Shown here: in pieces, positions 1 through 64,000 of the stretch
Layout of the letters: the number at the start of each line of letters is the position of its first letter
Position numbering within the stretch: position 1 is the first letter of the stretch
Assembly: GCA_900320225.1 (NCBI GenBank)
Contig: ONRL01000001.1
Coordinates: 1,325-65,324 of the forward strand
Source of the DNA: an uncultured Lentisphaerota bacterium
Lineage (GTDB): Bacteria > Verrucomicrobiota > Kiritimatiellia > RFP12 > UBA1067
Direction: 5' to 3'
DNA length: 64,000 nt
Position numbers and translations under genes: made by a program
The notes under the pieces: generated by a model
Database searches by the model: none
Seen by the model: the letters and a program-made list of their open reading frames with translations, nothing else
What the model was told of the DNA's origin: nothing

Positions 1-957
1 CATTCTCCACGCGGACGGGGCCGGAGAGGTCCGTGCCGAGACCGCGCTGGATCTCGTCGAACTCGTGCGCGCCGAAGTCGGTCACCATGCCGTTCCCGTA
101 GCGCTTGTTGAAGCGCCAGCAGGTGGGCTCGTGGATGGACGGGATGAACGCGTTGTTCTCCCAGTGCTGCGCCGGTCCCTGCCACATATCCCACGCCTCG
201 GGGCTCATCCACTTCGGGAGCGGCGTGCGCTCCTCGCTGCGTCCGTGGCCCACCCAGTGGTCGCCGCCGGGGATCGAGACGAGTCCGCCCGTGATCTTGC
301 CGCCGTAGCCGTTGAGCGCGAGCATCTCGGCGAAGATGTAGTTGGGGTTGCTGCGCCCCTGGTTGCCGGTCTGGAACGTGACGCCCGTCTCCTTCGCGAC
401 CTTCGCCATCGCCTTGCCCTCGGCAATGGAGAGCGACATCGGCTTCTGGCAGAACACGTGCTTGCCGGCCTTCATCGCGGCGATCGCGATGATGGCGTGC
501 CAGTGGTCGGGCGTGCAGATGCAGACGGCGTCGATCGTCGGGTCGGCGACCACGTCGCGCCAGTCGAACACCTCGCGGCACGCCTTGTCGCCGTAGTGGG
601 CGTCGACCTGGTTCTTGACGATCGTGGAGCCGCACACGTCGCGCGGCACCTTGGAGTTGTACTGGATGTCGCCCTCGAAGAGGTCCGACTTCGCGGCGCC
701 CTTCGGCTTCGCCCCGTAGAAGTAGCCGGGAGCGACCTTCACCATGTCGCACACCACGGTCACGCGGCAGCGCGGGTCCTTCAGGAATCCGGGCACGTTC
801 GTGCCCTTCGCGATCACGCCGCAGCCGATCACGCCCACGTTCACCTTCGCGTTCGGCGAAATACGGCGCGGCGCCGTCGCGCGGCCGCAAAACAGGCCCC
901 GGCACCCGCCGAGGAACGGCAGCGCAAGCGCGCCCGCCACGAACTCTCTTCTCTTCA
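1..957 (-). CDS. Gfo/Idh/MocA-family oxidoreductase with Tat-type signal (partial, C-terminus lies beyond window start)
   Basis: Open at the window edge, so absent from the ORF track. Reverse-strand reading from the ATG (complement of 955..957) gives MKRREFVAGALALPFLGGC...KVNVGVIGCGVIAKG...ICTPDHWHAIIAIAAMKAGKHVFCQKPMS. That is an RR signal, an N-terminal Rossmann glycine motif and the conserved C-x-KP block of this family. The + ORF 65..1021 is its antisense shadow. Confidence 0.8.
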
Positions 958-1002
958 TCGTCTTTCCTTTCATTGGGATGACCTCGCAAGTATAACAAAT
1001 TA

Positions 1003-1011
1003 TGGTATAAT
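1003..1011 (+). promoter_or_regulatory. extended -10 promoter (TGGTATAAT) for the hydrolase gene, probably leaderless
   Basis: TGGTATAAT matches TGnTATAAT and ends 6 nt before the ATG at 1018. There is no room for a Shine-Dalgarno sequence. Confidence 0.45.
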
Positions 1012-1017
1012 GCGCGC

Positions 1018-2655
1018 ATGAAAAATTATCGTCTTTTCGTTGTATCCGCCCTCGTCGCCGCCACGGTCTGCGCGCAGACCGTCCCCGAGACGTTCGAGGA
1101 AATGGTCCCCATGCCCGACGGCGTGAAGCTCTACACGTACGGCGTGCGCCCGGCGCCGGGCGTGAAGTGCCCGATCGTCATCGTGCGCACCCCCTATGTG
1201 AAGGAGAAGCCCGTGGACCTCGCGGCGTTCGCGCGCGAGCAGGACGCCAAGCTCGCACGCGGCTACGCCTACCTGTTCCAGCACTGCCGCGGGTGCGGGA
1301 TGAGCGAAGGCGACTGGATTCCCTACGAGTCCGAGCGCGCCGATGGCCTCGCCCTGCTGGAGTGGGTGCGGAAGCGTCCCTGGTACAACGGCGAGATCTT
1401 CCTCGACGGCGGCAGCTACCTCTCCAGCGTCCACTGGTCGTACCTCGGCACGAACCCTCCGGACGTCAAGGGCGCGTGCCTCTCCATCCAGGAGGTCAAC
1501 CGCTACAACATCGTCTACCGCAACGGCTTCTTTAAGGCCGGTCTCCACGGCGGCTGGTTCGTGAAGGGCTACAAGAAAAAGAACCATGCGCTTCAGCGCG
1601 ACAAGTCCGTCTCCTTCTCAGACTTCCCGCTCCTCGACTTCTCGAAGCGGTACTGGGGCGAGGCCGTCCCCTCGCTCGACAACAAGCTCGCGCACCCGAA
1701 CGCGAACGACCCCTTCTGGCGCTCGTCCGCGCCCGGGAGCGGCGTCGCCTACCGCCGCGCCCTCCTGGACTCCACCATGCCCGTCCTCCTCCGCACCGCC
1801 TTCTACGACATCTACACCGAGGGCCTCAACGACATGTGGCGCGAAACCCCGCCCGCGCGCCGCGCGAACTGCGCCCTGCTGATCGACGCCTACGACCACG
1901 GCGGCAAACTGCACAAGAGCATGAAAGGCACGCTCGGCGAGTTCCCCGGTGGCACGCGCGCCGACGAAGGCGTCTCGTCCCTCGACTGGTTCGATTCCTG
2001 CCGCACCGGCCGCCCCTGCACGAACGCCGTGCCGGGACGCGTCCGCTACTACGCCCTCTGGGAGAACCGCTGGGTCGAGGCGGAAGCCCTTACGGACGGC
2101 CCGCGCCGGATCGACCTGCCGCTCGGCACGGGCTCGCGCGCCTGGACGTACGACCCGAAGCGCCCCCTTCCCGACTTCCCCGGATCGGGCGGCATCTGCT
2201 TCGGCGGCATGCGCTGCCAGCCGGAACCAGATTTCCGCGACGACGTGGTCTCGTACGTCCTACCGCCCCTCACTGAGCGGCTCGACGTGCGCGGACGCAT
2301 GCGCGCAAAACTCACCGTCACGAGCGACTGCGAGGACACCTGTTTCTACACGCGTGTGAGCGTGAAGAAGCCCGACGGGAAATGGTATCTCCTGCGCGAC
2401 GACATCACGTCGCTCTGCGCGGACGGCGCCGACTACAAACCGGGCACGGAGAAGGTCGTCTCATTCCGCTTCGCGGACCATGCGTTCCGCCTGGCGAAAG
2501 GCGATGTGCTGCGCGTGGACGTTTCAAGCGGCTGCAGCCAGTTCGCGCCGCACGGAAACGTGAAGGGGTTGCAGGCCGCGGTACGCACGCCCAAGGTGGC
2601 GCACAACTCCGTCCGCGCCGACGCCTCCACGCTCACCCTCTTCACACTGCCTTGA
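1018..2655 (+). CDS. CocE/NonD-family (S15 X-Pro dipeptidyl-peptidase-like) alpha/beta hydrolase, secreted
   Basis: 545-aa ORF with a signal peptide (MKNYRLFVVSALVAATVCAQ). It contains PIVIVRTPY, GYAYLFQHCRGCGMSEGDW, ADGLALLEWV and NGEIFLDGGSYLS (nucleophile-elbow-like) blocks typical of CocE/NonD hydrolases. Confidence 0.72.
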   Translation: MKNYRLFVVSALVAATVCAQTVPETFEEMVPMPDGVKLYTYGVRPAPGVKCPIVIVRTPYVKEKPVDLAAFAREQDAKLARGYAYLFQHCRGCGMSEGDWIPYESERADGLALLEWVRKRPWYNGEIFLDGGSYLSSVHWSYLGTNPPDVKGACLSIQEVNRYNIVYRNGFFKAGLHGGWFVKGYKKKNHALQRDKSVSFSDFPLLDFSKRYWGEAVPSLDNKLAHPNANDPFWRSSAPGSGVAYRRALLDSTMPVLLRTAFYDIYTEGLNDMWRETPPARRANCALLIDAYDHGGKLHKSMKGTLGEFPGGTRADEGVSSLDWFDSCRTGRPCTNAVPGRVRYYALWENRWVEAEALTDGPRRIDLPLGTGSRAWTYDPKRPLPDFPGSGGICFGGMRCQPEPDFRDDVVSYVLPPLTERLDVRGRMRAKLTVTSDCEDTCFYTRVSVKKPDGKWYLLRDDITSLCADGADYKPGTEKVVSFRFADHAFRLAKGDVLRVDVSSGCSQFAPHGNVKGLQAAVRTPKVAHNSVRADASTLTLFTLP

Positions 2656-2739
2656 TGGTGGGCGCGGGGGGACTTGAACCCCCACTCCTTTCGGAACTGG
2701 AACCTAAATCCAGCGTGTCTGCCATTTCACCACGCGCCC
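2656..2739 (-). tRNA. tRNA-Leu (anticodon UAG), CCA encoded
   Basis: The reverse complement GGGCGCGTGGTGAAATGGCAGACACGCTGGATTTAGGTTCCAGTTCCGAAAGGAGTGGGGGTTCAAGTCCCCCCGCGCCCACCA folds as a class II tRNA. It has a 7-bp acceptor stem, anticodon stem CTGGA/TCCAG with loop TTTAGGT (TAG), a long variable arm and T-arm GGGGG-TTCAAGT-CCCCC. Confidence 0.92.
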
Positions 2740-2751
2740 GAGGGAGAGGAT

Positions 2752-2760
2752 AGTATATCA
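2752..2760 (-). promoter_or_regulatory. candidate extended -10 (TGATATACT) upstream of tRNA-Leu
   Basis: The reverse complement of 2752..2760 is TGATATACT, ending 12 nt upstream of the tRNA 5' end at 2739. It has the same TGnTATAnT style as other promoters in the window. Confidence 0.3.
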
Positions 2761-3984
2761 CAATCCCGGGTCCGGCGACAGCAGGCGCGGCAGAACTTTC
2801 GCGAGCGGATAGCGCCCTTCAGCGTCCGGATCTAGGCCCTTCAGGCGGAGACGCACCACGCGCGGGGGATGCGCGCGGTCGGCGAACTGTCCGGCGCGGA
2901 TCTGCGCCGTCGTCTGGTAGACGAAATCCACGGACACGCGGTCAAGGCCGTCATCGCACCGCCAGCGTCCGAGGACGATCTTCGAGCCGATGGGCGTGCG
3001 GCATTCGACCGCGCCGGGCAACTCGTACGGCTCCACGTCAAGCTGCGCCCCCATCCATGCGAGCGTGGTGTCGTGCCCGCCCAGGAACGTGAGGCGGGGT
3101 TCACCACGGCGCAGGGGCTCGGCCAGTTCGGGGAGGAGCTTCGCGCCGAGCGCGGCGGACATCGCCTTCGTCCGGTAGCGCATGTCAATGTAGACTTCCT
3201 TGACATCGCCGATGAGACGCCAACCCGACCACGAGAGAGGATAGCCAAACGAGGCGGCGGGGGAGGCATCCTCGTACAGCTGGAGCAGGAGGGAGTCCGC
3301 CACGGGATAGGCTTCGCCGATCGGACCATGGAGCCCGATGGAATTCGGCGGACGCACGAGATCGAAATAACTCACGCCCGTGGAGGCAAACGGCGCGGCG
3401 CCCGGACGGCTTCCGCGCGGCGAGCTGGGATAGTCGATGATGCGGCCGAGGAGCGCGTAGGCAGGTGCGAGCTGACGGTCGAGTCCCCCTTCGCCGCCCA
3501 TCATCTCGGCGATCTGACGGTAGACGCGGTTCGAGAGCGCGGCGTCGGCTTTTGGCACGCCGATGGAGAAGCGCGAGTCGCGCGGGCCGTCAAAAGGCAG
3601 GTGTTCGACCACGACGTCCGCCTCAGGCATGAAGCCGGCGGCGAAACAGCGCGCCGTGGCAACGGTCCGCTGCATGTTGTTGGCGAAGAAATGCACGTGG
3701 TCGGGCGTAAGACGCGCGTTCCGTTCACAGAGGCCCTCCTCCACGAGCCAGTCGCGGAACCAGCCGCCCATCGCGGTTTCGAGCGCGGCGCCCTTCCGCG
3801 AGAGCTCGCCGGGCGCGGACGTCCAGGTGAACCACGTGTTCGTCGTCGACTCGCGAAGATCCTGCACGGCCGTATCCAGCGGCGCACGCAGGTTATGCCG
3901 GCTCACGATCACAATCTGGCGTAGTTCCGCCGCCCAGCTTCCAGACGCCGCGACGATCGCAAAAACACACAGAAACTTCTTCAT
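2758..3984 (-). CDS. histidine acid phosphatase family (branch 2) protein, secreted
   Basis: 408-aa ORF with a signal peptide (MKKFLCVFAIVAASGSWA). It has the catalytic RHxxRxP motif as VSRHNLRAP and the downstream HD motif in GGHDTTLAW. Confidence 0.7.
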   Translation of the reverse strand: MKKFLCVFAIVAASGSWAAELRQIVIVSRHNLRAPLDTAVQDLRESTTNTWFTWTSAPGELSRKGAALETAMGGWFRDWLVEEGLCERNARLTPDHVHFFANNMQRTVATARCFAAGFMPEADVVVEHLPFDGPRDSRFSIGVPKADAALSNRVYRQIAEMMGGEGGLDRQLAPAYALLGRIIDYPSSPRGSRPGAAPFASTGVSYFDLVRPPNSIGLHGPIGEAYPVADSLLLQLYEDASPAASFGYPLSWSGWRLIGDVKEVYIDMRYRTKAMSAALGAKLLPELAEPLRRGEPRLTFLGGHDTTLAWMGAQLDVEPYELPGAVECRTPIGSKIVLGRWRCDDGLDRVSVDFVYQTTAQIRAGQFADRAHPPRVVRLRLKGLDPDAEGRYPLAKVLPRLLSPDPGL

Positions 3985-4023
3985 GCCATGGTTCCTTCCT
4001 TGTACTCTTTGCGTTCTTTGTGA

Positions 4024-5397
4024 CTAAACGACAATTTCTCCAATTAGAATCTGCGGGTGCGCCTCGGCGATGCGCACCATCACGGACGTGCCAACCACGA
4101 GCGGCACCTTCGGTTCGAACACGACGATGCGGTTGCCGCCGTCGCGTCCGCTCCAGCGGGCGGCGTTGCGCAGGGACGGTCCCTCCACCAGCACCTCACG
4201 CACGGTTCCCACGAGACGGGCGTTGCGCGCCTGCCCACGCACCTGCTGGTCGGCCAGCAGCACCTGGTCGCGCCGTTCCTTCTCGGCCGTCGGCACGTCG
4301 TCGGGCAGCGCCGCCGAGCGCGTGCCGGGACGCGGCGAGTATTTGAAGACGAATGCGTTGTCGAACCCGGCCTCTTCCATCAGCGAGCGCGTCGCCTCGA
4401 AGTCCGCCTCCGTCTCACCGGGATAGCCCACGATCACGTCGGTCGTCACGGCGAATTCCGGATCGAACGCCCGCAATTTCGCGACGGCCGCCAAATACTC
4501 GGCGCGCGTGTAACGGCGCCCCATCTCCTTCAGCACGCGGTCGCTCCCGCTCTGCACGGGCAGGTGAAGGTGGCGGCAGACCTTCGGAAACTCGGCGTAG
4601 GCGCGCACGAGTTCATCCGTACAGCCCTTTGGATGTGCGCTCGTGAAGCGGATACGTTCCAGGCCTTCAATCGCGCTCAGCGCCTCGAGAAGACGCGGAA
4701 ACGCCTCCGTATAGCCGCCGAGGCTGGGCAGGTCGTCGGGCAGCCACGCCGGATTGCGCACGCCATAGCGCAGGACGCTCTGTCCAAGCAGGCACACCTC
4801 CTTCACGCCGCGCGCGGCGAGCGCGCGCACCTCGGCCACCACCTCGCGCGCGGGACGCGAATACTCGTGTCCGCGCACGTCGGGCACGATGCAGTAGCTA
4901 CAGCGGTTGTCGCAGCCGAGCAGCACCGTAACGTAGCTCTGGAACGACGTGACGCCGTGCGCCTCCATGCCCGTCGGCACCTCGTCGTCGTCTGGCAGTT
5001 CGAGAATGCCCTTCTCGCCCGCGAGGCAACGTTCCACCAGACGCGGAATCGCGCCGAATCGGCGCGGCCCCACGGCGAAGTCGAGATTCGGAAGGTGTTT
5101 GAACACCTCCGCCCCCATCCGCTTGACCGCGCAGCCCATGAGGCCCACGATCTTCACGGCGGCGTTCGCGGGGCGGCGCGCCTTGCCGCGCCCTTCCTTG
5201 GCGGCGATCAGGTTGCCGCACTTGCCCACGGCCTTGCGTTCGGCCATGTCGCGCACGGTGCAGGAATTCACGATCACGAGCTCCGCCTCGGCTTCGTTCG
5301 CCACCTTCTCGTGTCCGGCCGCAACCAGGAGGGCCTCCACGGCCTCACTGTCGCGTACGTTCATCTGGCAACCGTATGTATGTACGTAAAATGTCAT
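4024..5397 (-). CDS. miaB: tRNA-i6A37 methylthiotransferase MiaB
   Basis: MTFYVHTYGCQMNVRDSE (UPF0004/MiaB N-terminal signature), radical-SAM CDNRCSYCIVP and a C-terminal TRAM-like end. The start is placed at the internal ATG 5397 (ATGA overlap with the stop of the upstream SDR gene) rather than the track start at 5544. Confidence 0.9.
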   Translation of the reverse strand: MTFYVHTYGCQMNVRDSEAVEALLVAAGHEKVANEAEAELVIVNSCTVRDMAERKAVGKCGNLIAAKEGRGKARRPANAAVKIVGLMGCAVKRMGAEVFKHLPNLDFAVGPRRFGAIPRLVERCLAGEKGILELPDDDEVPTGMEAHGVTSFQSYVTVLLGCDNRCSYCIVPDVRGHEYSRPAREVVAEVRALAARGVKEVCLLGQSVLRYGVRNPAWLPDDLPSLGGYTEAFPRLLEALSAIEGLERIRFTSAHPKGCTDELVRAYAEFPKVCRHLHLPVQSGSDRVLKEMGRRYTRAEYLAAVAKLRAFDPEFAVTTDVIVGYPGETEADFEATRSLMEEAGFDNAFVFKYSPRPGTRSAALPDDVPTAEKERRDQVLLADQQVRGQARNARLVGTVREVLVEGPSLRNAARWSGRDGGNRIVVFEPKVPLVVGTSVMVRIAEAHPQILIGEIVV

Positions 5398-6047
5398 GGT
5401 TCGGAAATGAGCGATTGCCCTCCATCCACGGGGATGACCGCACCCGTGGTCGATTCGGCCGAGAGAAGAAAGACGACTGCGTCGGCGACTTCCTGCGGCG
5501 TGGGATGCCGACCGAGCGGCGTCGCGCCGGCACGTTCGTGACACGTCTCGGGCGGCAACACGGGACCTGGCGCGACGGCGTTCACGCGCACGCGCCCAGC
5601 AAGGCGGAGAGCGTCCGCGCGCGTCGCGGCGAGCAGTTCACGCTTTGCGCGGAGATAGGGCGTATCGTCGGCGCGCGCCGCGCCGAGCGCACGACAATCG
5701 ACGATGTTCACGACCGCGCCGCCACCATGCGCGGCGAGCAATTCCGTCAGCGCACGCGGTGCGTCCACGTTCACGGCGCGAAGGCGTACCTCTTCATCCG
5801 GCGGCGGTTTCACGTCGTGCGAAAAGATTCCGGCGTTGTTCACAACGGCGCAGAGGTCGGGGGCGGCGGCGCATGCGGCGGAGAACAGCCGCGCGGGGCC
5901 ATCCGGCTCCGCAAGGTCGACCGCGAACGCGGCATCGGAGGACGTGCGCGAGGCGGCGATCACGTTCCAGCCGCATGCGCGAAGTGCGTCGGCGATGGTC
6001 TTTCCAAGGCGGCGCGCACCGCCAGTCACGAGAACGGTCCCTTTCAT
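5394..6047 (-). CDS. short-chain dehydrogenase/reductase (SDR) family oxidoreductase
   Basis: From MKGTVLVTGGARRLGKTIA (TGxxxxxG Rossmann), then NNAG, YLRAK (YxxxK) and PGPV. The start at 6047 lies 5 nt after the stop of the upstream gene. The longer track ORF (to 6425) overlaps the TrmH gene. Confidence 0.75.
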   Translation of the reverse strand: MKGTVLVTGGARRLGKTIADALRACGWNVIAASRTSSDAAFAVDLAEPDGPARLFSAACAAAPDLCAVVNNAGIFSHDVKPPPDEEVRLRAVNVDAPRALTELLAAHGGGAVVNIVDCRALGAARADDTPYLRAKRELLAATRADALRLAGRVRVNAVAPGPVLPPETCHERAGATPLGRHPTPQEVADAVVFLLSAESTTGAVIPVDGGQSLISEP

Positions 6048-6051
6048 GGCG

Positions 6052-6909
6052 TCAGTGGTCGTGGTGTCCTTCGCCATGCCAGGGGATGAACGCGGGCACC
6101 TGCTCGATGCCGGCGACGAGGCGCTGGCGCACCGCCTCGTAGACGAGAATCGTGGTGGCGGCTGACACGTTGAGCGAATCCGCGAGACCGAGCATCGGGA
6201 TGCGCACGCGCAGGTCCGCCGCGTCCATCCACTTCGCCGTGAGGCCGTACTGCTCGGCACCGACGGCAAGCGCGACGTTTCCCGTGAGGTCCACCTCAAA
6301 ATGAAGTTTCTCCGCGTGCGGAGTGGCCGCGAGGATCCTGAAACCGTGCGCCTTGAGCCAGGCAATCGCCTCGTCGGAGGAGGCCTCCACCACGGGAACG
6401 GAAAAGAGCGTACCCGTGGAGGCACGCACGACGTTCGGGTTGTGGACGTCCGTCGTGCGGTCGCACACGATCACGGCGCAGGCGTGCGCGGCGTCCGCGC
6501 TGCGGAGGATCGTGCCGAGGTTCCCGGGCTTCTCGATCGACTCGGTCACGATTACGAGCGCGTGCGGCGGCAGGTCGACATCCTCCAGGCGGCGCGTGAC
6601 GTGCGGCCCCACCATCAGGAGACCGTCGGGACGGTCCTTGTAGGCCATCTTGAGGAACGCCGCCTTTGAACAGGTGAACACCTCCGCGCCGCGCGCGGCG
6701 CAGTCGTCCACAAGCTGCGGCTCGTTTTCGTGTTTGAGGTAAAGGTCGGGACAGTGGAAAATGGCGTGCGGGCGGTAGCCGTTGTCAAGCGCGCGCCGGC
6801 ACTCGCGGAATCCCTCCACGATCATCTCGCCCGTCTCCTCGCGGAACGCGCAGTTCCGCAGTTTGACGACGTACTTGATCTTCGGGTTGGCGGGTGATGC
6901 GAGTTCCAT
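6052..6909 (-). CDS. TrmH/SpoU-family RNA 2'-O-methyltransferase
   Basis: 285-aa ORF with SpoU motifs: ESIEKPGNLGTILRSADA, VGAEQYGL and RIPMLGLADSLNVSAATTILVYE (SPOUT knot). Confidence 0.8.
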   Translation of the reverse strand: MELASPANPKIKYVVKLRNCAFREETGEMIVEGFRECRRALDNGYRPHAIFHCPDLYLKHENEPQLVDDCAARGAEVFTCSKAAFLKMAYKDRPDGLLMVGPHVTRRLEDVDLPPHALVIVTESIEKPGNLGTILRSADAAHACAVIVCDRTTDVHNPNVVRASTGTLFSVPVVEASSDEAIAWLKAHGFRILAATPHAEKLHFEVDLTGNVALAVGAEQYGLTAKWMDAADLRVRIPMLGLADSLNVSAATTILVYEAVRQRLVAGIEQVPAFIPWHGEGHHDH

Positions 6910-6933
6910 GTGCAGGCACCCCTCGGCGGCCGG

Positions 6934-7713
6934 TCAGCGGGTTCCCTGCTGAAGCAGTTTGTTCAGCTCGTCCGCCTTCTCCATCTCCTTGCGGTGCTCG
7001 ATGATCTGGGGCGAGTCCGTGCGGTTTTCGACCAGCTCGTCGCAGATTTCGCGGCTCAGGTAGTTGATGCCTTTGGCGCGCAACTTCCTGAGAAGATCCG
7101 CCCCGTCGTCCGCGTCGCGTATCGCCTCGGGCAACATCGCCAGCAAGGCACGTGCCATTCGCGGCGCCACGCTCACGGGTGCGTACCGCGAACCGAAGAA
7201 GATCACGTAGCCTTCACGAAGGCGGCGGTCAAGGTACGACCGCCGGTCGTTGATGCGCTTCAGCAGCCGCTTCGACTGCTCGTTCGGCGTGAAGTCGACG
7301 TCCTCGGCGGCATTCGCCGCCGCCGGGGCGGCGGTCTTGGCCGGCGCGACCGGCGGCGCATCCGCAAACAGGTCGTCCACGCTCTGCGCCGGACGGGCCG
7401 GCGCCGGGGCGGCGGGTTTCGCCGCGGCTGCGGCCGCGCCGCCCTGCGTGGCGAGGAACGTCTTCCACGGGACAATCTGTCCCGTGATCTGCGTGTTGTA
7501 ATTGACGAATAACGCCGTGCCCGAACGCATGAGCACGTAGGGCGGCTTCACGTAATGCCCGTTCACGAACACCATGCCCGTGCGTATCGCCTTGCCCTTC
7601 ACGGCCTTCAACGCCTTATTGGCGGCGGCCGGAACCTCTTCGAACTGCGGCGTTGCTGCGCCGACGGCCAACGCCAACGCGCCAATCAAACCAATCACGG
7701 CTTTCACTTTCAT
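6934..7713 (-). CDS. hypothetical exported protein
   Basis: The ORF is on the same strand and tightly packed with its neighbours. The start is set at MKVKAVIGLIGALALAVGAA (signal peptide), preceded by AAGGAAGG. It has an Ala/Pro-rich middle and no family was recognised. Confidence 0.5.
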   Translation of the reverse strand: MKVKAVIGLIGALALAVGAATPQFEEVPAAANKALKAVKGKAIRTGMVFVNGHYVKPPYVLMRSGTALFVNYNTQITGQIVPWKTFLATQGGAAAAAAKPAAPAPARPAQSVDDLFADAPPVAPAKTAAPAAANAAEDVDFTPNEQSKRLLKRINDRRSYLDRRLREGYVIFFGSRYAPVSVAPRMARALLAMLPEAIRDADDGADLLRKLRAKGINYLSREICDELVENRTDSPQIIEHRKEMEKADELNKLLQQGTR

Positions 7714-7759
7714 ATTCCTTGCCTTCCTTATTTGACTTTCTGTCACGCCCCGCGAACCG

Positions 7760-9046
7760 TCAGGCGGTCGCGGCGGCGGCTTTCTTCTTCTTCAAAAAGA
7801 CCATCACGAGCAGCGCCACGCCGCCGACCACGAGCGGAATGCCGACCAGCGGACGATAGTAGATCCACGCGATGCCGATCGTGAGAAGCGCGCACGCGCC
7901 AGACACGAGGCCGGCCGCGAGCGACGTACCCATGGCGACGATGCCGTTCAGGATCGGGATCACGTCCACGAGCGTGTCAATCGGCCCCAGCACCATCTTG
8001 AGGCCGAAATACATCACCAACAGGCCCGCGAGACGCAGCAGCCAGGTGATCTTTGAGTTCGCCGACTGCGCGTCGGCGAAGATCTTCGCGGCCGGCACGA
8101 TACCGTCGCGGACGAACGACAACGTCTCGCCATCCGAAGCCGCCCACGGCGCCAGCGTGCCGTTCGTCTGCTGCTCGACGACCGTCACGTCGTGCGGCAG
8201 GACCACGCTGAACATCACGCGCACGTCGCCGGGAGTCGGGCTGACGGCGACGGACCGTCCCACAACCGCCGACACCACCGCGTTCGCTGCCGCCGCCGAG
8301 GCTGTCTGCGCCGCGGCAAGGAGCGGGGAACCCGATGACGTCTGCTGGGCCGCTGGTGTCGCCGCCGTGGCCGGCGCGGTGTACGGCACGTAGAATGTCC
8401 CATTCTGGAACTGGCCGTTTGGCACGGTCTGCGGCACCTTGAAGTCTGCCGGGAACTGGAACGGAACCTTCCCTCCGATGCGCTTCACGTGCGCGTCGGA
8501 AAGCTTGAACGCGCCAAGCGACACGTTCGCGGCGAGCTTGTCCACGTCGCCGTACGGCATCGCCGCGGGGGGATTGGCCGCGCGCTTCGCCGCGTCATGG
8601 TACTGGGACGAATCGACCGGCTTGCTGCACCACTCGTTCGAGTAGGAGTAGGTGGTGACCTCGCGGGTCTTGTCGCCCTCCTTGATGCGTTTCGTCTCGG
8701 AGTGCTCGACCGTCTGGTAGACCTCTACCGTGCGTTTGAGGCGCAAGGCCGTGGCGGAGACGCCGAAAACGTCGTCCGACAAGACGTCCTGCGTATCGGC
8801 CTTCCCGCTGACATGCACGAGCTTTCCCTCGTTCGCGGCGTCAATCTTGTCCGCCGGCACGTCCACGACCGCGCCCGCGCCCTCCTTGAGGCGCTTGGCC
8901 GTGTCGACGGCGCGTCCCTCGTTCCAGAAGAGAATCGGAAAACCCGCGACGAAGAGGGCCAGTCCGATCAGCACGCCCCTAAAAGAAGATCCAAGGCGTT
9001 GGATCCAGGATGGATTGTCGACGATGCGTTCTTCGGTGACGGCCAT
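7760..9046 (-). CDS. TMEM43/DUF1625-family membrane protein
   Basis: It has an N-terminal TM followed by FWNEGRAV, characteristic of bacterial TMEM43-like proteins, and C-terminal hydrophobic helices. The start is 2 nt after the TetR stop, suggesting an operon. Confidence 0.6.
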   Translation of the reverse strand: MAVTEERIVDNPSWIQRLGSSFRGVLIGLALFVAGFPILFWNEGRAVDTAKRLKEGAGAVVDVPADKIDAANEGKLVHVSGKADTQDVLSDDVFGVSATALRLKRTVEVYQTVEHSETKRIKEGDKTREVTTYSYSNEWCSKPVDSSQYHDAAKRAANPPAAMPYGDVDKLAANVSLGAFKLSDAHVKRIGGKVPFQFPADFKVPQTVPNGQFQNGTFYVPYTAPATAATPAAQQTSSGSPLLAAAQTASAAAANAVVSAVVGRSVAVSPTPGDVRVMFSVVLPHDVTVVEQQTNGTLAPWAASDGETLSFVRDGIVPAAKIFADAQSANSKITWLLRLAGLLVMYFGLKMVLGPIDTLVDVIPILNGIVAMGTSLAAGLVSGACALLTIGIAWIYYRPLVGIPLVVGGVALLVMVFLKKKKAAAATA

Positions 9047-9047
9047 G

Positions 9048-9671
9048 TCATTTTCCTTTCGCTGATGTTTTTATGTTGGGTTCGGCGATGGACCTCACCA
9101 TCGCCGAAAAGCGGAGCTTGGATTTCTCGGCATCGAGCTCGACACCGAGCAGGATGCGCAGGACGACGCTCTCGAGGAGCGCAAAAAGGACTTCCGAGGT
9201 GAGGCGTGGATCGACGCGCGCCGACAGCTCGTTCCGGCGCGCGCCCTCCTCCAGCAGGCGGAGGAACAATTCGCGAAGCCCCCCCGTGAACCGGGCGATG
9301 CGCGCGCGCATGTCCTCGCCGCGGCGTACCATGTCGATCACGAAGGCGTAAATGGCCAGAAGGAACTGCTTCCGCTCGAAGAGCGTGTCGATCACGGTGT
9401 CCGCCACGCGGTTGAGGCGCTCCGGCACCGGCAGAGGCTGCCTGGCGATCGCGGTGGACGCCTCTTTGATCGCGTGCGTGCAACCGTGGATGGCTTCGTC
9501 GAATATCTCCCGCTTCGTCTTGAAATAGCGGTACAATGCGGTGCGCGCCACGCCCGTCGACTCGGAGATCGTGAGGAACGAGACCTTGGCATAGCCCATC
9601 TGGGCGAACAGTCCCATAGACCGTTCGACGATGAACTGCCGACGTGCGGCGTGATCAATGCGCTTTGCCAT
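9048..9671 (-). CDS. TetR/AcrR-family transcriptional regulator
   Basis: N-terminal HTH: RRQFIVERSMGLFAQMGYAKVSFLTISESTGVARTALYRYFKTKREIF. Confidence 0.85.
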   Translation of the reverse strand: MAKRIDHAARRQFIVERSMGLFAQMGYAKVSFLTISESTGVARTALYRYFKTKREIFDEAIHGCTHAIKEASTAIARQPLPVPERLNRVADTVIDTLFERKQFLLAIYAFVIDMVRRGEDMRARIARFTGGLRELFLRLLEEGARRNELSARVDPRLTSEVLFALLESVVLRILLGVELDAEKSKLRFSAMVRSIAEPNIKTSAKGK

Positions 9672-9682
9672 GTGCGTTTGTT

Positions 9683-9691
9683 AGTATAGCA
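9683..9691 (-). promoter_or_regulatory. extended -10 (TGCTATACT) for the TetR operon
   Basis: The reverse complement of 9683..9691 is TGCTATACT, 11 nt upstream of the TetR ATG at 9671. This implies a near-leaderless transcript. Confidence 0.4.
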
Positions 9692-9722
9692 TTTTTGACG
9701 CGACAGGGCTAGTGAGAACTGC

Positions 9723-12434
9723 CTAGCGAATCTCAAGCGTGAGTAGTATGGGCTGGGCGCTGGTCTGGAGGTCCACGGCCATCACGTTGCCGAAGAACCT
9801 GAACGGCACCGGCTGGCCGTTCGCCTTGACGGCGGCGGGCTTCTGCACGCGCGAGAAGAACACCTTGTACGGCGCTTTCGGCCAGGCAGCGATCTCGACG
9901 CGCGCGAGCTCGCCCGCCTGCGGCTTCCGGGCCGTGGCGCGCCCCGGCACGTGGACGAGCGTCTTGCCGCCCGCCACGGCGCGGGCCACGCGGTAGAACG
10001 GCAGACCGATGAAGTTGCTCACGTTCCCCTGCACGGTGCCCGGGTTGATCGGCGGCTCGCGGCGCACCTGTTCGACAAGCGCGAAGGAGTCCGGCAGCAG
10101 CCCCACCTTCTCGCCGTCGCTTGGCAGGTAGCTCTGGTCCACGCCGCTCGCCGTGATGCCCTTCGCGAGGTGCCGCCACAGGGCCGCCAGCCCCGCATCC
10201 GTCTCAATCTCCGCGAGGTCGACGAGCGCGGCAGAGTAGACGAGCCCGCACCACTGGACGGGCAGGCCGATCCAGTTGGGGGCCGCCCAGTTCGTCGCGC
10301 CCATGACGCCGATGGTGGCGTAGCGGCCGACGGGATTCGGCGCGTCCGTGGGCGGATCGACGAAGTAGATCATCGTCATGCCGGTGCGCGCCCAGTAGCG
10401 CGCCCGCTCAAGGTAGCGCGGATTGCCGGAGAGGAGGTAGCCGTTCACGTAGCACGCCACCAGATGGCCGGAGGCGAGGATGTCCGGCGTGTGGAGCGGC
10501 ATCTCCCACGGTTGCGCGCCGCGCGGCACGTCGTTGCCGTAGATTTCCGTGAACTTGTCGAGGACCGCGAGCGTCTCGGCGATCAGGCCCTCGTCGCCCG
10601 TCCAGAGCGCGCAACCGAGCATGCCGCTCGCCTGCATGGCCGTGTAGCCGTTGCAGTGGTCGGCGCCAAGCGTCTCGCCGTAGTCGGGCTTCTTGTCGGC
10701 GGGCTTGCGCCAGATGCGCTTGCCGCCCGCGAGCTGGCGCGCGAGGCCCTTCGCGGTGCCGCCCGCCGAAATGGCGTAGGCGATCGGGTCGCCGAACACG
10801 AGCGGCGCGGCCGGACGGCGCACGTGCGACACGCCGCCGCCCCAGCCCTTCCGCTCGACGGATTTCTCGGGCAGCGCCGCGATCATCTCGTTTGCGGCGG
10901 ACGACAGGCGCGCGGCGGATGCGGCGTCCGGCGTGGTCGCCGCCAGCCAGAGCATGAAAGCGGGCACGTCGGAGACGCGGCCCGCATGCCACCGCGAGCC
11001 AAGGGCGTGACGGCAGCCATTCGCGCCGTCGCGAATGCCGGACTCAAGCCAGCCGCGCGTGAGCACGTCGCAGGCCTTGGCGGTTTCGAGCGCGGGCGTG
11101 GGCGGAAGTCGCTTGAGCGGATAGCGCGCCGTCAGCACGTCCACCACGTCGCCGCCCGCGCCCGTCGAAAGCGTGGTCTCGACCACGCCCGACGAGAACG
11201 GCACGGAGGAGAATAGGCGCATGTCGCTCTCGCGCCGCGCCGCGCCGATGCCGGGCGCCCAGAGCGCGAAGAGGTGTCCGCCCGACTTGAACTGTCGGTC
11301 GGGCGTGTCGAAGACGGGGGCGAACGGCCATTCCGTATCCTTGGGCTGCGTCCACTCGAACGCGAACCAGCTGGAGGCGTCGGTGAGCGCCATCAGCGGG
11401 TAGCAGAACTTGTGCGCGGCGGGGATGAGGCGGTTCGCCTGCGGTCCGCGCACTTCCTTCTCGTTGGAGGAGGGTTCGTCGGCAAGGTACTCGATGCCAG
11501 GCAGGAGCGCCTGCGTTTTGTGTCCGTTCGAGGCGCGGTCGACGAAAAGGGTCATGTAGGGAACGTGATACACATGCGCGGGGCGGTCGACCGCGACGGC
11601 GGTACGTACGTTCAGAGTCGTACCTGCGGCGGCGAACGTGCGCGACCAGGTCCAGGTGCGTCCGGCGGAGTCCTTCACCGTGGCGCACGCCTCGACACGC
11701 GAACCGATCGTCTGTACCTTTGTTGCGCCTTTCTCCCAGGCGAGCGTCTCGGGCTTGCCGTCAGGCCCCTTGATCACAAACGGCTCGTTCGGGTAACCTT
11801 CCGCCCACGTCTTGCCGTTGGCGACGAAGGCGAACGCGCCCATGCGAGCGCGGTCGTGGCGCAGCTCCCAGCTGTCGCCCTTCAGGACGAACGGATCTGC
11901 GGCGAACGCCAGTGGCGGCGGGGCGGAGAATTGGGGCGTCCATTCGGCCGTTACGTACGAGGCGCGCAGGTGGCGGTACTCGACGGAGGTGAACGTCTCG
12001 GTCTTTCCGGGCGGGTCGATGCGCAGCGCCATCGCCTCAGGGCCGATGAGCCCGACGGGCAGCTCGACGGCGAACTTCGAGCAGGGCGCGGGGCCGACGG
12101 GCTCAAGGCGCGCAGCCTCCAGCTCGTTGAAATACCCCTTCTGCGGGTGCCAGAAGATCTGGAACGAGCGTGGGGCGGCGATGGGCGCGGTCTCCAGCTC
12201 GATGCGGAGGTACGCGGCGCCGGGCGGCGGCGCGGGCATCGCGTAGGTGGCGTGCGCGACGCACCAGGGGTCGACGCCCGTCACGTCGAACGAATAGCCG
12301 GTCGCGGTCTGCCGCGCGTTCGCCACGTGGTTGTGCGCCCGCCAGGGATGTCCGGCGCGCGAGAAGTCGACGAGTTCGCTCGCCATCGCGGTTCCCGCCG
12401 CGAGCGCGGCGATGCCCAGAAACAATTTTTTCAT
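9723..12434 (-). CDS. large secreted protein of unknown function
   Basis: 903-aa ORF with a signal peptide (MKKLFLGIAALAAGTAMA) and codon bias consistent with its neighbours. No family was recognised by eye. Confidence 0.6.
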   Translation of the reverse strand: MKKLFLGIAALAAGTAMASELVDFSRAGHPWRAHNHVANARQTATGYSFDVTGVDPWCVAHATYAMPAPPPGAAYLRIELETAPIAAPRSFQIFWHPQKGYFNELEAARLEPVGPAPCSKFAVELPVGLIGPEAMALRIDPPGKTETFTSVEYRHLRASYVTAEWTPQFSAPPPLAFAADPFVLKGDSWELRHDRARMGAFAFVANGKTWAEGYPNEPFVIKGPDGKPETLAWEKGATKVQTIGSRVEACATVKDSAGRTWTWSRTFAAAGTTLNVRTAVAVDRPAHVYHVPYMTLFVDRASNGHKTQALLPGIEYLADEPSSNEKEVRGPQANRLIPAAHKFCYPLMALTDASSWFAFEWTQPKDTEWPFAPVFDTPDRQFKSGGHLFALWAPGIGAARRESDMRLFSSVPFSSGVVETTLSTGAGGDVVDVLTARYPLKRLPPTPALETAKACDVLTRGWLESGIRDGANGCRHALGSRWHAGRVSDVPAFMLWLAATTPDAASAARLSSAANEMIAALPEKSVERKGWGGGVSHVRRPAAPLVFGDPIAYAISAGGTAKGLARQLAGGKRIWRKPADKKPDYGETLGADHCNGYTAMQASGMLGCALWTGDEGLIAETLAVLDKFTEIYGNDVPRGAQPWEMPLHTPDILASGHLVACYVNGYLLSGNPRYLERARYWARTGMTMIYFVDPPTDAPNPVGRYATIGVMGATNWAAPNWIGLPVQWCGLVYSAALVDLAEIETDAGLAALWRHLAKGITASGVDQSYLPSDGEKVGLLPDSFALVEQVRREPPINPGTVQGNVSNFIGLPFYRVARAVAGGKTLVHVPGRATARKPQAGELARVEIAAWPKAPYKVFFSRVQKPAAVKANGQPVPFRFFGNVMAVDLQTSAQPILLTLEIR

Positions 12435-12469
12435 CCTGTTACTCCTGATTCTTCGTTCACTTGCCGCAA

Positions 12470-12478
12470 ATTATAGCA
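12470..12478 (-). promoter_or_regulatory. extended -10 (TGCTATAAT) upstream of the 903-aa gene
   Basis: The reverse complement of 12470..12478 is TGCTATAAT, about 35 nt upstream of the ATG at 12434, with CAGGAG as the RBS. Confidence 0.4.
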
Positions 12479-12562
12479 TATTCTCCCGCTCCCTTGATCG
12501 AAAACTCATGCACAAATCCTAAGTCGACGACATCCTCAACATGGTCACTCGACACGTTCCCG

Positions 12563-12594
12563 AAAAAAACGGAAAGCCCCGAGATGGGGCTTCC
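12563..12594 (-). terminator. rho-independent terminator, probably the original terminator of tRNA-Arg now stranded at attL
   Basis: On the minus strand the sequence is GGAAGCCCC-ATCTC-GGGGCTTTCC followed by GTTTTTTTCGGG. It lies immediately downstream (minus sense) of the orphan tRNA 3' fragment. Confidence 0.6.
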
Positions 12595-12600
12595 CGCTTC

Positions 12601-12628
12601 ATTGGTGCGACTGACTGGGATCGAACCA
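12601..12628. repeat. attL core: orphan 3' fragment of tRNA-Arg (28-bp exact direct repeat)
   Basis: ATTGGTGCGACTGACTGGGATCGAACCA is identical to 57943..57970. It corresponds to the CCA, acceptor and T-arm of the tRNA-Arg gene. Confidence 0.9.
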
Positions 12629-12695
12629 AGGCCCCGGGGTTCTGGGGGTGGTTTTTCGGGGGTTTTTCGCTCATTTCCTTTATTGTTTTCCTTCT

Positions 12696-12717
12696 TTGTA
12701 TCATATTCTGTATCATA
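12696..12717 (+). repeat. candidate integrase arm-type site (P' arm), tandem GTATCATA pair
   Basis: TTGTATCATATTCTGTATCATA matches 57861..57882 at 21 of 22 positions. It lies 68 bp inside attL. Confidence 0.55.
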
Positions 12718-12732
12718 AAAACCAGCGGGGAG

Positions 12733-13026
12733 TTAGCGTGGATTCTTGACGAAGTAAAACAGACCGGCTATTGAGATTCCAACCCACGCGACTGCGAAGA
12801 CTTTTACAGCTAGCTTTGCGGACTTCGAGGCATCCTCATACCATGTCAGCCAGAGCGGACATGGGAAAGGAAAGAGCGCGGCGAAGTATGGCAAGGCGAT
12901 GATTATGCTCGACGGCATTGGGATCTTCTTGCACACCAGGACAACTAACCCGAGCACAAAGCTCCACAAAATGGCCAAAAGCCATAGTGGTAGAATAGTA
13001 TTGAGAGGGTCGTTGTCAGAACTCAT
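12733..13026 (-). CDS. small 3-TM membrane protein (moron-like, low GC)
   Basis: MSSDNDPLNTILPLWLLAILWSFVLGLVVLV... has three hydrophobic helices and visibly lower GC than the flanks. The start is set at ATG 13026, directly downstream of a TGGTATACT extended -10. Confidence 0.6.
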   Translation of the reverse strand: MSSDNDPLNTILPLWLLAILWSFVLGLVVLVCKKIPMPSSIIIALPYFAALFPFPCPLWLTWYEDASKSAKLAVKVFAVAWVGISIAGLFYFVKNPR

Positions 13027-13032
13027 GCGGAT

Positions 13033-13048
13033 AGTATACCACACCCCC
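13033..13048 (-). promoter_or_regulatory. leaderless extended -10 promoter (GGGGGTGTGGTATACT)
   Basis: The reverse complement of 13033..13048 is GGGGGTGTGGTATACT, and the -10 ends 6 nt before the ATG at 13026. It matches the block at 14098..14113 at 14 of 16 positions. Confidence 0.5.
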
Positions 13049-13083
13049 CTTCTAGGCGGATGAAAAAAAGTGGGAAAAAGTGC

Positions 13084-13112
13084 TTGAGGTGGTACACACC
13101 TTTTGATAGACT
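13084..13112 (+). promoter_or_regulatory. candidate early rightward promoter (TTGAGG -17 bp- TGaTAGACT)
   Basis: -35 TTGAGG is at 13084..13089, followed by a 17-bp spacer, TG at 13104..13105 and -10 TAGACT at 13107..13112. It lies about 45 nt upstream of the first + strand gene (13158). Confidence 0.45.
13086..13100 (+). promoter_or_regulatory. operator-like repeat copy 1 (GAGGTGGTACACACC) overlapping -35/spacer of the early promoter
   Basis: The same 15-16 bp sequence recurs at 13514..13529 and 13560..13575. It is an imperfect palindrome GGTG-GTAC-A-CACC. Confidence 0.5.
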
Positions 13113-13157
13113 ATGCGCCCGGAAGCACAAATCAGGTTTCCGCAACCCTAAGAAAGG

Positions 13158-13403
13158 ATGATTCAGATGGCCAATCAAGAGAACGGAGAAGTGAAGCAAC
13201 TCAAGCTTCGCATTCCCATGGAGCTATATGTTCAGCTCGAAATAGACGCTGCGGTTCACAACGAGCCGCCGGCCACTCGCGCACGCCATATTCTCGGCGA
13301 CCAGCTGATGAATGTGCCGTTGAGCGCTGCTGCCAAGGAGCGTGTCAAGGAACTCGTCGCACAGAACTGGGCGAAGATTCGTAAGGGGGAGGGCAACAAA
13401 TGA
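13158..13403 (+). CDS. small DNA-binding protein, ribbon-helix-helix-like
   Basis: 81 aa. KQLKLRIPMELYVQLEIDAAVHNEPPATRARHILGDQL fits a beta-strand/helix/helix RHH pattern. It is the first gene after the early promoter. Confidence 0.45.
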   Translation: MIQMANQENGEVKQLKLRIPMELYVQLEIDAAVHNEPPATRARHILGDQLMNVPLSAAAKERVKELVAQNWAKIRKGEGNK

Positions 13404-13585
13404 ATCGAGTAATCATCGTAGATGTCCCGGCGTGGATGCAGGATAAACTCGCCCAGATCGCAACAATCTGTGGCGAGAGCATCGACTATGTTGCCGCGTC
13501 TTTTTTTGCCGCAGAGGTGGTACACACCCAAGGCGCGGCAGCGGCTTCTTTTTGCCCGAGAGGTGGTACACACCCGAACGCCTAA
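13400..13585 (+). CDS. small protein, possible ribbon-helix-helix
   Basis: ATGA overlap with the previous gene. VIIVDVPAWMQDKLAQIATICGESIDYVAASFFAAE is RHH-like. Its 3' third is occupied by two operator-like repeats, so the true C-terminus is uncertain. Confidence 0.35.
   Translation: MNRVIIVDVPAWMQDKLAQIATICGESIDYVAASFFAAEVVHTQGAAAASFCPRGGTHPNA
13514..13529 (+). promoter_or_regulatory. operator-like repeat copy 2 (GAGGTGGTACACACCC)
   Basis: It is part of a ~28-bp unit TTTTTGCCGCAGAGGTGGTACACACCC that is repeated 46 bp downstream. Confidence 0.45.
13560..13575 (+). promoter_or_regulatory. operator-like repeat copy 3 (GAGGTGGTACACACCC)
   Basis: It is part of the unit TTTTTGCCCGAGAGGTGGTACACACCC. 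Confidence 0.45.
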
Positions 13586-13676
13586 CGAATGGAGGAAAAC
13601 GATGAGCTTTGAGACGGAAGACAGGTTAATGACGGCGGCGATGTTCATGTTGCTTGTCGGCGCTGCCATGGCGTTT

Positions 13677-14090
13677 CTAGGACTTGGCGTACTGGCGATC
13701 AGAGCCGCCTTCGGTGAATTCGGATCCGTCGGCAAGGCGGATGGACGCGAGGCCGTCGAATCCGCTGCCGCAGGAAAAGATCGCATGGCCGCCGGGCTGG
13801 ACGGTACGGACGGGAGCGGAATCGTCGGCCCCAGCAAGGAAATCCGGTTCAAAGGCACGTCCACCAACGCGCAACTCGATCACCGTGAAGGCGACGTGTC
13901 CGATGTTCGACACGACCACCTCGCGGTGGTAACTCCCTCGACTGATCCTGGTAGTTACGGACGCCTTCGGGATGTCCCGAAGCTCCTGCCGACGAATGGA
14001 ACGCCAGGAGAGGCAAGCCGCGATTACGGAGCCGAGGGCAGCAAGGGCTGTGCCGCCCGCCATGACCCATTGGACAAGAGAGTTTTCCAT
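13677..14090 (-). CDS. N-terminally anchored membrane protein with small beta-rich ectodomain (moron-like)
   Basis: MENSLVQWVMAGGTALAALGSVIAACLSW (TM) is followed by VVVSNIGHVAFTVIELRVGG...GGHAIFSC. The ATG at 14090 is 7 nt downstream of TGGTATAAT, within a block 14/16 identical to the promoter of the 12733..13026 gene. It competes with an antisense + ORF (13602..14123). Confidence 0.55.
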   Translation of the reverse strand: MENSLVQWVMAGGTALAALGSVIAACLSWRSIRRQELRDIPKASVTTRISRGSYHREVVVSNIGHVAFTVIELRVGGRAFEPDFLAGADDSAPVRTVQPGGHAIFSCGSGFDGLASIRLADGSEFTEGGSDRQYAKS

Positions 14091-14097
14091 GGCGGAG

Positions 14098-14113
14098 ATT
14101 ATACCACAACCCC
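14098..14113 (-). promoter_or_regulatory. leaderless extended -10 promoter (GGGGTTGTGGTATAAT)
   Basis: The reverse complement of 14098..14113 is GGGGTTGTGGTATAAT, and the -10 ends 7 nt before the ATG at 14090. Confidence 0.5.
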
Positions 14114-14139
14114 GAACGAATAGGAGGACGGTATACGGT

Positions 14140-14271
14140 ATGATGATTACGCAGAAGGAAATGAAGCGGGCGCTTGACCGGATGCAGCCGTGGAAGCTCA
14201 CCGACATGCGCAAGATGCCCAGTGGGCGGATCGTGCGGTTCGTCAACTGGAAGAAACTCGCGGGCAAGTAA
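14140..14271 (+). CDS. hypothetical small protein (43 aa)
   Basis: AGGAGG lies 12 nt upstream of the ATG at 14140, and there is a TAATG overlap with the next gene. The longer track ORF (13972..) would overlap the divergent promoter. Confidence 0.4.
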   Translation: MMITQKEMKRALDRMQPWKLTDMRKMPSGRIVRFVNWKKLAGK

Positions 14272-14672
14272 TGACGGCGAAGGAGATAAAGGAGGCGCTG
14301 GCCAGGGCAGCGCGCAAGGCATGGCCGAGAGTGGCCAAGGCCAGCGACCTCCCCTTCCCCGACTACTGGCGCAACAAGGTGGAATGGCTCACCTTCCATG
14401 CGCCGCACATCGGCGACAGGATGATGCGCGTGCTCATCGAGGATGCCGTGCGCGACGCCGTGCTCGCGGAGGCCGCAGGCAAGGAGCCCGTTTGTCCGCC
14501 GGTGCCCGCAAGCGTCAAGAAGATTTGGGAAAACCATGCCCTCGCTGGGCCGGCGAAGCCGGCGAGCCTGACCGATAGCTCAAATGTTGCCACTCGCGGT
14601 GACGGTGGGAGAGACCACGATTCAACAGCAAGCGTACGACAGCAAGTAATGGAACAAGGGAGGCTGCTGTGA
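14271..14672 (+). CDS. hypothetical protein
   Basis: 133 aa from MTAKEIKEALARAARKAW. It is translationally coupled on both sides. No family was recognised. Confidence 0.5.
   Translation: MTAKEIKEALARAARKAWPRVAKASDLPFPDYWRNKVEWLTFHAPHIGDRMMRVLIEDAVRDAVLAEAAGKEPVCPPVPASVKKIWENHALAGPAKPASLTDSSNVATRGDGGRDHDSTASVRQQVMEQGRLL
14625..14646 (+). repeat. 22-bp conserved motif copy 1 (ACAGCAAGCGTACGACAGCAAG)
   Basis: One of four near-identical copies, all on the + strand. Here it is read as T-A-S-V-R-Q-Q, 23 nt before the next gene start. Confidence 0.8.
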
Positions 14673-15046
14673 GCGAGGCGGCGAGCGAGATCTTCGGCGC
14701 GCGGGAAAGGCCCTACGACTACCGCTGGGGCACGCCCGTGCAGGTGAACGAGCAGTTCGGGATCAGCGCGGCGTCGCTCAAGGCCGCCTGGGCCCGTGGC
14801 TGGGTGCGCGCGCGTCAGGGCAACTGGGTGAGCGACGCGAAGCGCACGCAGACGATCTACTGCTTCGAGGACATCCACGGCTGGCTGGAGCGCGTCGCGC
14901 ACCGCGTGACGAAAGTCTACGCCGAGACGTTCTGGACGGACGAGACCGTGGCGGAGATGGCCGAGAAGACGCCCGACGGGCCGTACATGCGGCGGGCCAC
15001 GCTCGGTCGGAAAGACGGCTTCCCGAAACTTCCAAGGAAGGTATAG
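14669..15046 (+). CDS. helix-turn-helix DNA-binding protein (excisionase/AlpA-like pattern)
   Basis: 125 aa with a GTGA overlap start. VQVNEQFGISAASLKAAWARGWV...TIYCFEDIHGWLE resembles MerR-superfamily Xis/AlpA HTH domains. Confidence 0.4.
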   Translation: MSEAASEIFGARERPYDYRWGTPVQVNEQFGISAASLKAAWARGWVRARQGNWVSDAKRTQTIYCFEDIHGWLERVAHRVTKVYAETFWTDETVAEMAEKTPDGPYMRRATLGRKDGFPKLPRKV

Positions 15047-15048
15047 GC

Positions 15049-15249
15049 ATGAAACCACAGACACAGACAACAGAGATGACGATCCACATCAAGATCCCGG
15101 TCGGATGGTACGAGGGGCTGCGCAGGCTCGCCGACCAGGTCGAGGGCACGATCCACCAGCAGACGCGTCTCGCGATCCGCGAGCGCCTGGAGCGGACCGG
15201 CGCCGACTTTTTCGCCGGAAACGGCATGAACAACAAACTGGAGAACTAA
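15049..15249 (+). CDS. ribbon-helix-helix protein
   Basis: 66 aa. TIHIKIPVGWYEGLRRLADQVEGTIHQQTRLAIRERLE is a good strand-helix-helix pattern, and a GGAAGG RBS precedes it. Confidence 0.5.
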   Translation: MKPQTQTTEMTIHIKIPVGWYEGLRRLADQVEGTIHQQTRLAIRERLERTGADFFAGNGMNNKLEN

Positions 15250-15252
15250 ACA

Positions 15253-16371
15253 ATGAAAGCTACGATAGCAAGGAGCCTGCTCGCAGAAGCGGCCCAAGCA
15301 GTCAAGGGGCTCGTCGCGAAAGACGGGCTCAGCGCGTTCAGCAAGATCAGGCTGGACGTGAGCGGCGACGCGTCGGTGACGGGCTCGAACGGAGACATCC
15401 AGGTCGAATGGCGCATGGCCTGCGAGATCATCGACCGTGGGACGGTGACCGTGCCCGGCGCGGCGTTCGCGGCGTTCGTCGGCGCGATGCCGGAGGGCAA
15501 GGTCGAGATGGAATTGGCCAATCACAAATTGGCCATAGAAGGCAACGGAGTGAAGTTCAAGCTCGCGGCAGGCGAGGCGGCCGACTTCCCCGTGATGGCC
15601 GGTCCGAAGGAGGGCGCTAGGCTGGGTATCACCTCGACGCTCCTGTACGAGATGCTGCGAAAGGTGAAGTTCGCCGTCTCGGCGGACGATACGCGCAAGT
15701 CGCTCACGGGCGTGAACATCGCCTTTAAGGACGGGCTGCTCGGCATGACGGCGACGGACGGGCGGAGGCTCGCGCACGTGGAGAAGGATTTGGATGAGGA
15801 CGATGAGGCAGAGGCAGGCCGCCTCGGCTTCAACTTCACGCTTCCGATGAAGGCCGTGGGCACGCTGTACGGGCTACTGGAGAAGATGGCGGGGAGCGGC
15901 GACCTCGTGCAGATCGCATCGGACGGAAAGGCCGTGCGGTTCGTCGGCGACTTCTGGATCATGACGGCAAAGGTGATTGACGAGATTTATCCGAACTGGC
16001 GGAAGGTCGTGCCGGAGAAGCAACCGCACCAGGCGGAGCTGAAGCGCGCGGCGTTCCTCGCGGCGCTGGGCCGCGCGGCGCTCGCAAGCCAGGAGGTGAG
16101 CGGCGTGAAGATCACGCTGAAGAACACGAGCGCCGTGTTCGAGGCGAGGAACGAGATCACGGCGGCGAACGCGGGCACGGCGGCCTGCAAGATGGACGAG
16201 GGCGTGAAAGGCGAGTTCCGCGTGAACCCGCGCCTGATGAAGGACGCGCTGGAGTCGATCGACGAGGACGACTTCACGCTCCACTTCGACGACGGCAACG
16301 GGACGCCGATCAAGCTGACGTGCTCGCTGCCATGGGTGGCCGTGGTCATGCCATTCAGGAAGGAGGGCTGA
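15253..16371 (+). CDS. dnaN: DNA polymerase III beta sliding clamp (phage-encoded)
   Basis: 372 aa. LLAEAAQAVKGLVAKD..., LKFAVSADDTRKSLTGVNIAF and LGMTATDGRRLA are typical DnaN blocks, and the length is that of a three-domain clamp. Confidence 0.85.
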   Translation: MKATIARSLLAEAAQAVKGLVAKDGLSAFSKIRLDVSGDASVTGSNGDIQVEWRMACEIIDRGTVTVPGAAFAAFVGAMPEGKVEMELANHKLAIEGNGVKFKLAAGEAADFPVMAGPKEGARLGITSTLLYEMLRKVKFAVSADDTRKSLTGVNIAFKDGLLGMTATDGRRLAHVEKDLDEDDEAEAGRLGFNFTLPMKAVGTLYGLLEKMAGSGDLVQIASDGKAVRFVGDFWIMTAKVIDEIYPNWRKVVPEKQPHQAELKRAAFLAALGRAALASQEVSGVKITLKNTSAVFEARNEITAANAGTAACKMDEGVKGEFRVNPRLMKDALESIDEDDFTLHFDDGNGTPIKLTCSLPWVAVVMPFRKEG

Positions 16372-16374
16372 GGG

Positions 16375-17085
16375 ATGAGTGAAGAGGTACAGACGCCTGA
16401 CGAGGCCGAGGGCTTCTCGGAAAAGGAGAGGGCTGCGAACAGGCCCGGAACGGAAAAGCGCGACTGGGTGGAGGAGGCCTATCAGTGCTTCATTAAGGAC
16501 GCGCAGGGGATTGACCCGACGGATCCCGTGAAGGCAGTCGAGGCGTACTTTCAGAAGAACGCGACTGACGAGCTGAAGGCCAAATGCAAGGCCGAGGGCA
16601 AGGACGCCAAGGGATGCTGGAGGTTCATCGAGGCTGTGGCGCGGAAGGCGTTGCACGGATCGAGCGGCCACATCGACCCGGCCGTGGTGTATGCGATCGC
16701 CATGCACTGGTTCGAGGATGTGCCGGTGGACTGGAACATGCCGAAGGTATTGGGGAAGGCGTCCGAGCCGAAGAAGACAGCAAGCGTACAACAGCAAGAT
16801 TCTGGACCGAAGAAGAAGCCGAAGAAGCCGGCGGAGACGCCTTCCGAGAAGCGGAAGGAGAAGGAGCGTATGGCCAAGGCGAAGGCCAAGTCCAAGGCGA
16901 AGAAGCCGCGCGCGCAGCAGGGCTTCTTCTTCGAGATGCTTGAAATGCAACCGGGTGAACAAAAGCCATGTGGTTCACCCTCGCCCCAGGCGTCGGCGGG
17001 CGCGTCAGGGGAAGAGAATGCCGTGGCGCTCAGCGCACAGCCCGCTTCAACTTCTTCAACGGAAAGCGAGGTGCAGAATGGTTAA
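16375..17085 (+). CDS. PcfK-like protein (family that includes anti-CRISPR AcrIIA9)
   Basis: AYFQKNATDELKAKCKAEGKDAKGCWRFIEAVARKAL...IDPAVVYAIAMHWFEDVPV parallels the PcfK-like core (..DELFAK..EGK....C..YI.........D.E.Y..A.HYY.ED). It has a Lys/Glu-rich C-terminal tail and lies in the same block as a PcfJ-like gene, two genes downstream. Confidence 0.55.
   Translation: MSEEVQTPDEAEGFSEKERAANRPGTEKRDWVEEAYQCFIKDAQGIDPTDPVKAVEAYFQKNATDELKAKCKAEGKDAKGCWRFIEAVARKALHGSSGHIDPAVVYAIAMHWFEDVPVDWNMPKVLGKASEPKKTASVQQQDSGPKKKPKKPAETPSEKRKEKERMAKAKAKSKAKKPRAQQGFFFEMLEMQPGEQKPCGSPSPQASAGASGEENAVALSAQPASTSSTESEVQNG
16777..16798 (+). repeat. 22-bp conserved motif copy 2 (ACAGCAAGCGTACAACAGCAAG)
   Basis: It lies inside the PcfK-like gene and is read as T-A-S-V-Q-Q-Q. 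Confidence 0.8.
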
Positions 17086-17740
17086 GAAAAGTCTAGCAGA
17101 GATCCACGACTGGGCGATGGAATTCCTCAAGCGCGCGGAGTTGGGCACGGAGCAGATCGCGGCGCTCGACGCGATGGGCTACTTCAACAAGCCCGCGTCG
17201 CTGCGGCACCACCTGGCCCGCGCCGGCGGGCTCATGGAGCACAGCCTCAACGTGACCAACTGGATGGTCAACCTGAAGGACAGCTTCGGGTGCTGCATGC
17301 GGCCGAGGAGCCCGTACCTCATCGGGATGCTGCACGACATCTGCAAGTGCGCGTGCTACGAGTGGAACGAGTCGGCGCAGGCCTTCGAGTGGAAGGAGCC
17401 GCAGTACATGGGGCACGGCAGCGCGAGCGTGATCATGATCGCGACTGAGCTCGGGATCATCCTGGACCCGAACGAGGCAATGGCGATCCAATGGCACATG
17501 GGCGCGTTCGGTCTGGACAAGGCCGCGCTCGCGCGCTATGACGCGGCGCTGAAGGAATACCCTTCCGACATCCTGCTCACGCACACGGCCGACATGATGG
17601 CCTCCAAAGTGACCGAGGGGGGTGGGCATGAAAATATGCAACAAATGCAGGACGGCGCTCCTCAAAGGGAGGAAAATGGTCGATTGTCCACGACAAGGGC
17701 TCATTGGGGTGAAGAGCCGAGAATAACGGAAGAGAGGTGA
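17078..17740 (+). CDS. HD-domain phosphohydrolase
   Basis: From MVKKSLAEIHDW. LRHHLARAGGLMEHSLNV and IGMLHDICK provide the H...HD motif. There is an 8-nt overlap with the previous gene. The track ORF start (16691) is an out-of-gene extension. Confidence 0.7.
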   Translation: MVKKSLAEIHDWAMEFLKRAELGTEQIAALDAMGYFNKPASLRHHLARAGGLMEHSLNVTNWMVNLKDSFGCCMRPRSPYLIGMLHDICKCACYEWNESAQAFEWKEPQYMGHGSASVIMIATELGIILDPNEAMAIQWHMGAFGLDKAALARYDAALKEYPSDILLTHTADMMASKVTEGGGHENMQQMQDGAPQREENGRLSTTRAHWGEEPRITEER

Positions 17741-17743
17741 GCC

Positions 17744-18091
17744 ATGCTGAAGATTAAAAGAGGCGACTGCTCGGTACTTCATCTTGTGCTTAAGAAGAAG
17801 TGGTACGACATGATTGCGAGCGGCGAAAAACGCGAAGATTACAGGGCCGCGAAAAACTACTATCGGACGCGGATCGCAAACTTCATCAGACGCTACGCCG
17901 ACAAGGGTCTAAAGAAGCTTGTCGTCGCGTTTTCATGCGGAAGGAGAAAGGCCGACATTCACATGACTGTCATAGGGATAAACATCTACCCGGACAGTCT
18001 GCATCCCGAATGGGGAGAGCCGAAAGGCTACCACTATGTGATTGTACTCGGCAGACGCGTGGTCATGGTAGACGAAAGCGAGGTGGAATGA
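17744..18091 (+). CDS. ASCH (PUA-like) domain protein
   Basis: LHLVLKKKWYDMIASGEKREDYR matches the ASCH N-terminal signature common in phages. The patch is visibly lower in GC. Confidence 0.6.
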   Translation: MLKIKRGDCSVLHLVLKKKWYDMIASGEKREDYRAAKNYYRTRIANFIRRYADKGLKKLVVAFSCGRRKADIHMTVIGINIYPDSLHPEWGEPKGYHYVIVLGRRVVMVDESEVE

Positions 18092-19713
18092 TGAGCCTGA
18101 CACGGAAGCAGATGATGGAGATCGTCGCGTTCGACTGGAAACGGCGGACGGGGCTCGATTTCGACGGACGCCGGTATGGCAGCATCACCGGCGCGCACGC
18201 GCCGTACATCACCGAGACCTGGGGCCTGTGCCACGGATCGCATGTGTTCAAGGGCAAGAAGAATCCGCCCAGGAAGACGTTGCGATATAACTACATTGTG
18301 CCGGAGCGGGTAAACGGCAAGCGTACGACAGCAAGCGGGAAGCCGGTACGGCCGGACGTGACAGTCGTGCATGTGGCCGTGCGGCTTGACGGGAATTACC
18401 GGCCCGTCGTGAAGGACGTGTTTCGGTGGCACATCAAGACCAATTCGTGCGAGTTCCGGGACATCGACTACCACGGTCTCGGCGGGTGGATCGTGGAGTG
18501 GCAGCGCGAGGACTGGGCCGGGAAGAAGAAGGGCTGCAAGCGGTTGACGCCAAGGCTGGCGAGGTCTGTTGACGATGGATGGGGACACAACGGGATGAAG
18601 TGGAAGTTCAACATCGGGCTGACTTTTCCCTGGCACGAGACGGTGAACCCGGAGGCGCTAAAAGGCACGAAGTACGAGTGGTGTCAGTACAGCGACTCCA
18701 CGCCATGCAAGGCCGGACTTGTGGACTGGCTAATGATGTACCGCCAGGAGCCGAAGATCGAACTGCTGGCCAAGATGGGGCTCCACCGTCTCATCTGCCC
18801 GGCGGGGATCAAGGCGCTCCAGGACCGGCGCGTGCGCGACTGGATCCTGGCGCACCGCGAGGAGGCCGCGAAGCGGTACAAGGACGGCACGCCGCGCTAC
18901 GACATGGTGGACATCATCTACGCGGCACGGCACGGCGTGACGATCAACGCGGCCGAGAAGCGCCGGTGCTTCATCCAAGACGTGCGGCAACACCTGGACC
19001 TCTGGCCGAGCACGGAGAAGGTGCGGCTCGACTACGACCGGCTGATGAAGCTGTTCCGGAAGTGGAGGATCTCCGCTCCGGAGTATGGGCGCTACCTCAA
19101 GTACGCCCTACGCACGGGGCATGACCTCAAGAACGAGGGCACGCTCTATCCGCCGGTGCGCGGCGGGCGCGAGGCGTTCATGGTCCGGCTGGAGGCGCTC
19201 GAAGCGCTGTCCGCGAAGCTCGAGCGCGCCGAGCAACGCCGGCGCCGTAGGCAGGCGCGCATGGCCGAAGCCGAGCGGAAGGCCGCGATCGAGGCGGAGG
19301 AGAGGCGGATCGCCGAGATGATGAAGGCGAGAATGACCGAGCTCGAGGCGTTCCAGAAGTCGCTGAAGCGTTCGACCACGCTGAAAGGCTGCGGCTACGC
19401 GATCATCCTGGCAAAGTCCCAGGAGGAACTGCGGGTCGAAGGCAAGCGCATGGGAAACTGCGTGGGCATGGGCACGTACGGTCGCGCGATCGTGACGGGC
19501 GACGCGCTCATCATCATGCTCATGCGCGACGGGAAATCCTACTGCGACATCGAGATCGGGCGCAAGAAGTGGAACGTCCGCCAGTGCTACCTGGAGCGCA
19601 ACCAGCGCGCGCCCGAGGAGATCCACGAACTGGCGAAGCAGATCGCGGCCTGCCTCAAGGCGGAGTACCTGCGGTTCAAGAAGCGCAAGGCGCAGGAAAG
19701 GAAGGTCGCGTAA
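18088..19713 (+). CDS. PcfJ-like protein
   Basis: 541 aa from MMSLTRKQ (ATGA overlap). C-terminal EELRVEGKRMGNCVGMGTYGRAIVTGDALIIMLMRDGKSYCDIEI matches the PcfJ-like core (EG..M.(H/N)CV..Y......G...I...R). Confidence 0.6.
   Translation: MMSLTRKQMMEIVAFDWKRRTGLDFDGRRYGSITGAHAPYITETWGLCHGSHVFKGKKNPPRKTLRYNYIVPERVNGKRTTASGKPVRPDVTVVHVAVRLDGNYRPVVKDVFRWHIKTNSCEFRDIDYHGLGGWIVEWQREDWAGKKKGCKRLTPRLARSVDDGWGHNGMKWKFNIGLTFPWHETVNPEALKGTKYEWCQYSDSTPCKAGLVDWLMMYRQEPKIELLAKMGLHRLICPAGIKALQDRRVRDWILAHREEAAKRYKDGTPRYDMVDIIYAARHGVTINAAEKRRCFIQDVRQHLDLWPSTEKVRLDYDRLMKLFRKWRISAPEYGRYLKYALRTGHDLKNEGTLYPPVRGGREAFMVRLEALEALSAKLERAEQRRRRRQARMAEAERKAAIEAEERRIAEMMKARMTELEAFQKSLKRSTTLKGCGYAIILAKSQEELRVEGKRMGNCVGMGTYGRAIVTGDALIIMLMRDGKSYCDIEIGRKKWNVRQCYLERNQRAPEEIHELAKQIAACLKAEYLRFKKRKAQERKVA
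18314..18335 (+). repeat. 22-bp conserved motif copy 3 (ACGGCAAGCGTACGACAGCAAG)
   Basis: It lies inside the PcfJ-like gene and is read in a different frame, as N-G-K-R-T-T-A-S. Confidence 0.75.
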
Positions 19714-19902
19714 GTGGCACGGAGGCGAAAATGCGGGCATTGCCCGAAGAACGACTTCGGATGGTGTGCCATCCGGGCCGAATTGCGACCGCGCGACGCG
19801 CCTGCCTGCGACTACGGGCGAAAGCTGATGGACAACGCGTACATGGCAAAGTACATGCGCGAGCGACGCAAGGCGAGGAAGCGAGGGATGGAAGATGACT
19901 AA
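19714..19902 (+). CDS. small Cys-rich (zinc-binding-like) basic protein
   Basis: 62 aa with a GTG start directly after the previous stop. CGHCPKNDFGWC....C pattern with a basic tail. Confidence 0.4.
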   Translation: MARRRKCGHCPKNDFGWCAIRAELRPRDAPACDYGRKLMDNAYMAKYMRERRKARKRGMEDD

Positions 19903-20029
19903 GGTATTCCCGAGCGTGCTGATCGCGCTGGACGTGTGTGCTGCTGGCGTGTACGCGGCGCACGGCGACTGGCGCAGGTTCATTTACTGGATAGCCGCGG
20001 CGACGCTGACGGCCACGGTGACGTTCTAG
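19895..20029 (+). CDS. tiny hydrophobic protein (44 aa, below ORF-track cutoff)
   Basis: ATG 19895 overlaps the previous stop. MTKVFPSVLIALDVCAAGVYAAHGDWRRFIYWIAAATLTATVTF forms two TM-like segments. Confidence 0.35.
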   Translation: MTKVFPSVLIALDVCAAGVYAAHGDWRRFIYWIAAATLTATVTF

Positions 20030-20045
20030 GAGAAAGGAGCGCGGC

Positions 20046-20240
20046 ATGGAAGAGAAGGTATGGTGGACCGTCAAGACGGACTGTGGCACGCGCCGCACGC
20101 TCGCCGTGAGCGCGCGCAAGGCCGAGCGCAACGTGCGCTATCGGCTCGTCATGGACGACCGCTCATACGACCGACCACGGCCGCGCGACTTCGCCGAGAT
20201 GCGCGACATCGAGGTGATGGAGGTGGTGAAGGATGATTGA
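20046..20240 (+). CDS. hypothetical protein
   Basis: 64 aa with RBS AGGAGAAAGGAG. It overlaps the primase start by 8 nt. Confidence 0.45.
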   Translation: MEEKVWWTVKTDCGTRRTLAVSARKAERNVRYRLVMDDRSYDRPRPRDFAEMRDIEVMEVVKDD

Positions 20241-23085
20241 CGAGGCGGATTTCCTGGCCAAGTTCGAGGGCGTGCAGAAGTCTGGCGGCGGGTGGGTTGC
20301 CCGGTGCCCAGCGCACGAGGACAAGAACGCGTCGCTCTCGATCGGCAAGGGCGACGACGGGCGCTGGCTCGTACACTGCCACGCCGGGTGCAGCGCGGAG
20401 GCCGTCGTGTCGGCCCTGGGGCTCAAGCTGCGCGACCTCATGCCCGACAAGCCGGAGCACCGGACGGCGAAGAGCCGCTTCGGCACCTGGGTGTGCGACT
20501 ACGAATACCAGGACGAGGCCGGGAAGGTGCTCTACAAGAGCTGCCGGTACGTCAAGGACGACGGCAAGAAGACGTTCGTGATCAAGACGCCCGATCCGAG
20601 CTCGCCGTTCGGGTGGAGCTACGGACTCTCCAAGAAGAAGATCGCGCGCGTGCCGTTCCGGCTTCCGAGGGTAATCTCCGCCGCGAAGGCCGGCAAGACC
20701 ATCGTGATCGTCGAGGGCGAGAAGGACGTGCTGACGGTCGAGCAGACGGTCGGCTGCGCGGCGACCTGCAACGTCGCGGGCGCCGGCAAGTGGGGCTACA
20801 TGTTCCCGGAGGGATGGGGCAGGTGGTTCGAGGGCGCGCCCGGGATCATCGTCGTCGCGGACAACGACAAGAGCCTCGTCGGCCAGAAGCACGCGTGGGA
20901 CGTCCGGCGCCAACTGCTCGAGCAGGGCTACAAGGGCCGGACCAAGCTGATGGTCATGCCGGCCGTCGGCGAGGAGCGGCCGAAGGACTACACCGACTGG
21001 GTGGAGGCGCGCAAGGCCGCCGGGCTCCCGGCCGACAAGGCCGCGTTCATGGAAGCGGTGAAGAGCGCCGAGCCCTGGCCGAAGGAATGGGAGTTCGACG
21101 GCACATCCACGGATGTTGCGCGCGCTGAAAAAAGCGCGCGCGAAGCCTTATCAGATTCCGCAGACGAGGACCGCCGGCCGGACCGTTTCGGCGGTCCGGC
21201 TCCCCGCGCCCCTGGTGAAGAGCGTAAAACGTGGACGGTGGATTTTGACATCGGAGGCGGACGGTTCGCGCGTCTCGAGCTCGAGTACGGCTGGACGGTC
21301 GAGCAGGTTTTGACCTACAGCGTGACGGCCGTGAGCAAGAAATGCCCGAACAACGAGCTTCCGCGCGGCGTCTACGCCCGGCTGAAGGCATGGAGCGCGG
21401 CGCTTTGGCTCCTGATGCGCGGCAGTTTCTTCTGGCACAGCGACTACCGGGACTTCGGGACGTGCATGTTCCTCGACCGCGATCCGGACAGCTGCACGCT
21501 CATGCGGATCATGAGCGACGAGTTCTACGCCTTCGTGGCCCGGCACGCGCGCATGGAGGACGTTGATCCGAAGAAAGGCGACCTCGGCAAGGTGCTCGGG
21601 CTCGTCAAACAGATCGCGGTCAGCAGCGACTACGCGCAGGGCGTGAGGCCCGGCAACAGCTGGGAGCGTCGCGGCGACGCGGTGTACATCTCCAACGGCG
21701 ACACGGAGATGTGCAGAGTCAAGGACGGCAAATGCGAGATGGTGCAGAACGGCACAGACGGCGTAGTCTTCCTCCGAGGCAAGACCCTTGCGCCCTGGCA
21801 ACTCCGCGACGGCGCCGGCAAGGATCCGTTCGCGACGGCCAAGATCTTCACCGGCGCGAGCTTCGCGGACGCGAACGGGCTCATGAACGTGCGTCTCTGG
21901 ACGATGAACCTCCTCGCGTGCCACGCGACGAAACCTCCCCTTCTCATCACAGGCGGCGCCGGATCCGGCAAGACGCGCATGGCCAAGGGCATAAAAGAGA
22001 TCCTCGGCATGCGCCAGGACGGCGCGCTCGATCTCTCCGTGCAGCAGATCGAGGACGGCGACAAAGGGCTCGATGCGTTCTGGGCGACGGTCAACGACGG
22101 CAAGCTGGAAGTTTTTGATAACTTCGACACGAAGGTCAAATGGGCCAGCGACACGCTCCAGACGGCGGCCACGGACGGCCAGACGAAGCGCAGGACGCTC
22201 TACACGACGTTCGGCGTCTCGATCCTGCGGGCGAACGCGCACATCATCTTGACGTCGAACAACCCGATATTTTCCACGGAGGGCAACGGCGGCCTCGCCG
22301 ACCGGCTCATCACGATCCCGCTCACGCTGAACCGCAACGTGAGCCAGGACGCCGAGCTCTCGGCCGAGATCGCCGCGAACCGCGACGAATACCTCACCTG
22401 GATCGCGCGCACACTCGCGAAGGCGCTGCTCGACAAGGCGCCGGTGGACAAGTCGATCAACCGGCGGCATCCGGACTACGGCGAGTTCTCCGTGCGCGTC
22501 GGCCGCGCCATCGGCGACGAGGAGGGCGTCGTCAAGGCCCTGGGCGCTGCGGAGGCCGACAAGGCCATTCTCCCGCTGATGAACGACGCCGTGACGAAGG
22601 AGATCATGGGCGTGCTGTCCGATAAGGACTACGAATGGAGCGGGACGGCCGGCGAGATGTCCGGGCTCATCATCGCCAAGCAGGGCGACGACGAGGACGA
22701 GAAGACGAAGAGCATCTACTCTTCTCGGCGCGTCGGCAAGGCATTCAACAAGTACATGCGCCAGTTTTCGCTCATTTTCCGCATGGACGAGCCGAAATTG
22801 TACGAGGGCCGAAGCCTCTACACATTCCGCGGCATGACCGCTCTCGGTCAGATGTCGGTGGGTTTGGTGGATTCTAAACCCACTTTCGCCAAAACCCGTG
22901 AGAGCGCGCACGCGCACGGGTTTGTGGAAAACAACCCTTTTAATCCACCTAACCCACCAGACGAGGAAACCACGGGCGCAGGGGGCGCGGGCGTTAGCAC
23001 GCGCGCGCGCGGACCCCGCTCCCCTTTAGGCGTGGAAGAAGAAGAAGGAGGAAATGGAGATGAGGATTTATACTGGGATTTGTGA
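20233..23085 (+). CDS. bifunctional DNA primase / P-loop helicase (zinc finger + TOPRIM + D5/VirE-like NTPase)
   Basis: CPAHEDKNASLSI...HCHAGC is a primase zinc finger. IVIVEGEKDVLT and VVADNDKSLVGQKHA are TOPRIM motifs. LLITGGAGSGKTRMAKG is a Walker A motif in the C-terminal half. Confidence 0.85.
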   Translation: MIDEADFLAKFEGVQKSGGGWVARCPAHEDKNASLSIGKGDDGRWLVHCHAGCSAEAVVSALGLKLRDLMPDKPEHRTAKSRFGTWVCDYEYQDEAGKVLYKSCRYVKDDGKKTFVIKTPDPSSPFGWSYGLSKKKIARVPFRLPRVISAAKAGKTIVIVEGEKDVLTVEQTVGCAATCNVAGAGKWGYMFPEGWGRWFEGAPGIIVVADNDKSLVGQKHAWDVRRQLLEQGYKGRTKLMVMPAVGEERPKDYTDWVEARKAAGLPADKAAFMEAVKSAEPWPKEWEFDGTSTDVARAEKSAREALSDSADEDRRPDRFGGPAPRAPGEERKTWTVDFDIGGGRFARLELEYGWTVEQVLTYSVTAVSKKCPNNELPRGVYARLKAWSAALWLLMRGSFFWHSDYRDFGTCMFLDRDPDSCTLMRIMSDEFYAFVARHARMEDVDPKKGDLGKVLGLVKQIAVSSDYAQGVRPGNSWERRGDAVYISNGDTEMCRVKDGKCEMVQNGTDGVVFLRGKTLAPWQLRDGAGKDPFATAKIFTGASFADANGLMNVRLWTMNLLACHATKPPLLITGGAGSGKTRMAKGIKEILGMRQDGALDLSVQQIEDGDKGLDAFWATVNDGKLEVFDNFDTKVKWASDTLQTAATDGQTKRRTLYTTFGVSILRANAHIILTSNNPIFSTEGNGGLADRLITIPLTLNRNVSQDAELSAEIAANRDEYLTWIARTLAKALLDKAPVDKSINRRHPDYGEFSVRVGRAIGDEEGVVKALGAAEADKAILPLMNDAVTKEIMGVLSDKDYEWSGTAGEMSGLIIAKQGDDEDEKTKSIYSSRRVGKAFNKYMRQFSLIFRMDEPKLYEGRSLYTFRGMTALGQMSVGLVDSKPTFAKTRESAHAHGFVENNPFNPPNPPDEETTGAGGAGVSTRARGPRSPLGVEEEEGGNGDEDLYWDL

Positions 23086-23154
23086 GGCCGAGATTGCGCA
23101 GCCGAATGACCGCCGTTCAAATGGGGTGTTTTCGGGAGTAAACGGGAGGTGCCC

Positions 23155-23697
23155 GTGAGGCGTCTCGGTTTGACACTGATGGAGGAGCGGTTCTGTGCGC
23201 TGATGGCCCACGGAAAGACCGCGCGCGAAGCCTATTCCGAGGCATTCAGCGTCGCGCTCGTCGATTCCCGCCGCGAGCATTCGGTGGATAACCGGGCGAG
23301 CCGTCTCCAGAAGCGCGCCGACATCATCAGCCGGATCGCGGAGCTGGCAGGGGAAGCGAAACGCAAGAACCGCGAAATGTGGGAGAGGCGCGGAGAAGAC
23401 CTGGCCGAACGCCTCTACACGCGCGTGCTCGAGGCCGACGGCGCCGGGCTCCTGCTGTCCAAGGGCGCGCTCAAGGGCCTCGAGGTGCTGGCCAAGATGA
23501 AGGGATTGAACGCGCCCGAGGAGACCGTGCTAAAGGACGGCGGCCGATCCGACGACTTCGTGCCGCGCGGCATCGAGGGCATGAGCGAAGAGGATTTGCG
23601 CGCAATCATCGACCAGGAGAAGCGGACGATCGAGGCGGATGTGGTCGAGGCTGGAGAGGACAGCAAGCGTACTACAGCAAGTGAGGAGGAGGGATGA
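23155..23697 (+). CDS. terS: terminase small subunit
   Basis: LTLMEERFCALMAHGKTAREAYSEAF...NRASRLQKRADIISRIAEL is a classic Terminase_2 N-terminal HTH pattern. The start is placed at GTG 23155 (GGGAGG 5 nt upstream); the track start 23149 is also possible. Confidence 0.8.
   Translation: MRRLGLTLMEERFCALMAHGKTAREAYSEAFSVALVDSRREHSVDNRASRLQKRADIISRIAELAGEAKRKNREMWERRGEDLAERLYTRVLEADGAGLLLSKGALKGLEVLAKMKGLNAPEETVLKDGGRSDDFVPRGIEGMSEEDLRAIIDQEKRTIEADVVEAGEDSKRTTASEEEG
23660..23681 (+). repeat. 22-bp conserved motif copy 4 (ACAGCAAGCGTACTACAGCAAG)
   Basis: It lies at the 3' end of terS, 13 nt before the terL ATG, and is read as D-S-K-R-T-T-A-S. Confidence 0.8.
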
Positions 23698-25256
23698 TCG
23701 GGGCGAGGGAAGCACAGATCGAGCTCCTGCGCAGGGCCGCGCAGGTGAACCTGCTGGCGTTCCTCCAGTATTGCTGGTGGATGCCTGGGCCGCTACACAT
23801 CGGACGGCACACGCGCGAACTGTGCGCGCGTCTGACGCAGGCCGTGGTGGACTTCCGCGCGGGCAAGGACACCTACCTCATCGTGAACATGCCCTTCCGG
23901 CACGGCAAGAGCGACCTGGTCTCGCGCGCGTTGCCGGCATACTTCCTCGGGCGCTGTCGAGACATGCAGCCGAACGTCATCATGAGCGGCTACGGATCCT
24001 CGCTCGTCAAGGGCTTCTCGTCCAACGTGCAGGCGATCGTCGAGGGCGAGGCGTACGCCAAGCTGTTTCCGGGCATGCGGATCGACCCGGACAAGAACGC
24101 GACCGACGAATGGCGCATCAAGGACTCGGTCTCGAGCGTGTACGCGCAGGGTCTCGGCGGATCCATCACCGGCAAGGGCGGCAACCTCATCATCGTCGAC
24201 GATTATTGCAAGAACGCGGAGGAGGCCGAGAGCCAGGCCGTTCGTGACAAGGTGTGGGAGTCGTTTAAGACGGACATCTGCACGCGCACGAACGCGCCAG
24301 CGCACATCATCATCGTGTGCGCCACGCGCTGGCACGTAGACGATCTGGTGGGCCGCATCTACGCGGAGATGGGCAACAATCCCGACTATCCGCGTTACGA
24401 ATCCCTCGTCTATCCCGCGCACAAGAGCGGTCCAGGGGGATGGGACACGCTCTTCCCCGAGCACTACAAGGCGTCCTGGTACGCCATGCAACGGTCGCAG
24501 CTGGGGCCGTATCAGGCGGCCGCCCTTCTCGACTGCGATCCGCGCCGCGCCGGCACGACGGTGTTCAAGCGCGAGTGGCTCGAGTACTACACGGGCGAGA
24601 TCGACTGGCGGCAGATGCGGATCGTGATCCTCGTGGACGGCGCGAAGTCGAAGAAGCAGGGCAGCGACTACACCTGCATCCAGGTATGGGGCAAGAACCG
24701 CGACGGGCGCAACTACCTGCTCGACGGCGTGCACGCGCGGCTCAACCTGGCGGAGAAGATCCAGGAGCTGTTCCGCCTCGTCGAGCGGTTCGGAGGCCCG
24801 CGCAAGGTGGACTGCGTCTGGTGGGAGCAGGTCGGGCCGATGAGCGACGTGGAGGCGCTGCGCATGGAGATGGACCGCAGGCTCTACCACTTCACCGTGC
24901 GCGAACTGCGCCACACCACGAACAAGGACTTCCGCATCATGCGGCTCGTCGTGCCGTTCGCCAAGCGCGAGATCGTGCTGCCGCTAAAGCTGATCCGCTC
25001 GCGCGTGGTGGATATCGGTGACGGAACGCCGCCAGATGTCAAGTCGTACGACCTCACGCAGGAACTGGTCGAGGACGAACTCCTGCTGTACACGGGCGAC
25101 CAGTCATCCATCCCTCATGACGACATGATTGACTGCATGGCCGACCTCACGGACGAGGAGGTCCTGCGTGACTTCACGCCGCCGGAGGGAGGCGCGCCGA
25201 TCCGCGACGACCGTGGCTCAAGGCGCGAGGCGAGCGGCCGTCTTTTCGCGCGCTGA
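23694..25256 (+). CDS. terL: terminase large subunit
   Basis: LIVNMPFRHGKSDLVS is Walker A-like, NLIIVDDYCK is Walker B, and IIIVCATRWHVDDLVGRI follows. The C-terminal nuclease half has DGA..... and D..D acidic residues. Confidence 0.88.
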   Translation: MIGAREAQIELLRRAAQVNLLAFLQYCWWMPGPLHIGRHTRELCARLTQAVVDFRAGKDTYLIVNMPFRHGKSDLVSRALPAYFLGRCRDMQPNVIMSGYGSSLVKGFSSNVQAIVEGEAYAKLFPGMRIDPDKNATDEWRIKDSVSSVYAQGLGGSITGKGGNLIIVDDYCKNAEEAESQAVRDKVWESFKTDICTRTNAPAHIIIVCATRWHVDDLVGRIYAEMGNNPDYPRYESLVYPAHKSGPGGWDTLFPEHYKASWYAMQRSQLGPYQAAALLDCDPRRAGTTVFKREWLEYYTGEIDWRQMRIVILVDGAKSKKQGSDYTCIQVWGKNRDGRNYLLDGVHARLNLAEKIQELFRLVERFGGPRKVDCVWWEQVGPMSDVEALRMEMDRRLYHFTVRELRHTTNKDFRIMRLVVPFAKREIVLPLKLIRSRVVDIGDGTPPDVKSYDLTQELVEDELLLYTGDQSSIPHDDMIDCMADLTDEEVLRDFTPPEGGAPIRDDRGSRREASGRLFAR

Positions 25257-25431
25257 CGAAAACCCTGTCAAGCGCAAAAAACGCGATTTTAAATTTTTTT
25301 TGACCCCTCTGTTTCGTTCATTGCGTTCGTTTCGCGTTTTTAATCTTTTTCTTAGACGGTGGAAACAAATATTTTTCGTGCGCGGGTGTATTATGTTCGC
25401 GCACAAAGGACAACCATCGAAGGAGCCGAAA
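25257..25431 (+). promoter_or_regulatory. AT-rich intergenic island ahead of the head genes (candidate late promoter/regulatory region)
   Basis: This is the largest non-coding gap in the late region and is strikingly AT-rich. It contains TTGACC (25300..25305) and TATTAT (25389..25394) but no canonically spaced pair. Confidence 0.35.
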
Positions 25432-25692
25432 ATGGGACACAAATCTGGCAGTTCTAAGGTCAAGCCGGTCAAGTCGCAGCAGACCGTCCAGCGGGCGGCC
25501 GCGTCCAGCGCGCCCATGGCGCCGACGGTGCAGACTCCGCAGACCGAGGTGGTCACGCCCGCCGTCATGCGCGACATCAGCGTGGACACGCAGACCGCTC
25601 AGCAGAACCAGCAGCTCGCGCGCAGCCGCCTCACGGGCATCCGCTCGACGTGGTCGTCGTTCGGAGGTCGTGCGTCCAAGCTCGGATCGTAA
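25432..25692 (+). CDS. small hypothetical virion-module protein
   Basis: 86 aa from MGHKSGSSKVKPVKSQQ, with RBS GAAGGAG 6 nt upstream. It lies just upstream of the portal gene. Confidence 0.45.
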   Translation: MGHKSGSSKVKPVKSQQTVQRAAASSAPMAPTVQTPQTEVVTPAVMRDISVDTQTAQQNQQLARSRLTGIRSTWSSFGGRASKLGS

Positions 25693-25701
25693 GGGGGCGA
25701 G

Positions 25702-27456
25702 ATGGACTTCGCGCTCATATCCAAGCATTGCCGCCACAAGGAGAAGAAGCTCTTCACGGCGTTCGAGAATCGCAAGCCGCTCCTCCTGGACGTGGCGCGC
25801 GAGTTCTACCCGGCCGCGATCCCTGGACTCCAAAAGGGCGTCGAGGAGATGGCGGACGGCTACCAGCACGACGACGACCACCGCATGCTCACCACGACCC
25901 CGATGGACTGCATGCGTCGCGGCGCCGCCGGGTTCCACGGGAACCTCACCAGCCCGACCACGCCGTGGTTCAGGTTCAAGCTCCCCGACTTCATGGTGCC
26001 GGACGGCGAGACCACGCACGAGCAGCGGAAGCTCCTCGACGACGTCACCCAGGCGACGCGCTGGACGTTCAGCCGGTCAAACGCCTATCCCATGCTCCAC
26101 CGGCTTTACAAGCATCTGCTCACGTTCGGCTTCGGCTGCATGATTGTGACTGCGGACGAGCAGCGGATCGCGAAGGTCACGACGCTGCGCATCGGCACCT
26201 ACGCGCTCGGCGTGGGCGAGGACGGCACGGTGGACACGGTCGTGCGCCGGTTCGCGTGGACGGCCGGACAGATCATCCGCAAGTTCGGCCGCGAGCTCAT
26301 GCCGCAGTACATCCTGGACGCCGAGAAGGATCCCACGACGCGCTTCGAGGTGTGCAACCTCATCGAGCCAAACGCCACCGGCGACGACAAGGCGCACGAT
26401 CCGATCGCGCGCGAGCTGGACATGAGCGACGACACCGTCTACCGCTCGGTCTTCTGGCTCAAGAACGCCGAGGGCCACACGAACAACGGGTTCCTGCGGG
26501 CCGTCGGGTTCTCGGTGAAGCCGTTCGTCGCGCCGCGCATGGAGTGCGAGGACGGCGACACCTACGGTCTCGGGCCCGGCATCGACGCGCTCGACCTGGC
26601 GCGCGGCTGCCAGAGCTTCAAGTTCGACGAGCTCAATATCGTCGGCCGGATGAGCGAGCCGGCCGTCATCGCGGCGGACGAGCTGAAAGACGATGGCCTG
26701 CGTCTCTACCGTGGAGCCGTCAACTACGCGCGCTTCGGAGACCAGCAGCGGGCTCCGGTCGTGCCGGTGTTCCCGAATCCGCCCGGCCCGGATGGCGCGC
26801 GCGAGGAGCGCGCCGACGCCGCGCAGGAGATCGCGCGCCTCTTCTACAACGACGCCTTCAGCGTGATCGACGCCGTGCGCCGAGGCGAGACGGGCAAGAT
26901 GACCGCGACCGAGGTCGAGGCGCACGTGCGCGAGGCCATGCAGCGTCTCGCGCCCGTTGCCACGCTCTTCGATTCCGAGCTGCTCGATCCGCTCGTGACC
27001 ATCATGGCGCGCTACACGATCGCCGCCATGCCGACGCCGCTCACGCCCGACCAGGCCGACCAGCTCGCCGACGTGGACGTGGAGTACGTGAGCGCGATCC
27101 ACCTCGCCCAGAAGCAGAGCGTCATCGCCGGGATCCAGCAGGTGTATGACGTCGCTGCCGTCATGGCCAAGGGAGGCAATCCCGAGGTGCTTCACCGCGT
27201 GGACGCCGACCGGATGATCGTGACGCTCGCGGAGCTGATCGGCTGTCCGGAGTCGTGCATGAAGAGCGACAAGCAGGTCGCCGACGCCATCGAGGCCGAC
27301 CAGCAGGCCGCCGCACAGCAGGCGCAGCTCGCCCAGGCGCAGGCGCAGGCATCCGCCGCGAAGGACATCGGCAGCATCCCGCTCGACGAGGAGCATGCCG
27401 GCAGCGCGATCGCCGAGGCGATGGCGCAGAACGACGGAATGGGAGGCATGGCGTAA
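25702..27456 (+). CDS. portal (head-to-tail connector) protein, podovirus type
   Basis: 584 aa, positioned after terL. NLTSPTTPWFRFKL and the following blocks resemble T7-type connector proteins. It has an acidic/Gln-Ala-rich C-terminus. Confidence 0.75.
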   Translation: MDFALISKHCRHKEKKLFTAFENRKPLLLDVAREFYPAAIPGLQKGVEEMADGYQHDDDHRMLTTTPMDCMRRGAAGFHGNLTSPTTPWFRFKLPDFMVPDGETTHEQRKLLDDVTQATRWTFSRSNAYPMLHRLYKHLLTFGFGCMIVTADEQRIAKVTTLRIGTYALGVGEDGTVDTVVRRFAWTAGQIIRKFGRELMPQYILDAEKDPTTRFEVCNLIEPNATGDDKAHDPIARELDMSDDTVYRSVFWLKNAEGHTNNGFLRAVGFSVKPFVAPRMECEDGDTYGLGPGIDALDLARGCQSFKFDELNIVGRMSEPAVIAADELKDDGLRLYRGAVNYARFGDQQRAPVVPVFPNPPGPDGAREERADAAQEIARLFYNDAFSVIDAVRRGETGKMTATEVEAHVREAMQRLAPVATLFDSELLDPLVTIMARYTIAAMPTPLTPDQADQLADVDVEYVSAIHLAQKQSVIAGIQQVYDVAAVMAKGGNPEVLHRVDADRMIVTLAELIGCPESCMKSDKQVADAIEADQQAAAQQAQLAQAQAQASAAKDIGSIPLDEEHAGSAIAEAMAQNDGMGGMA

Positions 27457-27806
27457 TGGATCCGTTCGCCCGGACATCGCCTGAAGCCGAGCGCGAGCAG
27501 AAGGAGCTCGACGCGCAGCGGTTCTCGGACCTTCGCGCGTCGCTGTCGCGCCTGGTGGCAAACGATGATTTCAGGCAATGGTTCCGCTATGTGAACTGGA
27601 ACCTCCACCGGGGAGTCGTGGGCTCCTACGAGATGGACGCCTACACGCAGGGCAGGCGCTCGGTGGTGGAATTCCTCAAGGGCTCCATCTGCATCGCGGA
27701 CGGAGGCCCGAAGTTCCTCGGCGAGCTTGAGGAGAAGCACTTTACAGTCGTCGCGCAGGCCAAGGCCAAGTCGCGGCTCGGTTACGAAACAGGAGAAAAA
27801 ACATGA
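27456..27806 (+). CDS. hypothetical head-assembly protein
   Basis: 116 aa from MDPFARTSPEAE, with a TAATG overlap with portal and an ATGA overlap with the next gene. Confidence 0.45.
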   Translation: MDPFARTSPEAEREQKELDAQRFSDLRASLSRLVANDDFRQWFRYVNWNLHRGVVGSYEMDAYTQGRRSVVEFLKGSICIADGGPKFLGELEEKHFTVVAQAKAKSRLGYETGEKT

Positions 27807-28546
27807 ACAGACTGTTGATGAAGCTCGCGGGCGACATGCGCCTGCGCGATCCAGAACCTGGAACGGACGGCGCACCGCCCGCGTCCACGCCCGCACCGAC
27901 GCCCACAGGCGAGGAAAAGCCAGCGGATCCAGCTCCGGCCACGCCCGCGACGGATCCGGCTCCAGCGCCCACCGGAGACGACGCGCCTGCGGATCCGCTC
28001 GACGGCGTGACGCTCGGCGAGAACAAGCCGGCCGAGCCGAACGCGCAGCCGGCCACGCCCGCGCCCGAAATCAACGAGGAGGATTACGGCAAGGTCGCGA
28101 TCGACACCGACATCGCGTCGGACGTCGAGGTGGACCAGGGCGCCATGAAGGCCGTCGCGCCGATTCTGAAGGAGGCAGGCGTCACGCCAGAGACGGCCGG
28201 CAAGCTCGTCAACGCGCTCGCGCGCTACCAGGTTGAGCAGTTCAAGGCGCGCAACGCAGAGCGCTTCGCCGACAACAAGCGCATGCACGACGCGGCCGTG
28301 CAGAAGTACAGCAAGATGGACTTCGCGCAGATCAACGCCGGCATCGACGCCGCGTTCAAGCCCGGCGGCGTCATGAACTACGTCATCCGCCACTCGGAGA
28401 TCGGGAACGATCCCGAATTCCTCGCTCTGATGCTTTGGTACGGCCAGCACAAGCCCACGAACACCCAGCCCGCGGGCGGCGGCGGAGGAGGCGGAACGAC
28501 CGGACAGGCCGCCGGATTCAACGGAATCGCGAAGGCATGGGACTAA
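27803..28546 (+). CDS. probable scaffolding protein
   Basis: 247 aa, located between portal and capsid. It has a Pro/Ala/Thr-rich acidic N-terminal half, a helical C-terminal half and a poly-Gly tract. Confidence 0.5.
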   Translation: MNRLLMKLAGDMRLRDPEPGTDGAPPASTPAPTPTGEEKPADPAPATPATDPAPAPTGDDAPADPLDGVTLGENKPAEPNAQPATPAPEINEEDYGKVAIDTDIASDVEVDQGAMKAVAPILKEAGVTPETAGKLVNALARYQVEQFKARNAERFADNKRMHDAAVQKYSKMDFAQINAGIDAAFKPGGVMNYVIRHSEIGNDPEFLALMLWYGQHKPTNTQPAGGGGGGGTTGQAAGFNGIAKAWD

Positions 28547-28634
28547 TGACAATTTGCCGTCGGGTTCGCGGGTGCGACACAAGGCGGCGGACGGACCTGG
28601 ACGCAACCAGGGGCAAGTAAGAAGGAACAAGAAA

Positions 28635-29684
28635 ATGCAGGTAAACGGAACACGGGTACTCACTTACGCCGATTTCGTCAAGGGCCTCGATCCGAAGGGC
28701 AACTTCGTCCACCGGATCGTCGAGCTCGTGGCGAAAAAGGTTGAGATGCTCGACGACATGACGGTCATCGAGGCGAACGACGGTTCGTCCCTCTCGACGA
28801 CCGTGCGCACGGAGACGCCGAAGCCGGTTTGGACGACCTACTACGGCGGCATCCCCTCGAACAAGGGCAGTAAGGCCAAGATCAAGGTCGGCTCCGGCAT
28901 GATGGGCACCAAGGTCACGGTCGCGAAGAAGCTCTACGACGACTCCAAGGACAAGGACGCCGTGCTCGAGGACGAGATTCGCGCCAACATCACCGGCATG
29001 AAGAACGAGCTGGCGAGCGCGCTTGTCTACGGCCGACTGGCCGACAACCCGCTCGGGATCAACGGCCTCTTCAAGCACTACGACAAGTACGGCAGCGAGA
29101 CGGCCGACGACACGGAGTCGGCGCACTACGTCTTCAACGCGCTCGGCATCACGGGCAACACCGGCGCCAAGTCGAAGCTCGGCTCCATCGCGCTCGTCGG
29201 ATGGTCGCCGAACACGATCACCGCGTTCCACCCCGAGGGCCACGGCACGGGCGGCATCGAGAAGAGCGACAAGCGCGTCGTGGACATCGCCGATCCGGAC
29301 AAGGGCGGCGACGCGACGTACGAGGCTTATCTCCAGTACCTCTACTGGAAGCTCGGCCTCGCGGTCCGCGACTACCGCTACGGCGGGCGCATCTGCAACA
29401 TCCAGCGCGACCTGATGCTCACCAGGGGCTACGAGGGCAGCTACGTCGAGCTGATCGACCGCCTGTCGCAGCGCGTCCTGGACGACGACGTGAAGCAGGC
29501 CTACTACATGGACAAGCTCATGTGGGAGAACGTCTGCGTCATGTTCTCGCGCCTCACGCGCGGCAACGCGATCAAGTTCGAGCACATCGAAGGCCGCAAG
29601 GAGAAGCGCCTTTACGGCATCCCCGTGCGCATCATGGATCCGATGAAGACCAACGAGGCGGAGGTCACCGCCTTCTCGGCCTAA
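28635..29684 (+). CDS. major capsid protein
   Basis: 349 aa from MQVNGTRVLTYADF, and its position and size are typical of HK97-fold podovirus coat proteins. The start is set at ATG 28635 with an A/G-rich RBS; the track start 28554 is an upstream extension. Confidence 0.75.
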   Translation: MQVNGTRVLTYADFVKGLDPKGNFVHRIVELVAKKVEMLDDMTVIEANDGSSLSTTVRTETPKPVWTTYYGGIPSNKGSKAKIKVGSGMMGTKVTVAKKLYDDSKDKDAVLEDEIRANITGMKNELASALVYGRLADNPLGINGLFKHYDKYGSETADDTESAHYVFNALGITGNTGAKSKLGSIALVGWSPNTITAFHPEGHGTGGIEKSDKRVVDIADPDKGGDATYEAYLQYLYWKLGLAVRDYRYGGRICNIQRDLMLTRGYEGSYVELIDRLSQRVLDDDVKQAYYMDKLMWENVCVMFSRLTRGNAIKFEHIEGRKEKRLYGIPVRIMDPMKTNEAEVTAFSA

Positions 29685-29729
29685 CCGGAAGAACGCCACA
29701 CACAGAAACAACTGAAAAGGAACAGGAAA

Positions 29730-30176
29730 ATGCACGACAAGACTCTGTTTTTCTTCGACCGCAAGGCCCTCGCCGCCGCCAACAACACGGAGATCACCTC
29801 AAAGCTGATCGACATGCGCTTCAACGGCGACGACGTGGACGGGCGGCTGTTCATCAACGCGCAGCTCGGCGCGGCGCCCAGCGAGGGCGTCGTCCGGTTC
29901 AAGGTGCTCACGTCCTACGACGGCAGCTCCTGGGTTGACCTCCTGACGGTCAACAACTCGGGCGCGACGCTGTACAAGGGCCGTCTCCCGCGCGGCATCC
30001 GCCGCTACCTGAAGGCGGAGGCCAAGGTCACGACCGAGCTGGGCGAGGCGAACACCGTGTTCGCGGAGATCACCGACGGGATCGAGAACGGCCTGGACAT
30101 GAACCTTGTCCAGAAGTCGTCCGAGACTGACCAGGCTGCGGCCGGCGATGCCGTCCGCGCGGTGGTCGAGGCGTAA
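29730..30176 (+). CDS. hypothetical structural protein (possible capsid decoration/cement)
   Basis: 148 aa, immediately after the capsid gene, with a beta-rich sequence. The assignment is by position only. Confidence 0.35.
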   Translation: MHDKTLFFFDRKALAAANNTEITSKLIDMRFNGDDVDGRLFINAQLGAAPSEGVVRFKVLTSYDGSSWVDLLTVNNSGATLYKGRLPRGIRRYLKAEAKVTTELGEANTVFAEITDGIENGLDMNLVQKSSETDQAAAGDAVRAVVEA

Positions 30177-30242
30177 TCCTCCCGCCCCTCCTCCGTGCGT
30201 TCTCCGTTTCTGGGGGAGGGGCATTTTCCAACTTCCCAAGCA

Positions 30243-30674
30243 ATGGATCCAGACATGAAGATCATCTGCAAATCAGACACGCAGGTCTTCGGCTACGGCA
30301 TCGTCTCGAAAGGAGAGGCGATCGAATGGCCGGACGGCAGGCCCTTCCCGCCGCACGTTCAGGGCAACTTCAAGTCGGCCGACGGAAAGCCGCTGTGCAA
30401 CGCGAGCCCGAAGCCGCCGGAAGCCGCCGGGGACAAGCCCCAGCAGCCGGAAGGCAACGGCGGAACGCGCGAGCCGACGGCCGAGGAAAAGGCTGCGGAG
30501 CAGGGGCGCGCCGAGAAGACCGCGATCGACGAACTCGTGAAGAGGACGGCCGCGCTCGGCAAGCAGAAGCTGATCGCCGCGCTCGACGCGTCCGGCGTCA
30601 CATACTCGTCAAAGGCCACGTGCGAGGAGCTTGCAAAGGCCCTTCTCCGCTCGCAAGGCCAGGAAATCGACTGA
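30243..30674 (+). CDS. hypothetical protein with C-terminal HeH/SAP-like motif
   Basis: The start is uncertain (30195, 30243 or 30255). KQKLIAALDASGVTYSSKATCEELAKALL resembles Rho-N/HeH motifs frequent in phage structural proteins. Confidence 0.4.
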   Translation: MDPDMKIICKSDTQVFGYGIVSKGEAIEWPDGRPFPPHVQGNFKSADGKPLCNASPKPPEAAGDKPQQPEGNGGTREPTAEEKAAEQGRAEKTAIDELVKRTAALGKQKLIAALDASGVTYSSKATCEELAKALLRSQGQEID

Positions 30675-30686
30675 CGGAGGCGTGAC

Positions 30687-31298
30687 ATGGCGAAGACGGT
30701 CAAGTTCGGGATCGACACGGCTCACTCCCGCCTCTGGATCGACGAGGGACGGCTTTTCCTTGGCACGTCCGCGAAGATCGAACTTCTGGACTGGGAGGTT
30801 GACGACACCGGCTACGTGCCGGTCGTGACCGTGTTCCTTCCCGGCTCGCCCGTCCCGCTCGCGCAGTCGTCCTACGCGGACGGCGCGCTGACGCTCGACC
30901 TCACCGGCGAGGAGTTGCGCAAGGCGTTCCACTCCTCGCCGGCGAGGCACCAGTTCACGGCATACCTGAACCAGAAGCTGCCCGGCGGATCGTGGAAGCC
31001 GGACGTGGAGGCCGTCGGCGAAGTCTGGATCGACTGGTCGCCCGAGGCGTTCAATACCGAGGCCGGCACGGTCGCGACGATGCAGGGCCCGCCCGGCACG
31101 GACGGGCAGGACGGCAAGAGCGCCTACCAGCTAGCGGTCGAGAACGGCTACGCCGGAACGCTCCAGGAATGGCTGGCGGCGATGGAGGTTGCGAACGCGC
31201 TGAAAGGCAAGACGTTCGAGTTCTCGACCGCCACCTCTGAAAAGATGGCGAACGGATTGAAGTTGATTTTCGAGGCACTGGGAGGAACGGTACTATGA
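30687..31298 (+). CDS. tail fibre-associated protein with collagen-like triplets
   Basis: GPPGTDGQDGKSAYQLAVENGYAGTLQEWLAAM is the widespread phage fibre motif: G-x-y triplets followed by SAYE/Q-AV-NG-GT-EWL. Confidence 0.6.
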   Translation: MAKTVKFGIDTAHSRLWIDEGRLFLGTSAKIELLDWEVDDTGYVPVVTVFLPGSPVPLAQSSYADGALTLDLTGEELRKAFHSSPARHQFTAYLNQKLPGGSWKPDVEAVGEVWIDWSPEAFNTEAGTVATMQGPPGTDGQDGKSAYQLAVENGYAGTLQEWLAAMEVANALKGKTFEFSTATSEKMANGLKLIFEALGGTVL

Positions 31299-32764
31299 AG
31301 CGCATCGCATTCCTTTTCGCGCTCGCGGCGTCCGCATCGGCTTTCGCGGCGAACGTGGCGAAGGCCAGGTTCGGCGACCTTCCGATGAACGCGCAGGTCG
31401 TCACGAACGTTGACTTCTCCGGCATCTCCATGTCGGAGGAGGATCCCTACTTCAACGCGTTCACGCAGCGGGGCGGCACCATGTACGGGCCGCTCAGGTT
31501 CTGGAACGGCATCGGAAACTACGACATGTCCACCGTCATCTCCTCCAACGGCGTGTCGTTCTGGAAATTTGCGCCGGCTTCAGGCGGCGGCGGAATCTGG
31601 GCGAGCGGCAGCTTCGAATGGGGCGACCTGCTGACGAGCGAGAGCGATCCGAACGTCCCAGCATGGGCGAAGTCGTCAGTCAAGCCGTCCTACTCGTGGA
31701 GCGAGATCACCGGCAAGCCGTCCGGCCTCGACAACGCCGTGCCGTCCAGCCGCAAGGTGAACGGCAAGGCGCTATCGTCCGACATCACGCTTTCCGCGTC
31801 GGACGTGGGGGCGCCCTCGACGGGCATGTTCAACGCCTCGTCAAACCTCGCGTCCACGGCGGACAGCAAGGCCACAATGGCCATCGCATATCTTCAGGGC
31901 GACGACGCGAAGGTCGTTGTCACGAACTACGACTCGGCCGTCACGATACCGTCCATGAGCCTACAGCAGCGCATCGCCGACGGCGGATCGAACTACTGGA
32001 AAGTCGTCTGGAACGAAATGACGCGGTGGAACAGGTTCACTGGCGACGGCTTCGACTGGGCCGCATGGTGCGGCTTCGGCTGCTTCCGCACGAACGTCCT
32101 TGCGCAGCTCGACCAGAAGGCGGACCGCGCCTGGGGCTTCTACGAATCGCACACGGGCAACTACGCTCCGGACGGCTACGCGTGGATCAGCAGCCCGAAG
32201 ATCGCCATCGCCGCCGGGCTTGCGTACCAGCGGACGATCACGTCGGAGGGGGCCGTGTGGGTGCTGGAGTCTAACGGGCTTGTCACGGAGACGGGCGGAA
32301 ACATGACAAACGGATTCTTCCGCATCAGCGACGGAGAAAACAACACGCTCTTCGAGATCGTCAAGGGGAACAAGCGCACCGTCGGCGCGCAGGCCGGAAG
32401 CGTGACGACCGAAAGCGTCATGGGCATCTCGCACATGCACATCCTATACGCCGTCACGGGCGGCCATCCGACTATCAAGGTCTGCACCGACCTCACGACG
32501 GCGGACTGGAAGGCCGAGACGTCCGACGAATGCGTGGCGAACGTGAACTGGACTGGAGGGAGCGGGGCTTGGATTGCAGAGGTCTGGGGCAAGACGGCGC
32601 AGCCAAGAATGTTCGTGAACGCGGAGTACGAGGTAGGCGGCGAGACGTACATCAAGAACACGGTTCCGATTTCGGCCGACGGCGGGATCCTCTGCACCGA
32701 CGGGATCCACAAGGTGCGGCCGGTCTACAACAACGGCTCGATCACGTGGGAGGTCGTTCAGTGA
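31295..32764 (+). CDS. tail fibre protein
   Basis: VPAWAKSSVKPSYSWSEITGKPS and KVNGKALSSDITLSASDVGA are canonical tail-fibre repeat motifs. There is an ATGA overlap with the previous gene. Confidence 0.7.
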   Translation: MKRIAFLFALAASASAFAANVAKARFGDLPMNAQVVTNVDFSGISMSEEDPYFNAFTQRGGTMYGPLRFWNGIGNYDMSTVISSNGVSFWKFAPASGGGGIWASGSFEWGDLLTSESDPNVPAWAKSSVKPSYSWSEITGKPSGLDNAVPSSRKVNGKALSSDITLSASDVGAPSTGMFNASSNLASTADSKATMAIAYLQGDDAKVVVTNYDSAVTIPSMSLQQRIADGGSNYWKVVWNEMTRWNRFTGDGFDWAAWCGFGCFRTNVLAQLDQKADRAWGFYESHTGNYAPDGYAWISSPKIAIAAGLAYQRTITSEGAVWVLESNGLVTETGGNMTNGFFRISDGENNTLFEIVKGNKRTVGAQAGSVTTESVMGISHMHILYAVTGGHPTIKVCTDLTTADWKAETSDECVANVNWTGGSGAWIAEVWGKTAQPRMFVNAEYEVGGETYIKNTVPISADGGILCTDGIHKVRPVYNNGSITWEVVQ

Positions 32765-33408
32765 GGGAGCTGATCGCAGGATTCCAGGCGTCGCTGATCT
32801 GGATTTGCGTCGTCCTGCTGCTGTCGCTCGCGGGAATCGCCGCGTGCCCGATCGTGCGGGACGCGCTTGCGAAGCTCCGCTCGATGTTCGGCAAGTCGAA
32901 GGTTCAGGGCATACTTGTCGCGGCGGCGATCGTCGGCGCGGTCATGTACGGCGGGAGCAAGGGAACCCGCAGCGTCAGCTTCCCGCGCACGGACATCGAA
33001 GTCGCGTACCTGGTGGACGCCGGATCGTATGTCACGAACGACCTGGTGCACGTCGCCTTCGCCTCGTACCTGATCCCGCAGGACGCGCCCATAATCCTCT
33101 CGTACTGGCCCGACGGCTCGACGAACGAGGACGAGATCGTGACGGCCCTGGCGGCGCCGCTCGCCGACTTCCCGAACCCGCTTGACTTCGCCTTCGAGAA
33201 CGCTATCTCGAACAGGTGGTACTGCTACACGACGTGGACGCCTGGCCCGGCCGTACACACGAACGGAGTATGGCAGACGATTTGGATGATGGACAGGTGC
33301 GACAACTTCTACATGATCCCCATCCGGACATGGATCGAAGCGGACGGCGAAGTCATTGCTCCGCCGGTGTTCACCCTGCCAGAAGAAGGAGAACCAGACG
33401 ATGAATAA
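32761..33408 (+). CDS. membrane protein (2 TM)
   Basis: GTGA-overlap start. The hydrophobic segments are LIWICVVLLLSLAGIAACPIV and GILVAAAIVGAVMYG. Confidence 0.5.
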   Translation: MRELIAGFQASLIWICVVLLLSLAGIAACPIVRDALAKLRSMFGKSKVQGILVAAAIVGAVMYGGSKGTRSVSFPRTDIEVAYLVDAGSYVTNDLVHVAFASYLIPQDAPIILSYWPDGSTNEDEIVTALAAPLADFPNPLDFAFENAISNRWYCYTTWTPGPAVHTNGVWQTIWMMDRCDNFYMIPIRTWIEADGEVIAPPVFTLPEEGEPDDE

Positions 33409-33892
33409 GACAGCAGCACTCTTCGCGCTCGCCCTGGCGGCGGCGATCGCTCCGCTCGAACTCCGCCCGGACGGCGACCTCTCGCAGGTCGTCGCCCAGA
33501 CGCTCTTCTCGGACGGCAGCACGAACACGTGGACGCAAGCCGACCTGATCGCCGCCTTGCAACTTGTGAACCGCAAGTACCACCGCGACTGCGAGAGGGG
33601 GGACGGACGCAGGGCGTGGCACGGGAGGCTGATGCGGCAGACGGTCGTGACGAACGGCACGACGCTCGTCAAGACGGAGACGCACGAGGACGGGACCGAG
33701 TTCACGTTCGAGGCGCAGTACGTTCCGCCGTCCGTCGCCGTCTCGAACGCGAACGCGCGCCTGAAGACCACGATGTCGAGGGGCGTGCCGAAGGCGTTGG
33801 CCGAGGCGCGGCTCCGGCGAGCGGAGGAAAAGGCAAGCGTGTCGAACGTCACGGTGACGGTCACGGCGGGTGCCGGAACGGAGGTCAAATGA
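33401..33892 (+). CDS. secreted hypothetical protein
   Basis: MNKTAALFALALAAAIAP is a signal peptide. RBS GAAGGAG precedes it, and it overlaps the previous gene by 8 nt. Confidence 0.5.
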   Translation: MNKTAALFALALAAAIAPLELRPDGDLSQVVAQTLFSDGSTNTWTQADLIAALQLVNRKYHRDCERGDGRRAWHGRLMRQTVVTNGTTLVKTETHEDGTEFTFEAQYVPPSVAVSNANARLKTTMSRGVPKALAEARLRRAEEKASVSNVTVTVTAGAGTEVK

Positions 33893-34134
33893 CGGATGAA
33901 GAAAGACTGAAGGCGCTTGCCGAAGAGGCAAGATACGAGGCGCGTTTGTGCAGAGGTCAGTTTTTCAACTGCTGCTATCAGAACGACGGCATAAACAAGA
34001 TGCTGTTGAACCACGCAACGCTTTTCCGCCAACTGGCAAGGGCACTAGTCGGCCCTGACGATGAAGACAAGGCCTGGGATAACCTTTCGCAAAGAATAGC
34101 GGAAAAGTTTGCCGGAGGGGAAAACAATGGATGA
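33889..34134 (+). CDS. hypothetical protein (low-GC patch)
   Basis: 81 aa from MTDEERLKALAEEARYE, with an ATGA overlap. Confidence 0.45.
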   Translation: MTDEERLKALAEEARYEARLCRGQFFNCCYQNDGINKMLLNHATLFRQLARALVGPDDEDKAWDNLSQRIAEKFAGGENNG

Positions 34135-34375
34135 AGTCACGAGAGACATGGTTAAGGCCCAGCTGAAGTCAGCAAAGACCAAGGAAGCGTTGAACGACGC
34201 CATGGTCAGCGCGATGATCGCCGTCGTGGACTGCCAGTGCAAGACGGGGATGCGAGTCAAGCGCCAGGGGCTCATCCTCGCCGGCATCGGCCTGTTACTG
34301 CTTCTGACGCTTCTGTGCGGCAACGACAGCGCGCTGAAGTTGCTGTGCTTCTGGAGATCGGGAGGGACGCCGTGA
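34127..34375 (+). CDS. small membrane protein with single C-terminal TM (holin candidate)
   Basis: GGAGGGG lies 6 nt upstream of ATG 34127. The TM segment is GLILAGIGLLLLLTLLCG. Confidence 0.4.
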   Translation: MDEVTRDMVKAQLKSAKTKEALNDAMVSAMIAVVDCQCKTGMRVKRQGLILAGIGLLLLLTLLCGNDSALKLLCFWRSGGTP

Positions 34376-34818
34376 AGACGAAGTGGGCGACATGCGCCGC
34401 GCCGATCATCAGGCTTCCCATCAGCACGCTGGGAGAGTCTGAGGCGGTGCTGATGGAAGACTGGAACCTCGACGATGTGATCGGATTCTCGTTTTGCGTT
34501 CCGGCCGGAACCAGGACGGACGGCGCGAGCATCCCGAGGTTCCTCTGGAGGATTTGCGGCCATCCCCTCATGGCCCCGCGCGTGTATGCGGCCACACTCC
34601 ACGACTGGCTGTACGGCGAATTCGACCTGACGGCCGCCGCGCTGCATGAAAGCCGGTACTTCAACACGGCCCTTCCCACGGACCTTACCCGCAAGGAGGC
34701 CGACGAATGCTACCGCGCCCTCCTGCTGCACTTTGGCGTCGCCGCGTGGCGGGCCGACATCGAATACTACGCGCTCCGGCTGTTCGGATCGCGACACTAC
34801 AAAGGAAAAAGCAAATGA
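34372..34818 (+). CDS. DUF1353-domain protein
   Basis: FCVPAGTRTDGASIPRFLWRICG...AATLHDWLY...RKEADECYRALL matches the DUF1353 signature (VP.G..TDGAS.P......HD.LY...R..AD). The start is a GTGA overlap. Confidence 0.6.
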   Translation: MKTKWATCAAPIIRLPISTLGESEAVLMEDWNLDDVIGFSFCVPAGTRTDGASIPRFLWRICGHPLMAPRVYAATLHDWLYGEFDLTAAALHESRYFNTALPTDLTRKEADECYRALLLHFGVAAWRADIEYYALRLFGSRHYKGKSK

Positions 34819-35465
34819 AGAAGATCATCTGGTTTTGCGCGGCCGCCGCGCTTGCAGCGTCCGCATTGGCCGAATACGATGCCGTCCAGCTGGAAGCCGG
34901 CGACAACCTGGTACCGGCACCGTGCTCCGGCGTGATGCTCCATGCCATCAGCACGAACGCGAGCGGCACCGTCGTCCTGAAGAAGGTGACTGCGCTCTCG
35001 ATCACGTGGAACGAGACGCGGACGGTGACGAACATCATCTACACGACCGCGTGGAGCAACCTCACGCACACCGTCACGAACGACATGGTGAGCGCGTGGC
35101 GCACGAACGCCGTCACGGTCGCGGGGACGACGAACACGGTGGTCGAGACCAACTTCCTCGCACGGGCGATGAACGCCATTCCGTCCGTCTATCCCTGGCC
35201 CGACCTGCTGATCACGACGAACAAGCTGACCGGCGTCGAGGTGTACACGAACATCCCGTACAAGGTAGAGTCGTCGCGTCGCGTGATGCCCTACACGATC
35301 CAGCGCCGGGCGTCGAAGTACGTCACGAACGACGTCTGCAACGTGACGCTGGCCAGCGGATTCAAGACGAACGCCGTCAGCGGCGTGTTCGCGCCCGGCG
35401 ACTACATCTACGCGAGCGGCACGGCGTTCAACGGCGGACGCGTGCAGCTGATCATAGAGAAGTGA
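34815..35465 (+). CDS. secreted hypothetical protein
   Basis: MKKIIWFCAAAALAASALA is a signal peptide. The mature part is Thr/Asn/Val-rich and beta-like. There is an ATGA overlap. Confidence 0.5.
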   Translation: MKKIIWFCAAAALAASALAEYDAVQLEAGDNLVPAPCSGVMLHAISTNASGTVVLKKVTALSITWNETRTVTNIIYTTAWSNLTHTVTNDMVSAWRTNAVTVAGTTNTVVETNFLARAMNAIPSVYPWPDLLITTNKLTGVEVYTNIPYKVESSRRVMPYTIQRRASKYVTNDVCNVTLASGFKTNAVSGVFAPGDYIYASGTAFNGGRVQLIIEK

Positions 35466-35509
35466 CTTCCGGCAATTCCGCCGGGGAAAACAAACAGGAG
35501 TAAAAAGCA

Positions 35510-36013
35510 ATGAAGAAACTGATATTGGCGTGTGTCGTTGCCGTGGCCCTCTCGGGGTGCATGTTCATCGTCGCGGGCTGCCGTACGGTGTGCGTCGAGA
35601 ACGACAAGGAGAAAGGCTGGTCCGTGACCTGCCGCTCCAACATGATGAAGTCCGAGCTGGACAACATGAAGGCGTCCATAAATCCCGACGGGACTATCTC
35701 GTTCGAGATGGGAGGCCTCGCTTCTAGCCCGTCCGAGGAGTTCGCGAAGAGCCTGATGACGATGACATACATCGCGCGCCTTGCCGCTGCCATCGCGTCG
35801 CCAACTGCGGCCGGCGTCCCGCTCAACGAATCCGCCGCCGACCCACAGGCGATAGCTGCGATCCTTGCCGCCCAGGCCGCCGCAAAGGAAACGACGGTAA
35901 AGGCGAAGAGCGCGGCCGCCGTGAGCAAGATCGAAGCCAAGGCGAAGGCCGCGTGCCCGACCGGCACGTGCTCCGACGGAACATGTTCCGACTGCCAGGC
36001 GACGGCTAAGTAG
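35510..36013 (+). CDS. lipoprotein
   Basis: It has the lipobox VALSGC after MKKLILACVVA, an Ala-rich helical middle and a Cys-rich tail, CPTGTCSDGTCSDC. Confidence 0.55.
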   Translation: MKKLILACVVAVALSGCMFIVAGCRTVCVENDKEKGWSVTCRSNMMKSELDNMKASINPDGTISFEMGGLASSPSEEFAKSLMTMTYIARLAAAIASPTAAGVPLNESAADPQAIAAILAAQAAAKETTVKAKSAAAVSKIEAKAKAACPTGTCSDGTCSDCQATAK

Positions 36014-36040
36014 GGATCAGCACGACGGAAGGAGCGCCCC

Positions 36041-37066
36041 ATGACCATAAACGCCGACAATATCGCAGTCTGCCAGGAGGCTCTGTACCTTCTGCGGCAG
36101 GACGTGGGGCTTCCGTCCGTGGAGGCGGCGCCGACGGACACGTCGCTCGAATGGCAGAAGAGCAAGATCGCGTTCGACACGGCCGTCTCCGAGGTCTGGA
36201 ACGCGCACGACTGGAACGCCGAGCTGAAGCTGACGGGCGCAGACCTGACGGCGGCGCCCGCGAGCGTCGCGAAATGGACTCCCGCCATGCGCTCCGCGCT
36301 CGCCTACTGCGTGGCGTCGGAGCTGGCGATCCCGCTTGCGGGCCGCGTCCAGGACCTCCAGAACTGGCGCGCGCTCTACGCGGAGAAGCTGACGCGCGCC
36401 CGAGTCCTCTCGCTGGAGGCCGAGCGCAAGGCCGTCACGAACCAGACACACAACGACATTCTGGCTCTGCTCGTGCCGCACTTCGATCCGGCCGACGGTC
36501 ACCTGCCGCGCTCGATCAAGGTGCTGACAGACCGGGCCGACGCGCTCGCGGACTCCGCGCGCTACGCCGTCCTCGCCGACCACGCCTGGAACTTCGCCCG
36601 CGCAGAGGAGCGTGTCGCGTCGTGCGACGTCCCGCACGGCTGCGGGCCGTACCCGTTCGCGTCCGAGGTCCCGCCCTGCTGCGCTCACCTGGAGGCCGTG
36701 TTCACGCACGGCGGGAAGCTGGACGACTGGAAGGTGTACGAGGGCCGGATCATCGTCGCCCGCGAGCCGGTCGTCTCGATCGTCTTCACGCGCGACGACA
36801 AGCGGCCCGAGAAATGGCCGCCGCTCGTACGCCGCGCGTTCCTGTTCCGTCTCGCCGCAGACGTGGCGCAGACCGAGGTGCCGAAGCTCTTCGAGGTGCT
36901 GGAGGCGAAGGCGGCCGAAGCGCTCGTGGAGGCAAGGGCCCGAGACGCGCGCGAGTCGAACACGCCGCGCGACGCATGGGGACGCAACTACCACGTGGAC
37001 GCCATGCGCGGCATCCGTCCGGGCGGGCACCTCCCGCCGCACCGCCCTTTCCACGGCCTCATCTAG
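36041..37066 (+). CDS. head-tail adaptor / tail tubular protein A (T7 gp11-like)
   Basis: 341 aa, directly upstream of the nozzle gene. The N-terminal INADNIAVCQEALYLLRQD pattern is typical of podovirus adaptor proteins. Confidence 0.5.
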   Translation: MTINADNIAVCQEALYLLRQDVGLPSVEAAPTDTSLEWQKSKIAFDTAVSEVWNAHDWNAELKLTGADLTAAPASVAKWTPAMRSALAYCVASELAIPLAGRVQDLQNWRALYAEKLTRARVLSLEAERKAVTNQTHNDILALLVPHFDPADGHLPRSIKVLTDRADALADSARYAVLADHAWNFARAEERVASCDVPHGCGPYPFASEVPPCCAHLEAVFTHGGKLDDWKVYEGRIIVAREPVVSIVFTRDDKRPEKWPPLVRRAFLFRLAADVAQTEVPKLFEVLEAKAAEALVEARARDARESNTPRDAWGRNYHVDAMRGIRPGGHLPPHRPFHGLI

Positions 37067-37075
37067 GAGAACGCC

Positions 37076-40000
37076 ATGCCGCTTTGGAAGAACACGCAGC
37101 ACGCCTTCATCGCCGGGCAGCTCGACACGCATGTCATGGGCCGGCAGGACATGGACAAATATTCCCACGGCGCGACGCTCCTGAAGAACTTCCTCGTGAA
37201 GCGTCAGGGCTGCATTTCCAAGCGCAGGGGCACCGACCTCACGGCGGACCTCTCCGGACTTCTCGGAACGACCTACGACGGCACGCCCATCTCGCCGGAC
37301 AAGATGCGCCTCGTGCCCGTCACCAACGGCGACGACGGGCGATACGTCATCCTCTCCGGCGGCATCGGATTCGTCGCAGACCGTAGGGGAGTCATGCTCG
37401 ACAAGGGTGAATTCGCGCGTTCCATCGGCCCTTACGTGGCCGTCGACGCGGACGGGAAGGCCATCGTCTCCGCGCGCTCAGACTCGCGTGCGTCGAACGA
37501 GACTCCTGTGGACGTGATCCACGCGATCAGCGCGGGCAACTATTCTGTCGCGCGATACGGCAACACATACGATTCGAACGGCTACATGACGGCCAACGCG
37601 CTCCAGAACGCAATCGCCGCCGCGCAGGAGGGAGACACCATCCGCCTGCACGGCGACCTGCTGCTCGAGCAGAAGCGAACCGGCGAAAACACGCTCGCGC
37701 AGAACATCGTCACCGTGGACAAGTCCCTGACGATCGACCTGTACGGTTACAAGGTGACGGTGTACGGACGATACGCCCACATCGCCGTCACGTCGCCGGA
37801 CATCGACCTGACGATCACGTCCACTCGGCCCTGCGCCCGTTTCGTCACGCTCTCGGACGCAAACTCGTATTGGCTGAAGTTCACGCCGTACACGAGCGGT
37901 AACACGAAGTCCGGCACCCTGACGCTTGACGGAGACATCTCATGGCAGATGATGGGCGGCGGCTCCAACTTTGGCGGGATTTACGCGGACCACGCCGCCC
38001 ACGTGGTCGTGAACTCCGGGAGGTTCGAGTTCGACGACGTAAAGGGAGGATACGTGTTCGCGCTCAAAAACGGCGGCGACGTGACGATAAACGGCGGTAC
38101 GTTCAGGATCGGAAACTCCACCGTCACTGAGGACGACACGAAATACATCTTCTGGTGCGCGTCCGCCGGCGCCGTCACGGTCAACGGCGGGACGTTCGTC
38201 AACGAGAACACGAACTCTGGCTCGTCGTCCATCTTCTACGCCGCGACCGTCGCGATCTTCGGCGGAAGGTTCTCCGCGCAGTCGGCCGCGCAATATTCCA
38301 GTTCCGGAACGCTCCGCGTGTTCCGCGGGGAATTCGCGCACAACAACATCAACGGAACCGCCCTGGACGCGACGGGCTACTATCTCGGCTCGCGCCAGCC
38401 CGCGGCCACTACGATCGCTTTCGACGGCACCGACGTCACCGCGACGGCCAGCGCGTGGACCTTGTCTGATTCCGGGAACCTGACGATCTCGTGGCTCTCC
38501 ACACAGCATGTGTGGCGCCTGCTCGGCACGATGGCCGGAGGCGGGAACGTGAACGAGACAACGTCCGGCAATCCGGCCGACACCGAGGTCGTTTTCCCGG
38601 AGCACGGCGTGACTGCCACGCGGTCGTGGACGATCTCGGGGGACGGCTCGTGGGCGCTCACGTTCGACATCGCCACGACTTACTGGCGGCTCGTCGGAGC
38701 TGAGCCGAACGACACGCAGCCGAACGGGGCGGGTTACTACGGCGTCAGGATGATCGGCGAGAACGACTACGCTTACGCGCACACGACGGGATCCATCCCG
38801 TACCGCATCGCGATCCCGTACGCGGACGCGGACCTGGCCGACCTCTGCATCCGCCAGTCCGGCGACACTCTTTTCATCGCGCACCGCGACTACCCTCCTG
38901 CCAAAGTGTCGTTCGACGCCGACGGCCGCGCGACTTACGAGGAACTGCGATTCGACAACACTTCACTTCTGCCGCCGGTCGTCGACTCGGCGGAGATGGC
39001 CGGACAGGACCCGGTCGAAACCGAATGGCCGGACGAGTTCCCGCGGCTGAAGGAACAGAGCGACAGCAACGTGGACTGCGTGAACGTCGGCTCTGACGGA
39101 ACCGACGAATACTGGTACACCGCGGGGTGCCCGTCATGGCTCACCGAGAACCAGAAAAAGGAGCTCGTCGCGTTCAGGAAGGCCTGCGCCGCGCTCGGGA
39201 CGGTGACGGACGCGGGACACAGCGCCAACGTGGCTGACGGGAACGACGGATCTTGCAGCTACGCCTGCTCGTACACATGCACGTCTGTCAGCGTCGACCG
39301 TGCGATGGGCGTAAAAACGACAACCGTCTCCGTTAAGTCCTTCACCAAATCCGTGACGAAAGAGGAGACGACGGAATTCACGGACGGGCTTGCGACTGGT
39401 ACGTGCCAGCGGACGATCACCACGGACGGAAGCGCGGAGAACTCCGCGAGCGCGTCGTCCGTCCTCGTGTCTCGCACCGTCAGGTACGTCGCGACCTACG
39501 TCAAGGACGGCATGGAGTCGCGCCCGTCCGTTCCTGTCGCCGTGGACTACTTCATGCCATGGGCCAACAACGCCGTCGTGAACATCGTCGTGTCAAAGGG
39601 CGACAACGACGACGAGCCTGAATACTACAATGTCTACAAGGACAACGGGAACGGCTACGGACTGATCGGATCCGTGGGAGTAGAGGCGTCGTCCGGTGCG
39701 TTCTCCGCAACGGTTGACGAATATGCGACGAACATTCCGGACAACTCGGCGGACACGCTTTCGGCTCCCTGCCTCATGGACTACCTCGACGGCAGGGGCG
39801 TCGGACTGGAGACCGTGATGAGGAAGATCTGCTCGGGATCGAACGCGACATTCTCCACCTCGCCGGCCGGTGACGCCTGCCTCATCTGCCCGCCTTCGCG
39901 CCAGTCCGAAGGCATGACCATCAAATTCTCCAAGGGGACGAGGTTCAAGCGGATGCGCGTCTACCTCGACGGGCGCATCTACGACAAGGTGACAGGCACG

Positions 40001-41728
40001 GCGTACCTCGTGCCGTCCGCGCCGGAGATCAAGCTTTACGTCACATACCGTAAGGCCGACGGAACGTCCGCGCCCATGGCGTTCGGATCCGGCGCCTACA
40101 TCCACAAGTCCGTGTCGATGAACTACGTCGCGCGTGGCGGCTACCTCGGCACCGTAGCACAAGGTGCTTACGGCGACTGGCTCCTCCTTCCGATGAGATC
40201 GACCACGCTCCCGAACGGAGACGCGCTGTACATGCGCCTTGTCGGCCCGGGACACAACACCGAATACATGAACGCGCATCCGCGCTACGTAGATTTCGAC
40301 ATTTCGTCCGGAATCTCTTCTGCCGATTCATTCTCCTGCATCGACTCCGTGACCATGAAGTTCGACGGCAGCCAGTATTTCGCGTGGTCCGGGAACCGCC
40401 AGACGGGCGTCGTGCGCGCCTTGAAGTTCTTCTCCTCGTCGTCCGGCGGGGTAGACGGCGGGAACATGCAGGACGACTACATCAACCCAGACATGACGGT
40501 CACGCCGCCAGTCATCGACGACCCACACTTCGCCGCCGCCGGCGAATATCCAGGTTGCGTGGGCATCTACGAACAACGGCTCGTCTTCGCTTCCACGCGC
40601 GGCGCGCCGTCCACAATCTGGATGAGCCGCATCGCCGACCTCTACAACTTCACGGCCCACGAGTCGATCCGGGAGGACGACGCGCTCGAGCTTACCCTGG
40701 CCGCGACGGAGTTCCCGAACATCAACCACCTCGTCATGGGCCGCGACCTGATGCTGTTCGGCGACGGCGGCGAATGGTTGATCGCGCCCGTCTCGGGGAA
40801 CGCCCTCACCTACAAGACCGCATCCGCGAAGCTCCAGAGCATGGTCGGCTCCGACCGCACCCTCCAGCCGCTCCAGCTCGCGGACGAGACGCTGTTCGCG
40901 GAGCGCGGCGGCACGTGCCTACGCTCGATCAACTACAACTACACCTCCGACAGCTACCAGTCGGAAGACCTCTCCGTGATCGCGCAGTCGATCTTCCGCG
41001 CGAACCCGATCGTCTCGATGGCCTACAAGCAGCATCCGGACTCCATCGTCGAGTGCGTGCTCGCGGACGGGCGCGTCGCGACGCTAGTCTACATGAAGGA
41101 GCAGGAAGTCGCCGCCTGGAGCGTGCAGGAGCTCGGCGGCGGGTGGAAGGCCAAGGAGATCGTCACGCCCAAGTGCATCATCGACGGCACCACCGAGATG
41201 ATGATGCTCGTCGAGAAGGACGGCGTGTACCAGCTCTGGAAGGTCCGAAACGACTCCGACGCGCCGACGGCCGCGAACCAGGTGATACTGGACGGCATGC
41301 ACATCGAGACGTCATCCGAGCCGACCGGGACGGAAGAAGTCGGCGTCGCGCTCGGTGACGGAACCTACGCGGTCGGCTGGCCAATCGTGTCCGAGATGGT
41401 CACGGTCCGGCCAGAACCAGAACGTGCCCAGACCATGCAGATGGAGATCAAGAACGCGACCGAATCGGAGATCCGAGTCATCGGCGCCAGCACGTTCAAG
41501 GTCAAGCCATACGCGATCGACACGGGCTGGCGCGACGTCTCGCTGCCGGTCGTCCGCGACGGATCCGCCGTGACGCTCGCGGAGAAGGACTGCAAGAAGC
41601 TCATGACCGGCACGAACAACCGCGACGGGCGCATCCACGTCCGCCACGCCGAGCCGTGGCCGCTCACGATCCTCTCCATCAGCAACACCTACCAGGTCGA
41701 GTACGAGAACGGAGGAAAGGAGCAGTGA
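37076..41728 (+). CDS. tail nozzle / tail tubular protein B (T7 gp12-like) with very large insertion
   Basis: The N-terminus FIAGQLDTHVMGRQDMDKYSHGATLLKNFLVKRQGCISKRRG and the C-terminal block YPGCVGIYEQRLVFASTRGAPSTIWMSRIADLYNF...LMLFGDGGEW are nozzle-like. In between are about 900 aa, including right-handed beta-helix-like repeats (VTINGGTF, VTVNGGTF, AIFGGRF). Confidence 0.55.
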   Translation: MPLWKNTQHAFIAGQLDTHVMGRQDMDKYSHGATLLKNFLVKRQGCISKRRGTDLTADLSGLLGTTYDGTPISPDKMRLVPVTNGDDGRYVILSGGIGFVADRRGVMLDKGEFARSIGPYVAVDADGKAIVSARSDSRASNETPVDVIHAISAGNYSVARYGNTYDSNGYMTANALQNAIAAAQEGDTIRLHGDLLLEQKRTGENTLAQNIVTVDKSLTIDLYGYKVTVYGRYAHIAVTSPDIDLTITSTRPCARFVTLSDANSYWLKFTPYTSGNTKSGTLTLDGDISWQMMGGGSNFGGIYADHAAHVVVNSGRFEFDDVKGGYVFALKNGGDVTINGGTFRIGNSTVTEDDTKYIFWCASAGAVTVNGGTFVNENTNSGSSSIFYAATVAIFGGRFSAQSAAQYSSSGTLRVFRGEFAHNNINGTALDATGYYLGSRQPAATTIAFDGTDVTATASAWTLSDSGNLTISWLSTQHVWRLLGTMAGGGNVNETTSGNPADTEVVFPEHGVTATRSWTISGDGSWALTFDIATTYWRLVGAEPNDTQPNGAGYYGVRMIGENDYAYAHTTGSIPYRIAIPYADADLADLCIRQSGDTLFIAHRDYPPAKVSFDADGRATYEELRFDNTSLLPPVVDSAEMAGQDPVETEWPDEFPRLKEQSDSNVDCVNVGSDGTDEYWYTAGCPSWLTENQKKELVAFRKACAALGTVTDAGHSANVADGNDGSCSYACSYTCTSVSVDRAMGVKTTTVSVKSFTKSVTKEETTEFTDGLATGTCQRTITTDGSAENSASASSVLVSRTVRYVATYVKDGMESRPSVPVAVDYFMPWANNAVVNIVVSKGDNDDEPEYYNVYKDNGNGYGLIGSVGVEASSGAFSATVDEYATNIPDNSADTLSAPCLMDYLDGRGVGLETVMRKICSGSNATFSTSPAGDACLICPPSRQSEGMTIKFSKGTRFKRMRVYLDGRIYDKVTGTAYLVPSAPEIKLYVTYRKADGTSAPMAFGSGAYIHKSVSMNYVARGGYLGTVAQGAYGDWLLLPMRSTTLPNGDALYMRLVGPGHNTEYMNAHPRYVDFDISSGISSADSFSCIDSVTMKFDGSQYFAWSGNRQTGVVRALKFFSSSSGGVDGGNMQDDYINPDMTVTPPVIDDPHFAAAGEYPGCVGIYEQRLVFASTRGAPSTIWMSRIADLYNFTAHESIREDDALELTLAATEFPNINHLVMGRDLMLFGDGGEWLIAPVSGNALTYKTASAKLQSMVGSDRTLQPLQLADETLFAERGGTCLRSINYNYTSDSYQSEDLSVIAQSIFRANPIVSMAYKQHPDSIVECVLADGRVATLVYMKEQEVAAWSVQELGGGWKAKEIVTPKCIIDGTTEMMMLVEKDGVYQLWKVRNDSDAPTAANQVILDGMHIETSSEPTGTEEVGVALGDGTYAVGWPIVSEMVTVRPEPERAQTMQMEIKNATESEIRVIGASTFKVKPYAIDTGWRDVSLPVVRDGSAVTLAEKDCKKLMTGTNNRDGRIHVRHAEPWPLTILSISNTYQVEYENGGKEQ

Positions 41729-42243
41729 AGCCGTCCGTGACATTCCCGGGAGGGTTCAACCTGGCACCGTCCACGCAGGAGGAGATCGACTACGTGGAGG
41801 CGAACTACCGCACGGGCGAACGCCGCGAGTGCGAGATCGAGAAGGCGACGCGCACGCTCGTCACGGACTTCGAGCAGTGCTGGACGGTCCGCGCCGATAA
41901 CGGCGACATCGTGGGCTTCTTCGGCGTGCTCGTGATGCCGAACGAGTCGTTCATGAGCCGGACGCGCGGGTTCTGCTTCATGTCCTGCGAGAACGCGAAC
42001 CGGCACAAGATCGCGTTCGTCAAGGCGTCGCGTCCGGCGTTCAAGTGGATGGTCGGCCAATGCCCGGAATGGGCCGACACGTTCCTCACCTGGCCGCTCG
42101 AGTCGTACGCCGCGAGCGTGCGCTGGCAGGAGAAGATTCTGAAGATGCGCCGCGTGGCGCGCGTACCCGCACCCGAGGACGGGGAACGGTACATCGTGAT
42201 GGAACTCACAAGACAGGAGGTGGAATCATGGGCATGGAACTAG
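41725..42243 (+). CDS. hypothetical protein (internal virion protein position)
   Basis: 172 aa with a GTGA-overlap start. It sits in the gp13-like slot after the nozzle gene. Confidence 0.4.
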   Translation: MKPSVTFPGGFNLAPSTQEEIDYVEANYRTGERRECEIEKATRTLVTDFEQCWTVRADNGDIVGFFGVLVMPNESFMSRTRGFCFMSCENANRHKIAFVKASRPAFKWMVGQCPEWADTFLTWPLESYAASVRWQEKILKMRRVARVPAPEDGERYIVMELTRQEVESWAWN

Positions 42244-43016
42244 GGGTCGCCGGTCTCGTCATGACCGCGATCGGCGCCGGCTACAACGCCTGGGCCGCGA
42301 ACCAGGCCGGCAAGGCGCAGGCGTCCGACATCAAGCGGCAGTCGCAGCTTCAGGCCGCGAACATCATGCGCGAGGCGAACGCCACGGCGGAGGCCCAGCG
42401 CGCGCAGGCCCGCCAGTTCGAGCGCACGAGCCTCATGGACATGATGGAGGCCGGGAACCAGAAGTTCCGCGCAGACGAGGAGTTGCGCCAGGGCGAGATC
42501 GCACAGGAGAAGGCAAACATCGAGCAGCTCAAAGGCGAGCGCGAGGCCGCGCGCCGGTCGCGGATGCTCGCGCAGGAGATCGGCGAGCAGTACGCGCAGT
42601 TCGCCGGAAACGGCTTCGCCGTGGACGCCGGGCCGCAGGACACGTTCGGCGCGATCATCCGCTCGTCCGCGACGGAGGGACAGGCTGACATCAGTACCAT
42701 CCTCGACAACGCCAGGATGAATCAGTGGACGTTCGAGGAGGAGAAACGCACCCAGCAGCGCAACGCCGCCAACTCGCTCCAGGGCGCGAACAATCTCGTC
42801 TTCAAGGCGCAGAGCGACCTGGCGAGCGGACAGGACGCGCGCCGGGCCGCCGCGCTCACCATGGCGAACGCGCAGTCCGCAGCCGCTGACACGATCGCTT
42901 ACGGCAGGGCCGCCGCGCGCGCGGCCCGCAAATCCGGACGGCGCGCCGCCTGGGGCGCCGGGCTCGGTGGTGCTGCGCAGACCGCCTGGGGCGCATACTC
43001 ACTGTGGGGTAAATAA
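42228..43016 (+). CDS. internal virion protein (N-terminal TM, coiled-coil)
   Basis: AGGAGG lies upstream of ATG 42228. It starts MGMELGVAGLVMTAIGAGYNAW (TM), then a Gln/Ala/Arg-rich coiled-coil, and ends in a Gly/Ala/Trp tail. Confidence 0.5.
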   Translation: MGMELGVAGLVMTAIGAGYNAWAANQAGKAQASDIKRQSQLQAANIMREANATAEAQRAQARQFERTSLMDMMEAGNQKFRADEELRQGEIAQEKANIEQLKGEREAARRSRMLAQEIGEQYAQFAGNGFAVDAGPQDTFGAIIRSSATEGQADISTILDNARMNQWTFEEEKRTQQRNAANSLQGANNLVFKAQSDLASGQDARRAAALTMANAQSAAADTIAYGRAAARAARKSGRRAAWGAGLGGAAQTAWGAYSLWGK

Positions 43017-43018
43017 CA

Positions 43019-45169
43019 ATGGGCGTCATCAACATCACGCAGCGGAGCGAACGGCTCGGCAACCTCGGCGGCACGTCCGCCGCGCACGGCGTCACCTCCA
43101 CCGACATCGGCACGGTGCACCACACCTCGGCGCGCACGTTCGCGCCGACCTACTACTCCCGCAACTACCAGGAGGGCAACCGCGCCATCGGACGCGGCCT
43201 CGGCGCCGTCGGCGACACCATGCTCCGCATCGGCCTCGCCATCCAGCAGCGCGAGGAGGACCGCCAGGTCGACGAGTACACCAGCGCCATGATGCGCACA
43301 ATGGAAACCGAGAGCCGAGACGAGCGCGACGTCACCGACTGGAACACGCCGCAGCGCCAACACCTCAAAGGCCAGAAGCGCGGCTACTATCTCCGCACCG
43401 GTAAGGGCACGATGAACGTCGCGCAAGAGTGGGACGACTGCTTCGGCGAACGGTTCAACCAGATCGGCGTCTCGATCGGCGCGAACGAGCGTGTACGCGA
43501 ACGGACGATGAAGAACCTCGCCGGCTACAGGCGTAGTTGCATCAGCCGCCTCATGGACCAACAGGCTTCCGAATATCGTCGCCTGGAGCTGGGCAACGCA
43601 ACGGGAACACTCCAGACGCAGATGGATCTCTTTGACAGCGGAAACGACGCCGCCATTCCCGAAATCTTCAAGCAATATGACCGCGTGTCGCAGCTGCAAC
43701 GCCTCACGCCCGAGCAGGCGAAGGCCGGCAAGGAAGAGCTCGCGCTCAAGCTCACCGCGTCCGTCGTGGGACGGCGGGTCACCGGCTGCCAGACGGCCGA
43801 AGGCTTCGACCTCGTGGAGGCCGACATCAAGGCCGGCATGAAAGGAAAACTTCCCGACGAGATCGCCGCCAACCTCCCCGGCGGCAAGCGCACCATCGGC
43901 GGCAAGATGAAAGACGCCCTTCTCACAGACGTCCGCCGCGCGCGGCAGTCGTTCGACATCCAGCGCGACCGCGAGGAACGCGAGCAGCTGTCCGAACTCG
44001 TCGCGTTTTCCGACAACGCCCTCGCGCATGGCGACATCAAGAGTCTCGAGGACGCGTATACGGACATGGACGCGCGCGCGAAGGAGGCGCCCAAGGGTTC
44101 GCGCATGGAGACCGTCGCGCTCCAGCAGGCAAAGCGTCTCGACATGGCTGCCGACGCCGAGGCACGTCGCCTCACCTGGGACCACATCATCGCCCACGCC
44201 GGCGAGAAGGACGCGCAGGAGCCGGCAGACAACACGCGCATGGCGAAGTTCTACGGGCCGCTGAAAGAAGCGTACGACCGGCAGGCGCAGGCGTACCTGG
44301 CAGAGGGCGCGCTCATGGCCGACGCGGCCGAGAAGGAGATGTTCAAGGCGAACGAGGCGCAGATCAGGGCTAAGATGATGGAGATGGGCGCGGCGTCGCC
44401 CGGACTTGTCGCCGGTCAACTCGCGGAAGTCGCCGCGAACGGCCACATCACCCTCGACCAGTACAACCGGCTGCGCAAGGAGTACGAGAACATCTGGTCG
44501 CAGAAGGGAATGCCCGACAAGGCCGCAGAGCTCGTGCGTATCCTGAAACAGGAATTCTTCTTCGGCAGCGACGACTACGATCCGCAGGCGACCATGGGCG
44601 TCAGCTCGAAGACCGGCAAGTTCGAGTACCTCGTCGATCCCGAAACGAGGAAGCCTTACCCCGGCCAGGACGCGGAATGGGAGTTCGAGGAGCGCGTGCC
44701 CGGAGAGGCACCGAGCCCGTGGCTGGCGGCCTTCGCGCCAGGCACGGCCTACGCCACTTCAAAGAATCGTTCCGTCTGGCGCAGCCGCACGCTCACGAGC
44801 GACGAGCAGCTGAAACTTCTCGACTGGGGACTGGAACTTGCGAAACACGACGGCGAAATGCTGTCCGTCCACCCGCTCACCAACGAGATCCTGGACAAGC
44901 CGTTCAAGCTGGACGCGGCCGCCGTCTTCCGCGACGCCTGCGCACAGCTGAGCGCAGCCAAGGACGCGGAAGCCGCGCAGGAACTTGTCGTACAGCGCGC
45001 AGACGCCATGTTGAGCATCAACTTCGGCGCGGCAAAGCGCGAGGGCCTGCTCGTCGACACCACGACATCCATCCAGAAAAAGCGAGCCGAAGAGAAGAGC
45101 GGCCTGAAGCAGATGAAACGCAGACCATTTACGCCGAAGATGCCGAACGTTGAACCGACGGAGGAGTGA
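43019..45169 (+). CDS. internal virion / ejection protein (gp15-like slot)
   Basis: 716 aa, highly charged and helical. The assignment is by position between the TM internal protein and the giant gene. Confidence 0.45.
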   Translation: MGVINITQRSERLGNLGGTSAAHGVTSTDIGTVHHTSARTFAPTYYSRNYQEGNRAIGRGLGAVGDTMLRIGLAIQQREEDRQVDEYTSAMMRTMETESRDERDVTDWNTPQRQHLKGQKRGYYLRTGKGTMNVAQEWDDCFGERFNQIGVSIGANERVRERTMKNLAGYRRSCISRLMDQQASEYRRLELGNATGTLQTQMDLFDSGNDAAIPEIFKQYDRVSQLQRLTPEQAKAGKEELALKLTASVVGRRVTGCQTAEGFDLVEADIKAGMKGKLPDEIAANLPGGKRTIGGKMKDALLTDVRRARQSFDIQRDREEREQLSELVAFSDNALAHGDIKSLEDAYTDMDARAKEAPKGSRMETVALQQAKRLDMAADAEARRLTWDHIIAHAGEKDAQEPADNTRMAKFYGPLKEAYDRQAQAYLAEGALMADAAEKEMFKANEAQIRAKMMEMGAASPGLVAGQLAEVAANGHITLDQYNRLRKEYENIWSQKGMPDKAAELVRILKQEFFFGSDDYDPQATMGVSSKTGKFEYLVDPETRKPYPGQDAEWEFEERVPGEAPSPWLAAFAPGTAYATSKNRSVWRSRTLTSDEQLKLLDWGLELAKHDGEMLSVHPLTNEILDKPFKLDAAAVFRDACAQLSAAKDAEAAQELVVQRADAMLSINFGAAKREGLLVDTTTSIQKKRAEEKSGLKQMKRRPFTPKMPNVEPTEE

Positions 45170-45171
45170 CG

Positions 45172-48100
45172 ATGCCGAGACCGAATACCCCAACCCGATG
45201 GGACGCCATTCCCGCATTGACGGAAGAGGAGCGCGTCGCGTCGGCGCTCAGCGTCAGCCCGGCCACGGCCACCGACGAGGAGAGCCGCGCGGCCGCGCAG
45301 ACCCTTTCCAGGCAGGTGCTGATCGCGCACCAGATCGCGCAGATGCCGGATGAATCCTTCAAGACCGAGGCGGAGAAATACGCCGCAGCGTCCAAAATCG
45401 TCGAGACCATGACCGGCGCGAAGGACCTCGACGGCCGCCTCTGGAATGGGGGCAAGCCGTTCAAGACCGGCAAAGAATACCTGATGAGCGTCCGCGACGT
45501 GCTGACCCGTGGCATGACGGCGGCGGCCGATCCCGACCTCCAGGCGTGGCTGGCCATGTCGGACGAGGAGAAGGACGCGAAACTCGAGCGCGAGCAGGGC
45601 TTCCTCTCGTCCTTAGCCGAGGGCGTGGGCGACGCGACGTCGCAAGTCGCCGCGCATTACGGCATCAACACTGAGCTCTCGGAGAGCGAATATGAAGCGG
45701 CTCCGGAGGACGTGCGCAACGCGAGCTTCATGCTGTCGCGCGACGACACGCCGCAGGCCGAGCGGGACAAGTACGGCGCGACGATCCGCGAGTGGCGCAC
45801 GGGAGAATGGCGGAAACTCCAGCGCCGCAGCGAGTACGAGGCGAAGCTGCGCCGCAAGAACGCGCTCCTCTACCTTCCGGACATGATCAAGTCGCTGAAG
45901 ACCGATGAGGCCAAGACGCTCGCGGGCGAACTTGCACAGGACCCTTCCGCGATTCCGGACAACTGGGAGGCACGCCTGAGGCGCCTGCCCACGCACGACA
46001 TCGAGACGCTGGCGCAGATTCGCGGCATGACGCGCGAGCAGACCGAGGGCGGCTTCTTCAACTGGCTCGGCGACATGGGCATCGGCGTATACAACGCCGC
46101 GCGCGGACTCGTCAACGGGCCGTACCAACAGCTCGAGAAGTACGGCGCGATGGCCATGGGGTTCGACGAAAACCTCATCAACGAGACGATCCGCCGCAAG
46201 CACGCGCTCTGGAGCGCGTACGCGGGCTGGAGCTCGCCCGTCGCGCCGCTCTCCGACCAGCACGGGGCCGTCGCGAACTTCACGATCGGCCTCGCGTCCG
46301 CCGTTCCGTTCATCGCCTCGATGAAGCTGAAGGCGCTCGGCTACGTCGCGTGCGCGGGCGAGATGATGTCAGAGGCCGACGCCCAGGCCGCCGCAGCCGG
46401 CGTCGACACGACGAGCTTAGAGTACAACGCGATCAACCTCGTCGCAGGCGGCACCTACGCCTACATGCTGAAGGCCGTGAGCCCGAAGTTCTTCGGCGCG
46501 TCCGCGAACGGCGCGGCCGAGGAGATGGCCCTGCGCACCGCGTTCATGAAGGGCGTGCTGAGCGGCGTCGCGAAGCTCGACACCGTCAAGATCGCGTCCC
46601 AGCGCACGGCCGCCGGCTCGCTGATGATGGCCATGCAGCAGTCGATCGCAGCCGTGAACAACGACCTGCACCTCGGCGGAGACGCCTGGAACGACGCCGC
46701 GAAGAGTTTCACGGAGACGTTCGTCTCGTCCATCCCGGACATGCTCGCATTCACGGGATACGGGATCCTCGAAGGCCACGCCCGCGCGTCCGGCGGGTTG
46801 CCGAAGATGTTCACGGCCGAGGGACGCGCCAACCGCTCGCAGAACCTCCGCGAGGCCGTGGAGAACGCCTTCGCCGTCAGGACGGCGATCGTCGGGAATG
46901 AGCAGATAGACAATCTGCGTAAGGCAACCATTTTGAATCAACTCTCCGCCATGAGCCGTGCATGGACAGAGGGGGGCGAAGCTGGACTGAGAGGCCTTGG
47001 CCTGAAGCCTGCGGAGATAACCGAGGCGAAGGATTACTTCGAAGCTGAATGCAAGCAGCTTGGCGCGGCAGAGAAGCTGGGGGAACTTGACTCCATCCTC
47101 GACGAGCAGGGGGCGAGGGGAGAATTCGATCCGTACGTGTTCGCGGAGCGAAACGAGGCCGCAAGACGCTACGATGAACTGGCGCGCGACTACTCTGTCA
47201 AAACAGACCGCCTGCACAAGAGGATCATCGAGAAGATGCTCGATGAGAAAGGCACGCTGCGCGACATCGCGTCCGTGCGCAACGTCTGGGCGCAAGGCCA
47301 CGCCGTCGGTGCGGGAATGGCCGACGGCACCGACGCCGGCGCCGCCGCGCTCGTCAAGGCCGGCTTTACACCGGAAGACGCCGCGATTCTCTCCCGCGAG
47401 TTCGGCGCGGAGCGCAGGAACATGTACTCGCCCGCCGCGACCGAGGCATTGCGCGAGATGTACACGCGCTCCACGCGCGGGATGGTGGAGGCGCACGCCG
47501 CGCTCGCGAGCGCGTTCAAGGGCAAGGTGCGCACCGAGAACGGGCGCGTGCTGATCGACCTCCCGATGCCGGACGGCGGCACGGGCACGCTCGCCGTCGA
47601 GACGGAAGATCTGTCGCAGAGATTCTACGGCGCGGCGGGAAAAGACCCGGAGCTGGCGCGCCAGATCGAAAGCATTGTCACGCGCCTCGGCGGCCATGTG
47701 ACAGCTGACGCCTGGATCAACATGACGGACGCCGAGCGGCGCCGGATCGTAAAGGAATTCCATCTTCAGGACGAAGGCTACTTCATGCTGACGGATCCGG
47801 CCGACCCGTCGCTGCATGTCGATTCCGGCGACGCCGACGCCGTGATGGGCGTGATCCGTCTCGACCCGACCGCAGACCCCGGTGTAGGCTTCCACGAGTC
47901 GATGCACGGTTTCCTGCGTTTCTGCCAGGAGACGGGCTTCTTCGACGAGGCCGACGTCAAATGGCTCACGGACACCTACGGCACGCCGCAGAACGCGAAG
48001 GAGCAGTTGAACGAGGAGAGCGCGGCCGACGGCTTCCGCCAGTACCTCGCGAAGCGCATGGCGGGCTCGTTCGCCGAGGAGCCTGGCCCGTTCCGCAAGC

Positions 48101-51100
48101 TGTTCGGCCTCATCAGCCGCATCCGCCACCTGCGCGACAGCCGTGCGGCGACGGAACGCCTCGCCGCGAACGCCGAGGAGGCGCTGTACGACGCGTTCCT
48201 CGCGGGCAAGTACCAGCACGTTCGCGACCTCACTTTCGCCGAACCCGTCGCGCCCAAGGCCGAGACGGGCACCGGCACCGAAGCGCCGCAGACCGGCGCG
48301 CCGACGCCAGCGCCGACACCGGCGCCGACTCCGGCACCGGCACCCGCACCGACTCCAGCGCCGACGCCCGCACCGGCGCCCGCGCCCGCGCCGCGCGTCG
48401 TCTCGTTCGAGGCGCTGACGCCGACCGGCGGAAAGAAGGTCAAGGGACACTACGAGATCGTCCCGCTCGCGTCGCTGCTGCACTCCAACATGGCCGGCTA
48501 CCCGATGGAGCTCCAGCAGCGCGACCGCAAGGGCAACAAGGGCGAGGAGCAGACGCGCGAGGAGCACATCGCAAACTTCGAGCCGGGCTACCTGCTGGCG
48601 GATCCGAAGACAGACTCCGGCGCGATGGTCGTGGCACGGCGTCCTGGACCGGACGGCAAGCCGCAGCTCGTCGTCGTCTCGGGGAACGGGCGCACGATGG
48701 TCCTGGAGGAGATGGCCAAGCGCAACCTCTACGACCGCTACCGCAACCGCATGAAGGAATGGGCGAAGGAGAACGGCGTCGAGAACACCGTCGCGGACGC
48801 AGACAATCCCGTCCTCGTGCGCGTGGTGGACGAGCTCGGCGGCGCCACGCTGAAGGAGCTGGCCGACCTCTCGAACACAAACGCGATCCAGCAGATGAAC
48901 GAGGAAGAGCAGGCCCGCGCCGACGCCGACCTCGTGCGTTCGCTCGACCTCGCGAAGCTCTACAAGCCGAACATGGACGGCTCCGCGAACATGGCCGCCG
49001 GAGCGAGCGACGAGTTCTTCCGCGAATTCGTGCGCGCGACGGGCGACACCAGCCTGCTCAATTCCGACGGCACCTTCACCGAAGCCCTGCGCATGAGGGC
49101 GCGGCGCGCACTTCTCGCAATCGCATGCGGACAGGGCGAGCGCGGGCGCGACGTCGTGAAGAAGCTCGTCGAGGACACCGATGCGCTCGGCATCGACCGC
49201 CAGAAGGACACGGCCGCCGCGATCGCGCCGCACGTCGCGGCCATCGAGACGCGTCCGGAATACGCCATCGGCCCGGACGTGAGCCGCGCGTTCGCGGACT
49301 ACATCGAGTTCCGCGAGAACCGCGACACGGGCAAGAAATGGGGTACGCTCGATGAGTACCTGAAGCAGGGCGACATGCTCGACCAGCGCAGCGAGATAGC
49401 CGAGGCGGTCATGCGGCTCCTGGACGATCCGAAGAGCGCGCCCGTGCTGGCCGAGACGGTGCGCCTCTACGTCGAAGCCGCCAAGGGCGAAACGGACGGC
49501 CTCTTCGGCGCTGCCCGGACACGCGCCGAGATATGGCGCGACGCCGCAAAGGCCGTTAACGTTGAAGCCGCAGAAAAGCGCTACTCGATCGCGGGCAAGG
49601 TGGCCGCCTCAAACATGGGCATCAAGGGCGCGGGCGACGCCGAGGCCATGGAGAAGGCCGGCAAGGATCGCGAGGAGATATGGCGCACGACCGGATGGTG
49701 GCGCGGCAAGGACGGCCGGTGGCGCTTTGAGCTGCCGTCCGTGAAGATGAAGAGCGAAAAGGAGATCGAGGCTGCGCTACGGGAGGGAATAAACGGCCTT
49801 CGCGGCGGAAGCAGCGAAACGACGCTTGAAAAAGTGCTGGACGCTCCGGCGCTGTTCGAGGCCTATCCGCGGCTTAAGAAAACAAAGATCGTATTCTCTC
49901 CGGAACACGACGACAAGACCGGCGGATGGTACGACGCCGGAAAGAACGAGATCGTCCTGCTCGATACGGGTATAAAGGATCTAAGGCATCGGCCGAAGCA
50001 CGAACAGGACCTCTACGATACTTACCAGCAGGTAATAAACTCGGACGAGTTCCTTCAGAAGCGGTTCAGCAACATGGATGCGTTCGGCATCAAACACGGA
50101 ACGGCCGAGGAAGAGAGGGCGCTGGCGAAAGACTGGATCGCGAAATTTGACAAGAGCATTCAGGACGAAAACGCCGCAATAGTCAGAGATCTTGTAAAAG
50201 ATCGTGGGCCGTACAGCGCATTCGGCAAGATCGTCCACGAGGTGCAACATTCCGTGCAATACATGGAGACATTCGCAAAGGGCGGAAACCCTGAATCGGC
50301 AGCCGAATTCGTCAAGAACATGAAGCGCAAGCAGCGAATATGGGCTTACAGACTCGAGGTCGAGGAGACCGCGAAAGAGCTTGGCACGACGAATCCCTAC
50401 GAGATAGAAAGGGCAATCCTCGAGAAGCTGGGAGTGACGAGCCGTGAGCAAATAGCGGGGCTTGAAGCAGATGGATGGATCCCCGACAGGGAGGGAAGAG
50501 ACAAGGGATATAATCTGTTTGCCAGGGGATACGACAAGGAAGGCTACGAAGAAGCCTACAACGAATACCTGGGCGAAATGAGGAAGACCGGCAGGGCCGG
50601 ATGGTGGGAAGGCTCTCCACGAGAGCTTTACAACCGTCTTGCCGGCGAGGTTGAGGCGCGGAACGCATCGCGCCGCGAAGCCATGTCGCCGGAGGAGCGC
50701 GCGGCCACGCCGCCCTGGGAAACCGAGGACGTGCCAGCCGACCGCCAGATCGTCAGGTACTCCGTGACGGCGCAGAGAGTCACGCCCGAAGAGGACGCCG
50801 CGTATGCGGACGCCGTGAAGCGCGGCGACATGGAGACCGTGCGGCGCATGGAGCGCGAAGTTTACGAGCGCATGGGCTACTCGGACGACTCCAGCTACCA
50901 GGGAACGAGCGCGTTCAACGGCGCGGCTCCAAGCAGCAACGCCTACTTCGAGACCAAGGCGGAGCGCATCGAAGCGGCGAAGAACGGCGAGATGGAGGAC
51001 ACTACGACGCTCGGCGACTTCCGCGACGGCATCGACGTCAACAATCTTCAGTTTATCGTGTTTGATCCACGTTCGGAGCGCAACGCCGATCCGATGCGCC

Positions 51101-54100
51101 AGGAGGCAATACGGAACATTCGCGATGTTCTCGACGGCGGCAAAGACACGATAACGATGTACCGCAGCGTCCCGGCCGACGTGAAGGAGGGACAATTCCG
51201 GAACGGCGACTGGATCACGCCGAGCCGCGCCTACGCGGAGGACAACGCCCGCATCCACGGATGGGGCAAGAAGTTCCGCGTCATCGAGCAGGAAGTTTCG
51301 GTCGAAGACGTCTGGTGGGACGGCAACGACATCGCGGAATGGGGCTTCGACGACGGTAAGGGCAGCGTGTACAAGAACACGCGGGCGAACCGCAAGCTGC
51401 TCGGTCCGACCTACGACAACGCGGGCAACCTGATACCGCTCTCGAAGCGCTTCAACGACTGGCTCATGGACGCGCGCTACTCCATCGCGGGCCGTGTCGC
51501 CGCGTCGAATATGGGCATCAAGGGCGCGGGTGAGGCCGAGGCCATGGAGAAGGCTGGCAAGGATCGCGAGGAGATCTGGCGCACGACCGGATGGTGGCGC
51601 GGCACCGATGGTAAATGGCGCGTGGAGATCCCGGACTTCACGCTAAAGATGGACACGATTGGCAGGGAAGCCAACGAAAGCGACCCGGATTACTTCGTGC
51701 GCAAGCGGAAGTTGCCAGACATCATCACCGACACCCGTCTCTTTGAGGCGTACCCGGAACTGAAGAAGATCACGGTCGAGACGCCGCATCACGATACATT
51801 CGGCGGGGCCAGCGTCCTGGGTGACTACAACGGCAAGAGGCGCATCCGACTGAACACATGGGCGATGATGTACGATCCGGAACAGGTTCGCAGTACGCTC
51901 GCGCATGAGATACAGCACGCGATCCAGTACATCGAGGGTTTTGCCAAGGGCGGCAACCAAGGCCAGTTCAAGGAGGCAGACCCGTGGGCACTGCGCCGAA
52001 AGGCGAAGGCGGAGCGCAGGCGCGGCAACGAGACCGAAGCCGCACGTCTGGAAGCCGAGGCCGAGGAGATTGAGGAAAATGCGCTCGAAGGACATGTGAT
52101 CGAAAATGGCGAGGTGTACGAGGACACGTTCGAGGCTTACCAGTCGCTCGCGGGCGAGACCGAATCACGCAACGTCGAGAAGCGCCTTGCCATGACGCCG
52201 GAAGAGCGCGCGGCCACGCCCCCCTGGGCGACTGAGGACGTGCCCGCCGACCGCCAGATCGTCAGGTTCTCCCTCGTCGGCAAGCGTCCGGACGGGATCG
52301 AAGTGTTCAGCACGCGCTCCGTGGACGACATGACCAACGCTCAGCGGCGCGACGAGTTCCTACGTAAACTTAAGGAGGATTATAAGGGACGCACGGCGCG
52401 TTTCGTTGCGGACGGCAAGACCTACTATGCGACATTCGGCGATGATGATGTCGGCAAACTCGTATACGGAGACAATAAAACATCTCCTCGAAACAAGAAG
52501 GTAAAAGATCGAATCGGCGCGGCCGGTGATATATTTGATCTCGTCGAGAACTCTCGTTTCAAGGGACCTGGGAAAGAGCGCGGAAAGAAAACGGATGCTC
52601 ACAGGAACGTTGAGAGATGGGATTATTTCGTCAAGACCGTCCAGATCGACGATGGCATGTACGACGTGCGAATCGAAGTGCGGAGTAAACCCAGCAGGAC
52701 GGGTCAGTTGAAGGACGAATTCGTCTACAACGTGTTCTTGAACCACAGCAAGAAAAAAGCCGACCTTCGGTTCCTATCATGGGCAGAAGCCTTAGCAGGC
52801 GATGCCTCCGTCCGTAACGCGAACGTCACGGCTCTCAGACCCGAAAAGTCGGATGCGGAAAGTGTACCAAATCCCTCCGACGAAATCAAGGCCGATCCGG
52901 AGTCTTTTGCGCGGCGCTCGATCGTCTCGCGCGTAATCGACGGCGACGCCGAGGAACGCGAATCCGCGCTCGTGGCGTTCGTCGCCGAGCGCGCGCTCAG
53001 GCACGGCCCGAAGCCGAACGCCTTCAAGACCATCGCGCGGCTCGGGCTGGAGATGGGGCTCAAGACCGTGAACGCATCCAATATCGTCAAGAAAGGCGAG
53101 GCTCTTGCCGACCGCGTGCGCGGCACCGTCATCGAGAAGGCGATCCGCAAGGGCGACGTCGCCACGGCCACGGCCCTTCTCGCCCGCGAAAGCGACATCG
53201 ACCGTCTCGTCGCCGGCGCAGCCGGTCAGGGCGGCCAGCTCGTCCGCGCAGGCGAGGGCAAGATCAAGAGCTTCCTCGACCGCGAGATCGAAAAGCATAT
53301 CCGTTCGTTCAACGCCGCGTCGCTCGCGGACGTGGAGCGCGACACCGGCATCGACATCGCGGGCGAGATCCTGGCCAACAGCCCGGAGAGGTTTGATCCG
53401 AAGGGATCGGCGAAGCGCGAGGAAGCCAAGGCCGAAGCCGGCGAGGCTGGAGGCGAGGAAGGTGCCGTGCCCGGCGCCGGCGCGCCCGACGAGGGCAACA
53501 TCACCGACTTCGAGCGTGCCCGCCGCGAGCGCGTGCGCAAGGAGGCCGAGGAGCGCGTCGCCAAGATGATCGCCACGGCCAAGCAGCGCGCGGAAGAGGC
53601 CGAGAATCAACGCGCGGAATGGGAGGCGCAGCGCGAAGAGCGCAAGCGCCAGGCCGAAGCCGCAGCGGCGGCCGGCGAAGCCGGCGAGGCCGGCGAGGCC
53701 GGTGGCGGCGCCGGTGGTGGTGGCGAAGGCGGCGGCGTCGGTGGCGAGACCGTCACGCCGGAGCGTCCGAAACTCTCCACGTTCGCCGACTTCAAGTCGC
53801 CCGAGGAGTTCGCCGCGTTCTTCCGCGTCTGGGCCGAGGAGCGCTACAAGAAGGAACACGGCGCATCCACACTCGGCAAGCACGAGGAGAAGCGGCTCTT
53901 CCCGGAGTTCTACCGCAAGGCCGTCGTGCGCGAGCTGCAAGACCTGGCCGACAAGCTCCTGCCGCCCAAGGGCGCGCGCGCGACCGTCAACCGCTGGCTC
54001 GGCGAGATCCAGCCCGGCGTGAAGCCCGACACCCTCGAGCGCATTTCGGCCGACATCTTCAAGTACATCAACCGCAACGCGATCCGCGAGAGCCGCACGG

Positions 54101-56709
54101 CGACGATCCAGAAGTTCCGGAACGGACTCCAGGAGTTCATCAAGGGCCCGCAGTTCGACGACCTGAAGCTGGACTCCGACCGCAAGGTGACCGGCTGGGT
54201 GGAGGAGGCCGCGCGCTACATCCGGCGCGTGTGCAACCTCTCGATTCAGTCGATCAACGGCGAGCCGTCGCAGCTGGAAAAGGAGCGCGCCGAGCTCCAG
54301 GCCATTCTCGACCGCCGTTCGCAGGTGTACGACGAGGAAGGAAAGAACTCGGCCGACGCGCCGCTGTTCGACATGGAGACGCGCCGCGCGCTCGCCAAGC
54401 TCCAGCTCCTGGAGAAGTACGGCGCGATGAAACGATACATGCCCGGCCAGATCGCCGACCTCGCGAACGAGGCCATGACCTGGCTGCGCGACGAAGCTGG
54501 CAAGCTCGAGGACGCCTGGAAGAGCGCCCGCGAGACCGAGGAGTCGATCCGTTCCGCGCTCACAGGCGGCATCGTCGGCCCGAACGGGCAGAAATACCAG
54601 CGCGCCGAGGGCGTCAAGGGCTGGGCGGAACGTCTGTTCGACTCCATGAACGGCATGATCCGTCTCCGGCTCCAGCACCTCGTACGGTTCTCCGATTCCG
54701 CGAACCAGCAAAAGGCACGGGACGCCATCAACCGCGTCATCGTCATGCTCGGCGACGGCGAGGTGGCGTTCACGCGGCACACGCAGAACGACCGCAGGGC
54801 GTTCGAGCAGGCGCTCACGCGGATATTCGCCACGCCCGACGGCAAGGGCTTCGACCGCCGCGCGATGGCCGACTGGCTCAACCGCATGACCGAGGCGATC
54901 CCGGCCGACCTCTCGCGCCAGCTCTCCAAGCAGGGCTACGGCGACAGCATGACCTACGGGCAGATGCTCCAGCTGCTCGTCTCACTCGAGCAGAGATCCT
55001 ATTCCGAGGCGATTGCGGCGAACAAGCGCGAGAACCAGGCCGATCTCATCCGCACGTTCGAGACCGTCGGCCCGGACGGCCGGCGCGAGCGTGTGCTGAC
55101 CGACAAGGACATCCTCTTCATCGACTGGCTGCGCTCGTTCTACGAGGCGAAGCGCACCCAGCTGTCCGAGGTGACGAAGCGCATGACCGGCCTGCCGGTT
55201 GATTCTCCCGATCCGCTCTACTGTCCCGTGAAGATGTACATGGGCGACCGCGCGCGCGGCATGCACGTGGACGACACCAAGGCATGGGATCCGATCGGCG
55301 CCGTGTTCTCGCGCCGCGTGGAGACGCTGCGCGACTTCGACGAGTCGGCGTCCATCCTGGGCCAGTTCTTCGACCGCTCCGCAGAGGCCGCCAAGCTCGC
55401 GGCATGGGCCGAACGCGGCTCGATCATTCGCGGCGTGTTCACGAACGCGAGCGTCCAGGAGTCGATCCGGCGCGCGTTCGGCGGCGGCGAGCTCACGAAG
55501 ATCCTCAAACAGCTCGAGGAGACGTTCAACGGCGGCGAGAACATCAGGAAATCGCCCGGCGAGATCGCAGCCGCCGACAAGGCGATGAACTGGATGACCT
55601 ACCTCTCGCTCGGCTACAACCCGCTCTCAGCGATGAAGCAGACCACCTCGGTCTGGGTCTGGGCGAACGCGCTGCCGGGTGGATTCAAGGACCTCTGGCG
55701 CTACATGACCGACGTGGACATGGCCACGATCAAGCACATCAAGGAGAGCGAAGAGTACAAGGTGCGCTACGGCGTCGAGATCGGCAGCGGCCAGGACGTC
55801 GCCACGCGCGCGCTGAATGACGATCCGTCCGAGAACCCGGTCAAGAAGTTCTTCAAGAAGACCTCGATGGGATTGCTCCGGAAAGGCGACTTCCTTCCGG
55901 GTGGCTGGATTGCGCAGGGGCTCTTCCGCGACCTCTACAACCGGCACCTGAGAGAGGGCATGGATCCGCAGGCGGCCGACAAGCTCGCCATGACCGAGAC
56001 GTTCAACATGCTCGAAGAGACGCAGCAGTCGGGCCGCACGTACAACACGGCCGCACTCGCGCGCGAACACGGGCGCCTCGGACGGCTCCTGGTGCAGTTC
56101 GCCACCTCGCCGTTGCAGCAGCTCCAGTACGAGACGCAGGCCCTGCGCGAAGTGTGGGATCTCAAGCGCTACAAACCGACGACTCCTGACGCCGACTTCG
56201 AGAAGCGGTACTCAGATGCGAAAGGAAAGCTCGTGCGTGCTGCCGTGATAAACCATGTCCTGCTCCCGGCCGCGCTCCACGCCGTCACAAACCTCTACCG
56301 CTACGCGATGGGCTACGATCCGGAATGGGAACAGGAAGGCTGGCACTGGACGATGCTCCGCGACATAGTGCTCGGCCAGTTCTCGCGCGTGTTCTTTATC
56401 GGCGCGATTTCCACCGTGACATGGGACACGCTCATCACGGGCAAGCCCATGCGCGAAGTGCCGGCGCTGATTCCGGCCGAGGGCGTGGTGAAGCTCACCG
56501 GCAACATGATGGTCACGGCGCGCGACATCGCGAAGCTGGACTACGAGAAGGTGCAGAAAGACCTGGACCGGCTCTTGAAATCGACCTCGATCACGCGCAC
56601 GCCCTATGACGCCTTGCGCCTGCTCTCGGGCAGAGCCTACGCCGAGCGCGAGGAGCGCCGCGAGAAACGCCGCCAGAAAGAGGAGAAGAAAGCGGCTAAG
56701 CAGAAGTAG
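45172..56709 (+). CDS. giant polyvalent virion/ejection protein (~3845 aa)
   Basis: A single uninterrupted 11.5-kb ORF. GGAGGAG lies 6 nt upstream of ATG 45172 (the track start GTG 45166 is also possible). It contains three HExxH sites, an (A/T)P linker, a ParB-like block, an ART-like block, low-complexity tracts and hydrophobic helices. It is the last gene of the virion module. Confidence 0.85.
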   Translation: MPRPNTPTRWDAIPALTEEERVASALSVSPATATDEESRAAAQTLSRQVLIAHQIAQMPDESFKTEAEKYAAASKIVETMTGAKDLDGRLWNGGKPFKTGKEYLMSVRDVLTRGMTAAADPDLQAWLAMSDEEKDAKLEREQGFLSSLAEGVGDATSQVAAHYGINTELSESEYEAAPEDVRNASFMLSRDDTPQAERDKYGATIREWRTGEWRKLQRRSEYEAKLRRKNALLYLPDMIKSLKTDEAKTLAGELAQDPSAIPDNWEARLRRLPTHDIETLAQIRGMTREQTEGGFFNWLGDMGIGVYNAARGLVNGPYQQLEKYGAMAMGFDENLINETIRRKHALWSAYAGWSSPVAPLSDQHGAVANFTIGLASAVPFIASMKLKALGYVACAGEMMSEADAQAAAAGVDTTSLEYNAINLVAGGTYAYMLKAVSPKFFGASANGAAEEMALRTAFMKGVLSGVAKLDTVKIASQRTAAGSLMMAMQQSIAAVNNDLHLGGDAWNDAAKSFTETFVSSIPDMLAFTGYGILEGHARASGGLPKMFTAEGRANRSQNLREAVENAFAVRTAIVGNEQIDNLRKATILNQLSAMSRAWTEGGEAGLRGLGLKPAEITEAKDYFEAECKQLGAAEKLGELDSILDEQGARGEFDPYVFAERNEAARRYDELARDYSVKTDRLHKRIIEKMLDEKGTLRDIASVRNVWAQGHAVGAGMADGTDAGAAALVKAGFTPEDAAILSREFGAERRNMYSPAATEALREMYTRSTRGMVEAHAALASAFKGKVRTENGRVLIDLPMPDGGTGTLAVETEDLSQRFYGAAGKDPELARQIESIVTRLGGHVTADAWINMTDAERRRIVKEFHLQDEGYFMLTDPADPSLHVDSGDADAVMGVIRLDPTADPGVGFHESMHGFLRFCQETGFFDEADVKWLTDTYGTPQNAKEQLNEESAADGFRQYLAKRMAGSFAEEPGPFRKLFGLISRIRHLRDSRAATERLAANAEEALYDAFLAGKYQHVRDLTFAEPVAPKAETGTGTEAPQTGAPTPAPTPAPTPAPAPAPTPAPTPAPAPAPAPRVVSFEALTPTGGKKVKGHYEIVPLASLLHSNMAGYPMELQQRDRKGNKGEEQTREEHIANFEPGYLLADPKTDSGAMVVARRPGPDGKPQLVVVSGNGRTMVLEEMAKRNLYDRYRNRMKEWAKENGVENTVADADNPVLVRVVDELGGATLKELADLSNTNAIQQMNEEEQARADADLVRSLDLAKLYKPNMDGSANMAAGASDEFFREFVRATGDTSLLNSDGTFTEALRMRARRALLAIACGQGERGRDVVKKLVEDTDALGIDRQKDTAAAIAPHVAAIETRPEYAIGPDVSRAFADYIEFRENRDTGKKWGTLDEYLKQGDMLDQRSEIAEAVMRLLDDPKSAPVLAETVRLYVEAAKGETDGLFGAARTRAEIWRDAAKAVNVEAAEKRYSIAGKVAASNMGIKGAGDAEAMEKAGKDREEIWRTTGWWRGKDGRWRFELPSVKMKSEKEIEAALREGINGLRGGSSETTLEKVLDAPALFEAYPRLKKTKIVFSPEHDDKTGGWYDAGKNEIVLLDTGIKDLRHRPKHEQDLYDTYQQVINSDEFLQKRFSNMDAFGIKHGTAEEERALAKDWIAKFDKSIQDENAAIVRDLVKDRGPYSAFGKIVHEVQHSVQYMETFAKGGNPESAAEFVKNMKRKQRIWAYRLEVEETAKELGTTNPYEIERAILEKLGVTSREQIAGLEADGWIPDREGRDKGYNLFARGYDKEGYEEAYNEYLGEMRKTGRAGWWEGSPRELYNRLAGEVEARNASRREAMSPEERAATPPWETEDVPADRQIVRYSVTAQRVTPEEDAAYADAVKRGDMETVRRMEREVYERMGYSDDSSYQGTSAFNGAAPSSNAYFETKAERIEAAKNGEMEDTTTLGDFRDGIDVNNLQFIVFDPRSERNADPMRQEAIRNIRDVLDGGKDTITMYRSVPADVKEGQFRNGDWITPSRAYAEDNARIHGWGKKFRVIEQEVSVEDVWWDGNDIAEWGFDDGKGSVYKNTRANRKLLGPTYDNAGNLIPLSKRFNDWLMDARYSIAGRVAASNMGIKGAGEAEAMEKAGKDREEIWRTTGWWRGTDGKWRVEIPDFTLKMDTIGREANESDPDYFVRKRKLPDIITDTRLFEAYPELKKITVETPHHDTFGGASVLGDYNGKRRIRLNTWAMMYDPEQVRSTLAHEIQHAIQYIEGFAKGGNQGQFKEADPWALRRKAKAERRRGNETEAARLEAEAEEIEENALEGHVIENGEVYEDTFEAYQSLAGETESRNVEKRLAMTPEERAATPPWATEDVPADRQIVRFSLVGKRPDGIEVFSTRSVDDMTNAQRRDEFLRKLKEDYKGRTARFVADGKTYYATFGDDDVGKLVYGDNKTSPRNKKVKDRIGAAGDIFDLVENSRFKGPGKERGKKTDAHRNVERWDYFVKTVQIDDGMYDVRIEVRSKPSRTGQLKDEFVYNVFLNHSKKKADLRFLSWAEALAGDASVRNANVTALRPEKSDAESVPNPSDEIKADPESFARRSIVSRVIDGDAEERESALVAFVAERALRHGPKPNAFKTIARLGLEMGLKTVNASNIVKKGEALADRVRGTVIEKAIRKGDVATATALLARESDIDRLVAGAAGQGGQLVRAGEGKIKSFLDREIEKHIRSFNAASLADVERDTGIDIAGEILANSPERFDPKGSAKREEAKAEAGEAGGEEGAVPGAGAPDEGNITDFERARRERVRKEAEERVAKMIATAKQRAEEAENQRAEWEAQREERKRQAEAAAAAGEAGEAGEAGGGAGGGGEGGGVGGETVTPERPKLSTFADFKSPEEFAAFFRVWAEERYKKEHGASTLGKHEEKRLFPEFYRKAVVRELQDLADKLLPPKGARATVNRWLGEIQPGVKPDTLERISADIFKYINRNAIRESRTATIQKFRNGLQEFIKGPQFDDLKLDSDRKVTGWVEEAARYIRRVCNLSIQSINGEPSQLEKERAELQAILDRRSQVYDEEGKNSADAPLFDMETRRALAKLQLLEKYGAMKRYMPGQIADLANEAMTWLRDEAGKLEDAWKSARETEESIRSALTGGIVGPNGQKYQRAEGVKGWAERLFDSMNGMIRLRLQHLVRFSDSANQQKARDAINRVIVMLGDGEVAFTRHTQNDRRAFEQALTRIFATPDGKGFDRRAMADWLNRMTEAIPADLSRQLSKQGYGDSMTYGQMLQLLVSLEQRSYSEAIAANKRENQADLIRTFETVGPDGRRERVLTDKDILFIDWLRSFYEAKRTQLSEVTKRMTGLPVDSPDPLYCPVKMYMGDRARGMHVDDTKAWDPIGAVFSRRVETLRDFDESASILGQFFDRSAEAAKLAAWAERGSIIRGVFTNASVQESIRRAFGGGELTKILKQLEETFNGGENIRKSPGEIAAADKAMNWMTYLSLGYNPLSAMKQTTSVWVWANALPGGFKDLWRYMTDVDMATIKHIKESEEYKVRYGVEIGSGQDVATRALNDDPSENPVKKFFKKTSMGLLRKGDFLPGGWIAQGLFRDLYNRHLREGMDPQAADKLAMTETFNMLEETQQSGRTYNTAALAREHGRLGRLLVQFATSPLQQLQYETQALREVWDLKRYKPTTPDADFEKRYSDAKGKLVRAAVINHVLLPAALHAVTNLYRYAMGYDPEWEQEGWHWTMLRDIVLGQFSRVFFIGAISTVTWDTLITGKPMREVPALIPAEGVVKLTGNMMVTARDIAKLDYEKVQKDLDRLLKSTSITRTPYDALRLLSGRAYAEREERREKRRQKEEKKAAKQK
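47893..47907 (+). other. HExxH site 1 (HESMH) in giant protein
   Basis: VGFHESMHGFLRF is a zincin-like metallopeptidase motif. The surrounding fold was not verified. Confidence 0.35.
48298..48393 (+). repeat. coding low-complexity (Ala/Thr/Pro)n linker
   Basis: It encodes APTPAPTPAPTPAPAPAPTPAPTPAPAPAPAP, from the imperfect repeat unit CCGACGCCAGCGCCGACACCGGCG. Confidence 0.8.
48448..48930 (+). other. ParB/Srx-fold nuclease-like block in giant protein
   Basis: HYEIVPLASLLHSN...QQRDR...LVVVSGNGRTMVL resembles the ParB N-terminal domain pattern (conserved strand, an R-rich motif, a G-x-x-R motif). Confidence 0.35.
49579..50763 (+). repeat. intragenic duplicated module copy 1 (HEVQH metallopeptidase-like)
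   Basis: It starts RYSIAGKVAASNMGIKGAGDAEAMEKAGKDREEIWRTTGWWRG. HEVQHSVQYMETFAKGGN is at 50236.., and it ends ERAATPPWETEDVPADRQIVRYS. The DNA core 49615..49708 is 90/94 identical to 51511..51604. Confidence 0.8.
51000..51370 (+). other. ART-like block between the duplicated modules
   Basis: TMYRSVPADVKEGQFRNGDWITPSRAYAEDNARIHGWGKKFRVIEQEV aligns by eye with VVYRGSPYDPLAQEAGKGVIKPEAYFTADPEYAKRYTGNGGKVGAYYLNI in the second giant protein. This is a possible R / S-T / E ADP-ribosyltransferase-type arrangement. Confidence 0.3.
51475..52272 (+). repeat. intragenic duplicated module copy 2 (HEIQH metallopeptidase-like)
   Basis: It starts RYSIAGRVAASNMGIKGAGEAEAMEKAGKDREEIWRTTGWWRG. HEIQHAIQYIEGFAKGGN is at 51904.., and it ends ERAATPPWATEDVPADRQIVRFS. 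Confidence 0.8.
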
Positions 56710-57817
56710 ACTCCAGTGCCTGACGGATCTCCTCCGTCTTGTCGGCGTGGTCATATCGCTGCACGGTCGCGTCCTGCGTCCATCCGCCGAGCCGCTTTGC
56801 GAGGTCGTTGCTCACGCCGGCCTCGGCCAGGCGTGTCCTGAAGGTATGCCGCCAGCTGTGGAAGGTGATCGTCGGATCGTCCACGCCGGCCGCCTTCAGG
56901 ATCGCGGCGAAGGTACAGTCTTCCGGATCGCCGGGATAGACTTTCGCAAACTCCGGAAGCACATACTTCCGGCCCTTCACGAACAGACCCTTCAGCGCGT
57001 CGCGCAGCACGGCCACCATCGGAACCTCGACCTCGATGTTGTAGCCCTGAGTCTTGATCGGCTTCACGCGGATCACGCCCCTCTCGAAGTCTACTTTGCT
57101 CCATTCCAGGAACACGACGTCATGCTTCCGGAGCCCGGTCCACCGTGCGACGAGACACGCCTCATACCAATGCGGCACGGCGCTCGCCTTCGCGGCCGCC
57201 AGCACGGCCTTCTCCTGGGCGCGCGTAAACGCGGCGTGACGCTGGCCGTCGCGCACGGTCGGCCGGAGGTCCTTCCACGGATTGCGGACGCCATACAGGG
57301 CCTCGGCGGCCTTCCAGATCGTGGATAGATTCCCGATGTATTCTTTCCGGCTTTTGTCCTTCAGCTTCGCCTTGTGCTTTTTGTCCTTCGGCGAGCTCTT
57401 CTTCTTCAGGTGCTCGGCATACGCCATCGCACACTCGAACGTCACCTCCTCCACGGTCGTGACCGGGAACTCGGTTTTCGTCCACTCGATGAAATCCTCG
57501 AGGTTCTTCTTCCGCTGCTTCACGAGCCGTTCGCCCGGCTTGCGATCGCGCATCGACATGAACCGCTCATACGTCGCCCACAGCTGAGCGATCGGCAGCC
57601 CGGCTCCCTCGCGCTCCCTGGTGAAGACGGCGTCGAGAATGGATTTCAATTTCATCTCGGATATCTTGCCCTTAATCGACAGGTGCATGGACTCCTCGAT
57701 CGACCGCGCATCCTTAATGGAAGTTGTGCCGGTAGACTGGCGGATGAATTTCCCTGGTCTTTTGGGGTCACGGAATGAAACCCACCAGTATTTAGAACCG
57801 TTATTTTTGTATAGCAT
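56696..57817 (-). CDS. int: tyrosine-type site-specific integrase
   Basis: 373 aa. ARWTGLR (Arg), HSWRHTF (H-x-x-R) and QRYDH (Tyr) are in the right order and spacing. It is adjacent to attR/tRNA, and its 3' end overlaps the giant gene by 14 nt (convergent). Confidence 0.9.
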   Translation of the reverse strand: MLYKNNGSKYWWVSFRDPKRPGKFIRQSTGTTSIKDARSIEESMHLSIKGKISEMKLKSILDAVFTREREGAGLPIAQLWATYERFMSMRDRKPGERLVKQRKKNLEDFIEWTKTEFPVTTVEEVTFECAMAYAEHLKKKSSPKDKKHKAKLKDKSRKEYIGNLSTIWKAAEALYGVRNPWKDLRPTVRDGQRHAAFTRAQEKAVLAAAKASAVPHWYEACLVARWTGLRKHDVVFLEWSKVDFERGVIRVKPIKTQGYNIEVEVPMVAVLRDALKGLFVKGRKYVLPEFAKVYPGDPEDCTFAAILKAAGVDDPTITFHSWRHTFRTRLAEAGVSNDLAKRLGGWTQDATVQRYDHADKTEEIRQALESTSA

Positions 57818-57860
57818 TTTAGCCCGTTTCTTTTATTGCGTTAAATTGAACGATGGTCTA

Positions 57861-57882
57861 TTGTATCATATTCCGTATCATA
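57861..57882 (+). repeat. candidate integrase arm-type site (P arm), tandem GTATCATA pair
   Basis: TTGTATCATATTCCGTATCATA matches 12696..12717 at 21 of 22 positions. It lies 61 bp inside attR, between int and the core. Confidence 0.55.
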
Positions 57883-57902
57883 TCCGCAACGATAAAAGAA
57901 AA

Positions 57903-57936
57903 CAGAAAAACGCCCATTTTCAGGGCGTTTTCCGTT
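57903..57936 (-). terminator. phage-borne rho-independent terminator downstream of the reconstituted tRNA-Arg
   Basis: On the minus strand the sequence is AAACGCCC-TGAAAAT-GGGCGTTT followed by TTCTGTTTT, beginning about 9 nt past the tRNA 3' end. The hairpin also has a T-run on the + strand, so it may act bidirectionally. Confidence 0.6.
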
Positions 57937-57942
57937 TATCTT

Positions 57943-57970
57943 ATTGGTGCGACTGACTGGGATCGAACCA
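57943..57970. repeat. attR core (within intact tRNA-Arg)
   Basis: It is identical over 28 bp to 12601..12628. Confidence 0.9.
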
Positions 57971-58021
57971 GCAACCTTCGGCTTCGGAGGCCAACGCTCT
58001 ATCCAGTTGAGCTACAGTCGC
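57945..58021 (-). tRNA. tRNA-Arg (anticodon CCG), CCA encoded
   Basis: The reverse complement GCGACTGTAGCTCAACTGGATAGAGCGTTGGCCTCCGAAGCCGAAGGTTGCTGGTTCGATCCCAGTCAGTCGCACCA gives a 77-nt cloverleaf. It has acceptor GCGACTG/CAGTCGC, anticodon loop CTCCGAA (CCG) and T-arm GCTGG-TTCGATC-CCAGT. Confidence 0.92.
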
Positions 58022-58159
58022 ATTATTTCCAATGGTTTTTGATGTTTGTTGCCAATTTGATGCCAAATCGCGTCGGCCAGATACATCTCAAACCTTCCGA
58101 AAACTTGCCTTTTCCTTCGGTTGCGGAGTAGTTTACCACATTCCCTTTCGGTTTGCAAG

Positions 58160-61100
58160 TCAGTCGAAATCGCCATCCCAGCCTTCCGCCTCGACCTGCC
58201 GCTTCGCCCTTCTGTACATCTTTTCGTCATTCGACATCTTCCTGAGCGTCTTCCCGATCGGATCGAACTCGCTTCCCATCTTCGCCGCGATGCCCTGCAC
58301 CTTCTTGAACGCCAGGCCCTCGATGATCTCCGCGTCCTCCTCGGGCAATCCCAGCTCCGCTACCCTCGCCGCGAGCATCTCGCTGTAGTCGAAGTCCTCG
58401 CCTTTCGCCCTCACCGCCTCGATCACCTCGTCCGCCACGCGCTGCGCGGCCGCCCTGAGCGGCGCGCTGTCGTCCCGCCGGTACTTCTCCAGCCTCCGCG
58501 CGATCCGCTCGTTGCCGCCGTTCTGGAATGTGATGAGCCCGCTCGCCGCCGCCGACAGGAACGGTATCGAATGCAGCGCCTGGAAGATCGTCTTGCCGCC
58601 GATCGGCATGCAGCCGGCCTCGCCCTCCTCCGCTCCGCTGAGCGCCCACTGTCCCTGGTCGTCGTACGCCCCCTCGTCCTCGTCCCAGGTAGTGGCCGGC
58701 ATGACTACCTGCCCGCCCACGTCGTTCCACAGCTGCTTGCCTACCTTCGTCGCCATGTTGCCCGGATCCGCGAACCTCGACTCGAAGTCCGCCTCGCTGT
58801 ACACCGTGCGCTGCGTGAACGAGTTGTACGGGTTCCACCCGACGAGCGGGCCGATCGCGTCCTGGAACAGCGACATGAGCAGTCCCCTTCTCGTGAGGTC
58901 CGGCACCAGTCCGCTGTTCAGCACCGTGTTCTGCACCGCCTGCGAGCCCGTGTAGTTCAGGTCCGTCGGCAGCGAGAATCCCGCCTCCTCGGCGCGCTCA
59001 GACCCCAGCAGGCCGTGCGCCAGCAGGTCCACCGCCGGCATGAGCAGCCTGTCCTCGTCGCCGCGCGGCATCGAGATCGCGAGCGTGCTCCACTTGCCGT
59101 ACAACCCGACCGGCACGATGTCGTAGTTTCTCAGACGATAGTCGCTGCAGTTCGCGAGGCCGTGCGCCATGCGCCGGCCGAACCTCATCAGCCACCCGGC
59201 GTTCTTCTGCTTCTCCTCGTCGTCTCCCGCCTCCTCCCCGAGCATCTTTGCGAGGACCGCGTACCCGCCGCCCATCCACAGCACGCTCGTCGCGAGGCGC
59301 CCGGCGATCCGGCTCGCCGCCTTCGTCCACCAGGCCTTCGGATCGTAGCGCATCGCCTCCAGCGTGCGGTACGCGCCCTTCATGCCCACGTTCATGAACG
59401 GGCCGCACGCGAACTCGATGTAGTTCATCGCGCGTCCCCGGTTCTCGTACCGCGGGCTCCCGCTCATCGTCGCCACCTGGTAGGTGATCTCGTCCGCCGA
59501 CCTCGGCGCCTCCCGTCCCTGCGCGCGCGCCAGCTCCGCCTCGTGCTCCGCCGCGAGGAGCGCGATCAGCTTCACGCGCGCCTCCTCGAAGTCGTTGAAC
59601 CGCTTCACCGTCTCCGCCCGGCGCTGCATCCACCTCTTCACGCGCTTTATGCCGGTCAGCTTCGTGCCGTCTAAGTTCGTCTCCATGCCCAGCGTGCGCA
59701 TGAGCTCGTCGATGTCCGTCTTGCCGCTTTCGCCCATGATCTGCTTCCTGACGCCGGCGAAGATCGGCAGCTTCATCACGCCCCTGCACTTCTCCACGTC
59801 CTCCATGATGCGCTGCGCCTGTGCCGTCTTCCCCTGCCCGGCCAGCCGGTCCGCCTCCGCGATCCTCTGCTGCAGCAGCTTCGGGTCCTGCATCAGCTTC
59901 GCGATCCGCGTCGCCTCCGCCTCGTAGTAGATGTTCGTCTTGTCGCCGTACAGCAGGTTCATCAGGCCGTTGCGCGCGAACCTGTCCGGCAGGTGCGCCG
60001 CCGCGCGCTCCATCAGGAACGTCGCGAGGCGCGCGATCGGACGTAGGCCCACCAGCCCCGCCGCGCCCACGAACTTCCCCTCGCCCATCCAAGCGATGTT
60101 GTTCGCGTTGCTCGCCCGGTTGCGCCAGATGTTGCGCAGCGCGAAACGCGGGCTGTACTGCGTGAGTACCGCGCTGATCGCCCGGTTGATCTTCACGACC
60201 TTGCTCACGCCCTTCGCGTCGTGCTCGAACCCGTCCGCCACGACCTTCGGCATGACGAGCGTCATGCGCCTGCCGTCCTTCAGGAACGTCACGCTCCCGT
60301 ACCTGTTGCTCCCCTTCAGACGGCCGCCGCCGCCCCGGTCCTCCATCACCGCGAACCCCTCGAGCCCCAGCGTCTTCGACGCCTCCGCGAGCGAGCACGC
60401 CCAGTGGTTGCGCTGCGCGAACTCGACGATCCGCAGGTCGTTCTCGAGCGTCGCCGCGAGCGGGTCCTTCACCGCCTTGAGGCTCCCGACGAGCGGCTTC
60501 ATGAACGAGCTTCCCGACGCGCCGCTGCCCTTGAGCGCGTGCATGTCCATGAGCGCCTCGATCTCCGCGATCACCGTGCTCTCGCCCGGATGGCGCTTCA
60601 TCCAGTCCTCGCGCGCGGCCCTGTACGCCTCCACCTCCTCGGCCGTCCACGTCCGCTCGCTCCGCACGTAGCTCGCGTTCATCCGCCAGTAGCCCACGAG
60701 GTCCCGGCCAAACGCCTCCAGCACGAACTCGTTCTCGAGGATGTGCTGCTCGCGGAGCGCCTGGAATCGCTTCGCCGCCGTCTCGAGACGCGTCCAGCCG
60801 TCCGCGCCCAGACGCCCCTCCAAATCCTTCAGCACCTTGTCCGCCTCGCGCTGGTCCATGCCCAGCGCCGCGGCCTTGCCCTTCTGGTGCATGCCGTCCC
60901 GCACGCTCTTCGCGTAGAGATAGCGCCGCAGGTCGTCCAGCTGCACGCCGTCCTTCGCCACCTCGTCCATGATGTGCTCGGCGAAGTCGAGCGCGTACCT
61001 TCTGCCCTTTCCCCCTCCTCTCTGCTTTTCTAGCAGCGCCGCATTTATCTTATTCAGCTCATCCTTCACACTTCTGGCCAGCAGATCGTACTTTTCCTTT

Positions 61101-64000
61101 TCGATCTTCCCCGCCTTCTTCAGACGCTTCAGTTCCGCCAGCTTCTCGCGTACCGCGTCCGTCACCCACATGACGGCCGGGCCCTCCGTCGAGTCCAATT
61201 CCAGCAACAGTCGCGCGCGCGTGCGCTTCCACCAGTTCCCGATCGGCTTGTCCATCTCGGCCAGCAACTCCTTGATTGTCGCCTGCTGGTCTGCATCCCA
61301 CTGCCGCTCGATGTCGCGCATCACGCGCTCGTGCGGACCCTCCGCGTCGCGCGTGCGCCGGAGCGCGTTCCACGCCTCGGACAGCTTCTCGTTCCCGGCG
61401 ATCGCCTCCACCATCTTCGCGTACACCTTCGGCGCGTGCGCCTCCAGCCCCACGGGATCCGCCAGGAACATGCCGAACATCTCCGCCCACAGCTCGCTCG
61501 CCGCCACCCCTTCGCTCTTCTTTGCCGTCGGGTCCTTCCTGACGGGATCCTGCTCGCGCCACCACCTCGCGGCCTCCTGCGCCTCCTTGCCGAGCTCGCC
61601 CTTCGTGTCGCCCAGCTCCTTCGAGATGCCCATGCCGAGCTTGCGCAGGTCCTTCAGGCACTGCGGCGCGCCGGCCGTCGTCGGCAGCTCGCACGCTATG
61701 CGCCCGATTTCCTTCGCGAGGATGTTCACGGCGGTGCGGCCGCCGCCGCTCGTCTTGCCCTTGATCCTGGCCTCCGCGAGCCCCTCCATCTCCTCGGCGA
61801 GCGCCTGCTCGCTCAGCTCCTTCATGGCCTTCACTTCTTCGTAGCTGTTGTGCAGCCGCCACGACGGATCCTCGTTGAGGAACATGCCGTCCTTCTTCAG
61901 CCCGGCCTTGACCGCCTCCAGGTCGCTCTTGTCCACGATGCCGAACGCGGCCGCGTTGAGACGCAGCCTGCCGTCGCGGCCCCTGCCCGCGAGCCACGGC
62001 ATCTTCTCGAGTATCTTGGGCATGTGCGCGTTCGCCGCGAGCGCGCGGTAGAGGCGCAGTGCCTCGCTGTAGGCGAGCGTCATGCTGCCGTCCTGCGACG
62101 GCCCGGCCTGCCCTTCCCGCTCGAGATAGAGGTTCGCGCCCGCGTCGAAACCGGCCTCTGTGCGCTCGCTCCGCCCGGCCGCCACGCGCTGCCCTCCGGC
62201 GCGCACGGCCCTCAGCACGTCGTCGTACACCTCGTCCCTGCGCTTACCGCCGCGCGCGTAGCGGATGTCTGGATTTTCCGGATCGAACGTGCCGATGTTG
62301 TCCGTTGCGCTCTTGACCTGCGCCCCGCCGTCCAGCGGCACGTAGCTCACGCCTCTGTATTTCACCCCGCTTCCCGTCGGGTCTCCTCCCTCGTCATAGA
62401 CGATGCCGTCGTACTTGTCACCGAAGTTCTCGCGCAGGAACTCCCCGTCTACGATCGACGCCTCGCCCCAGTCCAGCGCGCCCGACTTTCCTTTTATGAA
62501 TTCGTGGTCCGGGAAGATGCTCTGCAAGTCCTTCAGGCATTCAGGATCCCTGATGTCGAAGGGCCTGCGGATGTTCAGGTAGTACGCGCCCACCTTTCCG
62601 CCGTTGCCCGTGTACCTCTTTGCGTATTCCGGGTCTGCCGTGAAGTATGCCTCCGGCTTGATAACGCCCTTGCCCGCCTCCTGCGCGAGCGGATCGTACG
62701 GCGATCCCCGATACACCACCAGCGGCTCGCCGTTTTCGTCTACGACTTTCGACGCGTTCGCCGGATCCTTCTTCACGTCGCCGAAGAATTCCTTGAATTG
62801 GCGCGTCTCCGTCTGGCTTGAGATTTTTGCAGCCTGCGCCTTGACCGGCGAACCGGGATCGTGTATACTATGCACCAATCCATTCACTTGCTTTCGTTTG
62901 GCATACTTTAGCCCTAGGCTTGCAAGTTGTGGATTTGCTTTGGCCAGCGAGGTGAAAACCCTGCTGGTCTTTGCATTATCCATGTAGAATACTCCGATAT
63001 CGCCCTTGCCTTCAGCCTCAATTGCCTCTTTCACAAGTCCTGTCCATGCGTTTCTGCGTCCATGTGCGCTTGTCATGACATGTGCCGTTATTTTGCCGCT
63101 GTTAATTTCTGGCTCTCCGTTTATAACTATCGGCAGAATCATGTCCCCTTCTGGCGTTGACACAGATGTGATCGCGACCACACTTGTGTCTTTGCCTTTC
63201 TTGGACCTCGACGCTATCACCATCACAGGCTTTTTCAACGCACCAGGGACCTTCTTCAAGTTGTCGCCCAGGCCGTGCATGTGCCCGCCGATATTCCAGT
63301 TCACGCCGTCCTGCTTCGTGAAGTAGCATGTCTCGATGTGGTGCTGCGTCATCATCACAGGCAACTTAACGAATCCTATTTCCTCTAATGCGCTCGGCGT
63401 CTCTCCTACAAACACATAATCGTCAGATATAAGCTTCGCGTTTCTTCCGCCAGCCCTTCTGTTCGCCACGATCTTGTCAACGGCCTTGTCGAACGGCACT
63501 TCGTAATATCGCTGATTCTTCCCTTTCTCGCTGAGTTTCGATACAGGCACCCCGCCCCTGCTGTACCTGATCTCGCCGTCTGTCCACTTGTGGTCCACGC
63601 GGATGTGCTCGTCCGAGAACGCGACGTAGTTCCAGCCCGCCGTGTCGCCGTCCTTCACGCTCTTGCCGCCGTAGGAGTCGACCGGGTACTTCACGCCGTC
63701 GATCCCCGCGCGGTAAAGGAACTCGGAGGCGGCCTGCGGAGAGCCGAGGAGTCTTGACAGGCTTTCGTATATTGCGTCTCCGCTGTTGCCGTTGTCGGTA
63801 ATGAAATGCTCCAGGTCGCCGTTGAAGCGAAGCCACCAGGCTCCTTTTAGCTTTTCGCGCAGACCTTCCTTCTCCGCCTGTGCGATCACCCTGTCCCAGT
63901 TGGCGTCGGAAATAGCGTCGTACCACTTCAGCAGGTGGCTCTCGTCGCCCTCCGCCCGGTTCGTGAAGAACGTCTGCTCGTAGAGGTTGGCTCGCGCCTC
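58160..64000 (-). CDS. second giant polyvalent-type protein (>1946 aa, N-terminus beyond window end)
   Basis: The track ORF is 58160..63889 (1909 aa), but the same frame stays open for all 37 codons up to position 64000 (EARANLYEQTFFTNRAEGDESHLLKWYDAISDANWDR then VIAQAEKEG). It contains a MuF-C-like block, an ART-like block and a long C-terminal region colinear with the prophage giant protein. Confidence 0.8.
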   Translation of the reverse strand, partial: EARANLYEQTFFTNRAEGDESHLLKWYDAISDANWDRVIAQAEKEGLREKLKGAWWLRFNGDLEHFITDNGNSGDAIYESLSRLLGSPQAASEFLYRAGIDGVKYPVDSYGGKSVKDGDTAGWNYVAFSDEHIRVDHKWTDGEIRYSRGGVPVSKLSEKGKNQRYYEVPFDKAVDKIVANRRAGGRNAKLISDDYVFVGETPSALEEIGFVKLPVMMTQHHIETCYFTKQDGVNWNIGGHMHGLGDNLKKVPGALKKPVMVIASRSKKGKDTSVVAITSVSTPEGDMILPIVINGEPEINSGKITAHVMTSAHGRRNAWTGLVKEAIEAEGKGDIGVFYMDNAKTSRVFTSLAKANPQLASLGLKYAKRKQVNGLVHSIHDPGSPVKAQAAKISSQTETRQFKEFFGDVKKDPANASKVVDENGEPLVVYRGSPYDPLAQEAGKGVIKPEAYFTADPEYAKRYTGNGGKVGAYYLNIRRPFDIRDPECLKDLQSIFPDHEFIKGKSGALDWGEASIVDGEFLRENFGDKYDGIVYDEGGDPTGSGVKYRGVSYVPLDGGAQVKSATDNIGTFDPENPDIRYARGGKRRDEVYDDVLRAVRAGGQRVAAGRSERTEAGFDAGANLYLEREGQAGPSQDGSMTLAYSEALRLYRALAANAHMPKILEKMPWLAGRGRDGRLRLNAAAFGIVDKSDLEAVKAGLKKDGMFLNEDPSWRLHNSYEEVKAMKELSEQALAEEMEGLAEARIKGKTSGGGRTAVNILAKEIGRIACELPTTAGAPQCLKDLRKLGMGISKELGDTKGELGKEAQEAARWWREQDPVRKDPTAKKSEGVAASELWAEMFGMFLADPVGLEAHAPKVYAKMVEAIAGNEKLSEAWNALRRTRDAEGPHERVMRDIERQWDADQQATIKELLAEMDKPIGNWWKRTRARLLLELDSTEGPAVMWVTDAVREKLAELKRLKKAGKIEKEKYDLLARSVKDELNKINAALLEKQRGGGKGRRYALDFAEHIMDEVAKDGVQLDDLRRYLYAKSVRDGMHQKGKAAALGMDQREADKVLKDLEGRLGADGWTRLETAAKRFQALREQHILENEFVLEAFGRDLVGYWRMNASYVRSERTWTAEEVEAYRAAREDWMKRHPGESTVIAEIEALMDMHALKGSGASGSSFMKPLVGSLKAVKDPLAATLENDLRIVEFAQRNHWACSLAEASKTLGLEGFAVMEDRGGGGRLKGSNRYGSVTFLKDGRRMTLVMPKVVADGFEHDAKGVSKVVKINRAISAVLTQYSPRFALRNIWRNRASNANNIAWMGEGKFVGAAGLVGLRPIARLATFLMERAAAHLPDRFARNGLMNLLYGDKTNIYYEAEATRIAKLMQDPKLLQQRIAEADRLAGQGKTAQAQRIMEDVEKCRGVMKLPIFAGVRKQIMGESGKTDIDELMRTLGMETNLDGTKLTGIKRVKRWMQRRAETVKRFNDFEEARVKLIALLAAEHEAELARAQGREAPRSADEITYQVATMSGSPRYENRGRAMNYIEFACGPFMNVGMKGAYRTLEAMRYDPKAWWTKAASRIAGRLATSVLWMGGGYAVLAKMLGEEAGDDEEKQKNAGWLMRFGRRMAHGLANCSDYRLRNYDIVPVGLYGKWSTLAISMPRGDEDRLLMPAVDLLAHGLLGSERAEEAGFSLPTDLNYTGSQAVQNTVLNSGLVPDLTRRGLLMSLFQDAIGPLVGWNPYNSFTQRTVYSEADFESRFADPGNMATKVGKQLWNDVGGQVVMPATTWDEDEGAYDDQGQWALSGAEEGEAGCMPIGGKTIFQALHSIPFLSAAASGLITFQNGGNERIARRLEKYRRDDSAPLRAAAQRVADEVIEAVRAKGEDFDYSEMLAARVAELGLPEEDAEIIEGLAFKKVQGIAAKMGSEFDPIGKTLRKMSNDEKMYRRAKRQVEAEGWDGDFD
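62290..62770 (-). other. ART-like (polyvalent-type ADP-ribosyltransferase-like) block
   Basis: GEPLVVYRGSPYDP...AYFTADPEYAKRY...GAYYLNIRRPFDI...YDGIVYDEGG shows a YRG / T-A-D / acidic pattern as in ART-fold modules of polyvalent and MuF proteins. Confidence 0.35.
63040..63370 (-). other. MuF C-terminal-like block (low-GC patch)
   Basis: LPVMMTQHHIETCYF...HGLGDNLKKVPGALKKPVMVIASRSKKGKDTSVVAITSV...ILPIVINGE...AHVMTSAHGRRN follows the MuF_C pattern (PL.M....I.K....H.L....L..LP..L..P..V..S......V....). Confidence 0.4.

Follow-up and report, generated by a model that had tools for sequence, protein, structure and literature searches.

The window, meaning the whole stretch of 64,000 nucleotides that was analysed, contains an intact tRNA-Arg(CCG) gene at 57945-58021 (minus strand, 77 bp), which was identified with ARAGORN. 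On one side of this gene lies prophage 1, a podovirus-like prophage of about 45.4 kb at 12603-57970 (plus strand), with matches to a primase, a large terminase, a portal, a major head protein, tail proteins and an internal virion protein. Its 26-bp att core is the tRNA 3' end (57945-57970, no strand assigned) and has a partner copy at 12603-12628; this is an exact repeat, of which none is expected by chance. Free-form contigs of prophage 1 were 45,483 bp and 90,766 bp long, and its attP form was present on contigs L005 and L006. Two further genes of prophage 1 encode a tyrosine integrase (56696-57817, minus strand), which matched phrog_1 with an E value of 3e-40 and PF00589 among precomputed Pfam hits, and giant 1, a polyvalent protein of 3847 aa (45166-56709, plus strand) with LPD23, ddrB-ParB and LPD3 domains. 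The C-terminal 1200 aa of giant 1 define a separate family with 319 cluster representatives.

On the other side of the tRNA gene, a minus-strand open reading frame occupies 58160-64000 and was translated into 1946 sense codons and a stop. No stop occurs in the 37 codons that precede the first in-frame start, and the frame is open at the window edge. As the tRNA gene is located at 57945-58021 and the stop codon at 58160-58162, 139 bp separate this gene, giant 2, from the tRNA 5' end. The database protein P0121 (3193 aa) was 100% identical to all 1946 residues of the window, which are its residues 1248-3193. Giant 2 is 3193 aa in full, and 58160-64000 holds the 3' part of its gene, codons 1248-3193 and the stop. 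The first-pass annotation had described a frame of more than 1946 aa, open at the edge and ending 139 bp from the tRNA, and translation, ARAGORN and P0121 all agreed with it. On the free-phage contig L029, the DNA of the gene was 100% identical to the window copy.

Two Pfam domains were found above their curated cut-offs in the window part of giant 2: MuF_C (PF18819, E 2.7e-9) at 63038-63265 (minus strand, aa 246-321) and the ADP-ribosyltransferase domain ART-PolyVal (PF18760, E 4.9e-14) at 62285-62740 (minus strand, aa 421-572), the latter matching profile positions 1-140 of 140. They confirm the MuF-C-like and ART-like blocks that had been noticed from the letters alone. The MuF_C domain is named PBECR by Iyer et al., who predicted it to be an RNase (PMC5512222). 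The MuF (SPP1 gp7-like) domain itself was absent from the window part, where Pfam showed only PF18819 and PF18760, and likewise from the precomputed Pfam hits of a full-length near-identical giant-2 protein. The segment at 63551-64000 (minus strand) is the C-terminal half of a widespread LPD-like polyvalent-protein module that covers P0121 residues ~1093-1397; by itself, this segment had 40-60% identity to dozens of polyvalent proteins that are otherwise unrelated, and it also matched phrog_873 weakly. Positions 58163-62209 (minus strand) encode a conserved, mostly alpha-helical C-terminal backbone of ~1350 aa, common to ~60 proteins of 3100-3400 aa.

All four att forms of a second element, phage 2, were recovered from independent contigs, and the sole sequence common to them was a core of 29 bp, which consists of AAT and nucleotides 1-26 of tRNA-Arg. 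The attR copy of this core is located in the window at 57996-58024 (minus strand). The attP form was present on L029 (39,681 bp) in the order giant 2, 363 bp, a gene for a 378-aa protein, HicA/HicB; L029 and the window were 100% identical from 64000 down to 57996, where identity ended. The attL form was present on L028 in the order host GH28, GH92, a gene for a 246-aa protein, core, 378-aa gene, HicA/HicB, followed by early genes, a Dcm-type methylase and DnaB. In the attB contigs L021, L014 and L024, the 246-aa gene lies directly upstream of the intact tRNA, and these relatives with an empty site have no giant-2 gene. The 135-bp spacer between the giant-2 stop and the core (58025-58159, minus strand) was identical in attP and attR, and absent from attB and attL. 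Contigs of the free phage-2 type were 39.1-39.7 kb long, and one contig of 224,969 bp encodes both P0414, the exact 378-aa protein, and the full-length giant P0121. An exact DNA search of IMG/VR with a 53-mer of the window and with the attP junction gave no match.

The integration anatomy of phage 2 is directly visible in these contigs, and it bears out the view that the tRNA is sandwiched between two mobile elements in opposite orientations. Very probably, 57996-64000 belongs to a second prophage of ~39.7 kb, whose left end it forms, with giant 2 and the integration as proposed here. The target is the host tRNA-Arg(CCG), and phage 2 enters its 5' end through conservative site-specific recombination. 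The phage attP brings AAT and its copy of tRNA nucleotides 1-26, and integration therefore leaves an intact tRNA beside the giant gene, with phage DNA upstream. The other junction, for which the evidence comes from other assemblies (L028 and others) and not from the window's own contig, would lie ~39.5 kb rightward, outside the window. There, a 26-nt tRNA 5' fragment, within a second core copy, would stand beside the conserved host gene (~246 aa), with the 378-aa putative integrase immediately next to the fragment. It had been stated that neither an integrase nor an att repeat of this element was visible in the window; the putative integrase is indeed outside, but one copy of the att core is inside.

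As the window comes from a metagenome-assembled genome, and repeats at tRNA genes can cause misjoins, the succession of giant 2, tRNA and prophage 1 could be an assembly chimera. However, the junction of giant 2 and tRNA was also found in two independent assemblies: L010, which comes from a different sample, runs from the C-terminus of giant 2 through the tRNA and integrase 1 into giant 1 at 99.9% identity, and L003 carries giant 2 and the tRNA without prophage 1. We regard a chimera as hardly credible.

The observations support the identification of element 2 as a temperate tailed phage. Seven genes upstream of giant 2 (L025) were syntenic with prophage-1 genes at 31865-35995, with identities of 30-89%, and genes for a head scaffold and an SU10-type major capsid protein lie upstream of the giant in a relative with 83-86% giant identity. 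In the lineage with 99-100% identity, the virion genes read were tail-region homologues, scaffold and capsid genes being read only in the 83-86% relative. The search rightward for virion genes, an integrase and an att site, which was made on other contigs, returned tail-region homologues, the putative integrase and a copy of the core. It is highly improbable that element 2 is non-viral, whether integrative conjugative or of another type, or that the giant is a chromosomal gene that was domesticated and has kept its place. Polyvalent proteins do occur on conjugative elements as well (PMC5512222), and no terminase or portal gene was present among the genes read of the phage-2 lineage. However, the called genes of L025, L028, L029 and L039 (~30 kb of the element) included no relaxase or type IV secretion genes, and the homologues of scaffold, capsid and tail genes, the free-form contigs and the empty attB sites all speak for a phage.

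Phage 2 and prophage 1 are related phages that have 7 tail-region and 2 early genes in common, and each encodes a giant of the polyvalent class as the last gene of its late operon; giant 2 follows the tail-region genes on L025. The common class and place of the giants fit the claim of the first-pass annotation that the giants are paralogues, with C-terminal regions that looked colinear by eye and would derive from a common giant effector gene. Moreover, the BFVD matches of both long, alpha-helical C-terminal regions are C-terminal pieces of phage polyvalent proteins. However, alignment of the two giants did not uphold the claim. The best BLASTP E value between them was 1.5, and giant 1 scored negative with profile HMMs for the giant-2 family, which were built from 61 C-terminal and 18 N-terminal backbones. 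HHalign of the giant-1 C-terminal profile (103 sequences) with the giant-2 profile (61 sequences) gave a probability of 0.6%, and the motifs that had been quoted as colinear were not paired. The giant-2 HMM found no member among 149 giant-1-type representatives, and the BFVD top-50 Foldseek lists of the two C-terminal AlphaFold models had no accession in common. In the close giant-2 relative P0002, an LPD23 cassette was 58% identical to part of giant 1, but this shared piece is a mobile central cassette and not backbone. Common descent of the two giants is therefore improbable. The two giants belong to distinct C-terminal backbone families, and related giants exchange central effector cassettes. 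Just before the giants, the tail and internal-virion genes of the two phages also differ; those upstream of giant 2 had no match in Pfam, PHROGs or NCBIfam.

The layout of giant 2 consists of an N-terminal backbone of ~1090 aa, a central cassette and the C-terminal backbone. Among its relatives, both backbones are conserved and only the centre varies; in phage 2 the cassette comprises the LPD module, the MuF_C/PBECR predicted RNase and ART-PolyVal. Neither backbone is covered by Pfam, has a relative in the PDB or gave a tblastn match in GenBank phages. The AlphaFold2 model of the C-terminal backbone (pLDDT 72.6) gave no Foldseek match below E 0.1 in the PDB. In BFVD, it matched C-terminal pieces of phage polyvalent giants with E values down to 1e-21, and the fold recurs at the C-terminus of many such giants, some of which carry a lytic transglycosylase domain. 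A scan of IMG/VR with the single giant-2 protein gave no match, and with a narrower alignment of the family, one viral genome was found to encode a relative.

Giant 2 is a polyvalent protein by definition, as it combines at least two biochemically disparate effector domains in one polypeptide and is encoded by a phage among late virion genes. The polyvalent proteins described by Iyer, Burroughs, Anand, de Souza and Aravind in 2017 (PMC5512222) likewise unite several unrelated effector domains in one giant polypeptide, as giant 2 does with ART-PolyVal, MuF_C/PBECR and the LPD module, are encoded among late virion genes and shuffle domain cassettes between proteins. In contrast to these, giant 2 has a defined scaffold of ~3200 aa in which ~1090 N-terminal and ~1350 C-terminal residues are constant and only the centre is exchanged. 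Phage 2 is thus a temperate phage that carries a polyvalent giant protein, a kind already known. A three-part giant virion protein with proportions like those of giant 2 is also known from coliphage N4. Its virion RNA polymerase gp50 has an N-terminal part of ~1000 aa for injection, a central activity and a C-terminal part of ~1400 aa needed for encapsidation (PMC5512222). The likeness is an analogy only: the centre of giant 2 is ART and PBECR, not an RNA polymerase, and a PDB search gave no sequence or fold match between gp50 and giant 2.

Giant 2 is predicted to be packaged into the virion and to be injected along with the phage DNA. Packaging and ejection would be the role of the backbones, and the cassette would act on host targets early in infection. 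It is also possible, if unlikely, that giant 2 is prophage cargo, such as a moron or a gene that the lysogen expresses for defence or exclusion, and not a packaged protein that is injected. Its place at the very end of the prophage beside att is a usual one for cargo, and its ART and predicted RNase domains are toxin-like. However, in relatives with att elsewhere (L011, L013, L012), the gene also lies directly behind a conserved protein of ~250-300 aa and is co-oriented with the structural genes, and the conservation of both backbones around a variable centre also argues against cargo, as does the injection proposed for phage polyvalent proteins (PMC5512222). In the giants of these rumen Kiritimatiellae phages, the scaffolds at both termini stay constant around an effector centre that can be exchanged. 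C-terminal scaffolds of at least two unrelated families occur widely in phages, without known function or solved structure, and they allow a direct test of the packaging and delivery of large effector proteins.

The gene for the 378-aa protein adjoined an att site in every context examined, and starts ~200 bp past the end of the core in both attP and attL. In its family, R235, K262, Y327-x-x-R330 and Y361 were invariant in 28 members, with Asp352 at the His/Trp position. The second Arg and the Tyr are 31 residues apart, a spacing that, by our own comparison, is that of lambda Int. The protein had no significant match in Pfam, NCBIfam, PHROGs or PDB sequences (the PDB being searched with family profiles), and PF00589 was the commonest weak Pfam match in the family (4 of 28 members, best E 0.002). 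HHalign of the family with the prophage-1 integrase paired the expected Arg and Lys motifs at an E value of 0.42, which is not significant. Judged from these residues and its position, the 378-aa protein is a putative, very divergent tyrosine integrase. Prophage finders that need a called integrase or a 3' tRNA fragment would miss phage 2.

In the canonical mode, which Williams reportedly set out in 2002, tyrosine integrases direct integration to tRNA 3' ends. Prophage 1 fits this mode exactly, with its integrase beside the intact tRNA and a core that equals the tRNA 3' end. The attP of phage 2 also carries a tRNA segment, so the tRNA gene is restored. However, this is the 5' segment, and the prophage lies upstream of the restored tRNA; its putative integrase comes to lie at the distal junction, away from the intact tRNA, and everything that precedes the tRNA has to come from the phage. 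A precedent for 5'-end integration is the pelagiphage HTVC028P, a temperate podovirus whose 40-bp attP core is the 5' end of the host tRNA-Asn (PMC8477408). Phage 2 differs from it in host phylum, tRNA and integrase, and here another prophage occupies the 3' end of the same tRNA gene.

It is unusual for one tRNA gene to be used at both ends. The 5' 26 nt of tRNA-Arg belong to the phage-2 core and the 3' 26 nt are the prophage-1 core, so that a 77-bp gene is flanked by two prophages; the middle 25 nt (57971-57995) are in neither core. This provides a base-precise worked example of one tRNA gene that serves two phages as attB, one at each end. We tentatively suggest, with rather more doubt than confidence, that the 378-aa protein is the founding member of a tyrosine integrase clade that is dedicated to tRNA 5' segments and undetected by current family models. 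Together with a 3'-end integrase, it may let two related Kiritimatiellae phages share the tRNA gene, both flanks of which would be supplied by phages in the double lysogen. By the same proposal, co-resident giants built on two unrelated scaffolds of ~1300 aa would exchange effector cassettes, and the scaffolds would serve phage polyvalent proteins in general as a module for packaging and ejection.

A phage-encoded tRNA into which prophage 1 had inserted was considered and rejected, because attP has no more than 26 nt of the tRNA, and the full tRNA stands beside the host 246-aa gene at the empty sites. No remnant of a neighbouring tRNA was seen in the 139-bp interval, where the spacer is phage DNA with the same sequence in attP. 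In attL, a simple scan found no terminator after the tRNA fragment, and a hairpin followed by a T-run at this place therefore remains a reading by eye. A simple scan of the spacer at 58025-58159 likewise found no sigma-70-like site or tRNA promoter; by eye, TTGCAA-17-TGgTAAACT in the spacer weakly resembles a promoter.

On the minus strand at 58160-64000, translation gave a frame (giant 2) in which 1946 sense codons precede a stop, and the 37 codons preceding its first in-frame start were stop-free. ARAGORN placed tRNA-Arg(ccg) at 57945-58021, also on the minus strand, so that giant 2 lies upstream of the tRNA and its end is 139 bp from the tRNA 5' end. The codon counts and this distance are as the first-pass annotation had them. 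Its MuF-C-like and ART-like blocks were also recovered by Pfam as MuF_C at aa 246-321 (E 2.7e-9) and ART-PolyVal at aa 421-572 (E 4.9e-14) of the window fragment, both above the curated cut-offs. A homologue search retrieved P0001, a protein of 3203 aa and 99% identity. A member of its 90% cluster, the 3193-aa protein P0121 from a 224,969-bp NCBI contig, contained the entire window fragment as residues 1248-3193 at 100% identity, indicating that about 3.7 kb of the gene lies past the window edge.

The proposed second mobile element beside the tRNA was anchored by its attachment sites. Two contigs, L029 and L028, were obtained by locus look-up of P0414, a 378-aa protein on record for the same 224,969-bp parent contig. 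L029 (39,681 bp) carries giant 2 (3193 aa), 363 bp, the 378-aa gene and HicA/HicB in this order and is the free, attP form of phage 2. In L028, a 111.6-kb scaffold, the host genes GH28, GH92 and one of 246 aa precede the 378-aa gene and HicA/HicB, and DUF3592, early genes, a cytosine methylase and DnaB come next; it is the far, attL junction. Alignment of the four att forms revealed one common sequence of 29 bp, AATGCGACTGTAGCTCAACTGGATAGAGC, which consists of AAT plus tRNA nucleotides 1-26, and the flanks of this core were swapped among the four forms precisely as conservative recombination predicts. L029 and the window were 100% identical from 64000 down to 57996, the last core base, and diverged from there. 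Taken together, the core and this point of divergence show that phage 2 integrates in the 5' end of tRNA-Arg. The 3' end of a tRNA gene is the usual case. Temperate tailed phages that encode a polyvalent giant protein are a known kind of element, to which phage 2 belongs, and pelagiphage HTVC028P is a precedent for integration at a tRNA 5' end (PMC8477408).

The 3' end of the same tRNA-Arg gene is occupied by prophage 1 (12603-57970), and it is notable that a single tRNA gene serves both phages, one per end. In this double lysogen the two att cores together cover the tRNA gene except for its central 25 nt. Upstream of the tRNA the DNA belongs to phage 2, and the terminator-like hairpin on its downstream side (57905-57933) comes from prophage 1. 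The 246-aa gene was directly upstream of tRNA-Arg in 9 of the 11 metagenome contigs with the identical tRNA and was absent from the window. Its product, about 246 aa long, has a signal peptide and a C-terminal end reading ...IMDNQVPFLPIFNCYF; this conserved gene was found beside the tRNA in L014-L021 and L024 and at 9008-9748 of L028; its copies next to tRNA-Arg(CCG) in diverse contigs were 48-100% identical. The identical 77-nt tRNA-Arg(CCG) itself occurs amid otherwise unrelated flanks.

A protein of about 380-440 aa without a family match, of which P0414 is a homologue, adjoined the host junction in L011, L013 and L001 and was located downstream of the giant in L004. The 378-aa protein (L004 copy) and its family gave no significant match in Pfam, NCBIfam or PDB sequences. 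Residues R235, K262, Y327-E-L-R330 and Y361 were invariant in 28 family members, and their order and spacing, including a 31-residue spacing between the second Arg and the Tyr, would fit a tyrosine-recombinase active site, with Asp at the position of the usual His/Trp. When the 28 members were scanned singly against Pfam, the family matched by most was Phage_integrase (4 members, best E 0.002), and one member matched Phage_int_SAM_5. Based on these residues, the weak Pfam matches and the constant place beside att, the 378-aa protein is quite probably a divergent tyrosine integrase, and it is notable that current family models miss this putative integrase family. Immediately past the 26-nt tRNA fragment, L029 (9802-9870) and likewise L028 after the core contain an inverted repeat, GCAGAGGT...ACCTCTGC, then a T-rich run; a promoter-like TTGACT-17-TAAACT lies between these and the 378-aa gene. 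A simple terminator scan gave no call on the repeat, which could keep transcription of the truncated tRNA from running on into the putative integrase gene.

In contig L003 (99.5% identical), giant 2 and the tRNA are present with the same spacer between them, and the sequence past the tRNA 3' end is different, so giant 2 is independent of prophage 1. The sequence at L003 14050-14119 (70 bp past the tRNA 3' end) differs from both prophage 1 and the native flank of the window, and an ORF starting there reads MNVLAIGCHPDDVEIA; this flank may represent either a third element at the tRNA 3' site or a different host arrangement. The possibility that the junction of giant 2, tRNA and prophage 1 is an assembly chimera was ruled out by L010, a contig from another sample that spans the giant-2 end, tRNA, integrase 1 and giant 1 at 99.9% identity.

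The capsid genes and far junction of phage 2 are known from sister assemblies and not from the window's own contig. In L004/L039 (39,113 bp), a relative with giant backbones 83-86% identical, the genes farther upstream of the giant include one for a head scaffold (phrog_8865) and one for a major capsid protein of the SU10 type (PF17236). L025, reached by an upstream walk via the 780-aa gene neighbouring giant 2, contained seven consecutive genes syntenic with prophage-1 genes at 31865-35995 (protein identity 30-89%). These were followed by genes of 133, 280, 780, 142, 425 and 265 aa, none with a prophage-1 counterpart, and then the giant. Among distant relatives, the giant was the last gene before host DNA in L012, and in L011 and L013 a repressor-like HTH gene came after it, with toxin-antitoxin genes, early genes and DnaB next. 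Phage-2 early genes at L028 16266-16619 and 18001-18546 were 35-40% identical to prophage-1 early genes (window 17120-18073). The two early and seven tail-region genes in common indicate that phage 2 and prophage 1 are mosaic relatives.

BLASTP of P0121 against 120 homologues divided giant 2 into four regions: an N-terminal backbone (1 to about 1090) conserved in the family; a widespread module (1093-1397) that recurs, at 40-60% identity, in many polyvalent proteins that otherwise differ; a central effector cassette with MuF_C and ART (1410-1830); and a C-terminal backbone (about 1845-3193), also conserved in the family. Both backbones were common to about 60 proteins of 3100-3400 aa, whose centres varied among LPD23, ParB, LPD3 and MuF_C/ART, and this scaffold-plus-cassette design is notable. 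L002, from another Kiritimatiellae MAG, encodes at 5400-10989 a shorter polyvalent protein without the giant-2 backbones, adjoining HicB, a DNA methyltransferase and a DUF262/HNH gene. Its MuF_C/ART block was 78% identical to that of giant 2, so the cassette travels in other protein contexts too. The domain meanings and the idea of packaging and injection of such polyvalent proteins follow Iyer et al. 2017 (PMC5512222), where N4 gp50 is described as a protein whose N-terminal region serves injection, whose centre is catalytic and whose C-terminal region serves encapsidation. The backbone-cassette-backbone layout of giant 2 resembles that of gp50 by analogy only, and we infer that giant 2 is packaged in the virion and injected.

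The first-pass annotation regarded giant 2 as a paralogue of giant 1 (45166-56709, plus strand, 3847 aa), with colinear C-termini, and this was not supported. BLASTP between the two gave a best E of 1.5, and giant-2 backbone HMMs scored negative on giant 1 (filters off, database size one). HHalign of 103 giant-1 C-terminal sequences against 61 giant-2 backbones gave a probability of 0.6%, leaving unaligned the motif pairs quoted as evidence (3480 and 3618 in giant 1, 2526 and 2757 in giant 2). The C-terminal 1200 aa of giant 1 formed a family of their own, with 319 representatives, always C-terminal, in proteins of 2000-6500 aa. The giant-2 HMM matched 0 of 149 giant-1-type representatives, and of the first 120 hits, which had entered the retrieval solely by shared cassettes, 11 were recognised by the giant-1 HMM as its own type. 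The AlphaFold2 model of the last 1190 aa of giant 2 (pLDDT 72.6, pTM 0.68) was nearly all helical and had no match in PDB. At E <= 0.001 it had 56 matches in BFVD (best 1e-21); among those listed, nearly all represented the final segment of a giant phage ORF, many were named large polyvalent protein-associated, two had a lytic transglycosylase domain, and sources included Ralstonia phage Alix, Cellulophaga phages and Arthronema virus. The giant-1 C-terminus model (pLDDT 75.5) had 74 BFVD matches at the same threshold, including C-terminal pieces of phage polyvalent giants, and the two top-50 lists had zero accessions in common. We conclude that giants 1 and 2 are two distinct scaffold families with the same use. 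Cassettes are what the two lineages have in common: in P0002, a giant-2 relative, an LPD23 segment was 58% identical to giant 1 at 49579-50409.

Ordinary cellular genes (S15 peptidase, MiaB/RimO-type radical SAM enzyme, SpoU methylase, TetR regulator) occupied 1-12600, and the nearest relatives among GTDB genomes were Kiritimatiellae MAGs from sheep gut. Prophage 1 had matches to primase, large terminase, portal, major head, tail and internal virion protein, with a tyrosine integrase at 56696-57817. It was found as a free genome in rumen assemblies, on L005 and L006; one contig has 45,483 bp and another 90,766 bp, and the larger, at close to two unit lengths, has the integrase linked to the early genes across attP. 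Direct repeats inside giant 1 at 49578-49753/51474-51649 and 50623-50763/52132-52272 (83% and 76% identity, spacing 1.5-1.9 kb) would fit a duplicated LPD23-containing cassette, Pfam giving two LPD23 stretches. At the left end of prophage 1, GAGGTGGTACACACC occurred in three exact copies (13086-13100, 13514-13528 and 13560-13574; chance expectation none), possibly operators or sites bound by a regulator, close to the lysogeny-control region. TTGTATCATATTC(T/C)GTATCATA at 12696-12717 and 57861-57882, one copy per side of the prophage-1 att core within phage DNA, is a candidate arm-type integrase binding site. The 23-nt motif ACAGCAAGCGTACGACAGCAAGT, with four copies (91-100% identity) at 14625, 16777, 18314 and 23660 in the early region, may be a repeated regulatory element.
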